Shown here: positions 1 through 64,000 of the stretch, piece after piece
Layout: every line of letters starts with the position of its first letter
Position numbering within the stretch: the first letter of the stretch is position 1
Notes under the pieces: model-generated
What the model saw: the letters and a program-made list of their open reading frames with translations, nothing else
What the model was told of the DNA's origin: nothing
The model's database searches: none
Made by a program: the position numbers and the translations under genes
Assembly: GCA_965218585.1 (NCBI GenBank)
Contig: CBDCLE010000022.1
Span: 125,526 to 189,525, forward strand
Length of the DNA: 64,000 nucleotides
DNA from: Terriglobia bacterium
Lineage (GTDB): Bacteria; Acidobacteriota; Terriglobia; 20CM-2-55-15
Direction: 5' to 3'

Positions 1-1190
1 CGGAGATACGAATTTTCCAGTGAACGGCCGACCTTGTACCAACGCGCCGGGCGTCCGGCCAAGTAGCGTTTGAGAAGGTCCTCTTTCTCGCGGTCCGACA
101 GCCCGCGAACGGTATCGAGGGCTTCGCTCCAGTCGACGTGCGTGTGCGCGAACATGATGGCTGCCAGGACCTTGTGCTCGGCATCGGCATCCCAATCCAC
201 GAGTTTGACGCCAGCCGGGGATGCCTCGGGAGCAGAGCGAGGCGGGTGCTCGGTTGCGAATTCTCGAACCCGGTCGTGCTTTCGAACCAGATACGCCTGG
301 TAGTCCTTCGACTTTTCATCCTGCAGCCTCAACAGCAGCGACGGGATTTCCTCGTCCAATTCTTTCTTGAGTGACGTCGAAAGCCAGCGTAGTTCTCCTA
401 AAGGATGCTGCGCCGTTCTGTTGAGAAGGTACTCGAAGGACTGGGCGTTACCCCGGAGCGCTACCTGTCCCAGCGTCGCCATAGGCAGCAAGCCGCGCAA
501 AGTGTCGAAAGCCTTTTTTTCGAGAATGGAGTCCTTCTCGGCGAAATTGTTTCGTAACCAATCCTGTAATGGGTTCAGCAGATCAACGTAGGTGTCGAAC
601 AGGAAGTCCATGGCCGACACATAGTCGTCAAGGCGTCCCAGCCGTTCCAGATCGGGCTTGGGAATGTAGTACAGGTATCTTCCGTCGATCTTGTTCCCGA
701 AATTGACATAACGTGTGGACTTTTCGATCGGCTCCAGACCGACTCGCTGATCCTCCACGAATTTCATTGCAACCTGCGAAATACCCCACAGGATGACGTG
801 CGTGCCCGTCATCTGCGCAATGGAGTCGTCTCCGTACTGAGACAGCCACTTCGCGTAAAACTCTTGAGCGCGATGGTTGTTAAGAATGTTGCGGAAACCG
901 TGGTCGGCAAGGAACCTGACGGTATTCTCCAGTTCCTCGGCAAGGGCCGGGTCGTCCCCGTCGATGATGGGATAGATGTATTCCTTCAGCAGGACTTCCA
1001 GCAGAGAACCCTTGGCCCGGCTGGCTCGCGAACACAGGGCGCCGACGATTTCAGGGGGCAGGTTTCTCATTACCGACACGAGTCCGTCGGCGTTCGTCGC
1101 GAACGGGTCGAGAAAGCGGAGATCTCGTTCCGACCACCTGTGGGGCGCGAAATCAGGCGCGTAATCGTCTGGACCCGGAGCAGAATTCAT
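1..1190 (-). CDS. thyX: FAD-dependent thymidylate synthase ThyX (long form), runs off window start
   Basis: Not in ORF track; manual translation from ATG at 1190: MNSAPGPDD...YGDDSIAQ...EKSTRYV...AFDTLRGLLP, motifs of long-form ThyX. Confidence 0.85.
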   Translation of the reverse strand, partial: MNSAPGPDDYAPDFAPHRWSERDLRFLDPFATNADGLVSVMRNLPPEIVGALCSRASRAKGSLLEVLLKEYIYPIIDGDDPALAEELENTVRFLADHGFRNILNNHRAQEFYAKWLSQYGDDSIAQMTGTHVILWGISQVAMKFVEDQRVGLEPIEKSTRYVNFGNKIDGRYLYYIPKPDLERLGRLDDYVSAMDFLFDTYVDLLNPLQDWLRNNFAEKDSILEKKAFDTLRGLLPMATLGQVALRGNAQSFEYLLNRTAQHPLGELRWLSTSLKKELDEEIPSLLLRLQDEKSKDYQAYLVRKHDRVREFATEHPPRSAPEASPAGVKLVDWDADAEHKVLAAIMFAHTHVDWSEALDTVRGLSDREKEDLLKRYLAGRPARWYKVGRSLENSYL

Positions 1191-1323
1191 GGTGTCGGAG
1201 CGAAACTATATCAGAGAGGTGTCAGGACAGGACCGGTTAAAGAGGATGGTCCGGACCCCAGAGGAAACGAGCGTGCCGGGTCCCTTGCGACATTCCCAAG
1301 AACAAACGCTTTAAAGCAATTCG

Positions 1324-2088
1324 CTACTTGATTCGAAAAACAACATCGTCGCCGAGGCTCTCAAAGTCCTTGCTTCCGATGTCCGTCCCCGTTTCGAGAA
1401 TTCGGTTCGGACCGGCGGAAACGACCAAAACTGCGATGCTGGGGAGCGTCTCCGTACTCTCGATGTCGCTGAAGTGCCGGGTGTGCAGCTTCCGGACGTT
1501 GATCATGTACTTGCCACCCCAGGGATCCGCTTTCGACAGAGTGCCGATGTAGGGTCCAGACCACCCCTGTTGTGGATTGGGCAACGTACCCTGTTCCAGG
1601 TATTGTTCTGTACCCGAGAAGGTCAATCCGCCGTCGAGGCTGCGACTGTCGATCTGATTCCGAACCAGATGTCCTTCGATCGTATCGTCGGTTCCGGACA
1701 CCTCGTGCCCGAAGACTGTAGCCCGCGAAGCATAGGTGACAGGTTTTGACGGTATGTCCCAGGTTCCCGTCAGATCTGCGGGGTAGACTCCGCTTTCGGA
1801 AACCAGATTGTTGAAATAGTCGTCGCTCGGGCCGACCTGGGTGCCAACCTTGAAGAGTGGGAAGAAGGAGTTGTCTTTGTAAAAAGTGATCACACCTTGA
1901 GCCATCGTATTAACGTCGCTTACTGCAGCCTGAATCTTGGATTCGTTGATGGCATCCACTCCGCCCGCGATGGCCACTGTGGCCAACATGGCACCGAGTG
2001 CCACTGTTGCGGCGGCTTCGATAAGAGAAGTTGCAACGCCGTCATTTTCCTCGAGCATTCTTCGAACTACGGATCCGACTTTCATCAT
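1324..2088 (-). CDS. GspG-like type IV pilin/pseudopilin (paralog of 19990..20775)
   Basis: Leader then GVA|TSLIE and hydrophobic helix; WSGPY, DPWG, SAGPN motifs and C-terminal DDVVFRIK; AGGAG RBS before ATG 2088. Confidence 0.75.
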   Translation of the reverse strand: MMKVGSVVRRMLEENDGVATSLIEAAATVALGAMLATVAIAGGVDAINESKIQAAVSDVNTMAQGVITFYKDNSFFPLFKVGTQVGPSDDYFNNLVSESGVYPADLTGTWDIPSKPVTYASRATVFGHEVSGTDDTIEGHLVRNQIDSRSLDGGLTFSGTEQYLEQGTLPNPQQGWSGPYIGTLSKADPWGGKYMINVRKLHTRHFSDIESTETLPSIAVLVVSAGPNRILETGTDIGSKDFESLGDDVVFRIK

Positions 2089-2382
2089 CTCACTCCTATA
2101 TGCTTCTCGTGCCTCGATCCCGCACGGCTCTCCTCTCAAGAGTCGATTCGGGGTTCTGTTGATGATCTTTGGGGAAGTCTCGCCGGCCGGTCACCAGCGG
2201 CGAGCCTTACGGACTGAACGGGTGTGTGGGCTGTCTCCGGGAAAAAGACATCGTGCCATGGTTGCTTTACTCCTCCAGAGGAAACGAACAACCTCAAGAA
2301 TCTCGGGCATCTTATATAAGGAATGCGAGCGGGTCAATCGAAACCGGTTCAAGGGACTCTGTCGGGAGGAGCAGTGAAGGGG

Positions 2383-3861
2383 TCAGGCCAGGGGCGCAGT
2401 GAGCGTCCTGCTGCTGGTTGTTTCGGGTTCGGTCTGAATTGTGCTGAGCTGGTGGGTCCAGAGCCGGAGTTCCCATGCCTTTTGGTCGCGGTAGGAGAGA
2501 GTCTGTCTGGCGATTTCCACCAGACGGGGATGAGGGCGGGCTTCACTGACAGAGTGGCAGACGACAACGCAGTCGTAGGTATCCTGAAGCTGATTTTTCA
2601 GTTCATCCGAGAATGCAGCCCAGTTCAGAATTCCTGGTTGTGGCACGACGAACTGACCTAGAATTCCTTTGTGTTCGATTGATGCATTGACCGAAGCGAG
2701 AACATCGAAAGGCGCCCATCGATCGAGAAGTGTTTCCACTTCGGCGAGGAAGCTCGACGATGCAGCCCAGACGAGGAGTTTCTTTCCGGTCGAATCGGTG
2801 TCTAGTTCCCTGGGCATCCGGTCGTGCTCGGGCTCGTTCGCTATCGTTGTCAGCAGATCGAAGGTCCGCTGGGCCAGTTGCCGCCGCCGGCCGAAAGCAC
2901 CCCCCAGTTGAGTGCGGATTTCGAAGCGATCATTCCAGACATCCTGTAGGATTTGGGCAAGGTCGGTTGCGCCGACATCAAATGTTTTGAAGAAGGGGTG
3001 ATCGAGTGCACGGCATTCGCGGTCGACCTTTTCCCGGGAAGCTCCAACCGCTACGAACGGAATGCCAGCGGAAGCCGCGAGTATGATTCCATGGAGGCGC
3101 GAAGTCAGAAGGACATCGACATCGCGAACGGCTTCGGTAAAGTTTCGAATCCCATCTGGATCCTTGTCGTCGTAACCGTAATGTTCTGCCGGGTGGTTCC
3201 AGGCTTGAGGCAGCCAGTCGTCGGTTGCCCGGTTGAAAGAGAGAAAGCGCAGGTCGAAGGTTGGGTCAAGTAGCTCGAGAGCATCGAGAATGCGCCGTTC
3301 AAATCCATCCGAACCTGGGTAGATCACCGCGTGGTCCGACTGCGAAGCTACGACGCCAAGCACCGGCTTCGCCGAAGAAGAACGACTTTCAACTGCCTTA
3401 GGGGCCCGTGGGGTAAGGTATGAGATGTCGGCGCATTCCAGAACGGGGGACGTCAGGCCAGCCGCCCGAAGGCGTGCTGCGCTTTCCGAATCCCGAACCG
3501 TTCGCAGATCCATGGAGTCGAACGTGGATACGTAGGGTGCGATCGCAGAGGGAGTCAGCTCTCCCTGTACGCCGAGTGCGAGTGCGAAAGTGTTCTTGCC
3601 GAACAGCTGCATCGCTGCCAGGAAGCGAAGATAGTACTCGAGGCTATCAGCCCCTGATTCGTAGAGGTGGCTGTAGAGCAGACCGCTGCCGGCCAGGATG
3701 CCTGCGTCCTGGGACGTGGGAGAGAACGGCTCCTCATCGACACGATCCTGGATCAACTCGAGCGGATTCCAGACGCCATTGAGCTGAAATCTGAGCGTAT
3801 CGACGTAGCAATCGTCTCCAAAGCTCCCATAACCGTAGGTGCCTGCAAAATGGACCTTCAT
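2383..3861 (-). CDS. Polysaccharide pyruvyl transferase family protein
   Basis: GTYGYGSFGDD N-terminus, TVRD..S, AD, TSRLHG motifs. Confidence 0.8.
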   Translation of the reverse strand: MKVHFAGTYGYGSFGDDCYVDTLRFQLNGVWNPLELIQDRVDEEPFSPTSQDAGILAGSGLLYSHLYESGADSLEYYLRFLAAMQLFGKNTFALALGVQGELTPSAIAPYVSTFDSMDLRTVRDSESAARLRAAGLTSPVLECADISYLTPRAPKAVESRSSSAKPVLGVVASQSDHAVIYPGSDGFERRILDALELLDPTFDLRFLSFNRATDDWLPQAWNHPAEHYGYDDKDPDGIRNFTEAVRDVDVLLTSRLHGIILAASAGIPFVAVGASREKVDRECRALDHPFFKTFDVGATDLAQILQDVWNDRFEIRTQLGGAFGRRRQLAQRTFDLLTTIANEPEHDRMPRELDTDSTGKKLLVWAASSSFLAEVETLLDRWAPFDVLASVNASIEHKGILGQFVVPQPGILNWAAFSDELKNQLQDTYDCVVVCHSVSEARPHPRLVEIARQTLSYRDQKAWELRLWTHQLSTIQTEPETTSSRTLTAPLA

Positions 3862-4037
3862 CGTTATCTATAGGAGCAACCGGAACGCCAAAGAGTCGTT
3901 GGCGCCCGTCTGTCAGCGACACGGTGTAAGTGTCTTATAAATAGTGTTTTAATGGGTGCAGGTCGGAGTTGAGGCTTCTGTCCTCCATGTCACCGGGGTG
4001 ACTCGGGCGGACGAGGGCGTGACACCGGGCCACTAAC

Positions 4038-4523
4038 CTACCAGTATGCGATCAGACGACCGGCCCCAAGCGCCGTCAACCAGCAGGCGAGCGATACTCC
4101 ACCAACGATTGCCAGCCGCAACTACTCACCTGACGATAATTCCCTCACGTTTCTTTCCTTCCATGCGGGTAGGAGATTCAGGACGGCGACGTTGATCAGG
4201 CCCAGAACAATTGCAGGGAATTTTATGAACAGGAACGGGTTGCCGACGTAATCGGTGGCGTTAGTAGTGATCAGACAGATACCGCTGGTCGCCGCAACCA
4301 AGAAGCCCATGGTTGTGACGGGAACGGTGGGTCGTGCGATTTCGGGGAGGGAGACCCGGGGCCAAAGGCCCAGCAAGCGCAGGTCAAGGACGAGGAGAGC
4401 ACCGAAAAGAGACGCCACACCCAGGATGTGAATGAGGTTGACGACGCCGTAGGTCCAGACGCCGGATTCGCGCATGGCGTTACCGAGCGGGGAGCCCTCG
4501 AGCCACGCCATGAATTCGTACAA
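4038..4523 (-). pseudogene. DUF6644-like membrane protein with in-frame TAG at 4122-4124
   Basis: IH..G...LDLRLLG motif; after the TAG the frame continues LRLAIVGGVSLACWLTALGAGRLIAYW-stop, the family-type C-terminus. Confidence 0.7.
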
Positions 4524-4534
4524 GCTCTTTCCCG

Positions 4535-4912
4535 CTAGCTACGATTCGGATACACGGCGAAGGTTTGTCCGTTCCACATGACGCGTTCGGTCTTGACTTC
4601 AAACCGGTTCATGTCGCGGTTCCGATGGCCATGCAGCGTGATTTCGGCCCCGACGGGAATGATGTCTTCGGTCAAGCCGGAACGGCTGGTGCGAGCTGGT
4701 GGCGCCAGAGTGGCGTCCCACACCTGGCCGTCGACCATCAACTGCAATGTTGCGTGGGGACCGGCTAGGCTCACAGCCCGGTGAAGGGTCCCCGTAATTT
4801 CGAACTCCTCGCTCTGGTTCCCACCCCAACCATGATGTGCGAAGGCCGGAACGGTCAAAAGCGACAACGCGAGTACGGCTATGCCAATCGAAAGAGAAAA
4901 TCCTGAACGCAT
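4535..4912 (-). CDS. DUF6152 family exported protein
   Basis: Signal peptide ending AFA|HHG, conserved PH; usual neighbour of DUF6644. Confidence 0.75.
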   Translation of the reverse strand: MRSGFSLSIGIAVLALSLLTVPAFAHHGWGGNQSEEFEITGTLHRAVSLAGPHATLQLMVDGQVWDATLAPPARTSRSGLTEDIIPVGAEITLHGHRNRDMNRFEVKTERVMWNGQTFAVYPNRS

Positions 4913-5240
4913 CGTTTGACTCCTCTGATTCGTGAGATGAGCTTCGCGGTATCTTTATTAGAGGCTATACCGCAACGTTATCCACGAGCTTACCTGGGTG
5001 CAGCTTCCAGGCCAAAGATTTTTTGGGGGTTTTGGCGTGTTGCCTTGCGGGGCGTGAAGGGAAATGCGTCCCTGCAAGGCGGTAAACCATAGGAGAAAGC
5101 AGGGACGCTCCCTCTACCTACTAGATCGGACGCCGGCCGTCGAACTTTAGTGCCTTCTGCAGTTTCGAATTGAGTCGGAGCAAGTCCCGCAAAGCAAAGA
5201 AGCCCGAGATTCTCTCGGGCCAATTCATTGGGAGATCAAG

Positions 5241-5313
<73 letters not shown>

Positions 5314-5504
5314 TAGCTTTTCGAGATCCGGCCAATAATAGCAAACGATTCTGGGCCGGGGAAGAGACGAGGTGAGTCGAATTTGAGCTGCAGAAGGGAT
5401 AGAACTTAAAGGCTTATAGGCAGGGTTTCACCGAATACGAAGCGCCGCGCGCCCCCTGACGATAGCTCGGCCAGCCGTCGTCAAACAACCCGCTCGACGA
5501 CTCG

Positions 5505-5771
5505 CTATGCGTCCGTTTCAGAACTCTCTTCGGATTCTTCCGCCTTTTCTTCTGGCTCTTCCGGCATAAAAGGCTGCCACTCTTCCGGAACAGCCTGTGG
5601 TCCTGGCCGCATGCCCGCGATATCAGGATCCTCGCCGTCCAGGGACCGAGGGCCTGCGCTAGCCTTGCGTTCCTTGGATTCGAAGCGCCGCTGTTCCTTC
5701 TCACGCCTCCGTTCCTGGCGAGCCTTTTCCTTCAAGCGTTTCTGGAAGGTGGGTCTGGATTGTCTAGCCAT
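5505..5771 (-). CDS. Small hypothetical protein (basic N-terminus, acidic tail)
   Basis: MARQSRPTFQKRLKEKARQERRREK...EDPDIAGMRPGPQ; GGAG upstream. Confidence 0.7.
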   Translation of the reverse strand: MARQSRPTFQKRLKEKARQERRREKEQRRFESKERKASAGPRSLDGEDPDIAGMRPGPQAVPEEWQPFMPEEPEEKAEESEESSETDA

Positions 5772-6043
5772 AGATTCCACTCCTCTGGATTCCCGCGAGC
5801 TCAAGCATGGGCTGCTCTCCACCGGGCGAACGCGAGAAAAAGAACTCCGTGCCGCCACTACCGGTCTGGATCCGCACAGAGCTGTAACTATTCAATTTAA
5901 AGCTTCGAAACTCATATTGTCAAACCGACGGGGCGGGAGTGGTCCTCTCTGGTGCGGATTGTCGATCGAGTGCGATACAGACAGTTGCCCCTCTCACCCG
6001 CGACCCGAATGAGAGCACTTGTATCGATGATATCCTCCCGGAC

Positions 6044-6559
6044 ATGCGGGGCTTCCCCGAAAGGATCAAGAGCGCAATGCTCGTCAAAGTCGATCTCTAC
6101 GAAGAGGTCGAGGCCGATACGTCAGCGACGAGGCAGGCGATGGCCGTAGTCGTTTTGGCGAGTGTAGCCGCCGGCATCGGCATCGGTTTGCCTGACGGCA
6201 TTCGGGGCCTCGTTGCCGGCACCGTCGGGGCGCTGCTCGGATGGCTGATATGGGCTGGCCTGACTCACCTGATCGGGACCCGCATTCTGCCCACGCCCCA
6301 GACCGAGAGTACACTGGGCCAGGTACTCCGAACGACAGGGTTTGCCGCCGCACCGGGCTTCTTTCGCGTCTTCTCTCTCATACCTGTTCTGGGACTGTTT
6401 ATCGATTTTGCAGTCCTCGTGTGGATGCTTGTCGCCTTCGTGGTCGCAGTCCAGCAAGCCCTCGACTACACGAGCACGTGGCGCGCCGTAGCTGTCTGTC
6501 TGACCGGGTGGATGTTCTACGTCTTTCTGGCCGTTCTGCTCGTTCCGAGTGTCGCCTGA
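6044..6559 (+). CDS. YIP1 family membrane protein
   Basis: YEEVEAD..AT.QA, LRTTGFA.APG, AV.QALDY; several TM helices. Confidence 0.8.
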   Translation: MRGFPERIKSAMLVKVDLYEEVEADTSATRQAMAVVVLASVAAGIGIGLPDGIRGLVAGTVGALLGWLIWAGLTHLIGTRILPTPQTESTLGQVLRTTGFAAAPGFFRVFSLIPVLGLFIDFAVLVWMLVAFVVAVQQALDYTSTWRAVAVCLTGWMFYVFLAVLLVPSVA

Positions 6560-6644
6560 TTTTCTTTCAGTTTTCCTAAAGTTTCTCCTACAGACGCCGA
6601 TAAAGGTGTTAGACAGCGTGGAATTTGGCTTGAAGGGGAAAGCG

Positions 6645-6950
6645 ATGTATTCGGAACTTTATGGTGACTTCAAAAAACTACTGACACTCGGCGTGATGGG
6701 GCGTCAGATCGAAGTTCCGGAGAAGAACACGCTGTTAAGAGGCTTTCAGTACGCCTCTCCCGAAACGGTTTCCTACGGTCGCTTCTGCTGGAACGGCACC
6801 TGCAAGAACTGCACGGTGACGATCCGGAAGGGAGAAGAAGAGACCAAGGGCCAGGCTTGTGTCACGGACGCCTGTGAAGATATGCAGGTTGTCCGTGTTT
6901 CGAAAGAACTTGTCAATCGACTGAAGACGATCGTAACTACTACTGCTTGA
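6645..6950 (+). CDS. 2Fe-2S ferredoxin-like protein
   Basis: FCWNGTCKNC...AC cysteine pattern. Confidence 0.75.
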   Translation: MYSELYGDFKKLLTLGVMGRQIEVPEKNTLLRGFQYASPETVSYGRFCWNGTCKNCTVTIRKGEEETKGQACVTDACEDMQVVRVSKELVNRLKTIVTTTA

Positions 6951-6975
6951 ATATTCCTTCACCGTCCTGAAGGTG

Positions 6976-7006
6976 CGGCGGTCCGCAAGGGCCGCCGACT
7001 TTTTTT
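6976..7006 (+). terminator. Rho-independent terminator
   Basis: CGGCGGTCC-GCAA-GGGCCGCCG hairpin followed by a T run. Confidence 0.8.
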
Positions 7007-7018
7007 GTTACCATTCAT

Positions 7019-7157
7019 TTAGCGTCGGGCCCACCGTCCCCCAGTAACCCGGAAATCAGAGAGTGCACTGACGTTTCTGAATTCCTGAAGCTATCGGGAG
7101 CGCAGGAGTTGGTCCGGTCCCCCCACGCCGTCCGATTAGCGTCGGGCCCACTGTCCC
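7019..7157. repeat. Imperfect ~22-bp intergenic direct repeat (REP-like)
   Basis: TTAGCGTCGGGCCCAC(C/T)GTCCC at 7019 and 7136. Confidence 0.55.
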
Positions 7158-7267
7158 TGTTCTCAAGAAACATTTGATCTTCCTCTTCTTACCTTCGTTT
7201 CCATCGTGTCTTCGTGTTGAAGGATTGAGCCCCTTGGCTGACCCACCGCGCGTGATATCTTCAGACC

Positions 7268-8986
7268 GTGAAGAACCTCGAGATCGCCTCCACATTCGGA
7301 AACATGGCCGACTTGCTTGAGATCAAAGGAGCCAATCCGTTTCGCGTACGTGCTTATCGAAACGCCCGGTCCAGTCTGGAAGACTTAACCGATAACATCG
7401 AGGAAATAGCCAAACGAGATTCGTTGAAGGATATCTCGGGAATCGGTAAAGACCTGGCTGCCAAGATCGTCGAATACATTCAGACGGGACGGATCCAGGC
7501 ATTCGAGGACCTCAAGCAGGAACTCCCGATCGGGTTGGTGAATATCGTCAGCATCCCGACCATCGGTCCAAAGACAGCTCGTACGATCTTTGATGAGACG
7601 GGTGTGTCCAGTGTTGAAGATCTGGAAAAACTTGCCGCGTCGGAAGAGCTCCTTTCGGTCCCGGGAATAAAAAAGAAGACTCTGGAGAATATCGTTCGGG
7701 GGATTGCTCTTTACAAGCGTCGAAAAGGTCTGTTTCTGCTCGGCCATGCACTGCCGGTGGCGAACGGTATTTGCGAGACTCTGGCCCCGATAACCGATCA
7801 GGTCGCCTATGCAGGCAGCCTCCGCCGCATGCGGGAAACCGTGCATGACGTCGACATCCTTGTTGCGTCGACCGACCCGGGAAAGATCATGAAGGAATTT
7901 GTCTCCTTGCCCATGATCGAGCGGGTTTTGGTCAGCGGCGAAACCAAGACGTCGGTTCTCATCGCCGATGACCTGCAGGTCGACCTGCGCGTCGTGGAAC
8001 CGGGTAGCTGGGGCGCTGCGCTTGCCTACTTTACAGGATCCAAGCAGCACAACATCCGGCTCCGGGAACGCGCAATCAAACGCTCTCTCAAGTTAAACGA
8101 GTACGGGCTATACGACGCTGCCGACAAAGCCGTCGCTGGGCGCGATGAAGAGGAAATTTACAGGGCTCTGGATCTGCCATGGATACCTCCTGTGCTGCGA
8201 GAGGACCGAGGAGAGATTGAGGCGGCACTAGACGGGAATCTTCCCGAACTGGTCTCGTCTGACGACATTCAGGGCGATCTGCATATGCACACGACCTGGA
8301 GTGACGGTGCTCTTTCAACCGAAGCGATGGTGGAGGCCGCCCGTGGGCGCGGTTACAAATATGTTGCGATCACAGACCACTCCAAGTCGTTAGGTGTTGC
8401 TGGGGGTCTCTCCAATGAAGACCTGCTGGAGCACGTAAAAGAGATCCATGAACTGGATGGTAAGCTCACAGATTTCCGAGTGCTTGCAGGCACTGAGGTG
8501 GATATCCGGGCAGACGGCACCCTGGATTATCCTGACGACATACTGGCCGAACTGGATTTCGTTGTCGCTTCGGTTCATTCCGGATTCCGACAGGATAAGG
8601 AGACTATGACGCGGCGTGTTGTGCACGCAATCCGGAATCCCCATGTTCGCGTGATCGGCCATCCAACCGGGCGCCTGATTGGAGACCGCGATTCATACGA
8701 ACTGGACTTCGACGAGGTGATGAGCGAAGCGGCACGCACCGGTACGTGTCTTGAGGTCAATGCGCATTACCACCGTCTGGACCTCGGCGATGTGCTTTGC
8801 AGGAAGGCTCGCGAGGCCGGGGTGAAGGTTGTCATCAGTACGGATTCTCACAACGCCGAAAATCTCGAAAACCTTCCATATGGTGTTGCTACGGCCCAGA
8901 GGGGCTGGCTACGCAGGGACGACGTTCTGAACACTCAGCCAGTCGACGACGTTCTTCGTTTTAAAACCCAGCAGGGTGCTTCTTAG
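7268..8986 (+). CDS. polX: DNA polymerase X with PHP domain
   Basis: NPFRVRAY, AGSLRR..ET..DVD, FTGSK.HN; PHP motifs DLHMHT..SDG, TDHS, GHPTGR, TDSH. Confidence 0.95.
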   Translation: MKNLEIASTFGNMADLLEIKGANPFRVRAYRNARSSLEDLTDNIEEIAKRDSLKDISGIGKDLAAKIVEYIQTGRIQAFEDLKQELPIGLVNIVSIPTIGPKTARTIFDETGVSSVEDLEKLAASEELLSVPGIKKKTLENIVRGIALYKRRKGLFLLGHALPVANGICETLAPITDQVAYAGSLRRMRETVHDVDILVASTDPGKIMKEFVSLPMIERVLVSGETKTSVLIADDLQVDLRVVEPGSWGAALAYFTGSKQHNIRLRERAIKRSLKLNEYGLYDAADKAVAGRDEEEIYRALDLPWIPPVLREDRGEIEAALDGNLPELVSSDDIQGDLHMHTTWSDGALSTEAMVEAARGRGYKYVAITDHSKSLGVAGGLSNEDLLEHVKEIHELDGKLTDFRVLAGTEVDIRADGTLDYPDDILAELDFVVASVHSGFRQDKETMTRRVVHAIRNPHVRVIGHPTGRLIGDRDSYELDFDEVMSEAARTGTCLEVNAHYHRLDLGDVLCRKAREAGVKVVISTDSHNAENLENLPYGVATAQRGWLRRDDVLNTQPVDDVLRFKTQQGAS

Positions 8987-8991
8987 ATCCG

Positions 8992-10017
8992 GTGGACTCC
9001 ACCGAGATCAAGGCGAAAGCCAGCGAACTTGGATTCGAGCTCGCCGGTGTTGCCCCGCTGGGCCCGTCGCCCGAAGCAGATTTTTACGCCAAATGGCTGG
9101 AGAATGGATACGCTGGTGAAATGCATTACCTCGAACGCGGCCGAGAGGCACGGCTCGATCCAGAACCACTGCTGCCAGGCGCCCGGTCGGTCGTTGTATG
9201 TGCGCTGAACTATCACACCGATCGACCTTTGACGTCCCGAGATCCCGAACGCGCATGGGTTTCCCGCTATGCCTGGGGCGCCGATTACCACAAGGTTCTC
9301 GAGAAGCGGCTAAAACGCCTCGCCAATTGGATCAGGGAGGAATCCGGATTGGGGACGCGGGTTTACGTCGACACCGGTCCGCTCCTGGAAAGGGTCTATG
9401 CCCGGTATGCCGGTGTCGGTTGGTTCGGCAAGAACACCTGCATCATAGACGAGCAGATCGGTTCGTGGACCTTTCTGGGTTGTATTTTGACCGAATTGGA
9501 TCTCGATTACGATATCCCCGCACCGGACCGATGTGGAAGCTGTACCCGGTGTATCGATGCCTGCCCGACCGACGCCATCGTCGAACCCTATGTCATCGAC
9601 AGCCGGAGGTGCATTTCATATCTGACGATCGAACTCGGTGGAGCCATACCGGAGTCTCTGAGAGAGGGAGTCGGCCACCATCTGTTCGGTTGCGATATCT
9701 GTCAGGACGTGTGTCCCTGGAACAAGCGTGCTCCATTCACCTCTGAAGAGAAACTGGAAGCGAGACCGGAGTTGTTCTGGCCGAGCCTGGACTACCTCCT
9801 GGATTTGGACGACGAAGGGTGGGGCAGTTTGATTAGCGGGACGGCAATGAAACGCGCGAAGATTCGCGGGTTGATCCGCAACCTGATGGTCGTAGTCGGG
9901 AATTCGGGGTTGGGTAGATTTCGGACGAAAGTCGAAAGGTTCTTATCGCATTCCGATGAGCTGGTTCGGTCTCATGCGAGATGGGCTTTCGAGAAGCTGG
10001 ACAAGGCTGACAGTTGA
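8992..10017 (+). CDS. queG: Epoxyqueuosine reductase
   Basis: SRYAWG.DYH, VDTGPLLER, CGSCTRCIDACPT, CISYLTIE, GCDICQDVCPWN. Confidence 0.95.
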   Translation: MDSTEIKAKASELGFELAGVAPLGPSPEADFYAKWLENGYAGEMHYLERGREARLDPEPLLPGARSVVVCALNYHTDRPLTSRDPERAWVSRYAWGADYHKVLEKRLKRLANWIREESGLGTRVYVDTGPLLERVYARYAGVGWFGKNTCIIDEQIGSWTFLGCILTELDLDYDIPAPDRCGSCTRCIDACPTDAIVEPYVIDSRRCISYLTIELGGAIPESLREGVGHHLFGCDICQDVCPWNKRAPFTSEEKLEARPELFWPSLDYLLDLDDEGWGSLISGTAMKRAKIRGLIRNLMVVVGNSGLGRFRTKVERFLSHSDELVRSHARWAFEKLDKADS

Positions 10018-10034
10018 CTGTTGACGGCTGACCG

Positions 10035-10433
10035 CTACTTCACGCGATCGTCGACCGACTTGTTATTCTCCATCTGGACAATCTTGCGTTCGGTGCGGAA
10101 CATGAACTGGAAGATCATCTCGCGGTCCTTATAGTCGATGTCGGCAAACTCGACGCCGATTATCGGGTAGCTCATCCACTTCACAACTGGATAGACGACC
10201 GGCATGCCGACTTCTGGCAGAACCAGGACAGCCGGTCCAAGAACCTGGCCTTTGTAGAACGTGTGGTAGTGATTCGCGGAGAAGAACCGGGCTCCACCGG
10301 CCCCGAGTTCGTCGACGATGGGATCGACGTTTTCCTCTTCGACACTGAAGAGAAGGTAGACCGGCTCAGCGGCGCCAACCGGCAATCGGAAAGCGGAGCG
10401 CTGTTTGCTATAGTCGGGGGCCGCGTTCTTCAT
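10035..10433 (-). CDS. PilZ domain protein
   Basis: QRSAFR (RxxxR), ELGAGGARF (D/ExxxxG), GVEF near C-terminus. Confidence 0.7.
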   Translation of the reverse strand: MKNAAPDYSKQRSAFRLPVGAAEPVYLLFSVEEENVDPIVDELGAGGARFFSANHYHTFYKGQVLGPAVLVLPEVGMPVVYPVVKWMSYPIIGVEFADIDYKDREMIFQFMFRTERKIVQMENNKSVDDRVK

Positions 10434-10476
10434 AATTGTTACTTCGGCGGATTCGGTTAGAATCTTTAGATATCTG

Positions 10477-12176
10477 ATGCGTCTATTCCTGATCGCCGCA
10501 CTGCCTATAGCCTTCATTCTTTACGGCCATGGCCTCGAGGCGCCTTTCTATCTGGACGACAATGGAGTCCTCGAAACTGCAAGAAACGGCGTCGGACTGA
10601 CGGCCACGCGACCGTTGGGATATTTCTCATTTTATTTGAGTGCTTTAACGGCAGATGCGTTCGCGCTTTTGTCGCCTTGGCTGGCCAGTTTTTACTACAG
10701 GTTGGGTAATCTGCTGGTTCACGTCCTGGCGTCGACGGTTCTATTCGGCCTGACGCGCGAATTAACGCGCAACGTTTCTGCCGCGTACGCTGCAGGACTT
10801 TTGTTCTTAGTCCACCCGATTGTCAGTCAGCCGGTCATGTACGTGACCCAGCGTTTTGAGTCGCTTGCGGCACTTTTCATGTTCTCTTCGGCGGCCGCTT
10901 ACGCCAGGTTCAGACGTACCGACGGGCGGCGATGGATTGCAGGCGCCGTAGTTCTCGGTGTCGCTGCAGGAATGACCAAAGAGGTCGCCGTGGTCTTGCC
11001 CGCGTGGATCCTGCTTATGGAGTTCACCTACTTCAGTAAGTTGAAGTGGGACAGGCGTTTCCTGTTTTTGATTCCCGTAGGTGCCCTCCTTGCCTGGCCG
11101 GCCTGGACTGCCTTTCGGGGGTCGGCGAATACGCTGACGTCAATGCCTCTGGGACAGTATTGGTTGACGCAGGGCCTGGTTCTGCTGAAGCACCTCCAAC
11201 TGGTTATCTACCCGGCCGAGCAATTCCTGTTCTACGACTTCCCGATGGCTACCGGATTGTCCTGGCCCCTGGTGGGTGCCTGGTCGGTCGTTTTATCGAT
11301 TCTGGCTACCGGATTTCTATCACTCAACCGACACCCGACCCTAGGATTCGGCATCCTGACGTTCTTTGTCCTGATGCTCCCTGTGACGCTGTTGCCGTTG
11401 CCGGATCTGTTCTTCGAACACCGGGTTTACGGGGCGTTCGGCGGATTTGCCATCGCACTAGGCTCTTTTGTATCGATTCGACGGCGAAGGTTGATTGTGG
11501 CGATCGGAGTGGTGATAGTAGTCGCTTTAGGGATTCGGACTTTCGAACGCACTGGCGAGTGGAATGACGAAGTAGCCTTTTTTGAAGCTCACAGGCTCCG
11601 CTTTCCAGACGAACCACGCGTCTTGGCCTCCCTTGCGGTCAGCTACTACAACACGGGCGACGTTGTCCGTGCCCAAGAAACGATGGGGCAAGCACGGCTT
11701 CACGAAGGTCGATTTAACGCGTATTACTCGAAGAGCGGTCGTGTCGATATAGCGGCGAACCTTATTTCGTTTGCGGCGACGAATGAAGACTACGAAGGAG
11801 CAGGAAGGGAAGTCAGCCGCTCGCTCTCCATCCATCCGAACCACGCATCCTGGTGACAGCAGGGATCTATTATTTGGATGTCGATCAGCCGGAAAACGCC
11901 TTGGCAGCCTTCCGGCAACTAACAGAATTGGAACCGTCGGGAATCTCGGGCTGGTCCGGTCTCCGAGAGGCGAACGCGAGACTTGGAAATACGGAAGCGG
12001 CCGAAGAAGCTCTCGTTCGGCTTTCAGCGCTCAGAGACGAACAGCTAGCCCGTTCGGATCAACGATGGCGCATATCAGACCAGCACGGGGCTGCGGTGAT
12101 TTTCATCATTCTTGCCGCCGGTCTTGGTTCGACTCTTGTCGCTCTGCGGTGGGTCTGGGTGTCGGTGAGACAGTGA
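10477..12176 (+). pseudogene. TMTC-like GT-C membrane glycosyltransferase/TPR protein, copy 1, frameshifted near 11845
   Basis: FYLDD, RPL, NLLVH, LFLVHP, KE, EHRVY motifs; ORFs 10477..11856 and 11853..12176 together align to intact copy 2. Confidence 0.7.
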
Positions 12177-12243
12177 GCCCAATGGAATACGGATTGCCAC
12201 AACGAGGAGGCGGCGTGAGGCGGTGGGTCGGAGGTGCAGCCTG

Positions 12244-13962
12244 ATGCGTCTCTTCTTGATTGCTGCACTCCCTATTGCCTTCATTCTCTACGGCCATGGT
12301 CTCGAAGCGCCTTTCTATCTCGACGACAACACAGTCCTGGAAACTGCAAGAAACGGGATCGGATTAACGGGCACTCGGCCGTTGGGATATTTCTCGTTTT
12401 ATTTGAGTGCATTAATGGCAGACGCGTTCGCGTTTTTGTCGCCTTGGCTGCCCAGCTTTTACTACAGGTTGGGTAATCTGCTGGTTCACGTCCTGGCGTC
12501 CACGGTTCTGTTCGGCCTGACGCGGGAATTGACGCGCAACGTTTCAGCCGCCTACACCGCGGGTTTTTTATTCTTAGTCCACCCGATCGTCAGTCAGCCG
12601 GTCATGTACGTGACCCAGCGATTCGAGTCGCTTGCGGCGCTTTTCATGTTTTCTTCGGCCGCCGCTTACGCCAGGTTCAGGAGTACCGGCGGGCGGCGAT
12701 GGATTGTGGGGGCCGTAGTCCTTGGTATCGCTGCGGGAATGACCAAGGAGATTGCGGTCGTCTTGCCCGCGTGGATCCTCCTCATGGAGTTCACCTGCTT
12801 CAGTAAGTTGAAGTGGGACAGGCGCTTCCTGTTTCTGATTCCCGTGGGGGCCCTCCTCGCCTGGCCGGCCTGGACAGCCTTTCGAGGCTCTGCGAATACG
12901 CTGACGTCCATACCCCTGGGGCAGTACTGGTCGACGCAAGGCCTGGTTCTGCTGAAACACCTCCAACTGGTTATCTATCCGGCCGAGCAATTCCTGTTCT
13001 ATGATTTCCCGATGGCTACCGGATTGTCCTGGCCGCTGGTGGGTGCCTGGTCGGTGGTTTTGTCGCTTCTGGCTACAGGATTTCTACTACTCAACCGATA
13101 TTCAACTATAGGGTTTGGCATCCTGACGTTCTTTGTCCTGTTGCTCCCTGTAACGCTGTTGCCGTTGCCGGATTTGTTCTTTGAACACAGGGTTTACGGT
13201 GCGTTCGGCGGACTCGCCATGGCGATCGGATCGCTGGTGGCCTTGCGCCCACGGCCCCTGGTCGCGGTCATGACCCTCGCTTTGATGGTCGGATTGGGCG
13301 TGCGGACGTTCGAGCGAAGTGCAGAATGGAACTCGGAAATAAGGTTCTTTGAGGCCCATAGAGAACGCTTTCCGAATCATCCCCACGCGCTGTCCTTTCT
13401 CGCGCTGCAATACGGAACGACCGGACAGATTCTGAGATCGATAGAAGTACTCGAACAGGCTCAACGAAACATTGGTCGTTTCAACGAGTACTATTCGGAG
13501 CCGGGCCGTCTTACGGTAGCACTCAATCTGGTGACCGCCCAGATCGCGATGGGTGACCTGGAGGCGGCCGGTGAAGCGCTGGAGCAGGTCCGGGACGTCG
13601 GTTCGGACGAGCCTGCGTTTCAACAGATGCAGGGCAACTGGTTTCTGGCCTCAGATGAGCCCGAGTTGGCTATCGAGGCCTTTCGGAGCCTGAACGAACT
13701 GGACCCGGAATCCCTCGCAGGATGGCGGGGACTCCAGATGGCCTATTTGCGACTCGAACGGCCGGACGAAGCTGCTCTGGCCGAAGATCGGTTGCAAGAG
13801 CGCCTGGATGTGCAGGACGCGCGTAATCAGGAGCGCTGGTTTATACCCGTGCGGTACGCGTCGCATGTAACGTTCGGAATTTTGTTGGTGGGGTTTGCTG
13901 TGACTTTTGTTTCATTGAAGTTCGTTTGGTCTGTTGCACGACAGGGATGGTCCGATGTCTGA
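12244..13962 (+). CDS. TMTC-like GT-C membrane glycosyltransferase/TPR protein, copy 2
   Basis: Same motifs, multiple TM helices, TPR-like repeats and a C-terminal TM helix. Confidence 0.75.
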   Translation: MRLFLIAALPIAFILYGHGLEAPFYLDDNTVLETARNGIGLTGTRPLGYFSFYLSALMADAFAFLSPWLPSFYYRLGNLLVHVLASTVLFGLTRELTRNVSAAYTAGFLFLVHPIVSQPVMYVTQRFESLAALFMFSSAAAYARFRSTGGRRWIVGAVVLGIAAGMTKEIAVVLPAWILLMEFTCFSKLKWDRRFLFLIPVGALLAWPAWTAFRGSANTLTSIPLGQYWSTQGLVLLKHLQLVIYPAEQFLFYDFPMATGLSWPLVGAWSVVLSLLATGFLLLNRYSTIGFGILTFFVLLLPVTLLPLPDLFFEHRVYGAFGGLAMAIGSLVALRPRPLVAVMTLALMVGLGVRTFERSAEWNSEIRFFEAHRERFPNHPHALSFLALQYGTTGQILRSIEVLEQAQRNIGRFNEYYSEPGRLTVALNLVTAQIAMGDLEAAGEALEQVRDVGSDEPAFQQMQGNWFLASDEPELAIEAFRSLNELDPESLAGWRGLQMAYLRLERPDEAALAEDRLQERLDVQDARNQERWFIPVRYASHVTFGILLVGFAVTFVSLKFVWSVARQGWSDV

Positions 13963-16900
13963 TCGAGCTGTAGTGCGTGCCTGGCAGCACGCGTTTCCGG
14001 CGGGTTAAAGTCCCGCTCGGCCCGAGGCCACGGGTCGATATCCAATAAGTGGGGGTAATGCCTCACTGGCCGAAGTGTAGGCGGGTATGCAAATGCCTAA
14101 ACGGGCACGAAGGCGAAAGCCGGATACGGCCAAGACAGAGCTGGATCCACCTACGGAAACTTTGGAGGGCAGGGCGCCCACCGCGAGGTGGGGTCTGAAG
14201 GGCATGAGGAGAACCACCGGGTCGTAATCGACGGGAGCGATCCCGAGGATGAACCGGTCGGCCAAAGATGGGGAATGGTCGAGCCCGCACTATGGGGGCG
14301 AAGGCACATTGGTTCCCCCCCATCGCACCAAGGTGTGTGCGGGCGACACGGTGGAGAAGAGACACGAGTGACCCAGGGAGGCCTGGTATTGTCCGGGCGG
14401 AAGGTAAGGTCGAGATGGTGTGGCACCCGCAGACGAAAGGGCGGGCAACGGAGAAGACAAACATCGACCTAGAGCCCCGCAAGGTAGGTGCGGATATAAG
14501 CGAGAGCGAAGTTCCGGCCGACGCGGTGCCAGGAATCGGATCAGGGAATAGTACTCAGGAACGAGACACCGAACATAAGATCTCGGATCGTTGCTTCAAG
14601 CAGCGGCGCTGGCGGGTTCAAAAGGCCCGTTGGAGGGGGAAGTCCCTGTACTCAGTTGTGATTGTGCGAGCGAGGGAAAGGCGGAGGTATCGTGACCTTG
14701 GACAGTTCCCTTAGTGAAAGACCCAAACGCGATTCGGACGAAGCCGCCGCCCGTCACCACACAGCGACATTGGAAAGCAAACAGGGAAAGAAGCGAAAGG
14801 TCCACTCGCTGATCGACAAGGTGTTTAGTCGCAAGAATCTGGAGTTGGCCTGGGAGAAGGTGAAGCGGAACCGAGGTAGTGCGGGCATCGACAAGGTGAC
14901 CGTTGAGCAGTTTGAAACGCGCAAGGAGGAATATCTGGCCTTGTTGCATGGGAGTAACGTAAAAGTTGTGTTTCGTGATTTCCAGTTGAGAGAGAATGAT
15001 AGATTCGTCGTCCGGGCTGTGGGAACTGTGCGGACGCCGGAGGTGTTCCAAGGGCCTGTGGAAATCATCAAGAAGAAGCCGCCGAAGGCGACCGATTCCC
15101 CCGATTTCCATAGGCCCGGCAGTTTCCACAGCCCCCGTCGCCCGCTGAAATTGAAGCGGGCTCCAGTTCACGCTGGAGCCCTAGACCTGAGTCATCAGTT
15201 ATTCAGTTATGGAGTTGAACCCAATGTCTACAGATCCGAATGAAAGCGTACCATCAGAACAGATTTCTGAATCCACAAAAACACAGATCCAGACCCTGCT
15301 GGCCTCCGGGCTGGCCGATCTGAGCCTGCGCGAGGTACTGGGGACCCTGTTGTCGGGCCTCAGTGTGGCCGAACGGGACCTGCATCTTGAACACCGCCCC
15401 GACGACCGTCCCAATGGTTTTTACGATCGCTCCCTCCAAGTGGGCAGCGTTCCGATCGATATCCGTGTCCCTCGAACCCGTAACGGGGATTTCCGTCCCG
15501 CGAACCTACCATCCCCGTATCAGCGCGGCTACCCTGAAGAAGTCGAGTCCATCTTGCTGGGACTGCTGGCCTCATCCCGTTCGGTCAATGCGGCCCGGGA
15601 GGCGCTTCAGAAGATGGGCCTGTCCGGGTCCCAACAGGATCTGGAACGGGTGGCGTCGGGCCTGATCGAAGAACTCGATCTTGGCAACAGCCGGCCACTG
15701 GACACGGATCTGCTGGCCCTATTCGTGGATGGCAAGTACGTCGAACTCCGCGACGGCGACCGGCTGCGTCCGGCCTGTATCTACCTGGTGGTGGGTCTAG
15801 GCCGCGACGGCAAGAAGCGTGTCCTGGCCTGCATTGCCAAACCCGGCCGCGAGAATCTCGAAGACTGGAAGGGGGTTCTCCGCTCTCTGATCGAGCGCGG
15901 TCTCCGACGCGTCATGATCTTCGTCCAGGACGATTTCTCCGGCCTTCTCAAGGTCAGCGAAGGCTTCTTTCCCAATGCTGATATCCAGCTCTGTACCGTC
16001 CACATGCAGCGCAATGCTAAGAGCCATCTCTCCAAATCCGACGCCGCCGAGTTTCAGCAACGCTTCCGTGCCATCAAGTCCTCCTGGTGTGAGGATGTCG
16101 GCAACCAAGGGTTCGAGGAACTCTGTGACCGCTTCGCCCAGCACTATCCCTCCTGGATCGCGGGGCTCCGCAAGAAACGGACTCACTATCTCGCCTTCCT
16201 CAAGTATCCCGACCTCATGCGCAAATCGTTTTCCACCACCAACCTCGTCGAGGCCGTCAACGGACAACTGGAAATTATGCGCCGCAATTCGGGCGGCTAC
16301 TTTCACTCCGAAGACACCCTCAAGTTCAAACTCGGCTTGGCCGTCTCTCACCTCCACAACGGCCGTTGGAAATCTCCGGCCACTTCCATCCATTCCGCTC
16401 TTCATCAGCTCAACGCCATGTTCCAATCCCGCTTTGAGGAGGACTTATGATCCCCTCCTCAAACACAACTTTCTTGACAAGAGCCTGTTGCATCAAAGAC
16501 TGCGAGATGGCAGTTATCGCCCCAAGCCGGTTAAGCGAGTCGAGATCGGGAAGTCCGACGGAGGAGTGCGAAAGCTGGGGATACCGGCCGTGATGGATCG
16601 GGTATGTCAGCAGGCACTGGTCCAGCGGATGGAACCGATCTTCGAGCCGCTGTTTCTGGACTGCTCATTCGGGTATCGCAAGGGGCGTTCGCCTCACGAT
16701 GCGATGCGGAAAGTATGGGTAGAGCTGGGCGAGGGAGACCTATGGGTAGTTGATGCCGACTTGCGGCAGTTCTTCGACACGATTGACCAGGAGAAGCTCC
16801 TCGACTTAATTGCCGAAGAGATCAGCGACGGCCGAGTACTGGGACTGATCCGGGTCATCCTGGGTTCGGGGGTGTTGGACGGAGGTTGCTGGCAACCCAC

Positions 16901-18444
16901 GCGGACGGGAGTTCCCCAAGGGGGAGTGGCCAGTCCGTTGTGGTCAAACATCTTTCTGACGCCGTTTGACCGTGAGATGACCCGACAAGGTTACAGACTC
17001 ACACGCTGGGCGGACGACTTCGTGGTGGTCTGCAGGACACCGTCGGAAGCCCGGCAGGCACTCGCATGTGCAGAGCGGTTTCTCTGGGAGGCACTTGGAG
17101 TTCGGCTCCATCCGAAGAAGACGCGGATTGTACACGTCCGACAGGGCTTCGAGTTCTTGGGGTACAAGGTGAAGCAAGGGAAAGGCCTGCGCCTGTCCGA
17201 TACACAGAGGCAGGGTCGCGGAATGCATCCCTATAACCTGTACGCCATTCCACGGGAAAAGTCGGTGGAGAGGTTCCGGACGCAAATCCGACACCTCTCG
17301 CGCCGAAAGGCTCCCCTCACGCTGGGCGAAGTCATCGACCAGCTCAACCCAGTGATTCGTGGTTGGGGGAACTACTACCGCAAAGCGCGGGTGCGCCGAC
17401 TCTTTAACCAGTTGGACCGTTGGATCGAGCGCCGTATCCACTCGTTTCTCGCGAAACGGTGGCGCAATACGATGTGGCGCCGCTATCCGGCACGACGACT
17501 GATTCGGGAGTTTGGTTTGGTCCGACTGACGCATCTGATCCCCGGTCTTGTGGACCGGTGACTTCGAGCGAGGAGCAACTGAGGAAAGCGGCTTGCGGGA
17601 AAACTGCACGAGCCGTTTGATTGAGCGGACGGTGGAAGGGCGGCTCTGCCCGACCACTTTCGACTCTACACTGGTTCTGAACAGGGAAAAAATCCTGGTG
17701 GATCTGCTCGTGCGTTCTCTGGAAGGCGACGATCTCGCGATGTTCGGGGCCGCTTCCTCTGTCGAGGCCACGCGTTTGTTCGAGCAACATCGGCCGGATC
17801 TGGTTATCGTTGATCCCGCGGTTCCTGAAGGGTTCGAGTTCATGGATCAGGTCCGGACCGGATTAAAGCCGGCCCGGATTGTGGCGCTTGTCGATACCGA
17901 TGAGATCCGTGAACGTGTAGCCGAAGCGGGAGTGGAGCGAACCGTAGAACAATCGGCCGGCCTGGACGGACTGGTAGATGCGATACGGTCTTCCCTCAGT
18001 GGCGGTGTGGCTGTTCAACTCGGCGGGGACAGCACACGGATTCTCGTCGTCGATGACGAGGAGGGAATGAGGACGACATTGGTCGATTACCTGGGTAGCT
18101 GCGGGTATGCTGCGTTTGGTGCGAGGGACGGCAGAGAGGGAGTCGAGTTTGTCATCGAAGATCCTTCGGTGCGTCTTGTGTTATTGGATGTAAGCATGCC
18201 TCGCATGGGTGGCATTGAGGCGTTGCGACAGATCATGATGCTACCGACCCACCCGGACGTGATCATGATGACGGCTGTGACAGACAGAGAAATCGCCAAG
18301 CAGACTCTGAATGCAGGAGCCTTCGACTACGTCTTAAAGCCCTTTGATCTTGACTCCATGGAATCCTCGATCGTCGCTTGTCTCAGCTACTCCGACTATC
18401 ACAAGCGGCCCTGGTGGAAGCGTCTTGTCCGCCGAAGCGCCTGA
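13955..18444 (+). CDS. Tandem-receiver response regulator interrupted by group II intron (exons 13955..13972 and 17671..18444)
   Basis: Joined exons read MSDRAV|LVLNREKILVDLL...; second REC domain ILVVDDE, LLDVSMP, KPF. Confidence 0.8.
14950..16485 (+). mobile_element. IS256-family element A, copy 1 (1536 bp)
   Basis: 8-bp TSD TGTTGCAT (14942-14949, 16486-16493); imperfect IRs sharing AAAGTTGTGTTT. Confidence 0.93.
15209..16450 (+). CDS. IS256-family (Mutator-type) transposase
   Basis: NGFYDR, VPRTR.GDF, VDG, QLCTVH, TTNLVEAVN. Confidence 0.93.
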   Translation: MELNPMSTDPNESVPSEQISESTKTQIQTLLASGLADLSLREVLGTLLSGLSVAERDLHLEHRPDDRPNGFYDRSLQVGSVPIDIRVPRTRNGDFRPANLPSPYQRGYPEEVESILLGLLASSRSVNAAREALQKMGLSGSQQDLERVASGLIEELDLGNSRPLDTDLLALFVDGKYVELRDGDRLRPACIYLVVGLGRDGKKRVLACIAKPGRENLEDWKGVLRSLIERGLRRVMIFVQDDFSGLLKVSEGFFPNADIQLCTVHMQRNAKSHLSKSDAAEFQQRFRAIKSSWCEDVGNQGFEELCDRFAQHYPSWIAGLRKKRTHYLAFLKYPDLMRKSFSTTNLVEAVNGQLEIMRRNSGGYFHSEDTLKFKLGLAVSHLHNGRWKSPATSIHSALHQLNAMFQSRFEEDL

Positions 18445-18528
18445 GTCACTGTCCTCTTGTTTCCCTTTCGACGCCTCCAACCCTAATTAATTCAGCCGTT
18501 TCACCCGAATCCGCGCTAAATTATCCGG

Positions 18529-19836
18529 ATGAGCAAGAGTATTCGAGTAGGAATTCTCGGTCTGGGCACCGTCGGGACGGGTGTTGTCCGGATTCTGGAA
18601 GGAAATGCGTCTCTGATTGAGCGGCGGATCGGGTCGCCCCTCGAGGTGAAGCGCGTGGCCGTTCAGGACCTCGGCAAAGAGCGGGGTTTGACTCTTCCGG
18701 ACGGCGTCTTGACCGCCGACCCCTTCGAAGTTGTGCGTGACCCGGATGTGGATATTGTCGTGGAACTCATCGGCGGTGAAGAGCTGGCGCGGGAGTTGGC
18801 GCTGGCGGCCCTCGCAGGGGGAAAGCACCTGGTGACGGCCAACAAAGCGTTGCTGGCTGAACACGGTGAGGAAATCAGGAGGGCAGCGCGAGAGGCCGGA
18901 GTCAACCTGGGATTTGAAGCCAGCGTCGCCGGAGGAATACCGGTCATCAAGACGATCCGCGAAGCACTCGCCGCCAACCGTGTGTTGTCCATCTACGGCA
19001 TCATCAACGGGACCTCGAATTACATCCTCACGACGATGCGGGAAGAGGAAGGATCGTTCGATGAGGTTCTCGCGGAAGCTCAGAGACTCGGCTATGCGGA
19101 AGCCGATCCGACGTTTGACGTCGGTGGCGTCGATGCAGCCCACAAGCTCGCGATTCTCGTCAATCTGGCTTTCGGTGTCTCTGCAAAACTCAGCGACATC
19201 TACACCGAGGGTATTACCCGAATCAGTCCCATCGATATCGATTTCGGCCGGGAGTTTGGCTACACCTTGAAGTTGCTCGCGATTGCCAAGGCGACCGATG
19301 AGGGGATCGAAGCTCGTGTCCATCCGACGATGGTTCCAGACGCGCATCCGATCGCCCAGGTCGGAGGCGTATATAACGCCATCGAAATTGTTGGTGACGC
19401 TGTGGGTGACCTGATGCTCTACGGGAAAGGCGCGGGAGGAACGCCGACCGCTAGTGCAGTGGTCAGTGACATTATGGATATTTCCCGCGAGATGGGACCT
19501 TCCGAAGCGGCACCCTCGCCCTCCCTGTTGCCGCCTGATGGGAGTGAAGGGAGTATCAAGTCCATCGAGTCCATTTCCAGCCTCTATTACCTGCGCTTCA
19601 TGGTCGACGATCAGCCGGGCGTCCTCTCGGATATCTCCGGAATTCTCGGCCGCCACAACATCAGTATCGAGTCGGTTATCCAGAAAGGGCGTGAGACCCG
19701 CGGTCCGGTTCCACTGGTCGTGATGACACACATGGCTCTCGAACGTGATGTTCAGGACGCGCTCTCTGAAATCGACGAACTCTCGTGTGTTTCGGAAAAA
19801 GCCGTTCTGATCCGGGTCGAGGCCGAGAAGAATTAA
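18529..19836 (+). CDS. hom: Homoserine dehydrogenase with ACT domain
   Basis: GLGTVG, VTANK, FEASVAGGIP, GIINGT, GYAEADP, GKGAG..PTASAV. Confidence 0.97.
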   Translation: MSKSIRVGILGLGTVGTGVVRILEGNASLIERRIGSPLEVKRVAVQDLGKERGLTLPDGVLTADPFEVVRDPDVDIVVELIGGEELARELALAALAGGKHLVTANKALLAEHGEEIRRAAREAGVNLGFEASVAGGIPVIKTIREALAANRVLSIYGIINGTSNYILTTMREEEGSFDEVLAEAQRLGYAEADPTFDVGGVDAAHKLAILVNLAFGVSAKLSDIYTEGITRISPIDIDFGREFGYTLKLLAIAKATDEGIEARVHPTMVPDAHPIAQVGGVYNAIEIVGDAVGDLMLYGKGAGGTPTASAVVSDIMDISREMGPSEAAPSPSLLPPDGSEGSIKSIESISSLYYLRFMVDDQPGVLSDISGILGRHNISIESVIQKGRETRGPVPLVVMTHMALERDVQDALSEIDELSCVSEKAVLIRVEAEKN

Positions 19837-19840
19837 ATTA

Positions 19841-19924
19841 ATTGGGGTCAGAGCCCTATTTCCCCAATTCCACGCTACATTTATTTCCGTTGAGAAATAG
19901 GGGAAATAGGGCTCTGACCCCAAT
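19841..19924. repeat. 25-bp perfect inverted repeat (REP-like element)
   Basis: ATTGGGGTCAGAGCCCTATTTCCCC (19841-19865) and its reverse complement (19900-19924). Confidence 0.85.
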
Positions 19925-19959
19925 AAAAAAAGAGGCCTGGGATTGTCTCCCAGGCCTTT
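19925..19959 (-). terminator. Rho-independent terminator of the pilin gene
   Basis: AGGCCTGGGA-TTGTC-TCCCAGGCCT stem with adjacent A run (U tail on minus strand). Confidence 0.75.
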
Positions 19960-19989
19960 AATGAGCTTGTTTGTATTGTTAAAGAAGGA

Positions 19990-20775
19990 TTACTTGATTC
20001 TGAAAACGATGTCGTCGCCCAGTACGGTGAAGGCGTCGCCGTCCTGTGCGTCAGAAGTCTCGAGTGACCGGTTGGGTCCTGCCGAAATAACCATGACGGC
20101 GATGTCGGGCAGTCCAGTGAGCCCCAGATCCTGAAAGTGTTTGACGTGCAGTTTGCGGACGTTGATCATATATTTGTTGCCCCAGGGGTCGGTGCTCGAA
20201 AGGGTAGCGACATAAGGTCCGGACCAGCCACGTTGGGGGTCGCCGGCAATCGAGCCTCTCACCGGATAGAATTCGCTACCCGTGAAATTAAGCCCTCCAT
20301 CGGAAGTCACCCTGGCAATGTCGTTCGTTACGAGTTGCCCTTCGATGCTGTCATCGGCCGTACCGATCTGATGGCCAAATCTGTTAGCGCTGTTTGCGTA
20401 GTTTGTGCCAGTCGGGATGGTTTCCCACGAAGAGCTGATTGACGTATCGATCGTAGGATACGTTCCGTTCTCTGAGACAAGGTTGTCGAAGAAAACGTCG
20501 CTTGGGCCCGTGTTGTTACCTGCCTGGAACAACGGGAAAAACGAGTTGTCCTTATAGAAGGTAATAACTCCCTGACCAATCACTGAAACGTCGGCGATGG
20601 CCGCCTGGATCTTGGAGTCGTTGATCGCGTCGATGGCGCTACCGACAGCAACGCCGGCCAGCACAGCGCCAACGGCCATGGTAGCCGTCGCTTCGATCAA
20701 CGACGTTGCGACGCCTCGTGTCCCTCTGAGCAGCTTCTTGATCGTTCGCATGATATGTGTTTTCGCGGCTTCCAT
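19990..20775 (-). CDS. GspG-like type IV pilin (candidate major pilin)
   Basis: Basic leader KKLLRGTRGVA|TSLIE, hydrophobic helix, WSGPY, DPWGN, SAGPN; AAGGAG RBS; own terminator. Confidence 0.78.
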   Translation of the reverse strand: MEAAKTHIMRTIKKLLRGTRGVATSLIEATATMAVGAVLAGVAVGSAIDAINDSKIQAAIADVSVIGQGVITFYKDNSFFPLFQAGNNTGPSDVFFDNLVSENGTYPTIDTSISSSWETIPTGTNYANSANRFGHQIGTADDSIEGQLVTNDIARVTSDGGLNFTGSEFYPVRGSIAGDPQRGWSGPYVATLSSTDPWGNKYMINVRKLHVKHFQDLGLTGLPDIAVMVISAGPNRSLETSDAQDGDAFTVLGDDIVFRIK

Positions 20776-20817
20776 GACTCAGCTCCTTCTGCTGATTCTG
20801 TTCAGTAAGCCATCATA

Positions 20818-20835
20818 AGGCACGCCGCGTGCCAG
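20818..20835 (-). promoter_or_regulatory. Putative sigma-54 (-24/-12) promoter
   Basis: CTGGCACGCGGCGTGC (GG-N10-GC) about 45 bp upstream of the pilin ATG. Confidence 0.6.
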
Positions 20836-22087
20836 ACTCTAAGTGACTGAAAACACGACCTTCATGTTTCTATGTGTCCACCAATTCTGTAGACGGGCCA
20901 TTCCGGGGTCAACAACTTTGTGAGTATTACTATAGGAATTATAGGATCGGTTCGGCGCAAGATCTGCATCGAGGGCCCAAACTTTCGCCCGTGTTTTGGG
21001 TCAATTTACGGTGAAGAAAAGCCGGTTCGACGTTCCGCCATTTGGATCCGTCACAGCGATCGGGAGCACGCCGGAAGAGCCGACGAGAATGGAAGGCACG
21101 GAAATCACGATCTGCGTGGACGTCACGCTCGTGGGTGTCAGAACGGCTGTACCAAGCAGGACCGTGCTGGCCGAAGTGAAGTTGGAGCCGGTTAAGGTCA
21201 TGTTGAACGTGGCACTTCCCGCCGCGATAGACGAGGGCGAAAGCAACGCGATATTCGGGACCGCGTTCGTCTGGGGAGTAGAACCCACTGTAAATCCAAG
21301 AGTTTGACTCGAACCGCCCCCCGGTTGCGCGTTCTCCATGGTCATTGTCCAGGAACCGGAACAGATGACGGTAAACTCGAAGACCATCTGGTTGGAATTG
21401 AGCAGAGTTCCCGTTTCTCCATCGAAGTCCTCGGGTGTCATACATGCCGGGAGACCGAAGAACGCGGTTGTCGCAGAGTTGAAATTGGCTCCGTTCACGA
21501 TCAACAGCGCCTTGAACTTCTGCTCTGTTTCGCCGTCGAGGCGGAAAGGCCTGCCATCTTCGAAAGACGTTGGGGCAAAACTCAGGGATTCGAGGACCGG
21601 AATCGGGTTCACAACCATCAGCGGCAGTGTCTCCGACGGCGGGACTCGAGGAACGACCGGCTCAGGATTCTTGACCGTGATGCGCTTGGCCTGGCCGTCG
21701 GGTATCGACTTTGCAGGGATCAAGGCTGTCAGCGTCGTGCTGTTGACGAATTCGGTCGCTATCTCCTCGTCTTCAATCAGGACAGTCGCACCCTTGACGA
21801 AACTGAAGCCGACTACCGTCAGCGCCACTGGTGGTGAACTTTCGTCGGGTCGGGCAATGATCAGGTCGGGAGAGATCGACCGAAGTCCGGCGATCGGGTT
21901 CAGAACACCGATCGATAGCTCATTCGACGGTCCGGCAGTAGGCGATGGGTTGAGGATGGAAATCGCCAGATTCCCCGCTGTAGAGTCGAAAGTGGTCGGG
22001 CAGAGCCGCCCTTCCACCGTCCGCTCAATCAAACGGCTCGTGCAGTTTTCCCGCAAGCCGCTTTCCTCAGTTGCTCCTCGCTCGAAG

Positions 22088-23059
22088 TCACCGGTCCACA
22101 AGACCGGGGATCAGATGCGTCAGTCGGACCAAACCAAACTCCCGAATCAGTCGTCGTGCCGGATAGCGGCGCCACATCGTATTGCGCCACCGTTTCGCGA
22201 GAAACGAGTGGATACGGCGCTCGATCCAACGGTCCAACTGGTTAAAGAGTCGGCGCACCCGCGCTTTGCGGTAGTAGTTCCCCCAACCACGTGTGAGTCT
22301 GTAACCTTGTCGGGTCATCTCACGGTCAAACGGCGTCAGAAAGATGTTTGACCACAACGGACTGGCCACTCCCCCTTGGGGAACTCCCGTCCGCGTGGGT
22401 TGCCAGCAACCTCCGTCCAACACCCCCGAACCCAGGATGACCCGGATCAGTCCCAGTACTCGGCCGTCGCTGATCTCTTCGGCAATTAAGTCGAGGAGCT
22501 TCTCCTGGTCAATCGTGTCGAAGAACTGCCGCAAGTCGGCATCAACTACCCATAGGTCTCCCTCGCCCAGCTCTACCCATACTTTCCGCATCGCATCGTG
22601 AGGCGAACGCCCCTTGCGATACCCGAATGAGCAGTCCAGAAACAGCGGCTCGAAGATCGGTTCCATCCGCTGGACCAGTGCCTGCTGACATACTCGATCC
22701 ATCACGGCCGGTATCCCCAGCTTTCGCACTCCTCCGTCGGACTTCCCGATCTCGACTCGCTTAACCGGCTTGGGGCGATAACTGCCATCTCGCAGTCTTT
22801 GATGCAACAAGGCCAGATATTCCTCCTTGCGCGTTTCAAACTGCTCAACGGTCACCTTGTCGATGCCCGCACTACCTCGGTTCCGCTTCACCTTCTCCCA
22901 GGCCAACTCCAGATTCTTGCGACTAAACACCTTGTCGATCAGCGAGTGGACCTTTCGCTTCTTTCCCTGTTTGCTTTCCAATGTCGCTGTGTGGTGACGG
23001 GCGGCGGCTTCGTCCGAATCGCGTTTGGGTCTTTCACTAAGGGAACTGTCCAAGGTCAC
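22088..23059 (-). pseudogene. ltrA: Intron reverse transcriptase with 354-bp in-frame deletion removing WADD
   Basis: YRLTR|GWGNYY junction; lacks the equivalent of copy-1 17006..17359. Confidence 0.9.
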
Positions 23060-23559
23060 GATACCTCCGCCTTTCCCTCGCTCGCACAATCACAACTGAG
23101 TACAGGGACTTCCCCCTCCAACGGGCCTTTTGAACCCGCCAGCGCCGCTGCTTGAAGCAACGATCCGAGACCTTATGTTCGGTGTCTCGTTCCTGAGTAC
23201 TATTCCCTGATCCGATTCCTGGCACCGCGTCGGCCGGAAAGTTGTGTGCGTCAAGTTCTGCAAAAAGTATTTCCAAAAAATTCAGTTCTTGAGTGTCGAT
23301 CGCCGTCGGGCCTGTGGGAATGTGGGAATGCTGAGCGTTTTTGGCGAAGCTTTTCCAAGCCTCAGAGGGAATCCGCGCCTTTTGGCGGATTTCCTCTGAG
23401 GCGTCATTTCCATCAGGCCTCTGCGTTTCTTTCTTTTTTGGTTCTTTTTCTTTCTTTCGTCCCCTCGAAAGTTTTCCACAGCGATTGTTCGCTCCAGGAT
23501 GCTCTGTAATCGCCGATCGACATCCGAGTCGATCATTGGGTCGGCCCGTTGGGACGCGT

Positions 23560-24762
23560 TTAGGCAGCCGGCGTCTGACGGTGCCAGTCCCTTTTGTGTT
23601 CCTTCAACAGGTCCATGTTCAAGTAGCGGATCGCTTCGATCCAGTTCTCGTGCGTTTCGGTGGTCAGCGCCCGAATCAAACGCAGACAGCTGGCTGCGTT
23701 GGGGAATATCCGCACCACGCGCGTTCGCCGTTTGATCTCTTCGTTGAGCCGTTCCAGCATATTGGTGGATTTCATGTGTTTGTGATGCTGAAGCGGCAGC
23801 GTGTAGAAGCTTAGTGTCTCGTCGATATTGTCTTCGACCCAGTCGCAGAGTTTGGAATATTTCTGCCCCCACTTGCTCAACCATGTCGCCAGGTCCTGCC
23901 GCACTTCCTGGAGGTCCCGCCGGTCGTAGAGCCAACGCAGTTCCTGGAGACAATCGTCATCGGCTTTGCGCGGCAGATAATCCAATGCGTTTCTCAGAAA
24001 GTGGACGTAGCAGCGTTGCCAGATCGCTTCGGGCAGGACTTCTGCGATGGCTTTCTTCAACCCGGCATGATCGTCGGTCACCACGAACTCCACGCCGCAC
24101 AAGCCGCGTTGTTTCAAACTCAGTAACAGTTCCCGCCAACTGGTCGTGCTTTCCCGTTCCGCCAGTTCCACCGCCAACACACCGCGCCTCCCGTCCCAGT
24201 TGATTCCGATCGCCACCAGAACTGCTCGGCTCCGGATGACCCCGTCTTCGCGCACCTTCTCGTAGCGCGCATCCAGAATCAGGTACGGGTATTCTTCCTC
24301 CAATGCTCGCGTCGCAAACTTTTTCAGCTCCGTGTCCAGTGTCTTATTAATCCGGCTGATCGTGCTGGCCGAAAACGAATGCCCGCATAATTCTTCGGTG
24401 ATGGCCTTGACCTTGCGCGTCGACACGCCCTGCACGTACATCTCCGCCAAGCTGGCCACCAAAGCTTTCTCGCTGCGTTGGTAGCGTTCAAACACTTCCG
24501 TGCTGAACCGCCCGGCCCGGTCCTGCGGCACGCGCAGCTCCAGCTTGCCCACCCGCGTGACCAGGTCCCGCCCGTAATAGCCACTCCGATATCCGGTCCG
24601 CCCCGCCGTTCGTTCACTCTTGGCCGCGGCCATAACCTGCTCCATCTCCCCCTCGAGAATTTCCTGAACCACCTCCTGCACGACGCTTTTCAGCAGATCC
24701 TTTTCCTCTCCTAACAGTTCTTTCCAATCCACTCCCTTTCGCTTAATCTTAGTTCGGGCCAT
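23560..24762 (-). CDS. IS256-family transposase (element B)
   Basis: LRVPQDR, GVSTRKV, LDARYEKVR, WQRCYVHF, STNMLERLNEEIKRRT. Confidence 0.95.
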   Translation of the reverse strand: MARTKIKRKGVDWKELLGEEKDLLKSVVQEVVQEILEGEMEQVMAAAKSERTAGRTGYRSGYYGRDLVTRVGKLELRVPQDRAGRFSTEVFERYQRSEKALVASLAEMYVQGVSTRKVKAITEELCGHSFSASTISRINKTLDTELKKFATRALEEEYPYLILDARYEKVREDGVIRSRAVLVAIGINWDGRRGVLAVELAERESTTSWRELLLSLKQRGLCGVEFVVTDDHAGLKKAIAEVLPEAIWQRCYVHFLRNALDYLPRKADDDCLQELRWLYDRRDLQEVRQDLATWLSKWGQKYSKLCDWVEDNIDETLSFYTLPLQHHKHMKSTNMLERLNEEIKRRTRVVRIFPNAASCLRLIRALTTETHENWIEAIRYLNMDLLKEHKRDWHRQTPAA

Positions 24763-24778
24763 CGGTTCATCTCCTTCG

Positions 24779-26314
24779 GGCTCTTGTCAAGAAAGTTGTG
24801 TTTGAGGAGGGGATCATAAGTCCTCCTCAAAGCGGGATTGGAACATGGCGTTGAGCTGATGAAGAGCGGAATGGATGGAAGTGGCCGGAGATTTCCAACG
24901 GCCGTTGTGGAGGTGAGAGACGGCCAAGCCGAGTTTGAACTTGAGGGTGTCTTCGGAGTGAAAGTAGCCGCCCGAATTGCGGCGCATAATTTCCAGTTGT
25001 CCGTTGACGGCCTCGACGAGGTTGGTGGTGGAAAACGATTTGCGCATGAGGTCGGGATACTTGAGGAAGGCGAGATAGTGAGTCCGTTTCTTGCGGAGCC
25101 CCGCGATCCAGGAGGGATAGTGCTGGGCGAAGCGGTCACAGAGTTCCTCGAACCCTTGGTTGCCGACATCCTCACACCAGGAGGACTTGATGGCACGGAA
25201 GCGTTGCTGAAACTCGGCGGCGTCGGATTTGGAGAGATGGCTCTTAGCATTGCGCTGCATGTGGACGGTACAGAGCTGGATATCAGCATTGGGAAAGAAG
25301 CCTTCGCTGACCTTGAGAAGGCCGGAGAAATCGTCCTGGACGAAGATCATGACGCGTCGGAGACCGCGCTCGATCAGAGAGCGGAGAACCCCCTTCCAGT
25401 CTTCGAGATTCTCGCGGCCGGGTTTGGCAATGCAGGCCAGGACACGCTTCTTGCCGTCGCGGCCTAGACCCACCACCAGGTAGATACAGGCCGGACGCAG
25501 CCGGTCGCCGTCGCGGAGTTCGACGTACTTGCCATCCACGAATAGGGCCAGCAGATCCGTGTCCAGTGGCCGGCTGTTGCCAAGATCGAGTTCTTCGATC
25601 AGGCCCGACGCCACCCGTTCCAGATCCTGTTGGGACCCGGACAGGCCCATCTTCTGAAGCGCCTCCCGGGCCGCATTGACCGAACGGGATGAGGCCAGCA
25701 GTCCCAGCAAGATGGACTCGACTTCTTCAGGGTAGCCGCGCTGATACGGGGATGGTAGGTTCGCGGGACGGAAATCCCCGTTACGGGTTCGAGGGACACG
25801 GATATCGATCGGAACGCTGCCCACTTGGAGGGAGCGATCGTAAAAACCATTGGGACGGTCGTCGGGGCGGTGTTCAAGATGCAGGTCCCGTTCGGCCACA
25901 CTGAGGCCCGACAACAGGGTCCCCAGTACCTCGCGCAGGCTCAGATCGGCCAGCCCGGAGGCCAGCAGGGTCTGGATCTGTGTTTTTGTGGATTCAGAAA
26001 TCTGTTCTGATGGTACGCTTTCATTCGGATCTGTAGACATTGGGTTCAACTCCATAACTGAATAACTGATGACTCAGGTCTAGGGCTCCAGCGTGAACTG
26101 GAGCCCGCTTCAATTTCAGCGGGCGACGGGGGCTGTGGAAACTGCCGGGCCTATGGAAATCGGGGGAATCGGTCGCCTTCGGCGGCTTCTTCTTGATGAT
26201 TTCCACAGGCCCTTGGAACACCTCCGGCGTCCGCACAGTTCCCACAGCCCGGACGACGAATCTATCATTCTCTCTCAACTGGAAATCACGAAACACAACT
26301 TTTACGTTACTCCC
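24779..26314 (-). mobile_element. IS256-family element A, copy 2 (1536 bp)
   Basis: Same as 14950..16485; 8-bp TSD CGAAGGAG. Confidence 0.93.
24814..26055 (-). CDS. IS256-family transposase (element A)
   Basis: Protein identical to 15209..16450. Confidence 0.93.
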   Translation of the reverse strand: MELNPMSTDPNESVPSEQISESTKTQIQTLLASGLADLSLREVLGTLLSGLSVAERDLHLEHRPDDRPNGFYDRSLQVGSVPIDIRVPRTRNGDFRPANLPSPYQRGYPEEVESILLGLLASSRSVNAAREALQKMGLSGSQQDLERVASGLIEELDLGNSRPLDTDLLALFVDGKYVELRDGDRLRPACIYLVVGLGRDGKKRVLACIAKPGRENLEDWKGVLRSLIERGLRRVMIFVQDDFSGLLKVSEGFFPNADIQLCTVHMQRNAKSHLSKSDAAEFQQRFRAIKSSWCEDVGNQGFEELCDRFAQHYPSWIAGLRKKRTHYLAFLKYPDLMRKSFSTTNLVEAVNGQLEIMRRNSGGYFHSEDTLKFKLGLAVSHLHNGRWKSPATSIHSALHQLNAMFQSRFEEDL

Positions 26315-28831
26315 CTCCTTCGTTTCAAAGTTGTTGGTTACCAACTTTTCGGAGATACCCTGGCCCCTTCCTATTTCAGGGCCTTTTTGCAGAAACTCTG
26401 AAACATAACCGGCCGGAACTTCGCTCTCGTTTATATCCGCACCTACCTTGCGGGGCTCTAGGTCGATGTTTGTCTTCTCCGTTGCCCGCCCTTTCGTCTG
26501 CGGGTGCCACACCATCTCGACCTTACCTTCCGCCCGGACAATACCAGGCCTCCCTGGGTCACTCGTGTCTCTTCTCCACCGTGTCGCCCGCACACACCTT
26601 GGTGCGATGGGGGGGAACCAATGTGCCTTCGCCCCCATAGTGCGGGCTCGACCATTCCCCATCTTTGGCCGACCGGTTCATCCTCGGGATCGCTCCCGTC
26701 GATTACGACCCGGTGGTTCTCCTCATGCCCTTCAGACCCCACCTCGCGGTGGGCGCCCTGCCCTCCAAAGTTTCCGTAGGTGGATCCAGCTCTGTCTTGG
26801 CCGTATCCGGCTTTCGCCTTCGTGCCCGTTTAGGCATTTGCATACCCGCCTACACTTCGGCCAGTGAGGCATTACCCCCACTTATTGGATATCGACCCGT
26901 GGCCTCGGGCCGAGCGGGACTTTAACCCGCCGGAAACGCGTGCTGCCAGGCACGCACTACGAGATCCTCCGACTGAATGTTAACCTCGACTTCAGTCTCA
27001 TCGATGAACCTCGAGCCACGGAGGCTGCCGTTGACCAGACCCTGGGCGCCGGGTTCAAATCCGGTACCTTCCACGAAAATGTTGAAAGTCAGGCGTCCGG
27101 CAACGACTTCGTCGGGTACGCCTCTTAAGCCGGTGATGACAGGAGACGGTTTGCCGACTGAAAACGTCGTGGCGATCGACGAGACGATCGTATTGTCCGG
27201 TCCCGTGTTCTGGACCAACAGTTCACCCTCGCGAGCCAAAGTGAGCTGGTTTGCCTCGAGTCTTATACCCAGGGTGTTGGAGTCGACGAGGGTCGTTGGC
27301 AGCGGGGAACCTTCGAAAAATACCTGGCTCGTACTGATAAACGGGCCACCGGTTATGGCGACATCGATTCCGTCGGATCCGACCAGGACTCCAGGGGGTG
27401 TCACCGTCTCGATTACAGGGACGATCAACGTTCCTTCGAAATCGTTGTTCCGACTGTTGGAATCCGTGATCGTGATGCCGATGATGGGTGGAGACAGCGC
27501 GAACCCGGTTGCCCCCGCGGTCAATGTATAGCTTCCCGCCGGAATGTCCTGGAATGCGAAAGTTCCTGATGAGTCGGCCACCAGCACGCCGGATACTGGA
27601 CCTGATAGCAATACCGAGGCTCCGGGAATCGCTGCCCCTCCAGAGCGAATGCTTCCGACAGCAAGGAACTCCTCCTGCGCGGGAATCTGGATGCCCGGGG
27701 GGCATCGGTGAAGGGCAGGTTTCTCAGCGTCGTCCCAATATTGCTGCCAGTAATTGCCGCAGTCACGATGGGCGTCTCCGTCTGGACGACGACAAAGCCG
27801 CTCCCTTCGATCTCAGGTAGCAACTCGGACAGATTTTGAATCCGTTGCTGATACGGAGGCACCGTGAACTGCACTTGCGAAATGCGTGCTCCGTCGGCTC
27901 TGAGGACAGACAGCAGAATATCCGCATTGAAACCGTGAGGGTTCACCAGCGCGATTCCGTCGAAGAACTCACGGTCGATCTCTTCAGTATTGAACACGAA
28001 AGCATTCTTGCCCTGGATTTGACTTCCGTTCACGATCGCCAGGCTTGTTCCCAGGGTTGTTCCCAGCGCTACAACCGCATCCAGAGCCCCGGAACCCTCC
28101 ACAACGATCGAACCCATGGCGACAGCGGTCTCGTCGAACCCGAACAGGTCCCCCACGTTTTCCCGGTGAGAGGCTCCCGCACCCAGGGAGATCGAGGCCG
28201 GGTTGTTGGTGCCGGCTATCAACTGGCTGCCTTGGGACAGTGCCCGCACCGTGACAGACTGCGTGGAGTCAGCCGTATTGATTACCTGCAGGAGGGAAAA
28301 GAATCCGGCACCGTCAACGAACAATGGCAGCCGGATCGTCGCTGTCCGCGTGGCTTCTGAGCTGCCCCGGCTTATGGCCTCATCCGTTCGTGTCGTGACG
28401 TCCTCGTTAAGGTCCCCGTATTCCTTGATCAACGCTGAGGCTACAACCTCCCGTCTCACCTGAAAGACATTGGTGGCTGCCCGGACGAGCAGGTGCGATG
28501 TCTCGTTTGGGGGTGCGAGGGCGGTTCCCAGCAGGGCCGCCACGTCTCCATGGAAGTTGCCGTGTGGAGGCAGGGCGATCTCGCCCGAACCGAGTGCCAG
28601 GCCGTTGGGAGCGACCGCGATCACGAATACGCGTGCTTCGTTTCGTCCGGGATTGAAAACGTCGAGAAATGTCTTGCCGCGCGTGCCGTGTGCGAACGGC
28701 ACAACAATACGGGCTCCCGGGTCGCCGGGCCCGGCCACTTGTTCAATCTTGCCTGCTGGTCCTAACGCTGCTGTGACTTGGAGGGGCGTTGCGCTGCTGA
28801 CAGTCACCGAACCTGTGGTTGCCGCACCTAG

Positions 28832-30568
28832 CCCGCATGTTTCACCAGTCCGGCGATCAGGGGGATTTGGGCAGTAAGAATCGGATTCGGGAGGATCTGG
28901 GTTCGAATTGGGCATGTGTGGCGTGACTCGGCGGTGTCGACAAGCGGGAGTTGCTGCGTTTTCGGGTTCAGAAGAGGGTGACGAAACGCACTGAGACAAA
29001 CCTCGGCGGAGCCGAAAAGAACGAGTCGATTTTGGCGCAGGGGATCGGGTCGGTTCTCAGCAGCGCAGAGGAAGCGCCTGCAGGTTTCGATGGACGAGGG
29101 CAAAGACCTCGGCGTAGGGATAGGCTTCCGACATGGAGATCCAGATGTTGCGAACCGTCAGACGGACTTGAGCTCCGATCTTGAGGAGCTTCAAGCGGAT
29201 CGTCTGGCACTGAGCGCGGGCCAGATCGGTATTCTTCAGTCCCAGACGGCGTAACGCGTGCAGGAGCATGTAGGCGGCCGAGGACAGATAGAGCCGGAGT
29301 TGATTGGCGCGCATGGTTGCCGCGCTGGTCCGGTCGGCGAATAGATCCAACTGCTGTTCCTTGATGCGATTTTCCATGTCGCCCCGCGCACAGTAAAAGT
29401 CTTCATAGAGGGCGCGGGCGTCCAGGCGTTCCGGCGACAGTGAGGTCACAACGAATCGAGGATTGGCGCCTTTCTCCAGGAACTCGGCCTTGCCGATGAC
29501 GCGTCGGGTGCAGGTCCAGCTCTTCCGAGTGCGATACCGGAAATCGTTAAACACCCGCGCCGGTTTCCCGGTGTCGTTAAACTCGGCTTCGGCCTGACTC
29601 ATCGATTCAGCGATCTCGCGCTTGAGCCGATCGTTCTTGGCCAGACCCACCACGTAATCGACCTGGTGGGCCTCGCACCAACTCAGCAATTCATCCCGGC
29701 AAAAGCCCGAGTCGGCCCGGATGATAATCGACACCTCCGGCCAGCTCTGCCGGATCTGGCCGATGATGCGGTTCAATTCCTCGACGGCGCCGTCCGCACC
29801 GTCGACATTGGAGCACCGCAACCGGGCGCATAGCAGATGCTCTCCCGAAAAGATGTAGAGCGGCAGATAACAGTAGTTGCCGTAGTAGCCGTGAAAGAAC
29901 CGTCCTTCCTGATGGCCATGGATCGGATCATCGGTCGCATCCAGGTCCAGAACAATCTCCTCGGGCGCCGATCCGTGAGCCGCCACAAATGCATCCACCA
30001 TCCAGCGGTCGATCTTGTCCGGGTCCATGGCCATCTTCTTGTACCGCTCCTTCCCATCGACTTGCTCCCCGGTCAGTTCCAACCGGTTCAGCGTACACTT
30101 GCCCGCCAACGCTTTTCCCCGGTCTCGGGCCTGCCGCCGCTTCTCCCCCAGTGGATCGGCCTTATCCACCGCCACGGCCAGCATCGGATCGGTCCGCAGT
30201 TGGTCATGATCGTTCAGATCCTCGTAGCCCAGACAGAGTCCGTAGACGCGCTGCCCCAATAACTCGCTCACCGTGTGTTCGATCAACCTCGCGTCCCGGT
30301 AATCCCTGAAACACTCGGCCAGTCCGGCGATCAGACCCGTTCGCTTTTCCACTTCCCTCAACAGCAGAACCCCAGCGTCGGAGGTGATCTTTCCGCCGTC
30401 AAAACGCGCCTTCACTTTTCGTTGAAGAAGTCCGTGAAATTCGAACGTCGTTTGGTTACACTCTGTTCTCATAAGGGCCGTCTCCGTTTGGCTTGTTAAA
30501 CGTTTATTTCAAAACGCTTTATGCCAGACAGGGCGGCCTTTTCTGGTCCTATTGGTGAAATATGCGGG
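28832..30568 (-). mobile_element. IS1380-family element
   Basis: IRs CCCGCAT(A/G)TTTCACCA; 4-bp TSD CTAG. Confidence 0.92.
29057..30472 (-). CDS. IS1380-family transposase
   Basis: FDGG.ITSDAG, GYEDLNDH, LDLDATDD, RADSGF, Y..RGDMENRIKE. Confidence 0.95.
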   Translation of the reverse strand: MRTECNQTTFEFHGLLQRKVKARFDGGKITSDAGVLLLREVEKRTGLIAGLAECFRDYRDARLIEHTVSELLGQRVYGLCLGYEDLNDHDQLRTDPMLAVAVDKADPLGEKRRQARDRGKALAGKCTLNRLELTGEQVDGKERYKKMAMDPDKIDRWMVDAFVAAHGSAPEEIVLDLDATDDPIHGHQEGRFFHGYYGNYCYLPLYIFSGEHLLCARLRCSNVDGADGAVEELNRIIGQIRQSWPEVSIIIRADSGFCRDELLSWCEAHQVDYVVGLAKNDRLKREIAESMSQAEAEFNDTGKPARVFNDFRYRTRKSWTCTRRVIGKAEFLEKGANPRFVVTSLSPERLDARALYEDFYCARGDMENRIKEQQLDLFADRTSAATMRANQLRLYLSSAAYMLLHALRRLGLKNTDLARAQCQTIRLKLLKIGAQVRLTVRNIWISMSEAYPYAEVFALVHRNLQALPLRC

Positions 30569-31005
30569 CTAGGTCCGTAGCCGAGAACCGACTCTGGGTC
30601 CGGGGGAGAACCGTTTCGAAACGAACCGTGGCCACACCCTCTTCAGTGAAAAACTGGATCTGTGCTTCGGCTACCGTCTGTCCGGTATTGACAATAGTGA
30701 TTTCAGAGCCTGTTTCGCCCGTAAAGCGAGGGAAGTGATAGGCAAACGCCGCTTCTGTGTCCTGTGCCAGGGCGGCCCCCTGGAGGGTCAGAAGGACGCA
30801 TACCGACAATGCCAGAATTCGCATACGCATGAGCGAAACCTTTGCCGCCAATCCCCCGGCCGGTCCCGTCGAAGAGACGGAATCCATTCAACCTGCTGAA
30901 AAGGCGGGCTAAAACATTAGCTGAGGGACCCCCTTGAGTCAAGGGAGATGCGCATTTTTTGCGCGTAGAGGGAAGAAGGCGGTTACACGGATGGACAAAT
31001 CCTGT

Positions 31006-31608
31006 CTATCTGACGCGGAACACGATGTCGTCACCACCCACGGCGATCTCGGGTTGTCCGGAGCCGATGTTCTGAGTGAATTCTGTTTCGATGTCGCCGT
31101 TTGGGCCAGCGGAAATGATCATGCCTGCCCGATTGACGCCGAAGGCGAGGCTTCCTCCGTTTACAAGATACGCGTTACCCCAGGGGTCTTCCCCGAGTTC
31201 CTGAACATAGGGGCCGCGCCAGGCAAACCTGCCGCTCGTGCCGTAACCAGGGTCGTTCCGGTCGAGTATGTCGCCCAAGTCGCCCTCAGTTCCCGTCAGC
31301 CAGCCCGAGGACGTGGAGTCTGAAGGTTTCGTCCCGGGACCGGCCAGAACGTCAAATATGGAAGACGAGGTCGTGATGCTGACGCCGGACTGAAAAATGG
31401 GCCATTTACCCGTGGACTGATTGAAGTTACGGATCCCCCGGCCTATGTTCTGGACTTCCAACTCGCCCCGGGTTATCCGGGCTTCGTTGATCAGGTTGGT
31501 CAGCATGGGTGTCAGGACCGCCGCGAGGACAGCGATGACAACCATAACGACGATCAATTCCAGGAGCGTAAACCCTGCTTTCATCGAATGTTGGTTTGAG
31601 ACACGCAT
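31006..31608 (-). CDS. GspG-like prepilin
   Basis: G|FTLLELIVV, WRGPY, DPWGN, SAGPNG, DDIVFRVR. Confidence 0.85.
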   Translation of the reverse strand: MRVSNQHSMKAGFTLLELIVVMVVIAVLAAVLTPMLTNLINEARITRGELEVQNIGRGIRNFNQSTGKWPIFQSGVSITTSSSIFDVLAGPGTKPSDSTSSGWLTGTEGDLGDILDRNDPGYGTSGRFAWRGPYVQELGEDPWGNAYLVNGGSLAFGVNRAGMIISAGPNGDIETEFTQNIGSGQPEIAVGGDDIVFRVR

Positions 31609-31613
31609 CGTTT

Positions 31614-32801
31614 CTATGGCACCGTAAAAGTATTGGACGAGCCGTCGCTGAAGGTGATTGTAAATGTGATACCGCTCACCGAAACGTTGCTGGACGCACC
31701 TGTCTGCGCGTCCTCGAAATCTCTGATCTCAACGACAACGGACTTACCCACGCCTGAGATTTCAAGGTCGGGCGTGACCGTCGTTTCCTGTTCCACCCGG
31801 ATCGGGACAACCTGATTGGGCTTGCCCGATCCGTCCACGGTTTCTGCGGAAGAAAAAGTGACGGTCTCTCCGGAACCCAGGCGTGTACCTCCGTTGTCGG
31901 TGTTGTAGTTCCAGACCGCGGAGTTGCCAAAACGTACTTGTTCAAAGTATGAGACCGGTGACGTTGTGTAGGTAGCGGTCATTGAGGTGATGCTCAACTC
32001 ATCCGAGTCGAAGTTCGTGACCGTGAATTTCAGTCGCGTCCCCTGTAGCTTGGCCGATCCGTCCTCGTACGTCAGTCGGGGATCGATGGAAATGCTCCGG
32101 AATCCGAACGACACGTCGGAAAAAGAAAAGTCCCCGTTCGCGTCTGTGACGGCGAACACCTGATCCACGGCTCCGTCGACGGGCGTATTGAGAGTCACCG
32201 AGGCGAAGGGGACCGTCTGGTTGTTCCGCATCAGTGTTCCCGTGACCTGGGAAAAGATCTCGGCTTTCAAGATGTCGATCGACAGGTCGTCACCGCCCCC
32301 CGTATCACCGTCGGCACCCAGACTGGTGATCCGGGCCGCCACCAGGGCCCCATCCTCTCCCGGATCGTTTCGGTTGAATTCGGTAGATGTGTACACAAAC
32401 GGATTGCCGAATGGATCCGAATCGAGCGCCGCCAGGTCTTCCACGAACGGGTCAGGAGCATACGGGCCAATCCAGCCGGCACCCACCAGGTTCGTCGTGT
32501 CGAACCCGTAAACGGGCTGACTGCTTCTGATCCACAGGTCTGCGAGCGCGGACGGGACATCGCCCATGCTGCCGACAAACCCGAAGTCGGCTCGGCCGCC
32601 TTCGTTAACGAGACCGGCGTTGCCTGCGATTGCGGTTTTCAGGGTTTCCAGGTCTTGACGGGTGTCCAGGCTCCTTGCCGCAGTCGTGACCTGGTCGACG
32701 ACCGGAGCCGAGACGGCTATCAGAACGGCAGCTGTCCCGATCAGGATGATGGCAGAGAGAATGCCGATGCCTCTCGAATGACGTGGGTTCTTTCTCCTCA
32801 T
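31614..32801 (-). CDS. Large pilin-like protein (395 aa) lacking Glu+5
   Basis: RHSRG|IGILS; FGFVGSMG, GWIGPY, DPFGN; beta-sandwich domains; ends TFSDGS. Confidence 0.8.
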   Translation of the reverse strand: MRRKNPRHSRGIGILSAIILIGTAAVLIAVSAPVVDQVTTAARSLDTRQDLETLKTAIAGNAGLVNEGGRADFGFVGSMGDVPSALADLWIRSSQPVYGFDTTNLVGAGWIGPYAPDPFVEDLAALDSDPFGNPFVYTSTEFNRNDPGEDGALVAARITSLGADGDTGGGDDLSIDILKAEIFSQVTGTLMRNNQTVPFASVTLNTPVDGAVDQVFAVTDANGDFSFSDVSFGFRSISIDPRLTYEDGSAKLQGTRLKFTVTNFDSDELSITSMTATYTTSPVSYFEQVRFGNSAVWNYNTDNGGTRLGSGETVTFSSAETVDGSGKPNQVVPIRVEQETTVTPDLEISGVGKSVVVEIRDFEDAQTGASSNVSVSGITFTITFSDGSSNTFTVP

Positions 32802-33985
32802 GGCATTTGCTTTGTAGTGAAAAGTGTTGTCGACCCGTCGCTGAACTCAATCTCGAATGTGATCCCCGTCATATCCACGGGTCCCGCCCCGCCCCCGGTC
32901 GCTGCGTCGCTGAACTCGTCGACGTGGATCTCGAGCGTCCCCCCTGTGCCCACGGAGTTAATGGTGATCTCGGGTACCTGGAAGGACAGGGAGGAAACCA
33001 CGACGTGCGTGGGCTCCTGAGTCACTCCCGTCCCCGCAACGAGCTCGGACGAGAACGTGATCACGTCACCGGATCCCCCTCTCGGGGTCGTGCTATTGAA
33101 CACCTGGCTGCCGTTGATTGTGACCTGCTCAAAATAAGCTTGGGGGCTTGAGGAGTACGTCAACGTAAGGGAAGTGACGGTCGCGTCCTCTTCCCCGATG
33201 TTTTCTATGAAGAACTCAATATCGTCCAGGGCATTGCCGTCCGAAAAGGCCGTATCTGCTTGATAGGACAAGGTCGGGTCGAGTTCGATGACACGTTCTC
33301 CATGCGGTATGGTGCCGAATGTGTAAAAACCGTCAGCGTCCGTTGTTGTCATGTCTGTCGTAATCGAACCGGCGCTCGGATAAGAAATCGTGACGTCGAC
33401 ACCAGGTATTGTCATCCCGCTGGGAGCCCGAATATATCCGAACAGGTCGGATGAAGCTTCGCCCTCGTATATTTCGATGACCTCGTCGTCCGACGTGTCC
33501 GAGGCGCTGTCGGGACCAATCGATCGGATCGTTGCGATAACCGTGGATCCTGTCGATGCGCTCGTCGTCTGGCTGGTGTCTAGTTCGAGGGGGTTTCCCC
33601 ATGGATCTTCGAGAAAGTCGAAAGGATCGGTCGCGATGTAGGGTCCCCGCCAACCCGATCCGAGTTCGATGATAGCGGTGACGGCGTAAGCCGCCTGCGT
33701 GTCGATCTCGACCAGATCGGCGAGAGCCGCGGGGAAGTTTCCCATGTCACCAAAGTATCCAAAGCGATTGACGTTGGTCTGGCCGCTGCGAACGCGCAAG
33801 GGTTCGCCGATCAAGGCCCGCTTTACACGCTGGATCTGTTCCTTGGCCTGAGTCGATCGGTTTTCCTCCATCGTCATGGGAACGGCAAACCCGAAACTGA
33901 ATGTCAGGACGGCGATGACAGCCAGTGACAGGGACACTTCGAGCAAGCTGACTCCACGCTGATGTTTGGTAGGGTTCGGTCTCAT
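32798..33985 (-). CDS. Large pilin-like protein (395 aa)
   Basis: RG|VSLLE; FGYFGDMG, GWRGPY, DPWGN, TDADGFYTF..IPHG.R, FSDGS. Confidence 0.82.
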   Translation of the reverse strand: MRPNPTKHQRGVSLLEVSLSLAVIAVLTFSFGFAVPMTMEENRSTQAKEQIQRVKRALIGEPLRVRSGQTNVNRFGYFGDMGNFPAALADLVEIDTQAAYAVTAIIELGSGWRGPYIATDPFDFLEDPWGNPLELDTSQTTSASTGSTVIATIRSIGPDSASDTSDDEVIEIYEGEASSDLFGYIRAPSGMTIPGVDVTISYPSAGSITTDMTTTDADGFYTFGTIPHGERVIELDPTLSYQADTAFSDGNALDDIEFFIENIGEEDATVTSLTLTYSSSPQAYFEQVTINGSQVFNSTTPRGGSGDVITFSSELVAGTGVTQEPTHVVVSSLSFQVPEITINSVGTGGTLEIHVDEFSDAATGGGAGPVDMTGITFEIEFSDGSTTLFTTKQMP

Positions 33986-35175
33986 GGCGTGGGATCCGTG
34001 GGCACGACGACAACGACCGATCCATCGCTGAAGGTTACGACGAGATTGACTCCGACCATGTCCACCTCTGTTCCATTACCCGTCAGTGCGTCTTCAAAGC
34101 CGTTCATCTCGATTGTCAACGAACTGCCGCGGCCGATGTCGCCGATGATGATGTCGTCGATATCTGTAACGGCCGACTGGAGCCTTATAGGGAGCGACTC
34201 CGCTACCTGGCCAGTCCCTTCTATGGTTTCCGCAGAAAAATTGACTGTATCGCCACTGGCAAACCGTGGGCTAGTGGAATTGAAGACGGTCGTATTGCCC
34301 ACGCGCATCTGTTCGAAGTACGCAGGAGGCGAAATGTTGATGTCGACCGATATGGACGTGATATCCGTGTCCGTGGAGGCAAAGTTCTTAACGACAAATT
34401 CCACATCGTTGTTGTCGTTGCCTGTGACGATAGCCGTATCCGGAGCCAGGACGAGTAAAGGTTCGACCGTCAAGGAGCGGTTGCCAAACGGGATGTCGTT
34501 GAAAAAGTAATAGCCCAGCGTATCGCTCTGTGTCGTTGAGGACGTCAACGTGCCACTCGCAGGGTAGTTCACCGTCACGCCTACACCGGGGACGCCGGCG
34601 TTCTCTTCGTCGCGAACAAATCCCTGAACACGGGACAATGTTGTCGCGTCGAAGAACTGGAGCGTGATGTCGTCGTTCCCACCGGAAACTCCGTCTCCGC
34701 CAAACGAGGTGAGCTTTGCCTGCACATCGGCTCCGAAGTCCGAGTCCGTAAAAGTGGAATCATCGTAAAACAAATCCGTTCCCCAGGCGTCTTGTCCCAG
34801 AGCCTCCAGATATTCCACGACCTGGAGATCCACATACGGTCCGTTCCAGCCGGCGCCGGTTTTCTTGGCAGTATCGAAGCTAAAATCGGGCTGGCTGCCC
34901 ATGACCCAGAGGTCTTCGAGCGCTGGCGGCGGGTTTCCCATGTCGCCGATGTAACCGAAAGACGTCCGGGCCTCATTGACGACGATGACGGGGTCGCCGC
35001 CGATCCCGCGTTCCACGCGACGCATCTGTTCGATCGTCGTTTCGCGTCCCACCATGTCGAAAGCCGAATTGGACACCGTGATCAGTCCTACCGAAACTGT
35101 GGCGATGATCGCCAGTGTGAAAACGGTTTCGATCAGGCTGAAGCCCTGTTCGTTGGTGACTTTCTTTAAGATCAT
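33982..35175 (-). CDS. Large pilin-like protein (397 aa)
   Basis: QG|FSLIE; FGYIGDMG, GWNGPY, DAWG, FSDGS. Confidence 0.82.
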   Translation of the reverse strand: MILKKVTNEQGFSLIETVFTLAIIATVSVGLITVSNSAFDMVGRETTIEQMRRVERGIGGDPVIVVNEARTSFGYIGDMGNPPPALEDLWVMGSQPDFSFDTAKKTGAGWNGPYVDLQVVEYLEALGQDAWGTDLFYDDSTFTDSDFGADVQAKLTSFGGDGVSGGNDDITLQFFDATTLSRVQGFVRDEENAGVPGVGVTVNYPASGTLTSSTTQSDTLGYYFFNDIPFGNRSLTVEPLLVLAPDTAIVTGNDNNDVEFVVKNFASTDTDITSISVDINISPPAYFEQMRVGNTTVFNSTSPRFASGDTVNFSAETIEGTGQVAESLPIRLQSAVTDIDDIIIGDIGRGSSLTIEMNGFEDALTGNGTEVDMVGVNLVVTFSDGSVVVVVPTDPTP

Positions 35176-36330
35176 TGGCGCACCGTCGTGAAAATCGCGA
35201 CCGATCCGTCCGAGAACGTCGCCTGGAATGTGATTCCGGTCATGTCCACGTTTCTCGCACTTCCGGTTTCAGCATCCTTGAAGTCCTGGACCTGAACGCG
35301 AAGCGTACCCCCTCGCCGGGCGGCCTCGCCAATGTCCTGATTGGGCGTCAGGGATAGGGGTGACTGGACACGCACCGGGATGGTGCCTCCGGTGATGGAC
35401 CCTGTGCCTATCACCGTCTCTTCCGTAAAGACCACGGTTTCACCACTTCCCACGCGATCAGACGTGTTCGTGAACACCGTAGAGTTGCCCAGCCGCAGCC
35501 GTTCGTAGAACGCTACCTGATCGGGATGCAGAAGCGTCAGGCTTGTGAAGGATGCATCGGTCGATGAAAAGTTCTGGATGACGAACTCGACGTCATTGTC
35601 CTGCCCTCCGGTCGTTACCGCAGTATCCTGGACATAGACCAGACGTGGTTCGAGAGCCAGGCTCCTGTTTCCAAAGGGTACATCGGTGAACGTGAACGCC
35701 CCGTTCGAATCGGTCTGCAGGGTCGCGCTCGAGTTGACGGAGGCGAAAGGGAACTGGAGCGTGGCTGTGACGCCCGGAAGCGCGTTCCCAACGGCGTCTC
35801 GAACGAAACCGACGACTTCGGAAAACAATTCCGTTTCGTAGATTTCCATCGTCAGATCGTCGCCGCCAGCAGACGTGTCCGGACCGTAGCTTGTCAGCTT
35901 GGCACGTATCGTCTGACCCGTTTGGGCGCTGGTTTCGTTAGTCACTTCATGTCGTCGAACCACTCAAGAGGGGGAACCTGGATGTAAGGGCCGGCCCAAC
36001 CAGTGCCGAGCTTGATGCTCGTATCGAAAGAAAAAACCGGCTGTGAGCCTAGAATCCAGAGTTCGTTCAGCGAAGCCGGAAGGCTGCCGGTGTCTCCCAT
36101 GAAACCGAAATCAGTTCGCGCCTCACCCGTAATTATGCGTGGGTCGCCGATGATGGCCTGTTTCAGCGCCACCAGTTTTTCAAGAGTTTCGTTTTCTCTT
36201 TCAGCTGCGAAGGGTTGCGTGAACAGGGAGAAAGCGCCCGAGGCCACGAGAGACAGGATGGCGACCGTAACAGCGACTTCGAGCAGGGAAACACCCCTGC
36301 ATTTAGGCTGTGTAAGTTCCCCACGAACAT
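35172..36330 (-). pseudogene. Large pilin-like protein, disrupted
   Basis: RG|VSLLE frame lacks a start unless the G run near 36320 gains a base; DPWG segment missing with frameshift near 35950; remainder paralogous to neighbours. Confidence 0.72.
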
Positions 36331-36454
36331 CACCATACTATTATCGCCGGATGACAAAAGGGCCGCAAGCTATTGTGCTGCGGCCCCTTCCTGAGCGGTC
36401 TTCGTAGTCTTGGTCGGAATCAATCGGAGGCGATCCCAAATTCAAACGAGTCCG

Positions 36455-36566
36455 TCAGCGGATGCGCTGGACGACGTCATCGTTGCCGACGGCGAATGTC
36501 CCGCTCGCTGCCTGTTCGTACTCCGTGTCGATCGTCTTGTCGGGTCCTGCCGAGAGTACAAAGGCT
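36455..36566 (-). pseudogene. 3' remnant of a GspG-like pilin
   Basis: AFVLSAGPDKTIDTEY...GNDDVVQRIR matches C-terminus of 31006..31608. Confidence 0.75.
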
Positions 36567-37607
36567 AACATGTACCAGATCTTTCTGGCCGGCATGAACA
36601 CGCCCGGTCGTCCCGTGGGTACCATGCTGTTTCTGGGGCCGACAGGGTCAGGCAAGACCCGGATCGTAGAAGCGTCGGCAGATATCCTTTTTGGCAGTCC
36701 CCGCGCCTTCATCAAAATCGACTGTGCTGAATTTCAGCACAGTCACGAAATCGCCAAGCTCATTGGCTCTCCCCCGGGATATCTGGGACACAGGGAAACC
36801 CCTCCCTTATTGACCCAGGAAGCGCTCGACCAGCACCATACCGACGATCTTAAGCTCAGTTTTGTCTTGTTTGATGAGATCGAAAAGGCCGACGACGCGC
36901 TTTGGCAGCTTCTGTTGGGAGTGTTGGACAAAGGAACGCTCACCCTGGGCGACAACCGCCAGGTCGATTTCTCACGGACGATGGTGGTGATGACGTCGAA
37001 TCTTGGCGCCGCCGAAATGAGCGATCTGATGGAAGGCGGGATTGGTTTTGCGAACAACCCGGCCGAACCTGAAGACCTCGATTCGATTGACCAGAAGATT
37101 TATCGAACCGCGACCTCGGTTGCGTGCAAAAAGTTCACGCCCGAGTTCATGAACAGGATCGACAAGGTCGTCGTGTTCCGGACACTGACCCGGGATCATC
37201 TCAGTCAGATAGTCGACCTGGAGCTGGATGAAGTGCGAAACCGGATACTCGAATCGCAGGCGGATAGACAGTTCATTCTCCATTGCAGCGACCGCGTTAA
37301 GGACTTCTTCGTCGAGGAGGGGACCGATCCCAGATATGGTGCCCGCCACCTGAAGCGTGTCATCGAACGTTACCTGGTCTTCCCCCTGTCCAACCTGATT
37401 GCGACTGGACAGATTGAACTCGGAGACGTCGTCCATGCAGATCTGGAGGAAGAGGGCAAACAGCTCACCTTTGTCAGGGAGCCTTCGGCTGCTTTCGTGG
37501 ACCCGTTGGACAACCTGAGCCGTTTCCCCGGCCAGACTTCGGAAACCGTCGATTCATCTGACCCTGTGTCAGGCTCCTCCCAAGAAAGCGTTCAGAACGT
37601 ATGTTAA
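36567..37607 (+). pseudogene. ClpA/ClpB D2-type AAA+ ATPase, 5'-truncated
   Basis: RP.G..LFLGPTGSGKT, LIGSPPGYLGH, LFDEIEKA, PEFMNRID, YGARHLKR; no IVGQ..A segment before the junction. Confidence 0.75.
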
Positions 37608-37667
37608 TCAGCCGACAGCTGACGGCTGAGGGCTAATGTAATTCCGCTTTTCTTCCGATAAGGAGGT

Positions 37668-37883
37668 ATGAGTCGAGTCATACTGTTCCCACACCTGACA
37701 GATTCCGCCGAAGAAATCCAGGAGGCTGTACCGCTTGAAGCTGAAGAGGCATGGATAAGAGATTCGGAATTCAATGATGAAATCGAATCAGGATCGGATC
37801 CATCCAAGTGGGGAGTACCTCGGACCTTTTTCGTAGTTCAGACCCCTATCGAGCGACCCGTCGATCACAATACTGCGGGCTAA
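37668..37883 (+). CDS. Small hypothetical protein
   Basis: TAAGGAGGT RBS close to ATG; fills intergenic gap. Confidence 0.5.
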   Translation: MSRVILFPHLTDSAEEIQEAVPLEAEEAWIRDSEFNDEIESGSDPSKWGVPRTFFVVQTPIERPVDHNTAG

Positions 37884-40558
37884 GCGTCGAGAACTTCGCG
37901 CATCTTTCCTGTTAAGGCTGCCTGACTAAAAGGTTTTTGGAGATACGCCATTTCCGTATTGGAGATGCCGTGCCGGGCGATGAACTCACCCGGATAGCCG
38001 GACATGTAGAGTACCTTTAAACTCGGCAGGAACACTCTCAGACGCTTTGCCAGTTCGGGACCGCTCAACTCGGGCATGATTACATCCGTGAGGAGGAGAT
38101 CGATCTTTTCCGTGTTGCCTTCTGTCATGCGGATGGCGTCGCCCACGTTGGAGGCTTCCACGACCTTATAGCCGCTGGCTTCCAGGAAACGGCGTGTCAG
38201 GCGTCGCACCGCGGGTTCATCCTCGACGATCAATACTGTTTCTTTTCCGGGCCAGGCGGGCCCGACGGCATCGGTCTTCAATTGGACTTCTTGCTCGACG
38301 CTACGAACGGGTAAATAGATCCGGAAGGTCGTTCCCTTTCCTGGTTCGCTTTCTACCGCGATATGTCCGTCGCTTTGCTTGACGATCCCATATACAGTGG
38401 CAAGCCCCAGCCCGGTTCCGCTTCCTGGAGCCTTCGTCGTGAAGAACGGCTCGAAAATCTGAGATAACGTGTCCGAATCCATTCCCTGTCCTTGGTCTTC
38501 AACCGAAAGCAGAGCATAGTTTCCTTCGTCCGGGACAGTGGGTCTGTCGGCCTGTTCTTGGTCGATATGAACGATTTCAGTTCGAATCACAAGTGTGCCG
38601 CCGTCCGGCATGGCGTCAGCCGCATTGATGACCAGGTTCGTGATGACCTGTTCGACGCGGCTGCGGTCGCCCCCGATTTGTCCAAGTTTCGGATTGAGTG
38701 ATGTTTCCAGGACGACATGTTCTCCAATCAGACGCCGAAGCATCTTTTCCATTTCGTCCACAATCGAATTCAGATCAAGCGGTGTCGTATTGGGTATCTC
38801 GTGACGGCTGAACGTGAGTAACTGCATCGTGAGGCGGCTGGCTCGCTGGACCGCGCTGAAGACTTCTTCAGTCATCTCTCGCTCTTCACTGCCTTCGGGC
38901 AGAGCTGACTGCAATAGCGCTGTGTAACCCTGTATCGCCGTCAAAAGGTTGTTGAAGTCGTGAGCCACTCCACCTGCGAGTCGGCCAACCGTTTCCATCT
39001 TTTGCGATTGGCGCAATTGTTGTTCGAGGGCGCGCCGTTCACTGATGTCCCTTATGAAGCTTTGGTACACTTGTCGACCGCCGTAGCTGACCAACCGCGT
39101 ATTGGTTTCCAATGGAATGCGTTTCCCATCGCTGGTCAGGCCTTCGATTTCGAACAGGCTGCTTTCACCGGAGTGTGCTTTCGCCAGTGCGTTTTCGATC
39201 TTGCTCCACTGGTCGGTTGGGTGGAGATCTCGGACGACCATCTTCTTCAGTTCGTCCGAAGAATATCCAAGGAGTTGCTCCGCCTTCTCGTTCGCATCCC
39301 GAACGCGGCCGGTTTCCGGGTTGAAGAGAACGACGGCGTCACTGGCGTGCTCAAACAGGTTTCTGTACTGCTGTTCCGAACGCTGGAGCGCCTCCTCGGC
39401 AAACTTGCGTTCTGAAATGTCGGTGACCGTGCCGATCATTCGGACAGGTTTTCCGGCGTTGTCACTCTCGGTGACACGACCCCGAACATTGACCCACTTC
39501 CACTTGCCGAGTTCGGTTCGGATGCGGTATTCAGATTCAAACGCTGCGTTGTGGCCTTCCAGATGTAGCTGGAGAAGGCGTTTTCGTTTTCCTTCATCGT
39601 CGGGGTGAATTCGAGATTCCCAAGTCGCGATGTGGGTCGATCGAACGCCGTCCTTGTCCGGACTCTCCTCAAAGATTTCAGATACGCGTGGGCTGAAAAC
39701 CACACCGCCGGTCTTGAGATCCCAGTCCCAGAGCCCGTCTGACGCCGCTTCCAGCGCGTATCGCAGGCGTTCTTCGGCCCGGCGCAAAGCCCCTGCGGCC
39801 CGCTGTCGTTCCGAGATCATGTCGATTCTGCACTCTATCTGGACCGCATCCTCTTCAGTTCTTCTCGAAAGCAAGAGAGAGCCACTAAAGAATGCGCCTC
39901 CGCTTCTTTTTAAGCGCAGTTCGATCTGCCTTGGGGAATTCTTCTCGAGGTTTGCGAGCAGTTCCTTACTTGGAAAGCGTGAGTTCTTGCGGGCAAAAAT
40001 GACTGAAATATGCTGCCCTACAGTCTCTTCTTCCTGTCGGCCAAACAGTTCTGCCGAGTCGGGGCTCCAGTCGAGAATCGTTCCCTTGGTGTCCATAAGG
40101 AACTTGGTGGATTGAATTCTGTTCGGTAAGAAATCTTCCCGCGATCTGGCCGCAGATTGCGTTTGTGTGTCGAGCTGGATCAGGGCTGCCGCTCCACCTA
40201 CCCGGAGTGCGCGAGCGCGGATCAAATCCTGTTCCCGTCCCGGAGCACTCCTCGTCGTGGTCAGGCGACACTCGTCCTGCCGGCCCGACAAAACAGCATC
40301 CAGGGAACCGACGAATCGGTCGATTTCATCGGTTTCCACGTCCCAGTCGTTAGAGGAGAGGAACTGGTCAATGGCCCTGTTGATGTCGTCTGCCTGGATC
40401 GAGGGGTTTCCCCTCCATTGTTTGTTTGCCAGGAGGATCGTCCCTTCGGAGTTAACGACTCCGACAGGGATGGACAGGGCATCGATCGTGACCTGTATGA
40501 GGTCCAGTGAGCCGGCCAATGGATCGGGATTTCTCATCGACTGGGTGCCGCTCTTCAT
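37880..40558 (-). CDS. Hybrid PAS sensor histidine kinase/response regulator
   Basis: Several PAS/PAC domains, GVAHDFNNLL, NLVINAADAM, FEPFFTTK, GTGLGL, C-terminal REC. Confidence 0.93.
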   Translation of the reverse strand: MKSGTQSMRNPDPLAGSLDLIQVTIDALSIPVGVVNSEGTILLANKQWRGNPSIQADDINRAIDQFLSSNDWDVETDEIDRFVGSLDAVLSGRQDECRLTTTRSAPGREQDLIRARALRVGGAAALIQLDTQTQSAARSREDFLPNRIQSTKFLMDTKGTILDWSPDSAELFGRQEEETVGQHISVIFARKNSRFPSKELLANLEKNSPRQIELRLKRSGGAFFSGSLLLSRRTEEDAVQIECRIDMISERQRAAGALRRAEERLRYALEAASDGLWDWDLKTGGVVFSPRVSEIFEESPDKDGVRSTHIATWESRIHPDDEGKRKRLLQLHLEGHNAAFESEYRIRTELGKWKWVNVRGRVTESDNAGKPVRMIGTVTDISERKFAEEALQRSEQQYRNLFEHASDAVVLFNPETGRVRDANEKAEQLLGYSSDELKKMVVRDLHPTDQWSKIENALAKAHSGESSLFEIEGLTSDGKRIPLETNTRLVSYGGRQVYQSFIRDISERRALEQQLRQSQKMETVGRLAGGVAHDFNNLLTAIQGYTALLQSALPEGSEEREMTEEVFSAVQRASRLTMQLLTFSRHEIPNTTPLDLNSIVDEMEKMLRRLIGEHVVLETSLNPKLGQIGGDRSRVEQVITNLVINAADAMPDGGTLVIRTEIVHIDQEQADRPTVPDEGNYALLSVEDQGQGMDSDTLSQIFEPFFTTKAPGSGTGLGLATVYGIVKQSDGHIAVESEPGKGTTFRIYLPVRSVEQEVQLKTDAVGPAWPGKETVLIVEDEPAVRRLTRRFLEASGYKVVEASNVGDAIRMTEGNTEKIDLLLTDVIMPELSGPELAKRLRVFLPSLKVLYMSGYPGEFIARHGISNTEMAYLQKPFSQAALTGKMREVLDA

Positions 40559-40730
40559 ACGTTCCCGAACAGTTCCCGGCTTTTCGGCCGGTCAGAAAGT
40601 GAGCGATATCCGCAAAATTTGCGCGGGCTGGAATGCTAAAGGACAATAAGCCCTGATTCAATAGAAAATACAGGAATTTCAGTAGCCGGCTTTTGGCCGC
40701 AGGAAGGTTTCTGGCAGGAGCGGCGCTCGG

Positions 40731-42470
40731 TCATGAACGCTTCATCGCCTTCTGTATCTTCGCCCACGTGTCCCGAAGTGTCACAGTTCGATTGAAAACA
40801 AGAGCATTCGGTGACGAATCACTGTCCACTGCGAAGTACCCCAAACGTTCAAACTGAAATCGATCCCCGGGTCTTCCCTCGGCCAGCGAAGGTTCCAACT
40901 TACATGAATTCACTATCGTGACTGACTCGGGATTGATGAAGGCCCTGAAATCTGCGTCCTGACCTTCTTCGGGATCTTCCTTCGTAAAGAGACGGTCGTA
41001 GAGGCGCACTTCGGCCCCGATAGCCCGTGCGGCTGAAACCCAGTGGAGGGTCGCCTTCACACGCCGACCGTCGGGCGCTGTGCCTCCCCGCGTTGCGGGA
41101 TCGTACGTGCAATGGAGTTCGACGATCTTTCCGGAATCGTCTTTGACCACATCGGTGCATGTGACCATGTACGCATAGCGGAGGCGGACTTCGCGTCCGG
41201 GAGCCAACCGGAAGAATTTCCGAGGCGGGTCCTCCCTGAAGTCCCCACGCTCGATGTAAAGGACTTTGGAGAAAGGAACCTTTCGTGTGCCCATACCTTC
41301 GTCTTCAGGGTTGTTGATGGCGTCCAGTTCCTCGACCTGGTCCTCGGGGTAGTTATCGATCACTACGCGCAACGGTTCCAGGACCGCCATCACACGCTGT
41401 GAACGTCGGTTGAGATCCTCTCGGATGGCGTGTTCCAGCTGAGCCATATCGATGATGCTGTCGCGCTTAGCCACCCCGATCCGTTCCCAGAAAGTGCGAA
41501 TGGCTTCCGGCGTGTAACCGCGCCGGCGCATACCGCTGAGGGTTGGCATACGGGGATCGTCCCATCCAGTGACGTGACCTTCTTCGACGAGCTTCAGGAT
41601 CTTGCGCTTGCTCATGACCGTATAGCTGAGGTTTCCCCGCGCGAACTCGATTTGTTGCGGGTGGCAATCAAGGCCGAGTTCATCCAGAAACCAGTCATAG
41701 AGTGGTCGATGGTCTTCGAATTCCAGAGTGCAGAGCGAATGCGTGATGCCTTCCACCGAATCGGAGAGACAGTGCGTGAAGTCATACATCGGGTAGATGC
41801 ACCACTCTTCGCCGGCTCTGAAGTGAGCCGCATGTCGGATTCGGTAGATCGTGGGATCCCGCATGTTGAGGTTTCCCGAACTCATATCTATCTTTGCGCG
41901 CAACACGTGCTCGCCGTCGGCAAACTCTCCGTCTCGCATACGTCGAAAGAGGTCGAGGTTCTCGTCTATGGATCGATCCCGGTAGGGGCTGTTCTTTCCC
42001 GGCTCAGTCAGTGTTCCCCTGTAGGTGCGGATTTCGTCGGCGCTCAAGCTGCAGACGTACGCTTTTCCTTTCCGGATGAGTTCGACCGCAAACCCATAGA
42101 GTTGATCGAAATAGTCCGACGCGTAGTAGAGCCGATCCTCCCAGTCGAATCCAAGCCAGTGGACATCGCGCTTGATCGCCTCTTCATATTCCACTTCTTC
42201 TTTGGTTGGATTTGTGTCGTCGAAGCGGAGGTTGCACAATCCACTGAATTCGTCCGCAACACCAAAATTCAGGCAAATGGATTTGGCATGGCCGATGTGC
42301 AGGTATCCGTTCGGTTCGGGAGGAAAACGGGTGTGCACCTTACCCTCGTTCTTGCCTTCTTTGAGGTCCTGATCTATGCGGGAACGAATAAAATCGGTGG
42401 GGATTGTAGCGCCGGAACTCCCTTCGGAGTTCTTATCGGACGTTTCGGAGTGGTCCAGCTTCCGCATCAT
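40731..42470 (-). CDS. glnS: Glutamine--tRNA ligase
   Basis: [40 protein letters not shown]. Confidence 0.97.
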
Positions 42471-42525
42471 TCGAATATAGCATGACCTATGAGCGCAAGG
42501 ATCGTCTGTAAGTGCGCTCTATGAG

Positions 42526-43803
42526 CTAGTCAGCCTCCCGCAAGATACCCTCCAGAACGCTCAGGTTGCCGTCGATTTCTTCGCCGATATCGAGGTCCAG
42601 AATTTCCATGAGGAGCGGGTAGATGTGGATATTTTCGAAGCTGGGAACCGAGGCTTCCCGGATGATCTGGGGGCCATGGGCGTAGAAGATTCCGTGCATG
42701 TCGCCGAGTCGATACGGATCGTAGCCATGTGAAGCCGCCTGTAGAGGCGCATTCGTCTCCTGGAGGCGAATCGAGTACTGGGGGTTGGCCTCAACGACGA
42801 TATCTCCGATCCGTTCGTCGGTGAGATGCCACGATGCAGGAGTATCTTCCCTTCTGTAGACGCGGTAGTTGTTTTCCTGGGCTTTCAGTTCAGAGAAAAG
42901 TTCCGATCTTCGCCCGGCGTCATTCACATAAAGAAAACTGTGGTCGCCAGTACCGACGACACGGATTCCCGCGAGGTCGATAAGATCTTTCAGGTAAATG
43001 ATTTTTTCGGGATCGAGATCCGTCATGCCATGGTCAGAGACGACGAAAACGTTGATATCGATGTCGTCGAGTCGGTCGATCCGATCGAAAAGGGACCCCA
43101 GCTGGCGGTCCAGGCCCTCGATCGCTTCTCGCAGTTCTGCGGATGCCGTTCCTCGATCATGGCCGGCTGAATCCACCGCGGAGAAGTAGAGCGTGATCAG
43201 GTGGGGACGGTACTCCCTCGGATACGAAAGCCATTCCACGACTGCATCGATGCGGTCGGAGTGTGAGACCGAGCCGTCGTATCGGTGATAGTAAGTAGGT
43301 CGTACTTGCTGGACGTCGGCTTCCGAACCCACCCAGAAATAGCTGGCCGAAACCATTCCCTGTTGTTCTGCCGCTACCCAGAGCGGTGTGCCCCGGTACC
43401 ACGAACCATCCTCAACCGTTTCGATATCTCCCAGGCTGTACTCGGATCCCCGCACACGGTCGAAGAAGCTATTTGCGACGATACCGTGAGTGCCCGGATA
43501 CATGCCCGTCGCGATTCCGTAGTGATTGGGAAAGGTCTCCGAGGGAAATGACGGAATCAGGCTATCTGCACGAACGCCCTTGCTGGAAAAACTCTCAAGG
43601 TTTGGTGCGTCGTAGAGGTCCGTATAGTCATGACGGAATCCGTCGAGAGAAATCAGCAAGACATAGGGCTTGTCCAGGTGCTGGGGAGCGTTGGCCCGCC
43701 CGTAGGTCGTTTCTGACTGGGAGGCCGATACCGGAGGCTGATCGCAGCCCCACGTCAGACTGAGTACGCTGAAGGCGAACCCTATTCTGAGCAGTTTCTT
43801 CAT
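42526..43803 (-). CDS. Nucleotide pyrophosphatase/phosphodiesterase (alkaline phosphatase superfamily) lipoprotein
   Basis: Lipobox-like WGC; ISLDGFR, TFPNHY, SDHGM, HGY. Confidence 0.88.
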   Translation of the reverse strand: MKKLLRIGFAFSVLSLTWGCDQPPVSASQSETTYGRANAPQHLDKPYVLLISLDGFRHDYTDLYDAPNLESFSSKGVRADSLIPSFPSETFPNHYGIATGMYPGTHGIVANSFFDRVRGSEYSLGDIETVEDGSWYRGTPLWVAAEQQGMVSASYFWVGSEADVQQVRPTYYHRYDGSVSHSDRIDAVVEWLSYPREYRPHLITLYFSAVDSAGHDRGTASAELREAIEGLDRQLGSLFDRIDRLDDIDINVFVVSDHGMTDLDPEKIIYLKDLIDLAGIRVVGTGDHSFLYVNDAGRRSELFSELKAQENNYRVYRREDTPASWHLTDERIGDIVVEANPQYSIRLQETNAPLQAASHGYDPYRLGDMHGIFYAHGPQIIREASVPSFENIHIYPLLMEILDLDIGEEIDGNLSVLEGILREAD

Positions 43804-43894
43804 GATGATCCCGAAGACAATGGCGGGCCTTTTCCAAGGTATAAGAAACCTCGTGAGTGGTCAAATTTTCAGGGAGGGAACTGTGTGCAGGAGG

Positions 43895-43924
43895 TGTGAG
43901 TGAGGGCCTCGGCCCTCACTCACA
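43895..43924 (-). terminator. Perfect 14-bp hairpin after oxidoreductase operon
   Basis: TGTGAGTGAGGGCC-TC-GGCCCTCACTCACA. Confidence 0.6.
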
Positions 43925-43929
43925 AGATC

Positions 43930-45525
43930 TTATTCCACGACGCCGGCCAGTTCCTGGAGCAGATGCCAGTTTTCCAACCGCTCCTGCTGGGTGGCGAGCA
44001 TCGTTTCTGACGGGTTGCCTTCTTTGTCGAAGTGTTTTCTGAATCGCCCTTCGCTTCGAGCAAAAGTGACAAAGTCTATCGGTTCTTTCGTCTTGGGATG
44101 GACGTACCAGTCGGCCTTGACATTGGGGTTGCCGGCCAGGCTCAGCCGCTCTTTGAACCGGGATCCTTTCCGCGGGTCGTAAATGAACACGGGAAAAGTC
44201 CGTGAGTCTGCTGCCAATTTCGCCTGATGCATCGCCATATCGTCCGCAACACCGTGCTCGGGCTGGCATGTCGTGAAAACGTTGACGATCGCTGGGCCCG
44301 GAAATTCGTTGGCCTCCATGATGGCCTTGTAGAAATGGTTCGTGTGCGCACACGTCGTCTGAGCGACGTAAACGTCCTTGTGCATCATGGCGATGTTGGC
44401 CAGTTCTTTCCGGTTTTCTTTCTTCCCGGGAATCACCTTGCCATGCGCGCTCATCTTGGCTTCTTGTCCCTTGAAAGAACTGGTCGAAGCCTGGCCGCCC
44501 GTATTGGAGTAAACCTGCGTATCGAGGACGAGGACCTTGATGTCCGAGCCTGCGGCAAACATGCGGGACAGGGACTGGAACCCGATGTCGTTCATCGCGC
44601 CGTCACCTCCAATTACCCAGAGACGTTTGTTCTCCCAGCCCAGCTGGTCCCATCGGGCACGCACACCCATCGCATCGGCAGGGGCGTTTTCAAACAACGA
44701 GTTCGTCCAGGAAACGTTGTACGGGTTGTACGGGTACGTCGAGGTGTAGACGGTGTTGCAGCCGGTCGCCGCGACCATCCCTATGTTTTCCTGCCCGTAG
44801 ACGAAACCGGTCGCTGCCAGCATCATTCTCAGCGCGGTTGCTTCACCGCACCCCATGCAGGACCCTGCGCCGCCGACATACAGCAAGGAGCGCTCGGCCA
44901 GCATCATGTCGGCCAGGGCTCTCTCGTTGATGAATTTGTCGGGGGTTTCGGGAATTTCTCTGTAGAAGTTGAATGCCCGCTTGTACCAGTCCAGGTTTTC
45001 GTCGTCCTTCCGGATCATCTTCAGCGCGTCGTGGTCGCCACAGGCGTCCACGCACTCGGCGCATCCCTTGCACTTGCTCGGATCGATGAAGATGCCGAAC
45101 TTTCCGCCGCCAAGGCCTTTCTTTTCGAGCACCTTGAAATACTTGTTCGTAATCGACCACTGGTCGGCCATGGAAGCCCGCTCTTTTTCGTCCTCGATCG
45201 CCCCCAGGTGCTGCTCCAGAACATCGGGTTCGACCGCCTTGGCCAGAATCGCCGTGTCCGGACACTGGGTGACACAGTCCATGCAGCCCACGCAGTTGTC
45301 GTTGAGGAATTCGGGGATGTCCGGCGCAATGTAGCTGAAATCGCGCAGCGCCCCGGTTCCGCCTGGGATGATGCTTCGCGCCACAGCGTCGTCGGCGACC
45401 AGATCTTTCTCGGCAGTGCCGTTGTTATAAGCCTCGACGACCCGATCGTTGAAATCTTGAACATCGACAACGTTCAGTCGGATGTCTTCTTTCAGTTCTT
45501 CCAGGGTTCGTTCGGTTGTGCTCAC
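43930..45525 (-). CDS. Pyruvate/2-oxoacid:ferredoxin oxidoreductase, ferredoxin plus TPP-binding subunit
   Basis: CVGCMDCVTQCP, CKGCAECVDAC, SCMGCGE, GGDGAM.DIG, YSNTGGQ. Confidence 0.9.
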   Translation of the reverse strand: MSTTERTLEELKEDIRLNVVDVQDFNDRVVEAYNNGTAEKDLVADDAVARSIIPGGTGALRDFSYIAPDIPEFLNDNCVGCMDCVTQCPDTAILAKAVEPDVLEQHLGAIEDEKERASMADQWSITNKYFKVLEKKGLGGGKFGIFIDPSKCKGCAECVDACGDHDALKMIRKDDENLDWYKRAFNFYREIPETPDKFINERALADMMLAERSLLYVGGAGSCMGCGEATALRMMLAATGFVYGQENIGMVAATGCNTVYTSTYPYNPYNVSWTNSLFENAPADAMGVRARWDQLGWENKRLWVIGGDGAMNDIGFQSLSRMFAAGSDIKVLVLDTQVYSNTGGQASTSSFKGQEAKMSAHGKVIPGKKENRKELANIAMMHKDVYVAQTTCAHTNHFYKAIMEANEFPGPAIVNVFTTCQPEHGVADDMAMHQAKLAADSRTFPVFIYDPRKGSRFKERLSLAGNPNVKADWYVHPKTKEPIDFVTFARSEGRFRKHFDKEGNPSETMLATQQERLENWHLLQELAGVVE

Positions 45526-45564
45526 TAGAGTCTCCTCTCTCTTGCCGGACAGCGTGTGATCAGC

Positions 45565-47580
45565 CTAGGACGTTACCGCACCGTCGGCCTCGGCCGTCGA
45601 TAGCATGACCTCGCTGGGAACTTCCAGGACTTCGTCGTAGCCTCGAGACACTGCATTCAGATTGTCCTGGACCACCTGTTCTCCGCGTTTGCCAAAATAC
45701 TTCCGCAGAGATTTCTCGACGCCTTCAAAGAGCCTTTCCCGGCTGATACCAGATTCTGCCTGGAAGGGCGTGATTCGCATGAAAACACCGAGAAGCACAA
45801 TCCCCTGCATCCTCTGCTGAAGGTCGGCCTGTGAAGAGCATTCCTTTGCGATCTGGACCGTGTCCAGAGCAAACAGCCGCGCATGCTTGTTCAACATGAA
45901 CGCCCGCGCCCATGACGGTATGGCTTCCCAGATATCTTTGCCGTCCGTCCGCTGGCTCTGGACGAAGACCATGCCGTTATCGGCCAGTCCCAGGAGCGGG
46001 TTTTCCAGGTTGAAAGCGTTCACATCGTTCAGGGGAATGAATTCGACGTTCTCCAGTTCGGAGTGCAGCCGGATATGTTCTTTGGCGATGGTCAGGTAGT
46101 AGGTCGTGGGCAGGCCTTTCTTTTCCGATCCATACTTCGGATATGCCTGCACGTCCATTCCGAAGACCTCGCCGGTTATCGTCGCAATGACCTTGTTCGT
46201 TGTGACCGATCCGTACCCCCCGACCGAGTGTCCCCGCATCGAAAACGATCCTGGCGACCGTACGTCCGGGTCGTCATTGATCGTGAGCGCCGTCTCGTGC
46301 TTGATGCCCAGCGTGAAGTAGTGCCTCGGGCTTTCGCTTAGCATGTTATCCATCACCGCCTTGAAATCACCGGAACGGACGTCACGGCTACCCAACCCTG
46401 CGGAACCGCCGTAGAAGCGAGGCATCTGGATGAGGCTTGGGAACCCGGGTGTCTGGGCCGCGGCGTCGGCGAAAGCAGCCTTGGTCTCAGCCAGGAAGGG
46501 GTTCGAGCCCATCATCGGGACGTCCAGTCGCTCGATCACCGAGACTGCCGAGACGTGGCGGAGAGCTTCGACAATCTCGATGGCTGGAAAAGGCCGGAAA
46601 CAGGTCAGGTGCAGCAACCCTACTTTCCAACCGAAGCGCTCACGCATGTAATCGATGGCGGCTTCACCGGTTTCCATCATGCAGCCGGATCCGACGATGG
46701 CGTATTCGGCGTCCTCGAGTCTGTATGGGGTGACCACGTCGTAACGGCGTCCGGTGGACCGATAGAATTCGTCCATCACCGACTTGAGTGTGGGCAGAAC
46801 GCGGTCGTAATACCTTCGCTGGGCAATCTTGCCCTTCATGTAGCTGTCCTGGTTCTGGACAACGCCCGACATGAGCGGAATTCTGGGGTCCATGAAGTTG
46901 CGGATCTTGTCGCCCGAATCTCCAACGAACTGTTTCATGAATTCCGGTTCGGGCAATCGCACGTTTTCGATCGTGTGGGTTGTCAGGAATCCGTCCTGAA
47001 CGTTCAGGAAAGGGGTTTCCGTATCTTCGGCAGCCCTGCGGGATATCAACGCCAGATCCCCTGCTTCCTGCGCGTTCCGGCCAAACAGGATTCCCCAGCC
47101 ACAGTCGGCAACCGCGTAGACGTCGTCGTGACCAGTGTGGACATTGAGGGACTGGGAGGTGATCGCCCTGGCGCCGATGTGAAATACGATCGGCAGGCGC
47201 TTGCCGGATATCGTGTAGAGGACCTCCTTCATCAGAACGAGTCCCTGACCGGAGGTGAAATTGGTCGCCCTACCGCCCGCGACGGCGAATCCCTCGCACG
47301 TAGTCGCTGCGCTGTGCTCGGATTCGGGCTCGATAAAGGCCAGTTCGCGCTCCCACATGTTCTTGTGGCCGTTGGATACGGCTACCTGGTATCCGCTGCC
47401 CATTGTCGTCGAGGAGGTGATCGGATACGCGCAAGCGCCGTCGGTGATGTGGGTTTCGACCCAGACCACCATTCCCGCGCCATCGGCGGTCGTCGGAATA
47501 CCGGGGAAGGGGACCTTAGGCTGATCTGAGGTTTCGTCTATCTGTGCGCCTGGAGTCTTGCCGTCCAGAGTTGTGCTCAT
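45565..47580 (-). CDS. Pyruvate/2-oxoacid:ferredoxin oxidoreductase, alpha plus gamma subunit
   Basis: AYPITSST, ESEHSAA, FTSGQGL, DGFLTTH, GGYGSVTTNK, YGSEKKG. Confidence 0.9.
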   Translation of the reverse strand: MSTTLDGKTPGAQIDETSDQPKVPFPGIPTTADGAGMVVWVETHITDGACAYPITSSTTMGSGYQVAVSNGHKNMWERELAFIEPESEHSAATTCEGFAVAGGRATNFTSGQGLVLMKEVLYTISGKRLPIVFHIGARAITSQSLNVHTGHDDVYAVADCGWGILFGRNAQEAGDLALISRRAAEDTETPFLNVQDGFLTTHTIENVRLPEPEFMKQFVGDSGDKIRNFMDPRIPLMSGVVQNQDSYMKGKIAQRRYYDRVLPTLKSVMDEFYRSTGRRYDVVTPYRLEDAEYAIVGSGCMMETGEAAIDYMRERFGWKVGLLHLTCFRPFPAIEIVEALRHVSAVSVIERLDVPMMGSNPFLAETKAAFADAAAQTPGFPSLIQMPRFYGGSAGLGSRDVRSGDFKAVMDNMLSESPRHYFTLGIKHETALTINDDPDVRSPGSFSMRGHSVGGYGSVTTNKVIATITGEVFGMDVQAYPKYGSEKKGLPTTYYLTIAKEHIRLHSELENVEFIPLNDVNAFNLENPLLGLADNGMVFVQSQRTDGKDIWEAIPSWARAFMLNKHARLFALDTVQIAKECSSQADLQQRMQGIVLLGVFMRITPFQAESGISRERLFEGVEKSLRKYFGKRGEQVVQDNLNAVSRGYDEVLEVPSEVMLSTAEADGAVTS

Positions 47581-47819
47581 AAGAATAATGTCTCCCCTTC
47601 ATTCGTAATTAATGAGGGACCGGTAGCAGCTATTTTACCAGAATGACGGCACTCTGTCATGTCGGGCCGGGGGGGCAGGAGTATTGGGCCGCCGGTTGCA
47701 ACACTTTTGCAATGAATACGTTATTGAATTTAGGGAGGGTCAATTCTCGCCCAGGAGCGTCACCGTTTGCGCCCTACCGGACGGTGAGATCAATGCCACG
47801 CCCGACTGGGAGACGAAAG

Positions 47820-48311
47820 TCATCGATCCGGATGAGGACTGGCCCGCGACGCCGCTGAACATAACAAACTGAGTGGTCCAACCCCCTGTATCTCCCAGGC
47901 CTCTCCCACGTCGCGCGAGCGAAACAGACCGGAGCTGGAGGAAGCGAAGAACAGGTCGTTGTCGGTGGGGTGAGCAAGCAATTGATCCAGGACGAACACA
48001 TTCAAGGTCAGTTCGGGCCGTGCGAAGCCCTCGCTGTTGACGTGTCGCCAGGTAAGACCACCGTCGATGCTCTTGTCGATGCCTCCAACATCCTGTCCCA
48101 AAAGGATGATGTCAGGGTCGGTGTTGTGGAAGGCCGCCGCGAAGACTCCACCACCGCCACCGGGCCCCAGGCTCCGAACGTTGGTGACTGTGTCTCGGGC
48201 CAGTGAGATTGCGCTTCCCCAGAGGAGGATCAGGGGAAGCGAGAGCAGGCGGGGCCATTTCCATGACGACTCAAGTAATAGCAACACAGCTCTCCAGAGA
48301 AATAGATCCAT
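47820..48311 (-). pseudogene. N-terminal fragment of a BNR/Asp-box beta-propeller protein
   Basis: GPGGGG, DVGG..KSIDGGLTW, SRDVGEAW, then sequence stops resembling the family. Confidence 0.6.
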
Positions 48312-48399
48312 CGCCTCCGACAGAAACGTGTCATAAGATGCCGTAAGATTTACGCCCGTTCAAGAGTTCAGAGTTTTCTCAAGTCAGGAGAAGCACAGC

Positions 48400-49098
48400 T
48401 TGAAACCACCCACGATTGTTATTGAACATCGATTCCACGGCCCTAAGAAATCGGCCAACGGCGGCTACACATGTGGTCGGCTTGCGGAATTCATTGACGG
48501 ACCCGCGCGGGTCCGACTGAGGGTTCCGCCTCCGCTGGACGTGGAATTTGAGGTAAGCCGGACCCAATCCGGTGTGTCCATGATGCGGGATGGCGAACTG
48601 ATAGCCGAGGCGTGGCCCGGCAAGCCCGAACTGGAGGTTCCCGAACCTCCAAGTCTCGAGGACGCTCGGGCCGCCTCACGTTCATATACCGGGTTCAAGA
48701 ACCACCGGTACTCTACCTGTTTCGTATGCGGGCCCGATCAGGAAGATGGCGGTCTCGGGATCTTTGCCGGCCATGTTCCGGGACGGGATATGGTTGCCTC
48801 AGCCTGGACGCCTGACCCATCACTGGCCACCGAAGGGCAGCACGTGGACCCTGTATTTCTGTGGTCTGTTCTCGATTGTCCGGGAGGGTTCGCGTTTCCG
48901 GAGCCGGAGGAAGGTTCGATCCTTCTGGGAGAACTTACAGTGGATCTCCTGGGGACTGCACGTGTGGGCGAAACTCATGTCGTGATCGGTTGGGAGTTTG
49001 ACCGGGATGGCAGAAAGCACCATACGGGTACGGCCCTGTTTTCCCGAGCGAGTGAGTGCGTCGGCATTGGAAGGGCCATCTGGTTCGAAGTGCCTTAG
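48400..49098 (+). CDS. Hotdog-fold thioesterase-like protein
   Basis: RFHGP..SANGGY, CFVCG, LDCPG, DGRKH. Confidence 0.75.
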   Translation: MKPPTIVIEHRFHGPKKSANGGYTCGRLAEFIDGPARVRLRVPPPLDVEFEVSRTQSGVSMMRDGELIAEAWPGKPELEVPEPPSLEDARAASRSYTGFKNHRYSTCFVCGPDQEDGGLGIFAGHVPGRDMVASAWTPDPSLATEGQHVDPVFLWSVLDCPGGFAFPEPEEGSILLGELTVDLLGTARVGETHVVIGWEFDRDGRKHHTGTALFSRASECVGIGRAIWFEVP

Positions 49099-49282
49099 TC
49101 ACCTGGGTATATCGAAACATCGGAACCACTTCAAAGGGACAATTTGTCGAGGCACCAGGCCAAGCCCTAAGTTTATTTGCCTCCGACCCAGAGCCCCCCT
49201 TTTGGGGGTTTGACAGAGAGTCCGGGCGTCTGTACGATGCGGGACTTGGATTAGTGTCCTTACCTCGGAGGGGAGAAATTCG

Positions 49283-49771
49283 ATGAAATTGAGAGCGTAT
49301 TGTGTTTGTTTGGGGATGGTTGGTCTTTTGTTATCCGCTTGTGGCGGGGAGCCGGAATCTGCGCCCGCACCCGAACCCGCACCTGAGGTCGCCGAACCTG
49401 TCGCGTCCGGAGATCCATTGAGTGGAACCTGGACTGGTGATTGGGGACCGGCACCCGATGATCGAAACGATGTCGTTGTCGACCTAGCCTGGGACGGTAC
49501 AACGCTGAGCGGCACCGTGAACCCCGGTCCGAATGGCGTGGAACTGATGAACACGGCGTTCGACACCGCAACTAATACGATCACGATGGAAGCCGATGCC
49601 GAGAGCTTCAGGGGGCCCGTGCACTACATGATCGAAGGAACACTGGAGGGGAGCACGATTTCGGGCAGCTGGGGCCACGACGACGTGACTGGCGATTTTA
49701 TGATCATGATGGGTGGGGAAGAAGCTGAAGAGGCCGAGGAAGACGCCGACGGAGAAATGCCCGGAGAGTAG
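49283..49771 (+). CDS. Lipoprotein of unknown function
   Basis: LSAC lipobox, Pro-rich linker, LSGTWTGDWGP. Confidence 0.75.
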   Translation: MKLRAYCVCLGMVGLLLSACGGEPESAPAPEPAPEVAEPVASGDPLSGTWTGDWGPAPDDRNDVVVDLAWDGTTLSGTVNPGPNGVELMNTAFDTATNTITMEADAESFRGPVHYMIEGTLEGSTISGSWGHDDVTGDFMIMMGGEEAEEAEEDADGEMPGE

Positions 49772-49826
49772 TTGTCGGAGGGTTCGGGCCCACCCAGCTG
49801 GCTGAGGGCTGGAAGCGGCCGGCGTG

Positions 49827-52067
<2,241 letters not shown>

Positions 52068-52227
52068 CTTTCTCCGTCGCCGTATGTTGTGGCTATGTCC
52101 GCGAAACCAACCGAGTAGTATAGCTGAACAACTGGGCGATGCCGTCGTAGGGTCGGATTCGGGTAATGGTCTATTAGATTGTTGCTGCCTGTAGACACAC
52201 AACAAGCCTTGTAGTATCCTCCCACCC

Positions 52228-52395
52228 ATGAAATGCCCACACTGCGGAGAAACCATTCCCCGAAAATTGATCGTAGCTGAATCCGGCAGGATCGGCGGCA
52301 AGAAAACCGCTAAGCACGGCTCCGAATACTTCCGACAGCTTCAGGCGAAGCGAAAGACGAAGGCGGGCGGCAGGCCGCCGAATATATCACAATAG
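52228..52395 (+). CDS. 55-aa basic protein with CxxC and GRxGG motifs
   Basis: Manual translation [51 protein letters not shown]; below ORF-track cutoff. Confidence 0.7.
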
Positions 52396-52516
52396 CGGGA
52401 ATCTTCTTTCGCCCACAATATCTTGTTACCTACGATCAAACCGGACAGTGTAGGTAATTACTTACGCTCGCGTAGATAATCATTGACGAAAGTACTTTCA
52501 GGCGTACATTTTCGTC

Positions 52517-52912
52517 ATGGAAGCTATTCGAGAGTTAACGAGAATCAAGCAGCGAAAACACGATCAACTGCGTGCATTGCAATTTGAAGTTGACGCGATC
52601 GACAAGGCCATTGAACTCCTTGAACGCGAGGATCAAAGCGAAGGGTCAGCGAGCAAGAGCAAGGAATTCGCCAAGACAGGGTTCGCCGATGGATGCCGTT
52701 CTATCGTCGGTCCTGAATTCATTACGCCACTGGAGGTACGGGATCGATTGATCCGTGGCGGATTCAAACATAAGAGTAAGGCCAAAGCCCTCAGCGGCGT
52801 CTATGCAACGTTAAAACGACTGGCTGGAGCGAATGGGTTGTTCGAGGTTGGAAAACTGAATGGGAAGAAAGCATACCGGGTAAAGCAAAAGCCGGAGCGA
52901 CCGACTATGTAG
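52517..52912 (+). CDS. Hypothetical coiled-coil plus possible winged-helix protein (cargo)
   Basis: 131-aa ORF, TTGACG-N16-TACATT directly upstream, hairpin downstream. Confidence 0.6.
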   Translation: MEAIRELTRIKQRKHDQLRALQFEVDAIDKAIELLEREDQSEGSASKSKEFAKTGFADGCRSIVGPEFITPLEVRDRLIRGGFKHKSKAKALSGVYATLKRLAGANGLFEVGKLNGKKAYRVKQKPERPTM

Positions 52913-53047
52913 TGGTCTGAATATTAAAAGGCCCGCTGCTGCAAACAGCGGGCCTCCGAAACTCCTCACCTAGCATCAATAAGGAGTAATGGTCTATGCC
53001 CAATGCTATCAGGGGACCACCGTCCCGTCAATTCCAAATCAACTTAT

Positions 53048-53136
53048 GGCGCGGTATCCAAGTGGAAAAAGGGTGGTCCCCTGCAAGGGCCTGCCGACCT
53101 AGCACGGCTTCGTGGGTTCGAATCCCATCCGCGCCT
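53048..53136 (+). tRNA. Atypical tRNA-like gene (Cys-like acceptor, long variable arm, irregular anticodon loop)
   Basis: GGCGCGG/CCGCGCC+T, D arm TCC-AAGTGGAAAAA-GGG, GGTCC-CCTGCAA-GGGCC, variable stem GCCG/CGGC, GTGGG-TTCGAAT-CCCAT. Confidence 0.75.
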
Positions 53137-53142
53137 TTTGGC

Positions 53143-53171
53143 TTGACAAACAGCGAGCCTTGTTATTTAAT
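53143..53171 (+). promoter_or_regulatory. Sigma-70 promoter of IS1-like transposase
   Basis: TTGACA-N17-TTTAAT. Confidence 0.6.
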
Positions 53172-53305
53172 GGAGTACATGAAACGAAGGCCCCATCCAG
53201 TGCGGAAACACCAGATGGGGCCATTTCAACTAACCTGCGATTGCTCACAGGATAGCCGACACAGCTTCATTGTGGGCCAATCGCCATCGAAAGGCAAGGC
53301 CCACG

Positions 53306-54254
53306 ATGACATGCTGCTATTGCAAAGCCCACGCGAAGAAATTCGGTAAATTCCGAACCGCTAACGGTGCCGTCCAGAGATACCGCTGCCTGTCTTGTGG
53401 AAAGACCTTCAAGGCGGACGGGCCGCTCGGCGACATGCGTATCTCCGAAGAGAAGGCCGTTCAGATTCTCAAACTGCTCGTGGAAGGGGTCGGGATCAAC
53501 GCTGCGTCACGCCTGACTGGCGTTCACAAGAAAACAGTACTCAGTGTCCTGTCGCTAGCTGGCGAACGCTGTGAGCGGATCATGGATGAGAAGATTCGGA
53601 ATGTCGTGGTCGAGCAAGTCCAGGCAGATGAGATTTGGTCCTTCGTTCACTGCAAACAGAAGAACGTCAGGGAAGGCCGGGATGACCGCGAGATCGGCGA
53701 TCAGTACACATGGATTGCGATAGACCGCGATTCCAAATTGGTCCTGTCTTACATCGTAGGTAAGCGGAGCGCGCTCAATGCGCTCTCCCTGATGACCGAC
53801 CTGTGTGGACGGTTGGCGAATCGAACCCAACTCACAACTGACGGATTCGCGCCATACGTCGGAGCCGCCGAAGATGCGTTTGGCGCGGACATAGACTTTG
53901 CCCAGCTTGTCAAAATCTACGCCAGCCCGATTGAGGAACGACGGGGCCGGTATTCCCCCTCAGAGTGCATCGGGGCAGTCCCAACCAGCGTCACTGGAAA
54001 CCCGGACCCCGAAATGATTTGCACTTCGCACGTCGAACGCGCCAACCTCACGATGCGGACGTTCATTCGAAGGATGACGCGGCTCTGCCTTGGGGTTTTC
54101 AAAGAAGTTAGATAACCTGAAAGCGGCTGTGGCGCTCTACTTCGCGTGGTACAACTTCGTGAGGATTCACGGTAGCCTGAAGGTCACTCCGGCAATGGAA
54201 GCGGGGATCACGGATCACGTCTGGACTTTAGGAGAGTTGATTGCAAACTACTGA
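53306..54254 (+). pseudogene. IS1-family transposase, +1 frameshift in G run near 54093
   Basis: Zn ribbon, HTH, QADEIWSFV, TTDG, TSHVERANLTMR; continuation FSKKLDNL..AVALYFAWYNFVRIH..TPAMEAG. Confidence 0.85.
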
Positions 54255-54574
54255 ATGGCATCCTGTATTATTGGCCGGAGTATCTGCATACCTTGATTCA
54301 TGAACCAGACTAAAACGCTACCAATAATCGCTAGGATACCCCCTACAAGCCATACAACGACTTTCGCGGAATGTACATCCTTAGCGACCTTATTGAGTTT
54401 GTCTCCTTGACTCTTCGATGCTTCCCGTAGGGATTCAACTCGTTCAGTCATCTGTGCCATGGACTTGCTGAGCTCCATGACCATTTCCAAGTATGAGAAA
54501 TCTTGGTGACTTGCTGGATTCGTCTCTGGAAACTTGGGATTCGTCTCGCCAACCTGTTTGGGTTCCTCATCCAT
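54248..54574 (-). CDS. Hypothetical coiled-coil protein with C-terminal TM helix (cargo)
   Basis: 108-aa ORF convergent on the transposase. Confidence 0.6.
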   Translation of the reverse strand: MDEEPKQVGETNPKFPETNPASHQDFSYLEMVMELSKSMAQMTERVESLREASKSQGDKLNKVAKDVHSAKVVVWLVGGILAIIGSVLVWFMNQGMQILRPIIQDAIQ

Positions 54575-54749
54575 CGGTCGCTAGTCCGTTAGGCTCACGT
54601 TCTCTTGACACGGCCATCCATTCCCAAAGATCACTTTGGGCATAACCGAAGTAACCGCTCATGGAGACAACTACTATGCTGTCTAGATCGCCGTTTGATG
54701 CACCCAGCTTGTCACATATCTGCTTTGCAGTTCCTTCGCCAGCGACGAA
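54567..54749 (-). pseudogene. 5'-truncated cargo ORF abutting the right IR
   Basis: FVAGEGTAKQICDKLG...SGYFGYAQSDLWEWMA; stop overlaps next ATG; TAG immediately upstream within IR. Confidence 0.45.
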
Positions 54750-55112
54750 CTAATAGACCATTATCCGAATTCGCCGCCATCGTCGGAGCCAATGTCTCGC
54801 GGCGGTGGGAATAAGCTCGGGTACTGGGACTGGTGGTCGACTACGGCAGTGATTCCGAACCGTCTGCTTGACAGGGAAGTTACGATTAGGCCTTAATTTA
54901 TCAGGAGCCCCTTCACGTCGATATCGCGGAAACTCTTGAAGCACCATTAAATATAGTCAGACACATGTGGCAAGCGCGGGAACTTCCTGTTTCCCCTATT
55001 CGGCTCAGACGTCAAGCTGGACCGGATGAACTGAGTTAAAACAGGCACACACATCTATGCAGCAAACTGAATCTACGGCATTGCCTACTTCAAAAAATAA
55101 TCACTGACAGCC

Positions 55113-56090
55113 ATGGCCCCGCTCCGTTTCCGTCTTTGGATTTACCCGTCGCTGGTTGTTCTCATATATGTTCTGTGGACCGGCTATATGGCCATCTCTG
55201 ATAACTGGCATCTGTTCAAGGAATTTTGGACCGTGTCGGTCACCATGGCCTTTGGCTCGTTTATAGCCGGAGCCACGCCTCAAGGTGGGGCCACTGTAGC
55301 CTTTCCCGTTTTTACCAAGGTTCTTCAATTTCCCTCAAGTGATGCCCGGACATTTGGACTCCTGATCCAGGCTATAGGCATGACGATGGCGTCGGTGCTT
55401 ATCGTTGCGCGGCGCATCCCGATCTTGGGGCACATCGTTGGCTGGACTTCGCTGGGCGGAGGTATCGGGATCGTGATTGGCGTTTATGCCTTTCAGATCC
55501 CGCCGCCCTTTCCGAGGATCCTCTTTACGTTTGTGGCCACGGCTTTCGGCGTCGCTATGGCCCTCTCGCGGTGGGGCCTGAAATGGTCTCCGCTCAGGGA
55601 TATACACAACTGGAACAACAGTCACCGCTCTATCTTCGTGATTATTGGCTTTTTTGGGGGAGCCTTTTCTGCCAACACGGGGGCCGGCACCGACATGCTG
55701 GCTTTTATCGTGCTAACCCTGGCGTTTGGCATCGACGAAAAAATCAGCACTCCGACGTCCGTCGTGATCATGGGCATCAACTCGTTGATTGGCGCTTTCA
55801 TGTATGGGGCTGTCCTGCAAGATGTGGGTATTGCCTCGAGCTATTGGCTGGTTGCGGCCCCGATTGTAATCCTGGGGGCACCCCTGGGTGCTTTCGTGGT
55901 TTCGATCGTCAAGAGAGATCATCTCATCCTGTTCATCCTGTTCTTAGTCGGTGTCGAACTGACGACAACTATCTGGCTGATACCGTTCACTCCGACCATA
56001 ACTACAGTCGTCGTTATTGCCGTAGCCATCTGTATCGTGTGGTTCTCGGGGATGCTCTACTACCGTCACAGGGTCATTACCCATACCTGA
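55113..56090 (+). CDS. TauE/SafE sulfite-exporter family membrane protein
   Basis: GSFIAGATPQGG..AFPVFT, A.TFGL.IQ..GM, PTSVV.M, GAPLGA. Confidence 0.8.
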   Translation: MAPLRFRLWIYPSLVVLIYVLWTGYMAISDNWHLFKEFWTVSVTMAFGSFIAGATPQGGATVAFPVFTKVLQFPSSDARTFGLLIQAIGMTMASVLIVARRIPILGHIVGWTSLGGGIGIVIGVYAFQIPPPFPRILFTFVATAFGVAMALSRWGLKWSPLRDIHNWNNSHRSIFVIIGFFGGAFSANTGAGTDMLAFIVLTLAFGIDEKISTPTSVVIMGINSLIGAFMYGAVLQDVGIASSYWLVAAPIVILGAPLGAFVVSIVKRDHLILFILFLVGVELTTTIWLIPFTPTITTVVVIAVAICIVWFSGMLYYRHRVITHT

Positions 56091-57969
56091 CGTGTCGAGC
56101 ACTCTTGTTCCAGATGTGGAATGAATTTCTGGCCAACCTCCTCATCGTAAAGCAGACAAAAAAGGGTCGTTTCCGAGCGACCCTTTTCTGCGCCTTTGCG
56201 ATGGCCCAAAATCGATTAACGAACGTATGATCAGCGACAATCAAAACTCCCGGCCGTATTGCCTCATTTAAAAATGTTACCGAACTGAGGGTTGTTGCCT
56301 CATCGAAAATGTTACCGAACGACCGGTCAAACGGGAGAGTTCTTCCCGCCGTCGAGGCTGTGGGGCGACCGCCTTTTCCACAGCCCCCGTCGCCCGCAGA
56401 TGCTGAAGCCAGGCGGACCCGATCCAGTTCGAGCCACTCGCCATCGAAAGTCTCCAGAATCTGACGCCGCCATTCGCGCACGCGCCGCTGCAGGGTCCGT
56501 AACTGACCGTTGGGGTAACGTCCCGGGCGCCGCTGCTGAAGCTCAAGCAACAGCGACTTTGATGTTCGCCCGGGATCGGATTCAAGCCATGACCGCATCT
56601 CCTCCCAGACGCCGTCGAACGGGTCCGGGCGAGTACGCCAGGTGTGGGGCACAGGTTGTTTCCGTGTTTTGCGATACCGACGCGTGATTCGTTGCTCGAA
56701 GCCGGGATCGGGGAGTTCCGCCTCAATCGGGGCTCGGTCTGCATCTGCGTCGCAGTTCGGGGACACAAGGGCGGCGCGCACGATGTCGTCCGTTAGCGTG
56801 GGAGAGGCCAGTTCCTTCGCATGTCTCCAGAATGCATCCTGGAGTTTCTCAAGCTGTCGTAGGAGATCGACCGGATCCGAACGTTCATAAATCGCAGCAA
56901 GGCGAACGCGAACCTCCGGGTCGAGCGCATCCGAATTCGAGAGCCGTTGATAGGGTGTTTGCGCGATATCGTAGCGTTTCGTCACCCGGGATCCATCGCG
57001 AGTCTTCGTCGTGAGCTTCATGGACGGCTGGAAGAAGTTCACGTAGAGCCGGACCACTCGGTAGAGCTCGGCAAGCTGCCTGTATGCCAGTGAGCCTTCG
57101 TAGCGGTCGTAGCCGACCAATTGGCGGACGATCGAGCCGTTCTTCTGTTCGACGAAGCACTGGTCGTTCTTCCGGCGCGCCCGGCCTCGGGTGAATTGAA
57201 TCGTTTCACGCTCGCAGTAGGCGAGGAGTCCGTAGTTCATGAACTCGGAACCGTTATCCGTGTCCAGGCCGACAAGCTGAAACGGAAGGATCTGCCGTGC
57301 CGTCGTGAGCGCCTGCAGAATGTCCGCCTCCGTACGCCGTAGCAACGCCAGACATTCGGTCCAGCCGGTCGCCACGTCGGTCAGTACCAGGGTGTGGAGG
57401 AAAGGGCCTTCCGAGTTCCCGCCGCAGTGTGCAACCAAGTCCGCTTCCATGAATCCCGGCCGCGTGTCCGCCCAGTCGGCGAATGTGCGAATCGGAACGC
57501 GGTGTTTGAGTAACTGTCCGGACTTGGTGGTGGTCTTGCCGTGCGGTCGATGATCGAATCGGAATTGACGGAAGATCCGATCAGCCGTGGCGGCGCTCAG
57601 CTCAAGCAGATCCGCCCGCGTTTTATCAGACAATGACAGATGCCCGTGACGCTCCATGGTCGGGATCAGCTCCGGCAGAAACGGAACGAGCCGTTTGCCA
57701 CAGACATCATTGACTGTGCGCCAGGCCGCGATCAGGGCGGCCTGCACCGCGGGGCCGTATCGACGGACCCGGCCGCGCGGTTGCCGTCGGGGCCGTTCGC
57801 CCCTCAGAATGTCGTTCAGAAGCCGTGTCGCGTGCTTCCGATGGAACCCGGTCGATTCAAGGAACTCATCCAGGATTCGCTTCTTCTCCGGTCGCGCCGC
57901 ATTCTTGTAGCGAACCGCCGTTCGTAGAGCTAATTCTCGCCTTGCCGCAACAGTCATGTGTGTCCTCAC
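56077..57969 (-). CDS. Integrase-core (rve) DDE transposase; frame reads through the IR
   Basis: PGFMEADLVAHCG, DTDNGSEF, KNDQCFVEQKN, VRQLVGY.RY; tail WRTRPDPF, LRTLQRRV. Confidence 0.85.
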   Translation of the reverse strand: MRTHMTVAARRELALRTAVRYKNAARPEKKRILDEFLESTGFHRKHATRLLNDILRGERPRRQPRGRVRRYGPAVQAALIAAWRTVNDVCGKRLVPFLPELIPTMERHGHLSLSDKTRADLLELSAATADRIFRQFRFDHRPHGKTTTKSGQLLKHRVPIRTFADWADTRPGFMEADLVAHCGGNSEGPFLHTLVLTDVATGWTECLALLRRTEADILQALTTARQILPFQLVGLDTDNGSEFMNYGLLAYCERETIQFTRGRARRKNDQCFVEQKNGSIVRQLVGYDRYEGSLAYRQLAELYRVVRLYVNFFQPSMKLTTKTRDGSRVTKRYDIAQTPYQRLSNSDALDPEVRVRLAAIYERSDPVDLLRQLEKLQDAFWRHAKELASPTLTDDIVRAALVSPNCDADADRAPIEAELPDPGFEQRITRRYRKTRKQPVPHTWRTRPDPFDGVWEEMRSWLESDPGRTSKSLLLELQQRRPGRYPNGQLRTLQRRVREWRRQILETFDGEWLELDRVRLASASAGDGGCGKGGRPTASTAGRTLPFDRSFGNIFDEATTLSSVTFLNEAIRPGVLIVADHTFVNRFWAIAKAQKRVARKRPFFVCFTMRRLARNSFHIWNKSARHVRYG

Positions 57970-58056
57970 TTCCCACCTCCGTTCTCATAGAGTTGGGTAA
58001 CATTTCTAATGAGGCAACAACCCTCAGTTCGGTAACATTTTCAATGAGTCAATGCG
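56255..58056 (-). mobile_element. rve/ISNCY-like insertion sequence
   Basis: About 62-bp terminal IRs, each with two TTG(C/A)CTCAT..AAATGTTACC units; no clear TSD. Confidence 0.82.
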
Positions 58057-58136
58057 AGAAGGAATTCTGATTGACGTTGGACACCGGCGGCCAATGCCGG
58101 TCGCCCGCCAACCAAAGATATGAGAGGAGACACACT

Positions 58137-58652
58137 ATGAATCACAAGAAGCAGCTTACTTTGGTAGCCCTTGTCCTTCTCGCAACGACAGCGTGTTCTT
58201 CGCGGAGAGTGAGCGTGATCATTCCAGCTACACAGCCGTTGTCGGCTTTCTCCGTCTTGGAGGTTGCAGAGATCGACACCAACGTTCCGGACGTCGAGTT
58301 TCAAGTTCCGATCAACATGAGGCAAGAGCTCGTCCAGAAGATATCCGAAATAAGAAGGTTTCGATCCGTCACCCAACAGACCGATGAAACCGAGGGGGTA
58401 TTGCGCTTGGAGAGCACGATCCTCAGCTATGAGAAGGGTTCTCGGGCGAAGCGGTACCTCATCGGATTTGGAACTGGAAAGAGCTATATGACCATGCGCG
58501 GGATCATGATCAACAAGACCACAGGGGAGAAGGTGTTCGAAGGGGACTTCGAAGGAGAGATTTCTGGCGGCTTCCTTGGTGGAAGCTCCAGATCCACCGA
58601 GAACGCCGTGGTTGATGAAGTCCGGGACTACTTCAGGGAAAGATTTCCCTAG
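58137..58652 (+). CDS. DUF4410-like lipoprotein
   Basis: TTAC lipobox; YEKGSRAKRYLIGFGTG. Confidence 0.7.
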   Translation: MNHKKQLTLVALVLLATTACSSRRVSVIIPATQPLSAFSVLEVAEIDTNVPDVEFQVPINMRQELVQKISEIRRFRSVTQQTDETEGVLRLESTILSYEKGSRAKRYLIGFGTGKSYMTMRGIMINKTTGEKVFEGDFEGEISGGFLGGSSRSTENAVVDEVRDYFRERFP

Positions 58653-58785
58653 AAATAGCGACCGTGAAACGGGGGAGAGTTTCATTCTTCTCCCCCGTCA
58701 TGATTCGCCCGCTCGGTATCGCTGGACGGGGCAATTTTTTTCAAATTCATACTTTCTTGCGAATTTGAGATCCCTTCCCATTGAT

Positions 58786-59214
58786 TTAGCAAGAAGGAGG
58801 GGGAGCCAAGTTGTACCACTGTTTTGTATCCAGAACAGGAGATGGCACACCCAATGCGTTGAGCCTATCCCTAAGTCTCAGCATTTTTACCTCTGTCTTA
58901 GCTGAGATGTAGTCTCTCCTTATCGAAACGTCGACGAGCAGAGCATCAAGAACTTCTTCAATATCCTCATGGAGAACGTAAAATCGTCCACTCGGAAGCA
59001 TTCTTCTAATCGCGCTCTGCATAGTGACCACGACCCAACCTATAGACAATATCGTCACGCTGATAGCAACAATGGGAAGGAAGGCTCCCACGATTGGAAT
59101 GACCTGCGTCATTTTCGTGGTAGCCCCCTGAAAATCGACCAGTAGGCCACATGAGCCACCCAAAGCAGCGACAGCTTTCCAAGGCGAGAGTTCGCTATTC
59201 TTCCAGCGCGACAT
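58786..59214 (-). CDS. Hypothetical membrane protein
   Basis: 142-aa ORF with hydrophobic segments in a lower-GC patch. Confidence 0.4.
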   Translation of the reverse strand: MSRWKNSELSPWKAVAALGGSCGLLVDFQGATTKMTQVIPIVGAFLPIVAISVTILSIGWVVVTMQSAIRRMLPSGRFYVLHEDIEEVLDALLVDVSIRRDYISAKTEVKMLRLRDRLNALGVPSPVLDTKQWYNLAPPPSC

Positions 59215-59333
59215 CGGGCCATGCTAACCCCTGCGTTTTGTGTGTAAAGTATATAATCACCAGTTGTTCCTGGGAACGGCCTCGATGGGTTCATTTGGCA
59301 TTGTCAAGTTAAACTGCTTGACGAGATTATCGA

Positions 59334-60759
59334 AGCTGTCCCGAACGTAGTTGAAACTTTCGATAGCGGTTCGGGTCATCAGTTAAGCCACCTTGGATTT
59401 GTCGTCGTCGGTGACCGCGTCGTTGAGCTTGGCCTGAAGCATCCAAAGATCGCGATATCCCTGGATTCGACGGAAGCCCTTCTCGGTAGCCAGGAAGGCC
59501 GAGGCGGCCCATCGTAGCACCATCTGGCCCGTTCCGCCATCGACCGACCCGACGTGTTCGGATACGGATTCCGGAGTGGGAACTGTCGATGATGTTCGTC
59601 GTCCCCAGGCAGAGTCGCAGCGAAGAGGAGAGCTCGAGCCGATTGATGGTGAACAGCTCGTCCAAACCTTCTTCGAGGCTGGCTGCCGCGTCGGGATGGT
59701 GCGGTCGCAGCCATTGGGCTTGTTTCCGTAGTTTGGCGATGCCTTCTTTCCACGGTAACCGGAATGCCGCCTTCATGACCGAACGAACCTGGTCCGCCAG
59801 GTCCTCGGGGAGTTTGGCGGTGACGTTCCGGATTTTGTGGTTCCGGCAGCGCTGGACCGGATGGGATTTGCCGAAGACGCGGTCGATCGCGCTGCGCAAC
59901 GCCTTCGAGCCGTCGATGACGAACAGGTATCGCCGGCGAGGATCGATACCACGCTCGATCAGGTCCTCCAACAATGCCGTGGTGGTGGCTCCGTTCTCGC
60001 TGGCTCCATCCTTTATTCCCAGGACGACCTTCTCGCCCTCCACGTCCACGCCCACGGCGCAGAGAACGTGATGTTCGCCGAAGATGACCCCGTCCAGATA
60101 GATCACGAGAAACTCTCTCTCGTCGAATCGTCGTTCGGTCAGCCGTTTCAACTCCCGGCCACTATGTTCGACGAAGTTCCGGCTGAACCGACGATTTGCT
60201 GATCCCTACCGTGTTCGCCATCTCTGGAATCACTCGCTCGTAGTTCCGCGTCGAGACGTTGGCCATCAGAATCTCCAGCACGCGGTCTCCCAGCTTCCCG
60301 TTGGCGTTGATCGCTCATAGGCCGGGACCTCGACTTCGCGTCCCTTCCCCGGCCCCTTCTCCCGCAACCGCGGCTTGCGAACCCGCAGCTTGCGATCCGA
60401 CAATCGCACGCTCCCAGCTTGGCTTCCATACCAGCGGATCGATTCTTTCTTCCGGCCCCGTTGCTTCTCGCCGGCCACGCCCCGCGCCGACAATCCCAAC
60501 ACGGCCTCGATGCTGGCCCGGCCCAACACGTCGATCAGCTCGTCGATAGCCATCCGGGAGGCTTCGATCAACTCGACCATCGGCAGCAATAACTGCCCGT
60601 TCTCTGTCAGATATTCCGCGAGCGACCGGCTGTCCTCACGGTTCACGATTCGGTATGCTTTCATTGGCGGTTCTTCCTTTCTTTGTGTTGCCCAACCCGA
60701 TTCTACGGAGTCGGGCGGATGAACCGCCATCTAACCTTCAGCTAGAAATAGGGCAGCCT
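59334..60759 (-). mobile_element. Degenerate IS256-family element with multiply frameshifted transposase
   Basis: Pieces RKPRLR, VSTRNY, IYLDG, VIDGSKAL, QRCRNHK, TTNIIDS in different frames; imperfect IRs; boundaries approximate. Confidence 0.78.
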
Positions 60760-60835
60760 CCCTCACAATATTCTGGCTACCATAGTCGTTAACAGTCGGA
60801 AACAGACCCCGTTTCACCTTTTCTCGGACACCGCC

Positions 60836-60925
60836 TTGAAAACCGTCGCTTACCTCCGCGTCTCCACTCGTTCGCAGGATCTCGCCAACCGGAAGCTGAC
60901 GATCCTCGAAGCCCATTTGGCTTGA
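60836..60925 (+). pseudogene. Serine recombinase N-terminal remnant
   Basis: KTVAYLRVSTRSQDLANRKLTILE then stop. Confidence 0.6.
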
Positions 60926-60956
60926 CACGCCCTGACTGGTCTCTAATACTGGTCAT

Positions 60957-61196
60957 ATGGAAACCATCAACGCATCCGACTTCAAGGCCCGATGTTTGGC
61001 TATCCTCGATCGCGTAAAGGCTACTGGAGAGCGGGTGGTCATCCTGAAGCGCGGTCGGCCTGTGGCGGAGCTGTGGCCCGCCAGCCGAACCCATGCCGAG
61101 TATCCACAGTTGGAGCTCAAGGGTACCGTCATTGTGAACGGCGACATTGTTGAGCCGGCAGTTCCGGAAGAACACTGGGAAAGCTTCGGGCAATGA
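60957..61196 (+). CDS. Phd/YefM family antitoxin
   Basis: INASDFKARCLAILD.V..TGE.VVI.KRGRPVA.L. Confidence 0.9.
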   Translation: METINASDFKARCLAILDRVKATGERVVILKRGRPVAELWPASRTHAEYPQLELKGTVIVNGDIVEPAVPEEHWESFGQ

Positions 61197-61591
61197 CGGC
61201 TCTGCTTGACACGCATGTCCTGATCTGGTGGCTCAACGACAGCAATCGGCTCTCGCGGGCTCAGCAGGAAGTCGTCGCGTCATCCAGTGCCGAGTCACCA
61301 CTGTTGGTATCTGATATTTCGCTCTGGGAAGTGGCGACATTGCACAGTCTGGGTCGCATCCAGCTAACGATTCCCCTTCGGGCATGGTTGGACAAGGCGG
61401 TGGCGCCGCCGCTGGTGCGGCGGCACGGCATCTCCCCGGCCATCGCGTCGGAGTTGGCCACGCTACCCGACTCCTTTCACCGCGATCCGGCAGATCGAAT
61501 CCTCGTGGCGACCGCCCGGGTTCTCGGCGCGACACTGTTGACACAGGATCGCAGGATCGTCGACGCAGCGCTGGTCAACACGTTGCACTGA
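61193..61591 (+). CDS. vapC: VapC family PIN-domain toxin
   Basis: LLDTHVLIW, S.ISLWE, HRDPADR, LLTQD; ATGA overlap with antitoxin. Confidence 0.9.
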   Translation: MTALLDTHVLIWWLNDSNRLSRAQQEVVASSSAESPLLVSDISLWEVATLHSLGRIQLTIPLRAWLDKAVAPPLVRRHGISPAIASELATLPDSFHRDPADRILVATARVLGATLLTQDRRIVDAALVNTLH

Positions 61592-61960
61592 CCGGAGGCC
61601 GGAGAATACTGGAGGTGCGATTCCTCCGGTCTACCGGCCCCCCCATCCTGTTCGGCGGGACGGCGGGACGATCCTCAGAGGGCCGGCTGCGTTTCTTTAC
61701 CCGGTCGGGGGAGCCATGGCCCTGAATCTGCGATGACGTCCGGACTGGCCCAGACGGGCTCCCGTTCGGGCGCCCCGCAACGGGAAGGGGCTTGTTGGGC
61801 TCCGGGGCTCCCGGCAGGCTGGACTGCGGAAATAGCAAGAGTCGGCTCGGGGAAGACTTCTATAACGAAATCAGCGCAGCCATTCGATACGACTGACATG
61901 AATATTTTCACGGCCCTTAAGCGCGACACCGCTCAAAATAGGGGCGCCGTGCTACGGGTT

Positions 61961-62610
61961 CTAAAACGTCAGCCGTAGGCTGAACTGGAATTGCCGCGGA
62001 TCGAACGCCGAGGCGAACGAAAGCGGTTCCGTGACCGGACCGCGCCGTCCGACGAGCCTTGCCGGAAGATCTTCAATGGAGGCGTTTCCAACCACGCCGT
62101 TCACCGTCTTGAAATTGGTGCGGTTCAGCAGGTTGAACGCTTCGCCGATGACCTGCAGGTTCACTGTTTCCGACAGCGGGATCGTGCGGGTGAGCCGCAT
62201 GTCGACGCTAAAGAAATCCGGACCTATCCCGGCGTTGCGGCCGAGGCCCCACGGGCGGTGGGTGTCGGTATGGCGGTCGCCGAGCGAATCGAAGCCGGTG
62301 GTCAGGTTGAATGGCGCGAACGAGTTCGCCGCCACGATTCCGGACAGTGTGAAATCCGCTAGCAGGTTGTGTCCGAAGCCGCGCCCCCGGGCGGCCTCCC
62401 ACGGGGACTGGGCGACCACATTTGCGACAAAACGGTGTCCGCGGTGATAGGCGGAGAGGGCGCGTTCGTTCCGGGCGTCCCACGGAATGTGCGGCTCGTA
62501 GGAGGAATTGTAGTCGGTGGTCTCGTCCATGGCCTTGCTCCAGGTGTGATGCGCCGAGATCGAAAACCCGTCCGAGAGCCGCTTCTCCAACTGCACGATC
62601 AGGGCATGGT
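61961..62610 (-). pseudogene. 3' fragment of a TonB-dependent receptor
   Basis: LEKRLS, TWSKAMD, GRN...GP.F...DMRL, EAFNLLN..NF, RQFQFSLRLTF with terminal Phe. Confidence 0.8.
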
Positions 62611-62629
62611 AGTCCGATCTTCCCCAACT

Positions 62630-62871
62630 GCCATGATGCAGAGGCGGTCACCGGGTCGGGCGTGATCGATGAGCTCGGCGAGGGCCGGGCGGTCGAAGCG
62701 CTGACCCGAGACGATGTCGGTGAAGACGCGAATGGCGCCCGCCTCAATGAGCCGGTCGCGCTGGGCGTCGGGATTCTGGTCGTGGGTCGAGACGCGGGCG
62801 TAGCCCAGGGTGTCGCCCAGGCGGGCCACCGTCTCAATATCGTTCGATTCCAGGACGGTTTTCGGGTGCAT
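62630..62871 (-). pseudogene. Tn3-type serine resolvase, truncated
   Basis: GYARVSTHDQN...SG..FDRP.L..RPGD, then junction into receptor fragment. Confidence 0.8.
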
Positions 62872-62968
62872 ACTTTGAGTTCCGTTCAAGGGGTTCGAGG
62901 CCGTCTTTTTATTCATCTCTTTATTCTAAGCCGTCTCGAAACCGGAACCATCGTTTTTGGGACGCGCC

Positions 62969-64000
62969 AATGGCTTCACGACAGCTTGTACCCGCATCGG
63001 TGCGCGAAGCGCTACTCGGGATTCCCTCCGACATCGCTTCGCTGGAGCGCAACTATCTTCTGTCCGATGATGATCTTGATTTGATCGGGACGCGCCGGCG
63101 CCCGGAGAACCGCCTCGGGCTGGCGCTCCACATCGCACTGTTGCGCCATCCGGGCCAAGGCTGGCACGACGACAGCGAACCGCCCGATCCCCTGGTCGCC
63201 TGGCTGGCCGAGCAGATCGAGGTGCCCTTTCCATGGGTTCCTCGACGCGTTTACCGATCTGCGCTCCGGGCGCGTTCACTCCAATCCGGCCGCTCTCCTT
63301 GCCGCGATTCTCGCCGGCGCAACCAACCTCGGACTGGAGCGCATGGCGCACGCGTCGAGCGGCGTGAGCCATGCACAGCTGTCGTGGGCCAGCGCCGGGT
63401 ATCTGCGTTCTGAAACCTACGCCGATGCCTTGGCGCGGATCATCGATGCCCACCACGCCCTGCCGTTCTCAAGCGTGTGGGGCAGCGCCAACAGGACCTC
63501 GTCGGGCGGGCAGTTCTTTGCGTCGGGTCGCAACGCCGGGGAGATCAACGCGAAATATGGTCCGGATCCGGGCCTCAAGATCTACTCCTTCCTGTCCGGG
63601 CGTTACGGCTCGTTCCATTCCAACGTGATCGGGACCACCGTGGGAGAGGCGCCGTTCGTGCTCGACGGACTGGCGGGAAACGCCGCCCAGTTCGACCCCC
63701 TCGTGCACCATGTCGATACCGGCGGCGTCTCTGACCACGTTTTCGCCCTGTTCCACCTGCTCGGCCTTTCGTTCGCACCGCGGCTGCGCGACTTTCCGGA
63801 TCGTCGGCTGGCGTGCTTCGGCAGGCCCGGCCGGTGGAAGGAACTCGCCCCCCCTCATGGGCAAGCCGATCAACGAGGAGGTCGTGCTCGGGCACTGGAA
63901 CGACGCCTTGCGGTTGACGGCCAGTATCAAAACCGTGTCCGTAAAGCCCTCGGCGATGCTGCGCAAGCTCGGCGCCTACCGCCAGCAGAACCGCCTGTAT
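62969..64000 (+). pseudogene. Tn3-family transposase with large internal deletion and frameshifts
   Basis: RRRPENRLGLAL N-terminus jumps to ILA.ATNLGLERMA, INAKYG, EAPFVLDGL, DTGG.SDHVF..FAPRLRD. Confidence 0.85.

Follow-up and report, generated by a model that had tools for sequence, protein, structure and literature searches.

The window analysed here is a 64,000-nt stretch of a contig from a Terriglobia bacterium, and it holds three kinds of mobile element that carry related versions of one motif (Table 1). Two of them, IS-A and IS-B, encode mutator-type DDE transposases (PF00872) and are assigned on this basis to the IS256 family. The first copy of IS-A is inserted in the reverse transcriptase gene of a group II intron, with RVT_1 and GIIM domains directly after position 16486. 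The genome contains six identical copies of IS-A that end at the same bases, and the second copy in the window separates the main part of IS-B from its first 95 nt, which lie at 26315-26409. An RNA-library contig joins position 24770 to 26315 through 8 shared bases and corresponds to IS-B without IS-A, while others join 23230 to 26410 through 9 shared bases and correspond to the empty site of IS-B, an element present in four copies in the genome. An ISC-like copy at C10:31630, considered as a second empty site, was merely truncated and uninformative. The third element is of rve type; the rve domain match of its open reading frame scored 27.7 bits, under the Pfam cut-off of 32.6. Elements are heavily nested in this genome.

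Table 1. Positions of the elements, of the motif and its parts, and of adjoining features in the window (P1 to P3, helices of the motif; CM, covariance model).
Feature	Position	Strand	Description
IS-A, copy 1	14950..16485	+	IS256-family element; transposase 15209-16450; Transposase_mut 1.5e-53
IS-A motif	15005..15134	+	5' leader of transposase, same sense; CM 92.3 bits
IS-A motif, leader	15005-15013	+	(YMG)3
IS-A motif, P1	15014-15029 with 15119-15134	+	
IS-A motif, P2	15032-15048	+	hairpin
IS-A motif, P3	15052-15066 with 15103-15117	+	
IS-B, main part	23240..24778	-	IS256-family element; transposase 23560-24762; Transposase_mut 3.3e-146
Acquired block of IS-B	23266..23559	+	about 270-295 nt, terminal repeat to transposase stop
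IS-B motif	23300..23419	+	downstream of transposase, antisense to it; CM 110.1 bits
IS-B motif, leader	23300-23308	+	(YMG)3
IS-B motif, P1	23308-23322 with 23405-23419	+	
IS-B motif, P2	23323-23357	+	
IS-B motif, P3	23359-23376 with 23385-23402	+	
Mirror repeat	23426..23458	+	homopyrimidine, UUUCUUUCUUUUUU-GG-UUCUUUUUCUUUCUUUC; downstream of IS-B motif
Fourth half-box	23470-23481		AGUUUUCCACAG; after mirror repeat
IS-A, copy 2	24779-26314	-	inverted, 100% identical to copy 1; within IS-B
Motif in IS-A copy 2	26130..26259	-	
rve-type element	56228..58083	-	ends from copy alignment; open reading frame 56077-57969 (-)
Subterminal repeats of rve-type element	56268-56320 / 57992-58044		53 nt
Cut-down motif	56346..56397	+	leader CCGCCGUCG; P1 only, 56355-56365 with 56374-56385

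The unit that is homologous in IS-A, IS-B and, in cut-down form, the rve-type element consists of a (Y-M-G)x3 leader on the 5' side of a three-helix junction. The leader is single-stranded and the junction core behind it measures 105-160 nt. On the + strand of both IS256-type elements the fold runs from an outer stem (P1) through a small hairpin (P2) to an inner stem (P3). The first-pass annotation had described this common layout, and all the sequences that it quoted were found where it had placed them, including the mirrored IS-A motif near 26130, which belongs to the second, inverted copy of the element. Folding energies were -73.7 kcal/mol for the + strand of IS-A (z = -5.5) and -75.5 kcal/mol for that of IS-B (z = -8.5), and 0/200 shuffles equalled either value; the opposite strand of IS-B folded more weakly (-58.4 kcal/mol). 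A single box recurs in each of the three helices, GUGGGAA pairing with UUUCCAC, and it includes a conserved pair that is G.U (or A-U). In the alignment the arms of the motif read GGSCUGUGG ... CCACAGSCC, and paired single-base length changes are present in both stem arms. Across loci the loops measure anything from about 4 nt to over 60 nt, and the P3 of IS-A bears a 36-nt conserved terminal insert. Of 55 non-redundant sequences, 43-45 have G at leader positions -7, -4 and -1; when pairing of the leader with the loops, the junction or the 3' tail was checked by eye, a 6-bp match appeared in IS-A only, with no covariation elsewhere. The outer stem is followed by a pyrimidine-rich tail (7 of its first 9 positions are 63-75% Y), often reading GGCCUCC. 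The string TTCCAAG had been taken for the end of the small hairpin; it runs from the 3' strand of that hairpin over the junction A to the G that opens the inner stem. The conserved unit itself is wider than had been proposed: its fold stands, and the 9-nt 5' leader and, in IS-B, the downstream mirror repeat have to be added.

In the cut-down motif of the rve-type element the 3' flank is identical to that of IS-A. The 23 bases that had been reported as shared by these two elements are indeed identical, and the similarity extends to 35 nt at 89%; the 23-base stretch is found at 12 more places in the genome, apart from the six IS-A copies. The cut-down form is present in 8 copies, and a form 37 nt longer, with P2 and a P3 stub, in 4 others. 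The short form is a 37-nt internal deletion of the fuller one, and since the deleted form has 8 copies and the fuller one 4, the module is dispensable for transposition as such. Folded alone, the short form was not significant (z = -1.4, 16/200 shuffles equal).

A covariance model (CM R1) was built from eight versions of the motif in the source genome, and covariation was analysed on 72 distinct rows and 41 pairs, with 500 shuffles as control. Paired cells amounted to 91.7% in the 72 rows against 77.0 +/- 0.4% in shuffles. Changes on both sides were found at 33 of the 41 pairs and in 331 cells, compared with 84 +/- 7 cells in shuffles, and the observed covariation measures were reached in 0/500 shuffles. 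In a second control, sliding the 3' partner by 1-3 columns made pairing drop to 38-53%. Seven inner P1 pairs covary though absent from the model used to build the alignment (one pair: CG 34, AU 18, GC 8). The copies are kin through transposition, so locus counts exaggerate the independent support. Within the helices G.U outnumbers A.C by 195 to 27, indicating that the inward-reading strand is the folding strand, that is, the strand read 5' to 3' inward from the nearest element end. A coding origin of the conservation was considered and rejected. Anchor distances across the motif are spread 22/22/23 over the residues modulo 3, so that no reading frame is conserved, and among copies of 94-100% identity the reverse-strand frames are broken by stops and single-base length changes. 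Frames are open on one strand or the other in 59 and 67 of 68 copies, which is attributable to composition.

In the source genome CM R1 detected 21 full copies at E <= 6e-15, together with the reduced forms of the rve-type element (4 + 8). All 21 sit in IS-A, IS-B, IS21-type or IS3-type elements or their remnants, a divergent copy on C11 apart. The model matched 31 of 60 relatives at E <= 0.01, with 23 of 34 matched within the same family, and in a phylum-wide sample at E <= 1e-4 it matched 26 of 150 genomes (24/148 without G105 and G201, both flagged unpublished). Copies per carrier genome reach at least 58. A pattern scan of public records returned at least 109 stretches; the model confirmed 15 of 80 fetched loci, 12 of them in records labelled as Acidobacteriota lineages, and the other 65 were chance matches, so a pattern this weak says little on occurrence outside the phylum. 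Acidobacteriota are probably the host phylum of the module. A blastn search of a plasmid collection in distant mode, with both motifs as query, found nothing.

The model retrieves the motif in IS21, IS3, IS256, IS110-adjacent and integrase contexts, and the neighbouring genes encode IstB_IS21, Transposase_mut, rve+HTH_21, DEDD_Tnp_IS110, Phage_integrase, DDE_Tnp_Tn3 and DUF772 domains. The association with mobile elements holds genome-wide; in distant genomes, 8 loci have no mobile-element gene within 1.5 kb, and one of these (L066) keeps an IS3-type upstream flank. Subtypes of the motif cut across transposase families. The subtype with a long P3 occurs in IS256 (L003), IS21 (L007, L057, L062) and IS3 (L050, L058) elements, at L049 beside an IS110 gene and at L065 in an rve element, and the subtype with a mirror tract in IS256, IS21 and IS3. 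The module lies in a short non-coding stretch just inside one terminal repeat. Where a mobile-element gene was in reach, the motif was downstream of it and facing it at 22 of 26 loci, upstream in the same sense at 2 (IS-A and L049) and otherwise arranged at the remaining 2. An inward orientation, upstream or downstream of the transposase, had been put forward from the window and applies to the 22 + 2 loci. Mapped element ends in the source genome lie 64, 69, 88 and 128 nt away from the start of the outer stem. The range of 60-100 bp inside a terminal repeat proposed earlier is correct for IS-A (64 nt) and IS-B (69 nt) and fails for the rve-type element, where the distance from 56228 is 128 nt and the outer stem starts 36 nt inside the 53-nt subterminal repeat.

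The mirror repeat that follows the IS-B motif has one strand made entirely of pyrimidines and is symmetric about a short centre, a composition of H-DNA type as far as sequence alone can tell. Such a tract is present at 15 of 60 non-redundant loci, in elements of the IS256, IS21 and IS3 families and adjacent to an IS110 gene; the variant at L049 has a wider C spacing in both arms. It is not coding, because the T runs differ by single bases and in-frame stops occur. Beyond the tract, sequence is conserved across IS256, IS21 and IS3, yet RNAalifold found no common fold there. An IS110-type element has one copy inserted in the middle of the mirror repeat at C9, and the repeat was rejected as its target because the other six copies lie in unrelated flanks. 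Two relatives of IS-B, L216 (75% amino acid identity) and L218 (71%, broken), have the terminal 23-25 nt in common with it and lack the block between terminal repeat and transposase stop, the distance from stop to element end being about 51 nt in L216 compared with 320 nt in IS-B. The absence of the whole block of about 270 nt from a 75%-identical relative shows that it is exchanged cargo, and the module has been acquired by unrelated transposase families. The first-pass annotation had suggested that different IS families have in common a structured RNA or ssDNA module, or else an element that hitch-hikes. Sharing and structure are borne out by the matches of the model in several families and by covariation exceeding both controls, and exchange by the subtypes that cross families and the IS-B relative without the block.

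Transcription was considered from sequencing libraries and from sequence signals. Contigs were taken from four runs, and those of two sponge metatranscriptome libraries cover the IS-B motif. The RNA-library contigs span the whole of IS-B at a depth of 2-7 and the motif at 3.1-4.5, with single contigs spanning 23301-23474 and 23240-23436; contigs of this kind cannot show strand, transcript ends or level, and the libraries may contain DNA. A sigma-70 scan found no inward promoter on the + strand of IS-A or IS-B. The profile upstream of the motif contained an A/T-rich stretch from -31 to -11, with no fixed -10 box, no positioned TAnnnT and no position above 0.27 bits of information. At 24/60 loci the 20 nt next to the outer stem contain a U-rich run, compared with 20/60 for a control window partly overlapping the same tract, and a terminator scan left the motif uncalled in both IS-A and IS-B. 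These two results indicate that simple intrinsic termination is not general.

Our preferred reading, which we hold tentatively and consider slightly more apt to fail than to stand, is that of an uncatalogued, horizontally exchanged cargo module of mobile elements that acts in cis as RNA on inward transcripts. The RNA would act on transcripts that enter or start at the element end in which it lies. A host factor reading the three identical boxes probably binds it, and inward transcripts would be stopped, processed or stabilised. Transposase expression might thereby be shielded from outside transcription, which would be antisense at a right end and sense at a left end, as in IS-A. The conserved boxes would be superfluous for an ordinary terminator or insulator, which counts against this reading, and in IS-A a transcription block would also strike the element's own transposase mRNA if the promoter lies in the end.

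The strand bias is also compatible with action as DNA, since folded single-stranded DNA also tolerates G.T pairs. The module could then fold in the strand exposed as a replication fork enters near the end, during copy-out-paste-in transposition or circle formation, and serve as a priming or protein-loading site. The IS3, IS21, IS256 and IS110 families move via circular copy-out intermediates, so that the identified host families would suit such a role, and integrase islands also circularise. The inward-reading strand would be the lagging-strand template for a fork entering that end. A strict strand bias, a fixed orientation to the end and no detectable promoter all fit a DNA-level signal, and homopurine/homopyrimidine mirror repeats like the adjacent one are classical triplex formers in DNA. 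We nevertheless consider this explanation unlikely. Conservation of G.U pairs in every one of the three helices is more what one expects of RNA, and the donor-end asymmetry published for IS3-family elements would leave the opposite strand exposed at a right end. The module is also found at a left end, in IS-A, the rve-type element multiplies without P2 and P3, and a primer near the point of fork entry would copy little of the element. That the motif is instead a site for a DNA-binding protein in double-stranded form (six TGTGGRAA sites), an outward-facing promoter (TTCCCA on the - strand as -35, the A/T box as -10), or both, is very improbable. The promoter scan does call TTCCCA-18-TATCAT on the - strand of IS-A with 9/12 matches, and A at -11 (24), T at -12 (22) and T at -15 (23 of 55 loci) agree weakly with a - strand TAnnAT lying 16 nt from the box; a right-end outward promoter might drive the transposase across a circle junction. 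The -10-like signal is, however, weak (40-44% per position). A site array predicts neither covariation at stem positions outside the boxes nor arms that change length in pairs, its fixed spacing would be destroyed by loops of such variable length, and the systematic difference between forward and reverse sites (G versus A) is explained only by the fold.

Selfish spread would account for part of the same observations. The block may have no role for the host element, spreading through recombination between copies that are nested or adjacent, or by some insertion route of its own, and surviving only where an IS tolerates extra DNA, in the short non-coding ends. Presence or absence of the block among close relatives, subtypes common to several families and deletion derivatives that still multiply agree with this, as does the stretch of 35 nt shared by IS-A and the rve-type element, which runs past the fold; the nesting of elements would give many chances of exchange. 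We regard it as quite unlikely, since it leaves unexplained both the near-constant inward orientation and the purifying selection that acts across the phylum on boxes, junction and leader, along with the stem covariation. No consistent target-site duplication flanks the motif, and 0/21 full copies in the source genome are free of an IS or IS remnant, the C11 copy again excepted. Action in trans is distinctly improbable: a small RNA made from the element end could regulate ribosome-binding sites through its CCUCC-like tail or act as a decoy for an RNA-binding protein. The A/T-rich stretch just upstream of the conserved leader and the pyrimidine-rich tail after the outer stem would be suitable for such an RNA, and the three identical boxes, with the copy numbers reached in carrier genomes, for protein titration. 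Against it, scans and upstream profile revealed no positioned promoter, there was no sign of an abundant short transcript, and in IS-A neither a tail nor a terminator precedes the start of the transposase.

Structured RNAs at transposon ends, such as bridge and omega RNAs, recently proved to be working parts of the transposition machinery; the module differs in having no tie to a single enzyme. It crosses IS3, IS21, IS256 and other families while keeping its place and orientation, which suggests a process at the level of the host that is common to many transposons, candidates being transcription entering the element, element replication or a host RNA-binding protein. The module might represent a new class of transposon-borne structured RNA, a portable accessory gene whose junction shows three G.U boxes to a host protein and which would have moved among four or more unrelated transposase families because it improves an element's persistence or control of its own expression; this wider proposal is doubtful. 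Near-identical elements constitute a natural experiment, the module being complete in IS-B, missing from L216 and internally deleted among the two rve variants, and sequence diversity is sufficient to define a family model for annotation. Were the module only a hitch-hiker, it would document the exchange of non-coding cargo between IS families and would explain part of the unannotated conserved non-coding DNA of these soil and sponge bacteria.

No catalogued family matched the motif. With Rfam 15 (4227 models) at gathering thresholds the whole window yielded two tRNAs only, and at E <= 5 the 8 motif-bearing loci gave 6 hits, none on the motif and none to RF01686 or RF01687. A weak BjrC68 match (23.7 bits, cut-off 39) lies just after the IS-A motif and off it. 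Full-text literature searches found no description of the motif. The candidate non-coding RNAs Acido-1, Acido-Lenti-1 and Solibacter-1 come from the same phylum, and Solibacter-1 is likewise multi-copy, with 34 hits in one IS-rich genome; as presented in the relevant parts of the source, they consist of two hairpins or other stems without GUGGGAA/UUUCCAC boxes (PMC2864571). Their published seeds share neither boxes nor layout with the motif, Solibacter-1, which is not in Rfam, having been compared by eye, and identity with them was rejected (PMC2864571). An origin as a MITE is not supported: the outer stem arms do not resemble the terminal repeats of IS-A, IS-B or the rve-type element, and no consistent duplication is seen in the flanks. 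REP/REPIN sequences with a RAYT were discarded as well, the copies being within IS elements and not extragenic; the genome has two Y1_Tnp genes, and the nearest motif, about 3 kb from one of them, is inside an IS21 element.

Strand-specific folds on mobile DNA include single-strand origins and G4-type priming signals, and integron attC sites, whose core boxes R''/R' read RYYYAAC ... GTTRRRY. Like the motif, such sites are strand-specific, covarying and orientation-dependent (for attC, PMC5737381). The motif differs from folded single-stranded DNA sites in lacking RYYYAAC/GTTRRRY boxes, an integron context and a rolling-circle replicon; identity with attC was rejected, as the arms lack the core boxes and no integron integrase was among the neighbours scanned. 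The conserved G.U pairs point more to RNA than to sites of this kind. MRSC motifs such as MRSC-65-2 resemble the motif in being multi-copy, covarying, folded and linked to transposase or integrase genes, and for them too, according to the relevant sections of the source, action as RNA or DNA is ambiguous and protein-binding repeats are possible (PMC11109978). MRSC-65-2 is described there as a single long stem with UYCCGG repeats that spreads as its own element, (PMC11109978), whereas the present motif is a three-helix junction with a leader and has a fixed position and orientation inside autonomous IS of several families. In the IS200 system, art200 and a 5'UTR stem-loop are end-located structured RNAs that limit transposase expression in an Hfq-dependent manner; they belong to one IS family and lie at the 5' end of the transposase (PMC4513863). 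Our motif is exchanged between unrelated families and is mostly located at the 3' end in antisense. The bridge RNA of IS110 and the omega/reRNA of IS200/605 are, like the motif, conserved structured RNAs in a non-coding IS end; in the report that treats them, each occurs together with one recombinase or nuclease family and has variable loops that match target or donor (10.64898/2026.10.21.760802). Identity with such guide RNAs was rejected because the neighbouring domains reveal no exclusive link to one recombinase or nuclease family. The motif accompanies at least five unrelated protein families, and its long P3 insert is conserved across families rather than being specific to each element.

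The sequences quoted in the first-pass annotation were found where it placed them, and the + strand of the IS-A and IS-B motifs folds into the layout that it described, with P1 as the outer stem, P2 as the small hairpin and P3 as the inner stem. The fold reached -73.7 kcal/mol (z = -5.5) for IS-A and -75.5 kcal/mol (z = -8.5) for IS-B, and in neither case was any of 200 shuffles as good; on the opposite strand, the IS-B fold was weaker by 17 kcal/mol. The short form of the rve element, folded by itself, was not significant against shuffles. In a comparison of 69 unique sequences, the motif opens with a leader of three Y-M-G units and a 15-bp P1, which passes without a linker base into P2, 6-10 bp long and variable at its tip. 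A single junction A leads to P3, whose 16 bp are capped by a tip ranging from about 4 to more than 60 nt; two further junction bases, G followed by G or U, precede the return strand of P1. Each of the three helices contains a GUGGGAA box that pairs with UUUCCAC. Within this box the third G pairs with U (43, 35 and 34 times in the three helices), the substitutes being mostly A-U and rarely G-C; leader positions -7, -4 and -1 are G in 43-45 of 55 non-redundant sequences.

Covariation, a check proposed in the first-pass annotation, was present and exceeded both shuffled and shifted-partner controls. It was measured on a model-made alignment of 72 distinct rows with a 41-pair structure, 28 of these pairs being those to which the alignment was fitted and hence favoured. 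Paired cells amounted to 91.7% (77.0 +/- 0.4 in shuffles), pairs with changes on both sides to 33 (20.9 +/- 1.9) and cells with changes on both sides to 331 (84 +/- 7); none of 500 shuffles equalled the observed value on any measure. Shifting the 3' partner by 1-3 columns lowered pairing to 38-53%, and seven inner P1 pairs absent from the model covaried nonetheless. G.U pairs outnumbered A.C pairs 195 to 27, indicating that the strand which folds is that running 5' to 3' from the near end into the element. The motif was rejected as coding sequence: distances between anchors were split 22/22/23 over the residues modulo 3, and the protein-like frames on the IS-B reverse strand were shifted or stopped in copies with 94-100%-identical transposases and in IS3 versions.

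A group II intron, present as two inverted copies, houses both IS256-family elements; immediately after IS-A come RVT_1 and GIIM domains. Genome-wide, IS-A has six identical copies and IS-B four, and the IS-B of the window is split by insertion of IS-A copy 2. The intron copies are interrupted at different sites, one by IS-A alone and the other by IS-B carrying IS-A, and the target duplications appear as 9- and 8-bp overlaps between repeat blocks. Empty sites of both insertions are present in contigs of public runs, where 23230 is joined to 26410 and 24770 to 26315.

Mobile elements, motif sites and neighbouring repeats (window coordinates)
Feature	Coordinates	Description
IS-A copy 1, IS256 family	14950-16485	Transposase_mut 1.5e-53
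IS-A copy 2	24779-26314	perfect inverted repeat of copy 1
IS-B, IS256 family	23240-24778 + 26315-26409	Transposase_mut 3.3e-146
rve element, 1856 bp	56228-58083	weak rve match, 27.7 bits, under Pfam cut-off
Motif, IS-A copy 1	15005-15134	
Motif, IS-A copy 2	26130-26259	
Motif, IS-B	23300-23419	
Motif, rve element	56346-56397	cut-down
Mirror repeat	23426-23458	triplex-type, conserved, 33 nt
Group II intron copies	13970-17670 and 21979-26960	inverted, 100% identical, RVT_1 + GIIM
Inverted repeat, 32 nt	19838-19927	94% complementarity, 26-nt spacer (TTAATTGGGGTCAGAGCCCTATTTCCCCAATT ...); no relation to motif
Direct repeat, 300 nt	10474-10773 and 12241-12540	89% identity, 1767 nt apart
Full motif copies in genome, 21		IS-A x6, IS-B x4, IS21-family element x6, five single versions

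Among four relatives with IS-B transposases at 94-100% identity, the motif was found in all copies checked, one being truncated within it. Two more distant loci, L216 (transposase 75% identical) and L218 (71%, broken), keep the same terminal 23-25 nt. The distance from stop codon to element end is about 51 nt in L216 versus 320 nt in IS-B, indicating that some 270 nt of IS-B were acquired just inside the terminal repeat. Transposase family does not predict motif subtype: a long-P3 subtype with the conserved insert AUCAAGAAGAAG...GCCGAAGGC occurs in IS256, IS21 and IS3 elements, beside an IS110 gene and in an rve element, and a subtype with a homopyrimidine mirror repeat downstream occurs in IS256, IS21 and IS3. 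Homology, fold, covariation and these cross-family subtypes agree on a structured module common to different IS families, as had been proposed. The stretch reported as common to IS-A and the rve element measures 35 nt at 89% identity and extends beyond the fold. A fuller rve form (P1, P2 and a stub of P3) has 4 copies, and the shortened form recognised earlier is a 37-nt deletion of it, with 8 copies including that of the window. The rve element can multiply without the full fold.

The mirror repeat is also found at 14 other loci (e.g. L045, L052 and L111); downstream lie a fourth half-box, UUUCCACAG, and a conserved non-coding stretch, GCGCCAGGAUCGCCCAGGAnCGACGAUCG, for which no common fold was detectable. 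At G000:C9:158650-160453, an IS110-family element (7 genome copies), represented by a head-to-head pair of partial copies, is inserted exactly at the GG centre of the mirror repeat that follows a motif remnant; its other copies are flanked by unrelated sequence. Fragments of another motif (GTTTCCACAGCCCC, TTTTCCACGG) abut the outside of one rve-element copy (G000:C25:4250-4320), indicating that the element inserted into or next to an older remnant that carries the motif. An IS21 element with a motif copy adjoins a tandem pair of c-di-GMP-I-type riboswitch aptamers (L038:2320-2592; G000:C10, ~119970-120240), one scoring 55.4 bits, above the gathering score, and the GGC variant 56.4 bits against a cut-off of 59.

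Copies were searched with nhmmer and with a covariance model for which eight distinct versions of the motif in this genome served as input. Besides the 21 full copies, the covariance model matched the 4 + 8 reduced rve-element copies, one copy that is decayed and one that is divergent; the other 4 of its 39 matches were reverse-strand echoes of the palindromic inner stem. The divergent copy, at G000:C11:129282-129398 in a stretch that is single-copy in the genome, has the boxes GUGGGCG/CGUCCAC, like some distant genomes. Model matches at E <= 0.01 were found in 31 of 60 relatives, among them 23 of the 34 that belong to the same family, and several relatives have at least 58 candidates each. 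Across an evenly drawn phylum sample, 26 of 150 genomes had a match at E <= 1e-4, a tally including the unpublished genomes G105 and G201 (24 of 148 without them), which enter no other result. A pattern scan of named public records gave mostly noise; 15 model-confirmed loci were among the matches listed, 12 in records bearing the label Terriglobia, Ca. Acidoferrales, Blastocatellia, Thermoanaerobaculia or Acidobacteriota and one each in those labelled Verrucomicrobia, Ca. Xenobia and Ca. Desantisbacteria, which points to Acidobacteriota as the probable phylum. G003, a different species within the genus, has at least 58 motif matches and at least 23 IS-B transposase copies listed at 100% identity (e.g. 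G003:C1:8821-10020). Sequence comparison suggests that IS-B may have spread recently between species of the genus.

A mobile-element gene is within reach at 26 loci. At 22 of these the motif lies downstream of the last gene and faces it; at two (IS-A and a locus containing an IS110 gene) it is upstream in the same sense, and two have another arrangement, these loci being related through shared elements and not independent. Inward pointing, whether upstream or downstream of the transposase, thus describes 22 + 2 of them. The proposed distance of 60-100 bp inside the end fitted 64, 69 and 88 nt and failed at 128 nt, measured in this genome from the outer-stem start to mapped ends.

Any role must account for a fold specific to one strand, for a leader and three identical boxes conserved throughout the phylum, for unrelated host elements, for a fixed inward orientation beside one end, and for transposition that is possible without the motif. 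Of five readings, we rank first, at somewhat short of an even chance, a putative cis-acting RNA. Transcripts would run inward from the element end through the motif and would be read there by a host factor, and could as a result be stopped, processed or stabilised. Right-end antisense and left-end sense placements are both compatible with such an RNA. Plain termination does not seem to be general: a terminator scan did not call the motif in IS-A or IS-B, and a U-rich run within 20 nt of the outer stem was seen at 24 of 60 loci, compared with 20 of 60 in a control window partly covering the same tract.

A single-stranded DNA signal used while the element is copied would agree with the families that host the motif and with the lack of a detected promoter, but is a poorer match for the G.U pairs and for the geometry; we consider it unlikely and place it second. 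Exchange and deletions are consistent with a selfish hitch-hiker, which leaves orientation and purifying selection unaccounted for and, ranked third, seems improbable. Fourth comes a small RNA acting in trans, which we hold to be quite improbable. Covariation and variable spacing contradict an array of duplex-DNA sites or an outward promoter, the least credible at fifth.

The search of Rfam 15 called for in the first-pass annotation matched no family. The acidobacterial motifs Acido-1, Acido-Lenti-1 and Solibacter-1 (Weinberg et al. 2010, PMC2864571) differ from the motif, Solibacter-1 having been compared by eye. No description was found in the accessible parts of the literature, though the motif may be included, unnamed, in a recent preprint that clusters intergenic motifs of prokaryotes. 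The module is real and well supported, and apparently undescribed. Its closest counterparts are the 'mobile/repeat sequence candidates' listed by ncRNA surveys, together with those regulatory or guide RNAs that are specific to single IS families; unlike both, it is embedded cargo, carried by several transposase families at a constant position and orientation.

Follow-up and report, generated by a model that had tools for sequence, protein, structure and literature searches.

A conserved cassette of four GspG-derived modular pilins as a candidate minor-pilin tip module, and its decaying copy in a Terriglobia bacterium

Our in silico analysis covered a 64,000-nt stretch of DNA (referred to below as the window) from the Terriglobia bacterium assembly GCA_965218585.1 (contig CBDCLE010000022.1, positions 125,526 to 189,525 of the forward strand). 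Four tandem paralogous genes, named A, B, C, and D, are present on its minus strand, and the following features were recognized in and around this cassette (the slash marks the end of a leader):

36458..36565, minus strand: remnant (last 36 codons) of an upstream GspG-like pilin gene (tblastn, alignment)
36355..36390, minus strand: terminator-like GC-rich hairpin followed by UUUUG (RNA folding)
35172..36330, minus strand: gene A, broken (sequence, ortholog mapping, Pfam)
33982..35175, minus strand: gene B, 397 aa, intact (leader G/FSLIE, Pfam, hhalign)
32798..33985, minus strand: gene C, 395 aa, intact (leader G/VSLLE, the same three parts as B)
31614..32801, minus strand: gene D, 395 aa, intact, proposed cap (leader RG/IGILS, Ser at +5)
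31006..31608, minus strand: 200-aa GspG-like pilin, candidate shaft subunit or connector (leader G/FTLLE, Pfam)
21001..30887, minus strand: gene for a secreted protein of about 1030 aa, in four pieces (tblastn, Pfam, NCBIfam, repeats)
19990..20775, minus strand: 261-aa GspG-like pilin of a second type (leader ...GVATSLIE, Pfam T2SSG)

The original prediction of four large pilin genes in tandem was borne out, and the 200-aa GspG-like pilin said to come after the fourth gene was recovered as well. The span assigned to this operon (31006..36566) holds all five genes, but its outermost part (36458-36565) belongs to the upstream pilin and not to gene A. Genes for an ATPase, a platform protein, or a secretin were not found within the 64-kb window, nor was a gene for an A24 prepilin peptidase. 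The four paralogs are 35-43% identical: C and D each share 35% identity with B in alignments, and two fragments of A share 39 and 43%. In tblastn searches, an ortholog of A matched B, C, and D with E-values of 1e-92, 1e-71, and 3e-60, respectively, and the resemblance is therefore not due to chance. Start and stop codons overlap by 4 nt at all three junctions between A and D in the window, and the corresponding junctions in relatives either overlap or have gaps of at most 15 nt. The claim of four translationally coupled genes with a shared architecture thus stands with respect to paralogy and the 4-nt overlaps, but gene A is not intact.

A class III leader, i.e., a short polar segment that ends in Gly and precedes about 20 hydrophobic residues, can be read in each of the four genes, and in A it is out of frame with the ATG. 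The leader of A is RG/VSLLE; A, B, and C possess Glu at position +5 and D possesses Ser, just as had been noted from the sequence. The B protein consists of a GspG-like head (residues ~12-178), a CarboxypepD_reg domain (~183-262), and a C-terminal domain without annotation (~263-397). The carboxypeptidase-regulatory-like beta-sandwich that had been proposed for each protein was confirmed by Pfam matches in all four (28.1 bits for the fragments of A; 33.3 bits for B against a cut-off of 32.3), and this domain was detected in 23 of 23 family members at E<=0.05. The Pfam N_methyl model (PF07963, cut-off 21.2 bits) matched A, B, and C (25.2 bits for a fragment of A, 20.4 for B, and 17.4 for C) and gave no match with D; 21 of the 23 family members matched it at E<=0.05. 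With TIGR02532, B and C scored 16.6 and 17.9 (cut-off 16.3). Matches to T2SSG were weak: B, C, and D (14.3, 16.6, and 17.2 bits) missed the PF08334 cut-off of 21, and scores with the GspG model TIGR01710, the cut-off of which is 88.85, were about 16. None of the Pfam and NCBIfam models for GspH, GspI, GspJ, GspK, or PilV/W/X was matched by A-D at E<=0.01, which agrees with the view that these proteins are not ordinary orthologs of such minor pilins. Among the proposed head motifs, GWxGPY is present in all four paralogs, but FG.xGDMG and D[PA]WG hold only approximately, with DPFG and FGFVGSMG in D and FGFMGDTG in A. Family searches with the last ~130 aa of the large pilins gave no match. The paralogs are 41% identical in this C-terminal domain and 36% in the head; the outward domains are no less conserved than the heads, which is not the pattern of a variable adhesin.

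Judged by sequence comparison, the heads of the large pilins are GspG-derived, in line with the original prediction. A profile of the B group aligned with the flanking ~200-aa GspG-like pilins over 148 columns (hhalign probability 99.0, E 2.6e-18), and the motif set GWxGPY ... DPWG ... SxGPDG corresponds to a homologous GspG head. The profile of the ~200-aa pilin group matched the heads of solved GspG chains with E-values of 5e-4 to 4e-3. The 200-aa pilin of the window exceeds the curated cut-offs for N_methyl (30.3 bits) and T2SSG/PF08334 (25.8 bits), and its TIGR01710 score of 59.2 is below the cut-off of 88.85. The 261-aa pilin (T2SSG, 23.6 bits, Pfam), which is 72% identical to a 265-aa protein of the related locus L006, closes the locus; it is followed on the other strand by homoserine dehydrogenase, as in L004 and L006. 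The Verru_Chthon cassette proteins A-D represent a named cassette of prepilin-like proteins. The 200-aa pilin resembles these (TIGR02596, TIGR02599) weakly and in the N-terminal helix only, and assignment to this family was rejected since the NCBIfam scores (22.9 vs. 70 bits and 17.3 vs. 256.5) are far below cut-off.

The copy of the locus in the window is decaying. The ATG of gene A (36330) is separated from the frame of the leader by a 1-nt shift at an A-run (36304-36302), and about 31 nt are absent at ~35945. This deletion shifts the frame, creates a premature TGA (35944-35942), and removes the segment RDAWGTEIQ, so that gene A lacks the D[PA]WG motif. Accordingly, residues 4-129 of the ortholog P0063 map by tblastn to frame -1 of gene A (36322..35945), and residues 138-398 to frame -3 (35954..35175). 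Gene A is disrupted in the related loci L001 and L002 as well, which indicates that not all four subunits are needed in every case. The 5' part of the upstream ~200-aa pilin gene is gone, and its remnant, which residues 169-204 of the 204-aa upstream pilin of L004 match with 64% identity (36565..36458; tblastn), lies immediately next to a ClpB-like gene, itself truncated, on the opposite strand. The hairpin between this remnant and gene A looks like a terminator (the region 36460..36335 has an MFE of -46 kcal/mol and a z-score of -3.25 from 200 shuffles), and a scan for consensus terminators did not flag it. Genes B to D and that of the 200-aa pilin remain intact; window B and window C are each 66% identical to their L001 counterparts, and a comparison of L001 with L002 points to purifying selection on all four of these genes (dN/dS 0.08-0.23). 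The degradation of the locus had not been part of the original prediction.

Downstream of the cassette, the secreted protein of ~1030 aa is characterized by a signal peptide, a CarboxypepD_reg domain, and TIG/'choice-of-anchor Z' repeats. Using the intact 1026-aa ortholog of L003 (NCBIfam CoaZ_rpt_PGGG, E 6e-64) as the tblastn query, we located the pieces of its gene at 30803..30567, 28831..27707, 27680..26961, and 22086..21004. The interruptions are an IS at 28832-30566, a frameshift close to 27700, and, at 21979-26960, a composite of about 5 kb in which IS256-type elements are combined with a group II intron. The PilY1 C-terminal beta-propeller was not found in this protein, in which only CarboxypepD_reg, TIG, a weak DUF5719, and CoaZ_rpt_PGGG were detected. 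Its C-terminal end reads ...SNR[LV]FFTVN, that of the large pilins ...TFSDGSxxxFT. A large secreted protein is encoded after the cassette in four of eight acidobacterial loci, the window included.

To assess conservation of the cassette, we surveyed 37 related loci that were fetched with a neighborhood of 10 kb on either side. The four-gene set, in the same order, occurs in 11 of them in addition to the window, and these sets are derived from Acidobacteriota and Brocadiia/Planctomycetota. In all 12 sets, Glu+5 is absent from the fourth gene; A, B, and C possess Glu in 33 and Asp in 3 of 36 cases. Among 54 aligned D-orthologs from databases, six are gapped at this column, and none of the remaining 48 has Glu or Asp. 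Both the conserved sets and the consistent Glu loss in the fourth subunit are thus as expected from the original prediction. In a quick ML tree, members of the D orthogroup from both phyla group together in one clade (SH-aLRT 98) and C falls on one side of a branch with a support of 78, which indicates that the four-way split either predates the cassette or travelled with it. Graded triplets of relatives from WOR-3 and Latescibacterota all keep Glu+5; hence, not every set of family members includes a cap. In three Brocadiia loci (L009, L011, L013), the cassette is placed among housekeeping genes without an adjacent ~200-aa pilin, and two T2SSF-domain genes are present on the opposite strand about 5.6 kb downstream in L013.

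Several relatives carry genes for filament machinery next to these pilins. In L005, genes A-B-C-D are followed by a 204-aa GspG-like pilin, a PilB/GspE ATPase with an MshE-type c-di-GMP N-domain, PilC/GspF, and a weakly matching PilM-like gene; the cassette and the 204-aa pilin are the only pilin genes of this run, an arrangement compatible with a minor-pilin function in tip formation/priming. For the L005 ATPase, the GspE and PilB models tie at 564 bits, below cut-off in both cases; the platform protein of this locus scores best as GspF, a 201-aa neighbor matches GspC_delta weakly, and no secretin or PilT gene was found within 10 kb. In L016, a 138-aa pilin is accompanied by PilB-PilC-PilMN-PilO, and the cluster is closed by family members of 167, 403, and 404 aa, the last of which lacks Glu+5. 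L024 and L028 (WOR-3/Latescibacterota) possess PilMN-PilO-secretin beside members of ~165, 265, and 385 aa that are the only pilin genes, and one of these must consequently be the major pilin there. Of the components of a type IVa pilus machine, distant relatives possess a PilT that exceeds its NCBIfam cut-off (447.9 vs. 319.1), PilM (score 142.8 vs. 133), PilN, PilO, and an AMIN-secretin; a PilM-PilN fusion was found in related clusters, and a Peptidase_A24 gene is present in L006, L024, L028, and L029. In L002, L004, and L006, the pilin genes have a sigma-54 two-component pair as a neighbor; PilS/PilR is the comparable pair of type IVa pili. The suggestion of a new type IV filament subtype finds no support in the current evidence, because the genes linked to the pilins score as ordinary PilB/GspE, PilC/GspF, PilM(-PilN), PilO, secretin, A24 peptidase, and PilT. 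The combination of a pilin with PF13620 was already catalogued in 2021.

With moderate confidence, we propose that the four genes, modular pilins of the GspG type that arose by duplication, have been rebuilt into the minor-pilin initiation/tip module of a type IV filament with GspG-type subunits, in which D is the cap. In the tip complex of the core minor pilins, from which assembly starts, the capping subunit has no Glu5, as is typical of cap-type minor pilins (PMC10191384), and GspK and PilX, both without Glu5, are located at the tip (PMC7541494). Like PilHIJK/GspHIJK, the cassette comprises four adjacent pilin genes with a last member devoid of Glu+5 (window and 11 loci) and lies beside a GspG-type pilin, in L005 also beside extension ATPase and platform genes; by analogy, it may initiate and cap a filament as those proteins do. 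Unlike PilHIJK/GspHIJK, with their four divergent folds, its members share one architecture and 35-43% identity over their whole length, and each has about 395 aa with two extra domains. D differs from its siblings mainly by the absent Glu and not, as in a GspK/PilK-type cap, by an inserted domain. The large pilins resemble modular pilins (Raynaud et al., 2021) in that a non-pilus domain is grafted onto an N-terminal pilin module. IPR012902-PF13620 is the third commonest modular-pilin architecture with 66 proteins (Dataset S1), and PF13620 is described in that survey as a carbohydrate-binding-like fold (PMC8179133). The portions of that survey considered here describe single proteins, without four-paralog cassettes or a Glu5-less member (PMC8179133), and the proteins studied here carry a further conserved domain without family match. 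In S. sanguinis, the modular pilins PilB and PilC, together with PilA, replace PilHIJK (PMC10191384). CpaL/TadG (Tad), MshQ (MSHA), and the beta-solenoid cyanobacterial PilX are large tip-associated subunits or partners by which the initiation complex gains additional domains (PMC13533445, PMC13759059), and mshDOPQ similarly encodes a large secreted protein right after the cap-type pilin (PMC13533445); we detected no homology to CpaL/TadG, MshQ, or cyanobacterial PilX.

We regard as unlikely the alternative of a T2SS in which the cassette would supply the tip of a short endopilus within the periplasm, and not that of a surface pilus, and in which this tip would recognize and expel substrates such as the CoaZ protein. 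The GspG-like heads and flanking pilins, the GspE/PilB tie, GspF-type platform, and weak GspC_delta neighbor in L005, where PilT is missing within 10 kb, and the PilM-PilN fusion, as in GspL, are consistent with it, as is the large secreted protein encoded after the cassette in half of the acidobacterial loci (four of eight, window counted). The T2SS gene order is gspG-H-I-J-K, which is paralleled by the order G-like pilin, A, B, C, and Glu5-less D. The AMIN-domain PilQ-type secretin and PilT in related clusters of other phyla, and the PilS/PilR-like pair beside the pilins, argue against such a system, and we know of no pseudopilus tip with 260 extra residues per subunit. Still less probable is a thick heteropolymeric filament with beta-sandwiches on its outside, in which the large pilins would build the shaft or be scattered along it instead of forming a tip complex. 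[quoted passage not shown] However, a repeating shaft offers no role for the strict absence of Glu+5 from a single one of the four positions, and equal-dose coupling of four genes next to separate small GspG-like pilins speaks for a minor role. It is highly improbable that the proteins, although prepilin-like and cleaved by the peptidase, stay anchored in the membrane at the periplasm or surface without ever polymerizing, as a lineage-specific expansion with no part in assembly: the lack of an adjacent ~200-aa pilin in L009, L011, and L013 (with T2SSF-domain genes near L013 only), the repeated loss of gene A, and the heavy erosion tolerated in the window would suit it, but conserved order, a conserved cap-like member, PilB/PilC/PilM linkage in several phyla, and purifying selection do not.

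For the tip module that we favor, we infer co-assembly of the subunits, their location at the filament tip with D at the apex, and ligand binding. After cleavage of the leader, the hydrophobic N-terminal helix and the GspG-like head would reside in the filament core, and the CarboxypepD_reg beta-sandwich and the conserved ~130-aa C-terminal domain would project outward. The overlapping start and stop codons may provide the four subunits in near-equal amounts. Since D is devoid of Glu+5, it would need no subunit above it and would be at the apex, with C, B, and A stacked beneath and templating addition of the ~200-aa GspG-like pilin as the shaft. Such a tip would display up to eight beta-rich domains that probably bind a polymer or a surface, and it may also carry the large 'choice-of-anchor Z' secreted protein, which some genomes encode next to the cassette.

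The four large paralogous pilin genes of the window, A to D, lie in tandem and are directly followed by a smaller GspG-like pilin gene.

Pilin genes of the window
36330..35172, minus strand: gene A, broken
35175..33982, minus strand: gene B, 397 aa
33985..32798, minus strand: gene C, 395 aa
32801..31614, minus strand: gene D, 395 aa
31608..31006, minus strand: 200-aa pilin gene, the last of five pilin genes that span 36330-31006 in total

Overlaps of 4 nt (ATGA type) form the A/B, B/C and C/D junctions, and D is separated from the 200-aa pilin gene by 5 nt. C and D are each 35% identical to B, and the two fragments of A share 39% and 43% identity with it; a tblastn search with an A ortholog as the query retrieved B (E 1e-92), C (E 1e-71) and D (E 3e-60). 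Pfam analysis of the window detected CarboxypepD_reg in all of A-D, N_methyl in all but D, and T2SSG, weakly, in all but A. These data support the original prediction of four coupled genes with a common architecture as far as paralogy, the four CarboxypepD_reg domains and the 4-nt overlaps are concerned, but gene A is not intact, since it carries a frameshift and a deletion. The 200-aa protein scored above the Pfam cut-offs of both N_methyl and T2SSG, as expected for the GspG-like pilin proposed to follow D. Likewise borne out is the claim that only the fourth gene lacks the glutamate at position 5 of the mature pilin (Glu5): the leaders read G|VSLLE in A, G|FSLIE in B, G|VSLLE in C, and RG|IGILS in D.

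To survey the distribution of these proteins, we compared B with 5.8 billion proteins (of 6758 candidates, 92 were relatives at E<=1e-3), searched 1.84 billion representatives with a profile (298 at E<=1e-30), and scanned one genome per species, which yielded 37 related loci (designated L001, L002, and so on). The names of the relatives and orthologs found in the protein searches were generic, or there were none. A family HMM applied to the ORFs of these loci identified an uninterrupted row of four large genes in L001, L003, L004, L005, L006, L007, L009, L011, and L013; the first cassette gene of L002 is in pieces, and L008 contains three genes and the start of a fourth at a contig end. The homologs do occur as conserved four-gene sets, in 11 of the 37 loci and in 10 genomes, L001 and L003 being situated on one chromosome. 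The two complete cassettes of this Terriglobia chromosome (OZ252023.1) are separated by 21 kb. Hosts of the cassette belong to Acidobacteriota (Terriglobia, Solibacteraceae) and Brocadiia/Planctomycetota, and the genes in the relatives are joined by 4-nt overlaps or separated by gaps of <=15 nt.

The fourth gene lacks Glu5 in each of the 12 sets, while the first three positions possess Glu in 33 of 36 cases and Asp in the other three. A profile search with the D group returned 72 proteins; we aligned 54 D-group proteins, including that of the window, and kept P0270 out of the alignment because of its low group margin. Position 5 is gapped in 6 of the 54 proteins, and none of the 48 filled rows contains Glu or Asp (Ala 12, Ser 9, Thr 9, Val 9, Met 3, Gly 2, Ile 2, Trp 1, Leu 1). 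In a quick ML tree (52 rows, SH-aLRT support, midpoint root for drawing), for which seven ~385-aa proteins of distant loci, those of L022 and L025 and five members of graded triplets, served as the outgroup, D forms a single clade spanning both phyla (support 98) and C one side of a branch (78), while A (99) and B (82) are orthogroups within Acidobacteriota. The closest relatives of the window's B, C, and D are found in L001 and L002 (66-70% identity).

Among 23 family members, Pfam recognized CarboxypepD_reg in all, N_methyl in 21, and T2SSG in 10, and no Pfam family covered their last ~130 residues. The heads align with the flanking ~200-aa pilins over 148 columns (hhalign probability 99.0%, E 2.6e-18); judged by this profile comparison, homology extends over the entire head, beyond the N-terminal helix. 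With E-values of 5e-4 to 4e-3, the profile of the ~200-aa pilins matches solved GspG chains in their head regions, and the large pilins score below the GspG cut-offs. None of the Pfam and NCBIfam models for GspH/I/J/K and PilV/W/X matched A-D at E<=0.01, which agrees with the view that these proteins are not ordinary GspHIJK/PilVWX orthologs. The C-terminal domain had no Pfam match at E<=5, and hhalign connected it neither with the head nor with the CarboxypepD_reg slice (probabilities <=6.6%); the same holds for the CoaZ protein, a ~1030-aa secreted 'choice-of-anchor Z' repeat protein encoded downstream of the 200-aa pilin. A profile search of the PDB matched the N-terminal helix only, apart from two weak hits (E 0.12 and 0.23) within CarboxypepD_reg and one at noise level (E 0.99). 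Identity among the paralogs amounts to 18% in the N-terminal helix, 36% in the head, 35% in CarboxypepD_reg, and 41% in the C-domain, and the domains are conserved to a similar degree both between paralogs and within orthogroups. The large pilins fit the definition of modular pilins, a broad class in which IPR012902-PF13620 is the third most frequent architecture according to Dataset S1 of Raynaud et al., 2021 (66 proteins), section 9 of which terms PF13620 a carbohydrate-binding-like fold (PMC8179133).

Alignment of gene A with P0063, the closest intact ortholog, places residues 4-129 at 36322..35945 and residues 138-398, in a different frame, at 35954..35175. The ATG at 36330 encodes MFVGNLHSL, and a 1-nt shift at the A-run 36304-36302 parts it from ...KCRG|VSLLE. 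Past ...FDDMK, about 31 nt are absent, by which a TGA is created at 35944-35942 and the segment R-D-A-W-G-T-E-I-Q is lost; the DAWG-type motif ascribed to all four proteins is hence missing from A. Gene A is disrupted in L001 (frameshift) and L002 (227-nt insertion and frameshift) as well as in the window (deletion). The insertion in L002, possibly a small mobile element, occupies 9234-9460 (~227 nt) after ...DAVGNPLPGVT. The frameshift common to L001 (~10000) and L002 (~10003) is located in a poly-G run, G7 and G8, respectively; the window has G5 and is in frame there. This frameshift may reflect a homopolymer sequencing error or phase variation by slipped-strand mispairing.

Between L001 and L002, dN/dS is 0.10-0.12 for the A fragments, compared with 0.23 for B, 0.16 for C, 0.13 for D, and 0.08 for the 200-aa pilin. 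In view of the values of the A fragments, a long-standing pseudogene in the window's clade was rejected. The flanks of the poly-G frameshift are under purifying selection (dN/dS ~0.1), so that the lesions are recent or, where the poly-G run is concerned, may be artefacts of sequencing or phase variation; any loss of A would, on these sequence data, be recent. If this loss is real, the core may consist of B-C-D alone, for which the I-J-K trimer of core minor pilins provides a parallel.

The surroundings of the cassette are eroded as well. The original prediction had extended the cassette to 36566, but 36458-36565 belongs to a separate upstream pilin gene that is truncated to its final 36 codons (64% identity to the end of the 204-aa pilin of L004) and followed by a terminator-like hairpin. 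A ClpB/ClpA-like gene (36462-37607, plus strand), whose true start is probably an ATG near 36570, encodes the second ATPase domain only (AAA_2 and ClpB_D2-small; positions 585-849 of 853 in the NCBIfam ClpB model). It begins exactly at the end of the pilin remnant on the opposite strand, a boundary that looks like a rearrangement junction (deletion or inversion). Four pieces of the CoaZ gene survive; its reading frame shifts near 27700, and the other interruptions are an insertion sequence and a ~5-kb composite in which IS256-type elements are combined with a group II intron. The insertion sequence (28832-30566; 25-nt inverted ends at 28823-28847 and 30553-30577) lies after codon ~80 and encodes a 471-aa DDE_Tnp_1_4 transposase (E 8e-158), a family also present at the ends of L001 and L003.

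Two composite copies, 13970-17670 and 21979-26960, share five inverted segments of 313-1536 nt that are 100% identical and differ in their order; both consist of a group II intron (RVT_1 and GIIM) and IS256-type transposases, and one interrupts the CoaZ gene. Identical copies with differing segment order could be a sign of mis-assembly. Further mobile genes are IS1-like (53270-54115), an rve integrase (56077-57969), a Transposase_mut fragment (59327-60151), and, where the window ends, a Tn3 transposase (63343-63999); overall, the window has an unusually high content of mobile DNA. As in the relatives, the locus is closed by a 261-aa pilin of another type and then homoserine dehydrogenase. Paralogous 261/271-aa GspG-like pilins with the unusual leader ...GVATSLIEA are encoded on the minus strand at 19990-20775 and 1324-2139, and are conserved in L004 and L006. 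A strict scan upstream of the pilin genes for the sigma-54 promoter motif (TGGCAC-N5-TTGC, <=1 mismatch) found no site, a sigma-70 promoter scan gave 0 sites, and an Rfam scan of the window, L004, L005, and L006 detected two tRNAs and nothing else.

In most acidobacterial loci, ~200-aa GspG-like pilins flank the cassette, upstream in L001-L004 and L006 and downstream in L001-L006. The CoaZ gene follows the downstream pilin in four of eight acidobacterial loci (the window, L002, L003, and L006); its product contains CarboxypepD_reg, TIG, and the NCBIfam repeats (E 6e-64). A PAS histidine kinase and a sigma-54 response regulator are encoded in L006, L004, and L002, and L006 additionally possesses a leader peptidase, an ExeA-like ATPase, and a PilW/Tgl-like TPR protein. 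The gene order of L005 is signal-peptide protein, A, B, C, D, 204-aa pilin, PilB/GspE (564 bits with either model; MshE-type c-di-GMP motif 50.6 vs 38 bits), GspF/PilC, a 511-aa PilM-like protein, and two small membrane proteins, one of them weakly GspC_delta-like.

Distant members of the family are encoded in WOR-3, Latescibacterota, Omnitrophota, Zixibacteria, and others, where they adjoin a PilM-PilN fusion, PilO, an AMIN-domain secretin, and an A24 peptidase; PilT of L029 scored above the cut-off. Some of them form graded triplets of ~165, ~265, and ~385 aa (head; head and sandwich; all three domains), in which every member keeps Glu5 and which look like a domain-accretion series. We noted such triplets in L024, L026, L028, L029, L033, and L036, beside a PilM-PilN fusion, PilO, AMIN-secretin, and leader peptidase in L024, L028, and L029. 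One member without Glu5 is present in other variants (L016, L020, and a second set of L001). Besides its cassette, L001 has a run of pilin-like genes (14647-18683; 165, 466, and 382 aa) that ends with a protein lacking Glu5 and is followed by a subtilase. The Brocadiales contig L008 carries, directly upstream of its large-pilin cassette, a second four-paralog cassette (777-4196; 306/285/273/265 aa) whose first gene lacks Glu5 (G|YVLII).

Parts of PMC10191384 and PMC7541494 describe type IV filaments as growing from tip to base, with a tip complex of core minor pilins; because Glu5 serves to pair with the N-terminus of an overlying subunit, the subunit that caps this complex lacks it. The cassette shares the countable features of such a set, i.e., four adjacent, tightly coupled genes, one member devoid of Glu5, and a GspG-type pilin and assembly genes nearby; by this analogy, it is most likely an initiation/tip module whose apex is formed by D. 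A-D would then co-assemble and stack with D uppermost, and the tip may bind a ligand. The evidence on the type of filament is mixed: it may be an extended pilus or else a short endopilus for secretion. The CoaZ protein could be a tip passenger or substrate; sections of PMC13533445 report that large partners dock onto the cap pilin through a C-terminal strand and that the MshQ gene lies just downstream of a cap-type pilin gene.

In its way of working, the cassette would resemble PilHIJK/GspHIJK, but it stands outside this set by sequence models and by fold diversity, its four paralogs having one architecture. Replacements of PilHIJK are on record: S. sanguinis has PilABC instead (part of PMC10191384), and Tad pili use TadEF/CpaL in its place. 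In cyanobacteria, there are two core sets as alternatives, and PilX carries an additional beta-solenoid (part of PMC13759059). A more far-reaching reading, which we consider rather unlikely, is that Acidobacteriota and Brocadiia re-invented the filament initiation complex: a GspG-type modular pilin would have been quadruplicated, one copy without Glu5 serving as the cap, to give a pseudo-symmetric four-armed tip with eight beta-rich domains. The ancient, mutually divergent PilH/I/J/K set would not be used, and the licensing role shown for PilY1/CpaL might fall to the conserved strands at the very C-terminus of the pilins or of the CoaZ protein. A Fibrobacter paper was rejected as a precedent, since pilins and CarboxypepD_reg lipoproteins are separate proteins in the portion concerned (PMC6851124). 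The literature searched on pilin, modular pilin, Acidobacteriota, and anammox topics, with most subscription journals outside its coverage, contains no description of the cassette. Since its locus is partly degraded, this particular window is of lesser value than the cassette itself.

Minor-pilin tip complexes set the time and place at which type IV filaments start, and their binding targets; to the best of our knowledge, nearly everything presently understood about them stems from the PilHIJK/GspHIJK set. Four modular pilins of the same architecture with a dedicated Glu5-less member would constitute a natural experiment on tip complexes, one that could separate the essentials (four subunits, one cap) from historical accident (four different folds). 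If the re-invention is true, the cap-and-template logic of type IV filaments would be able to evolve independently from a shaft subunit. Soil Acidobacteriota are abundant and little studied, and the cassette found in them and in Brocadiia offers a concrete candidate for the attachment of the cells to polymers, or for the sampling of these.
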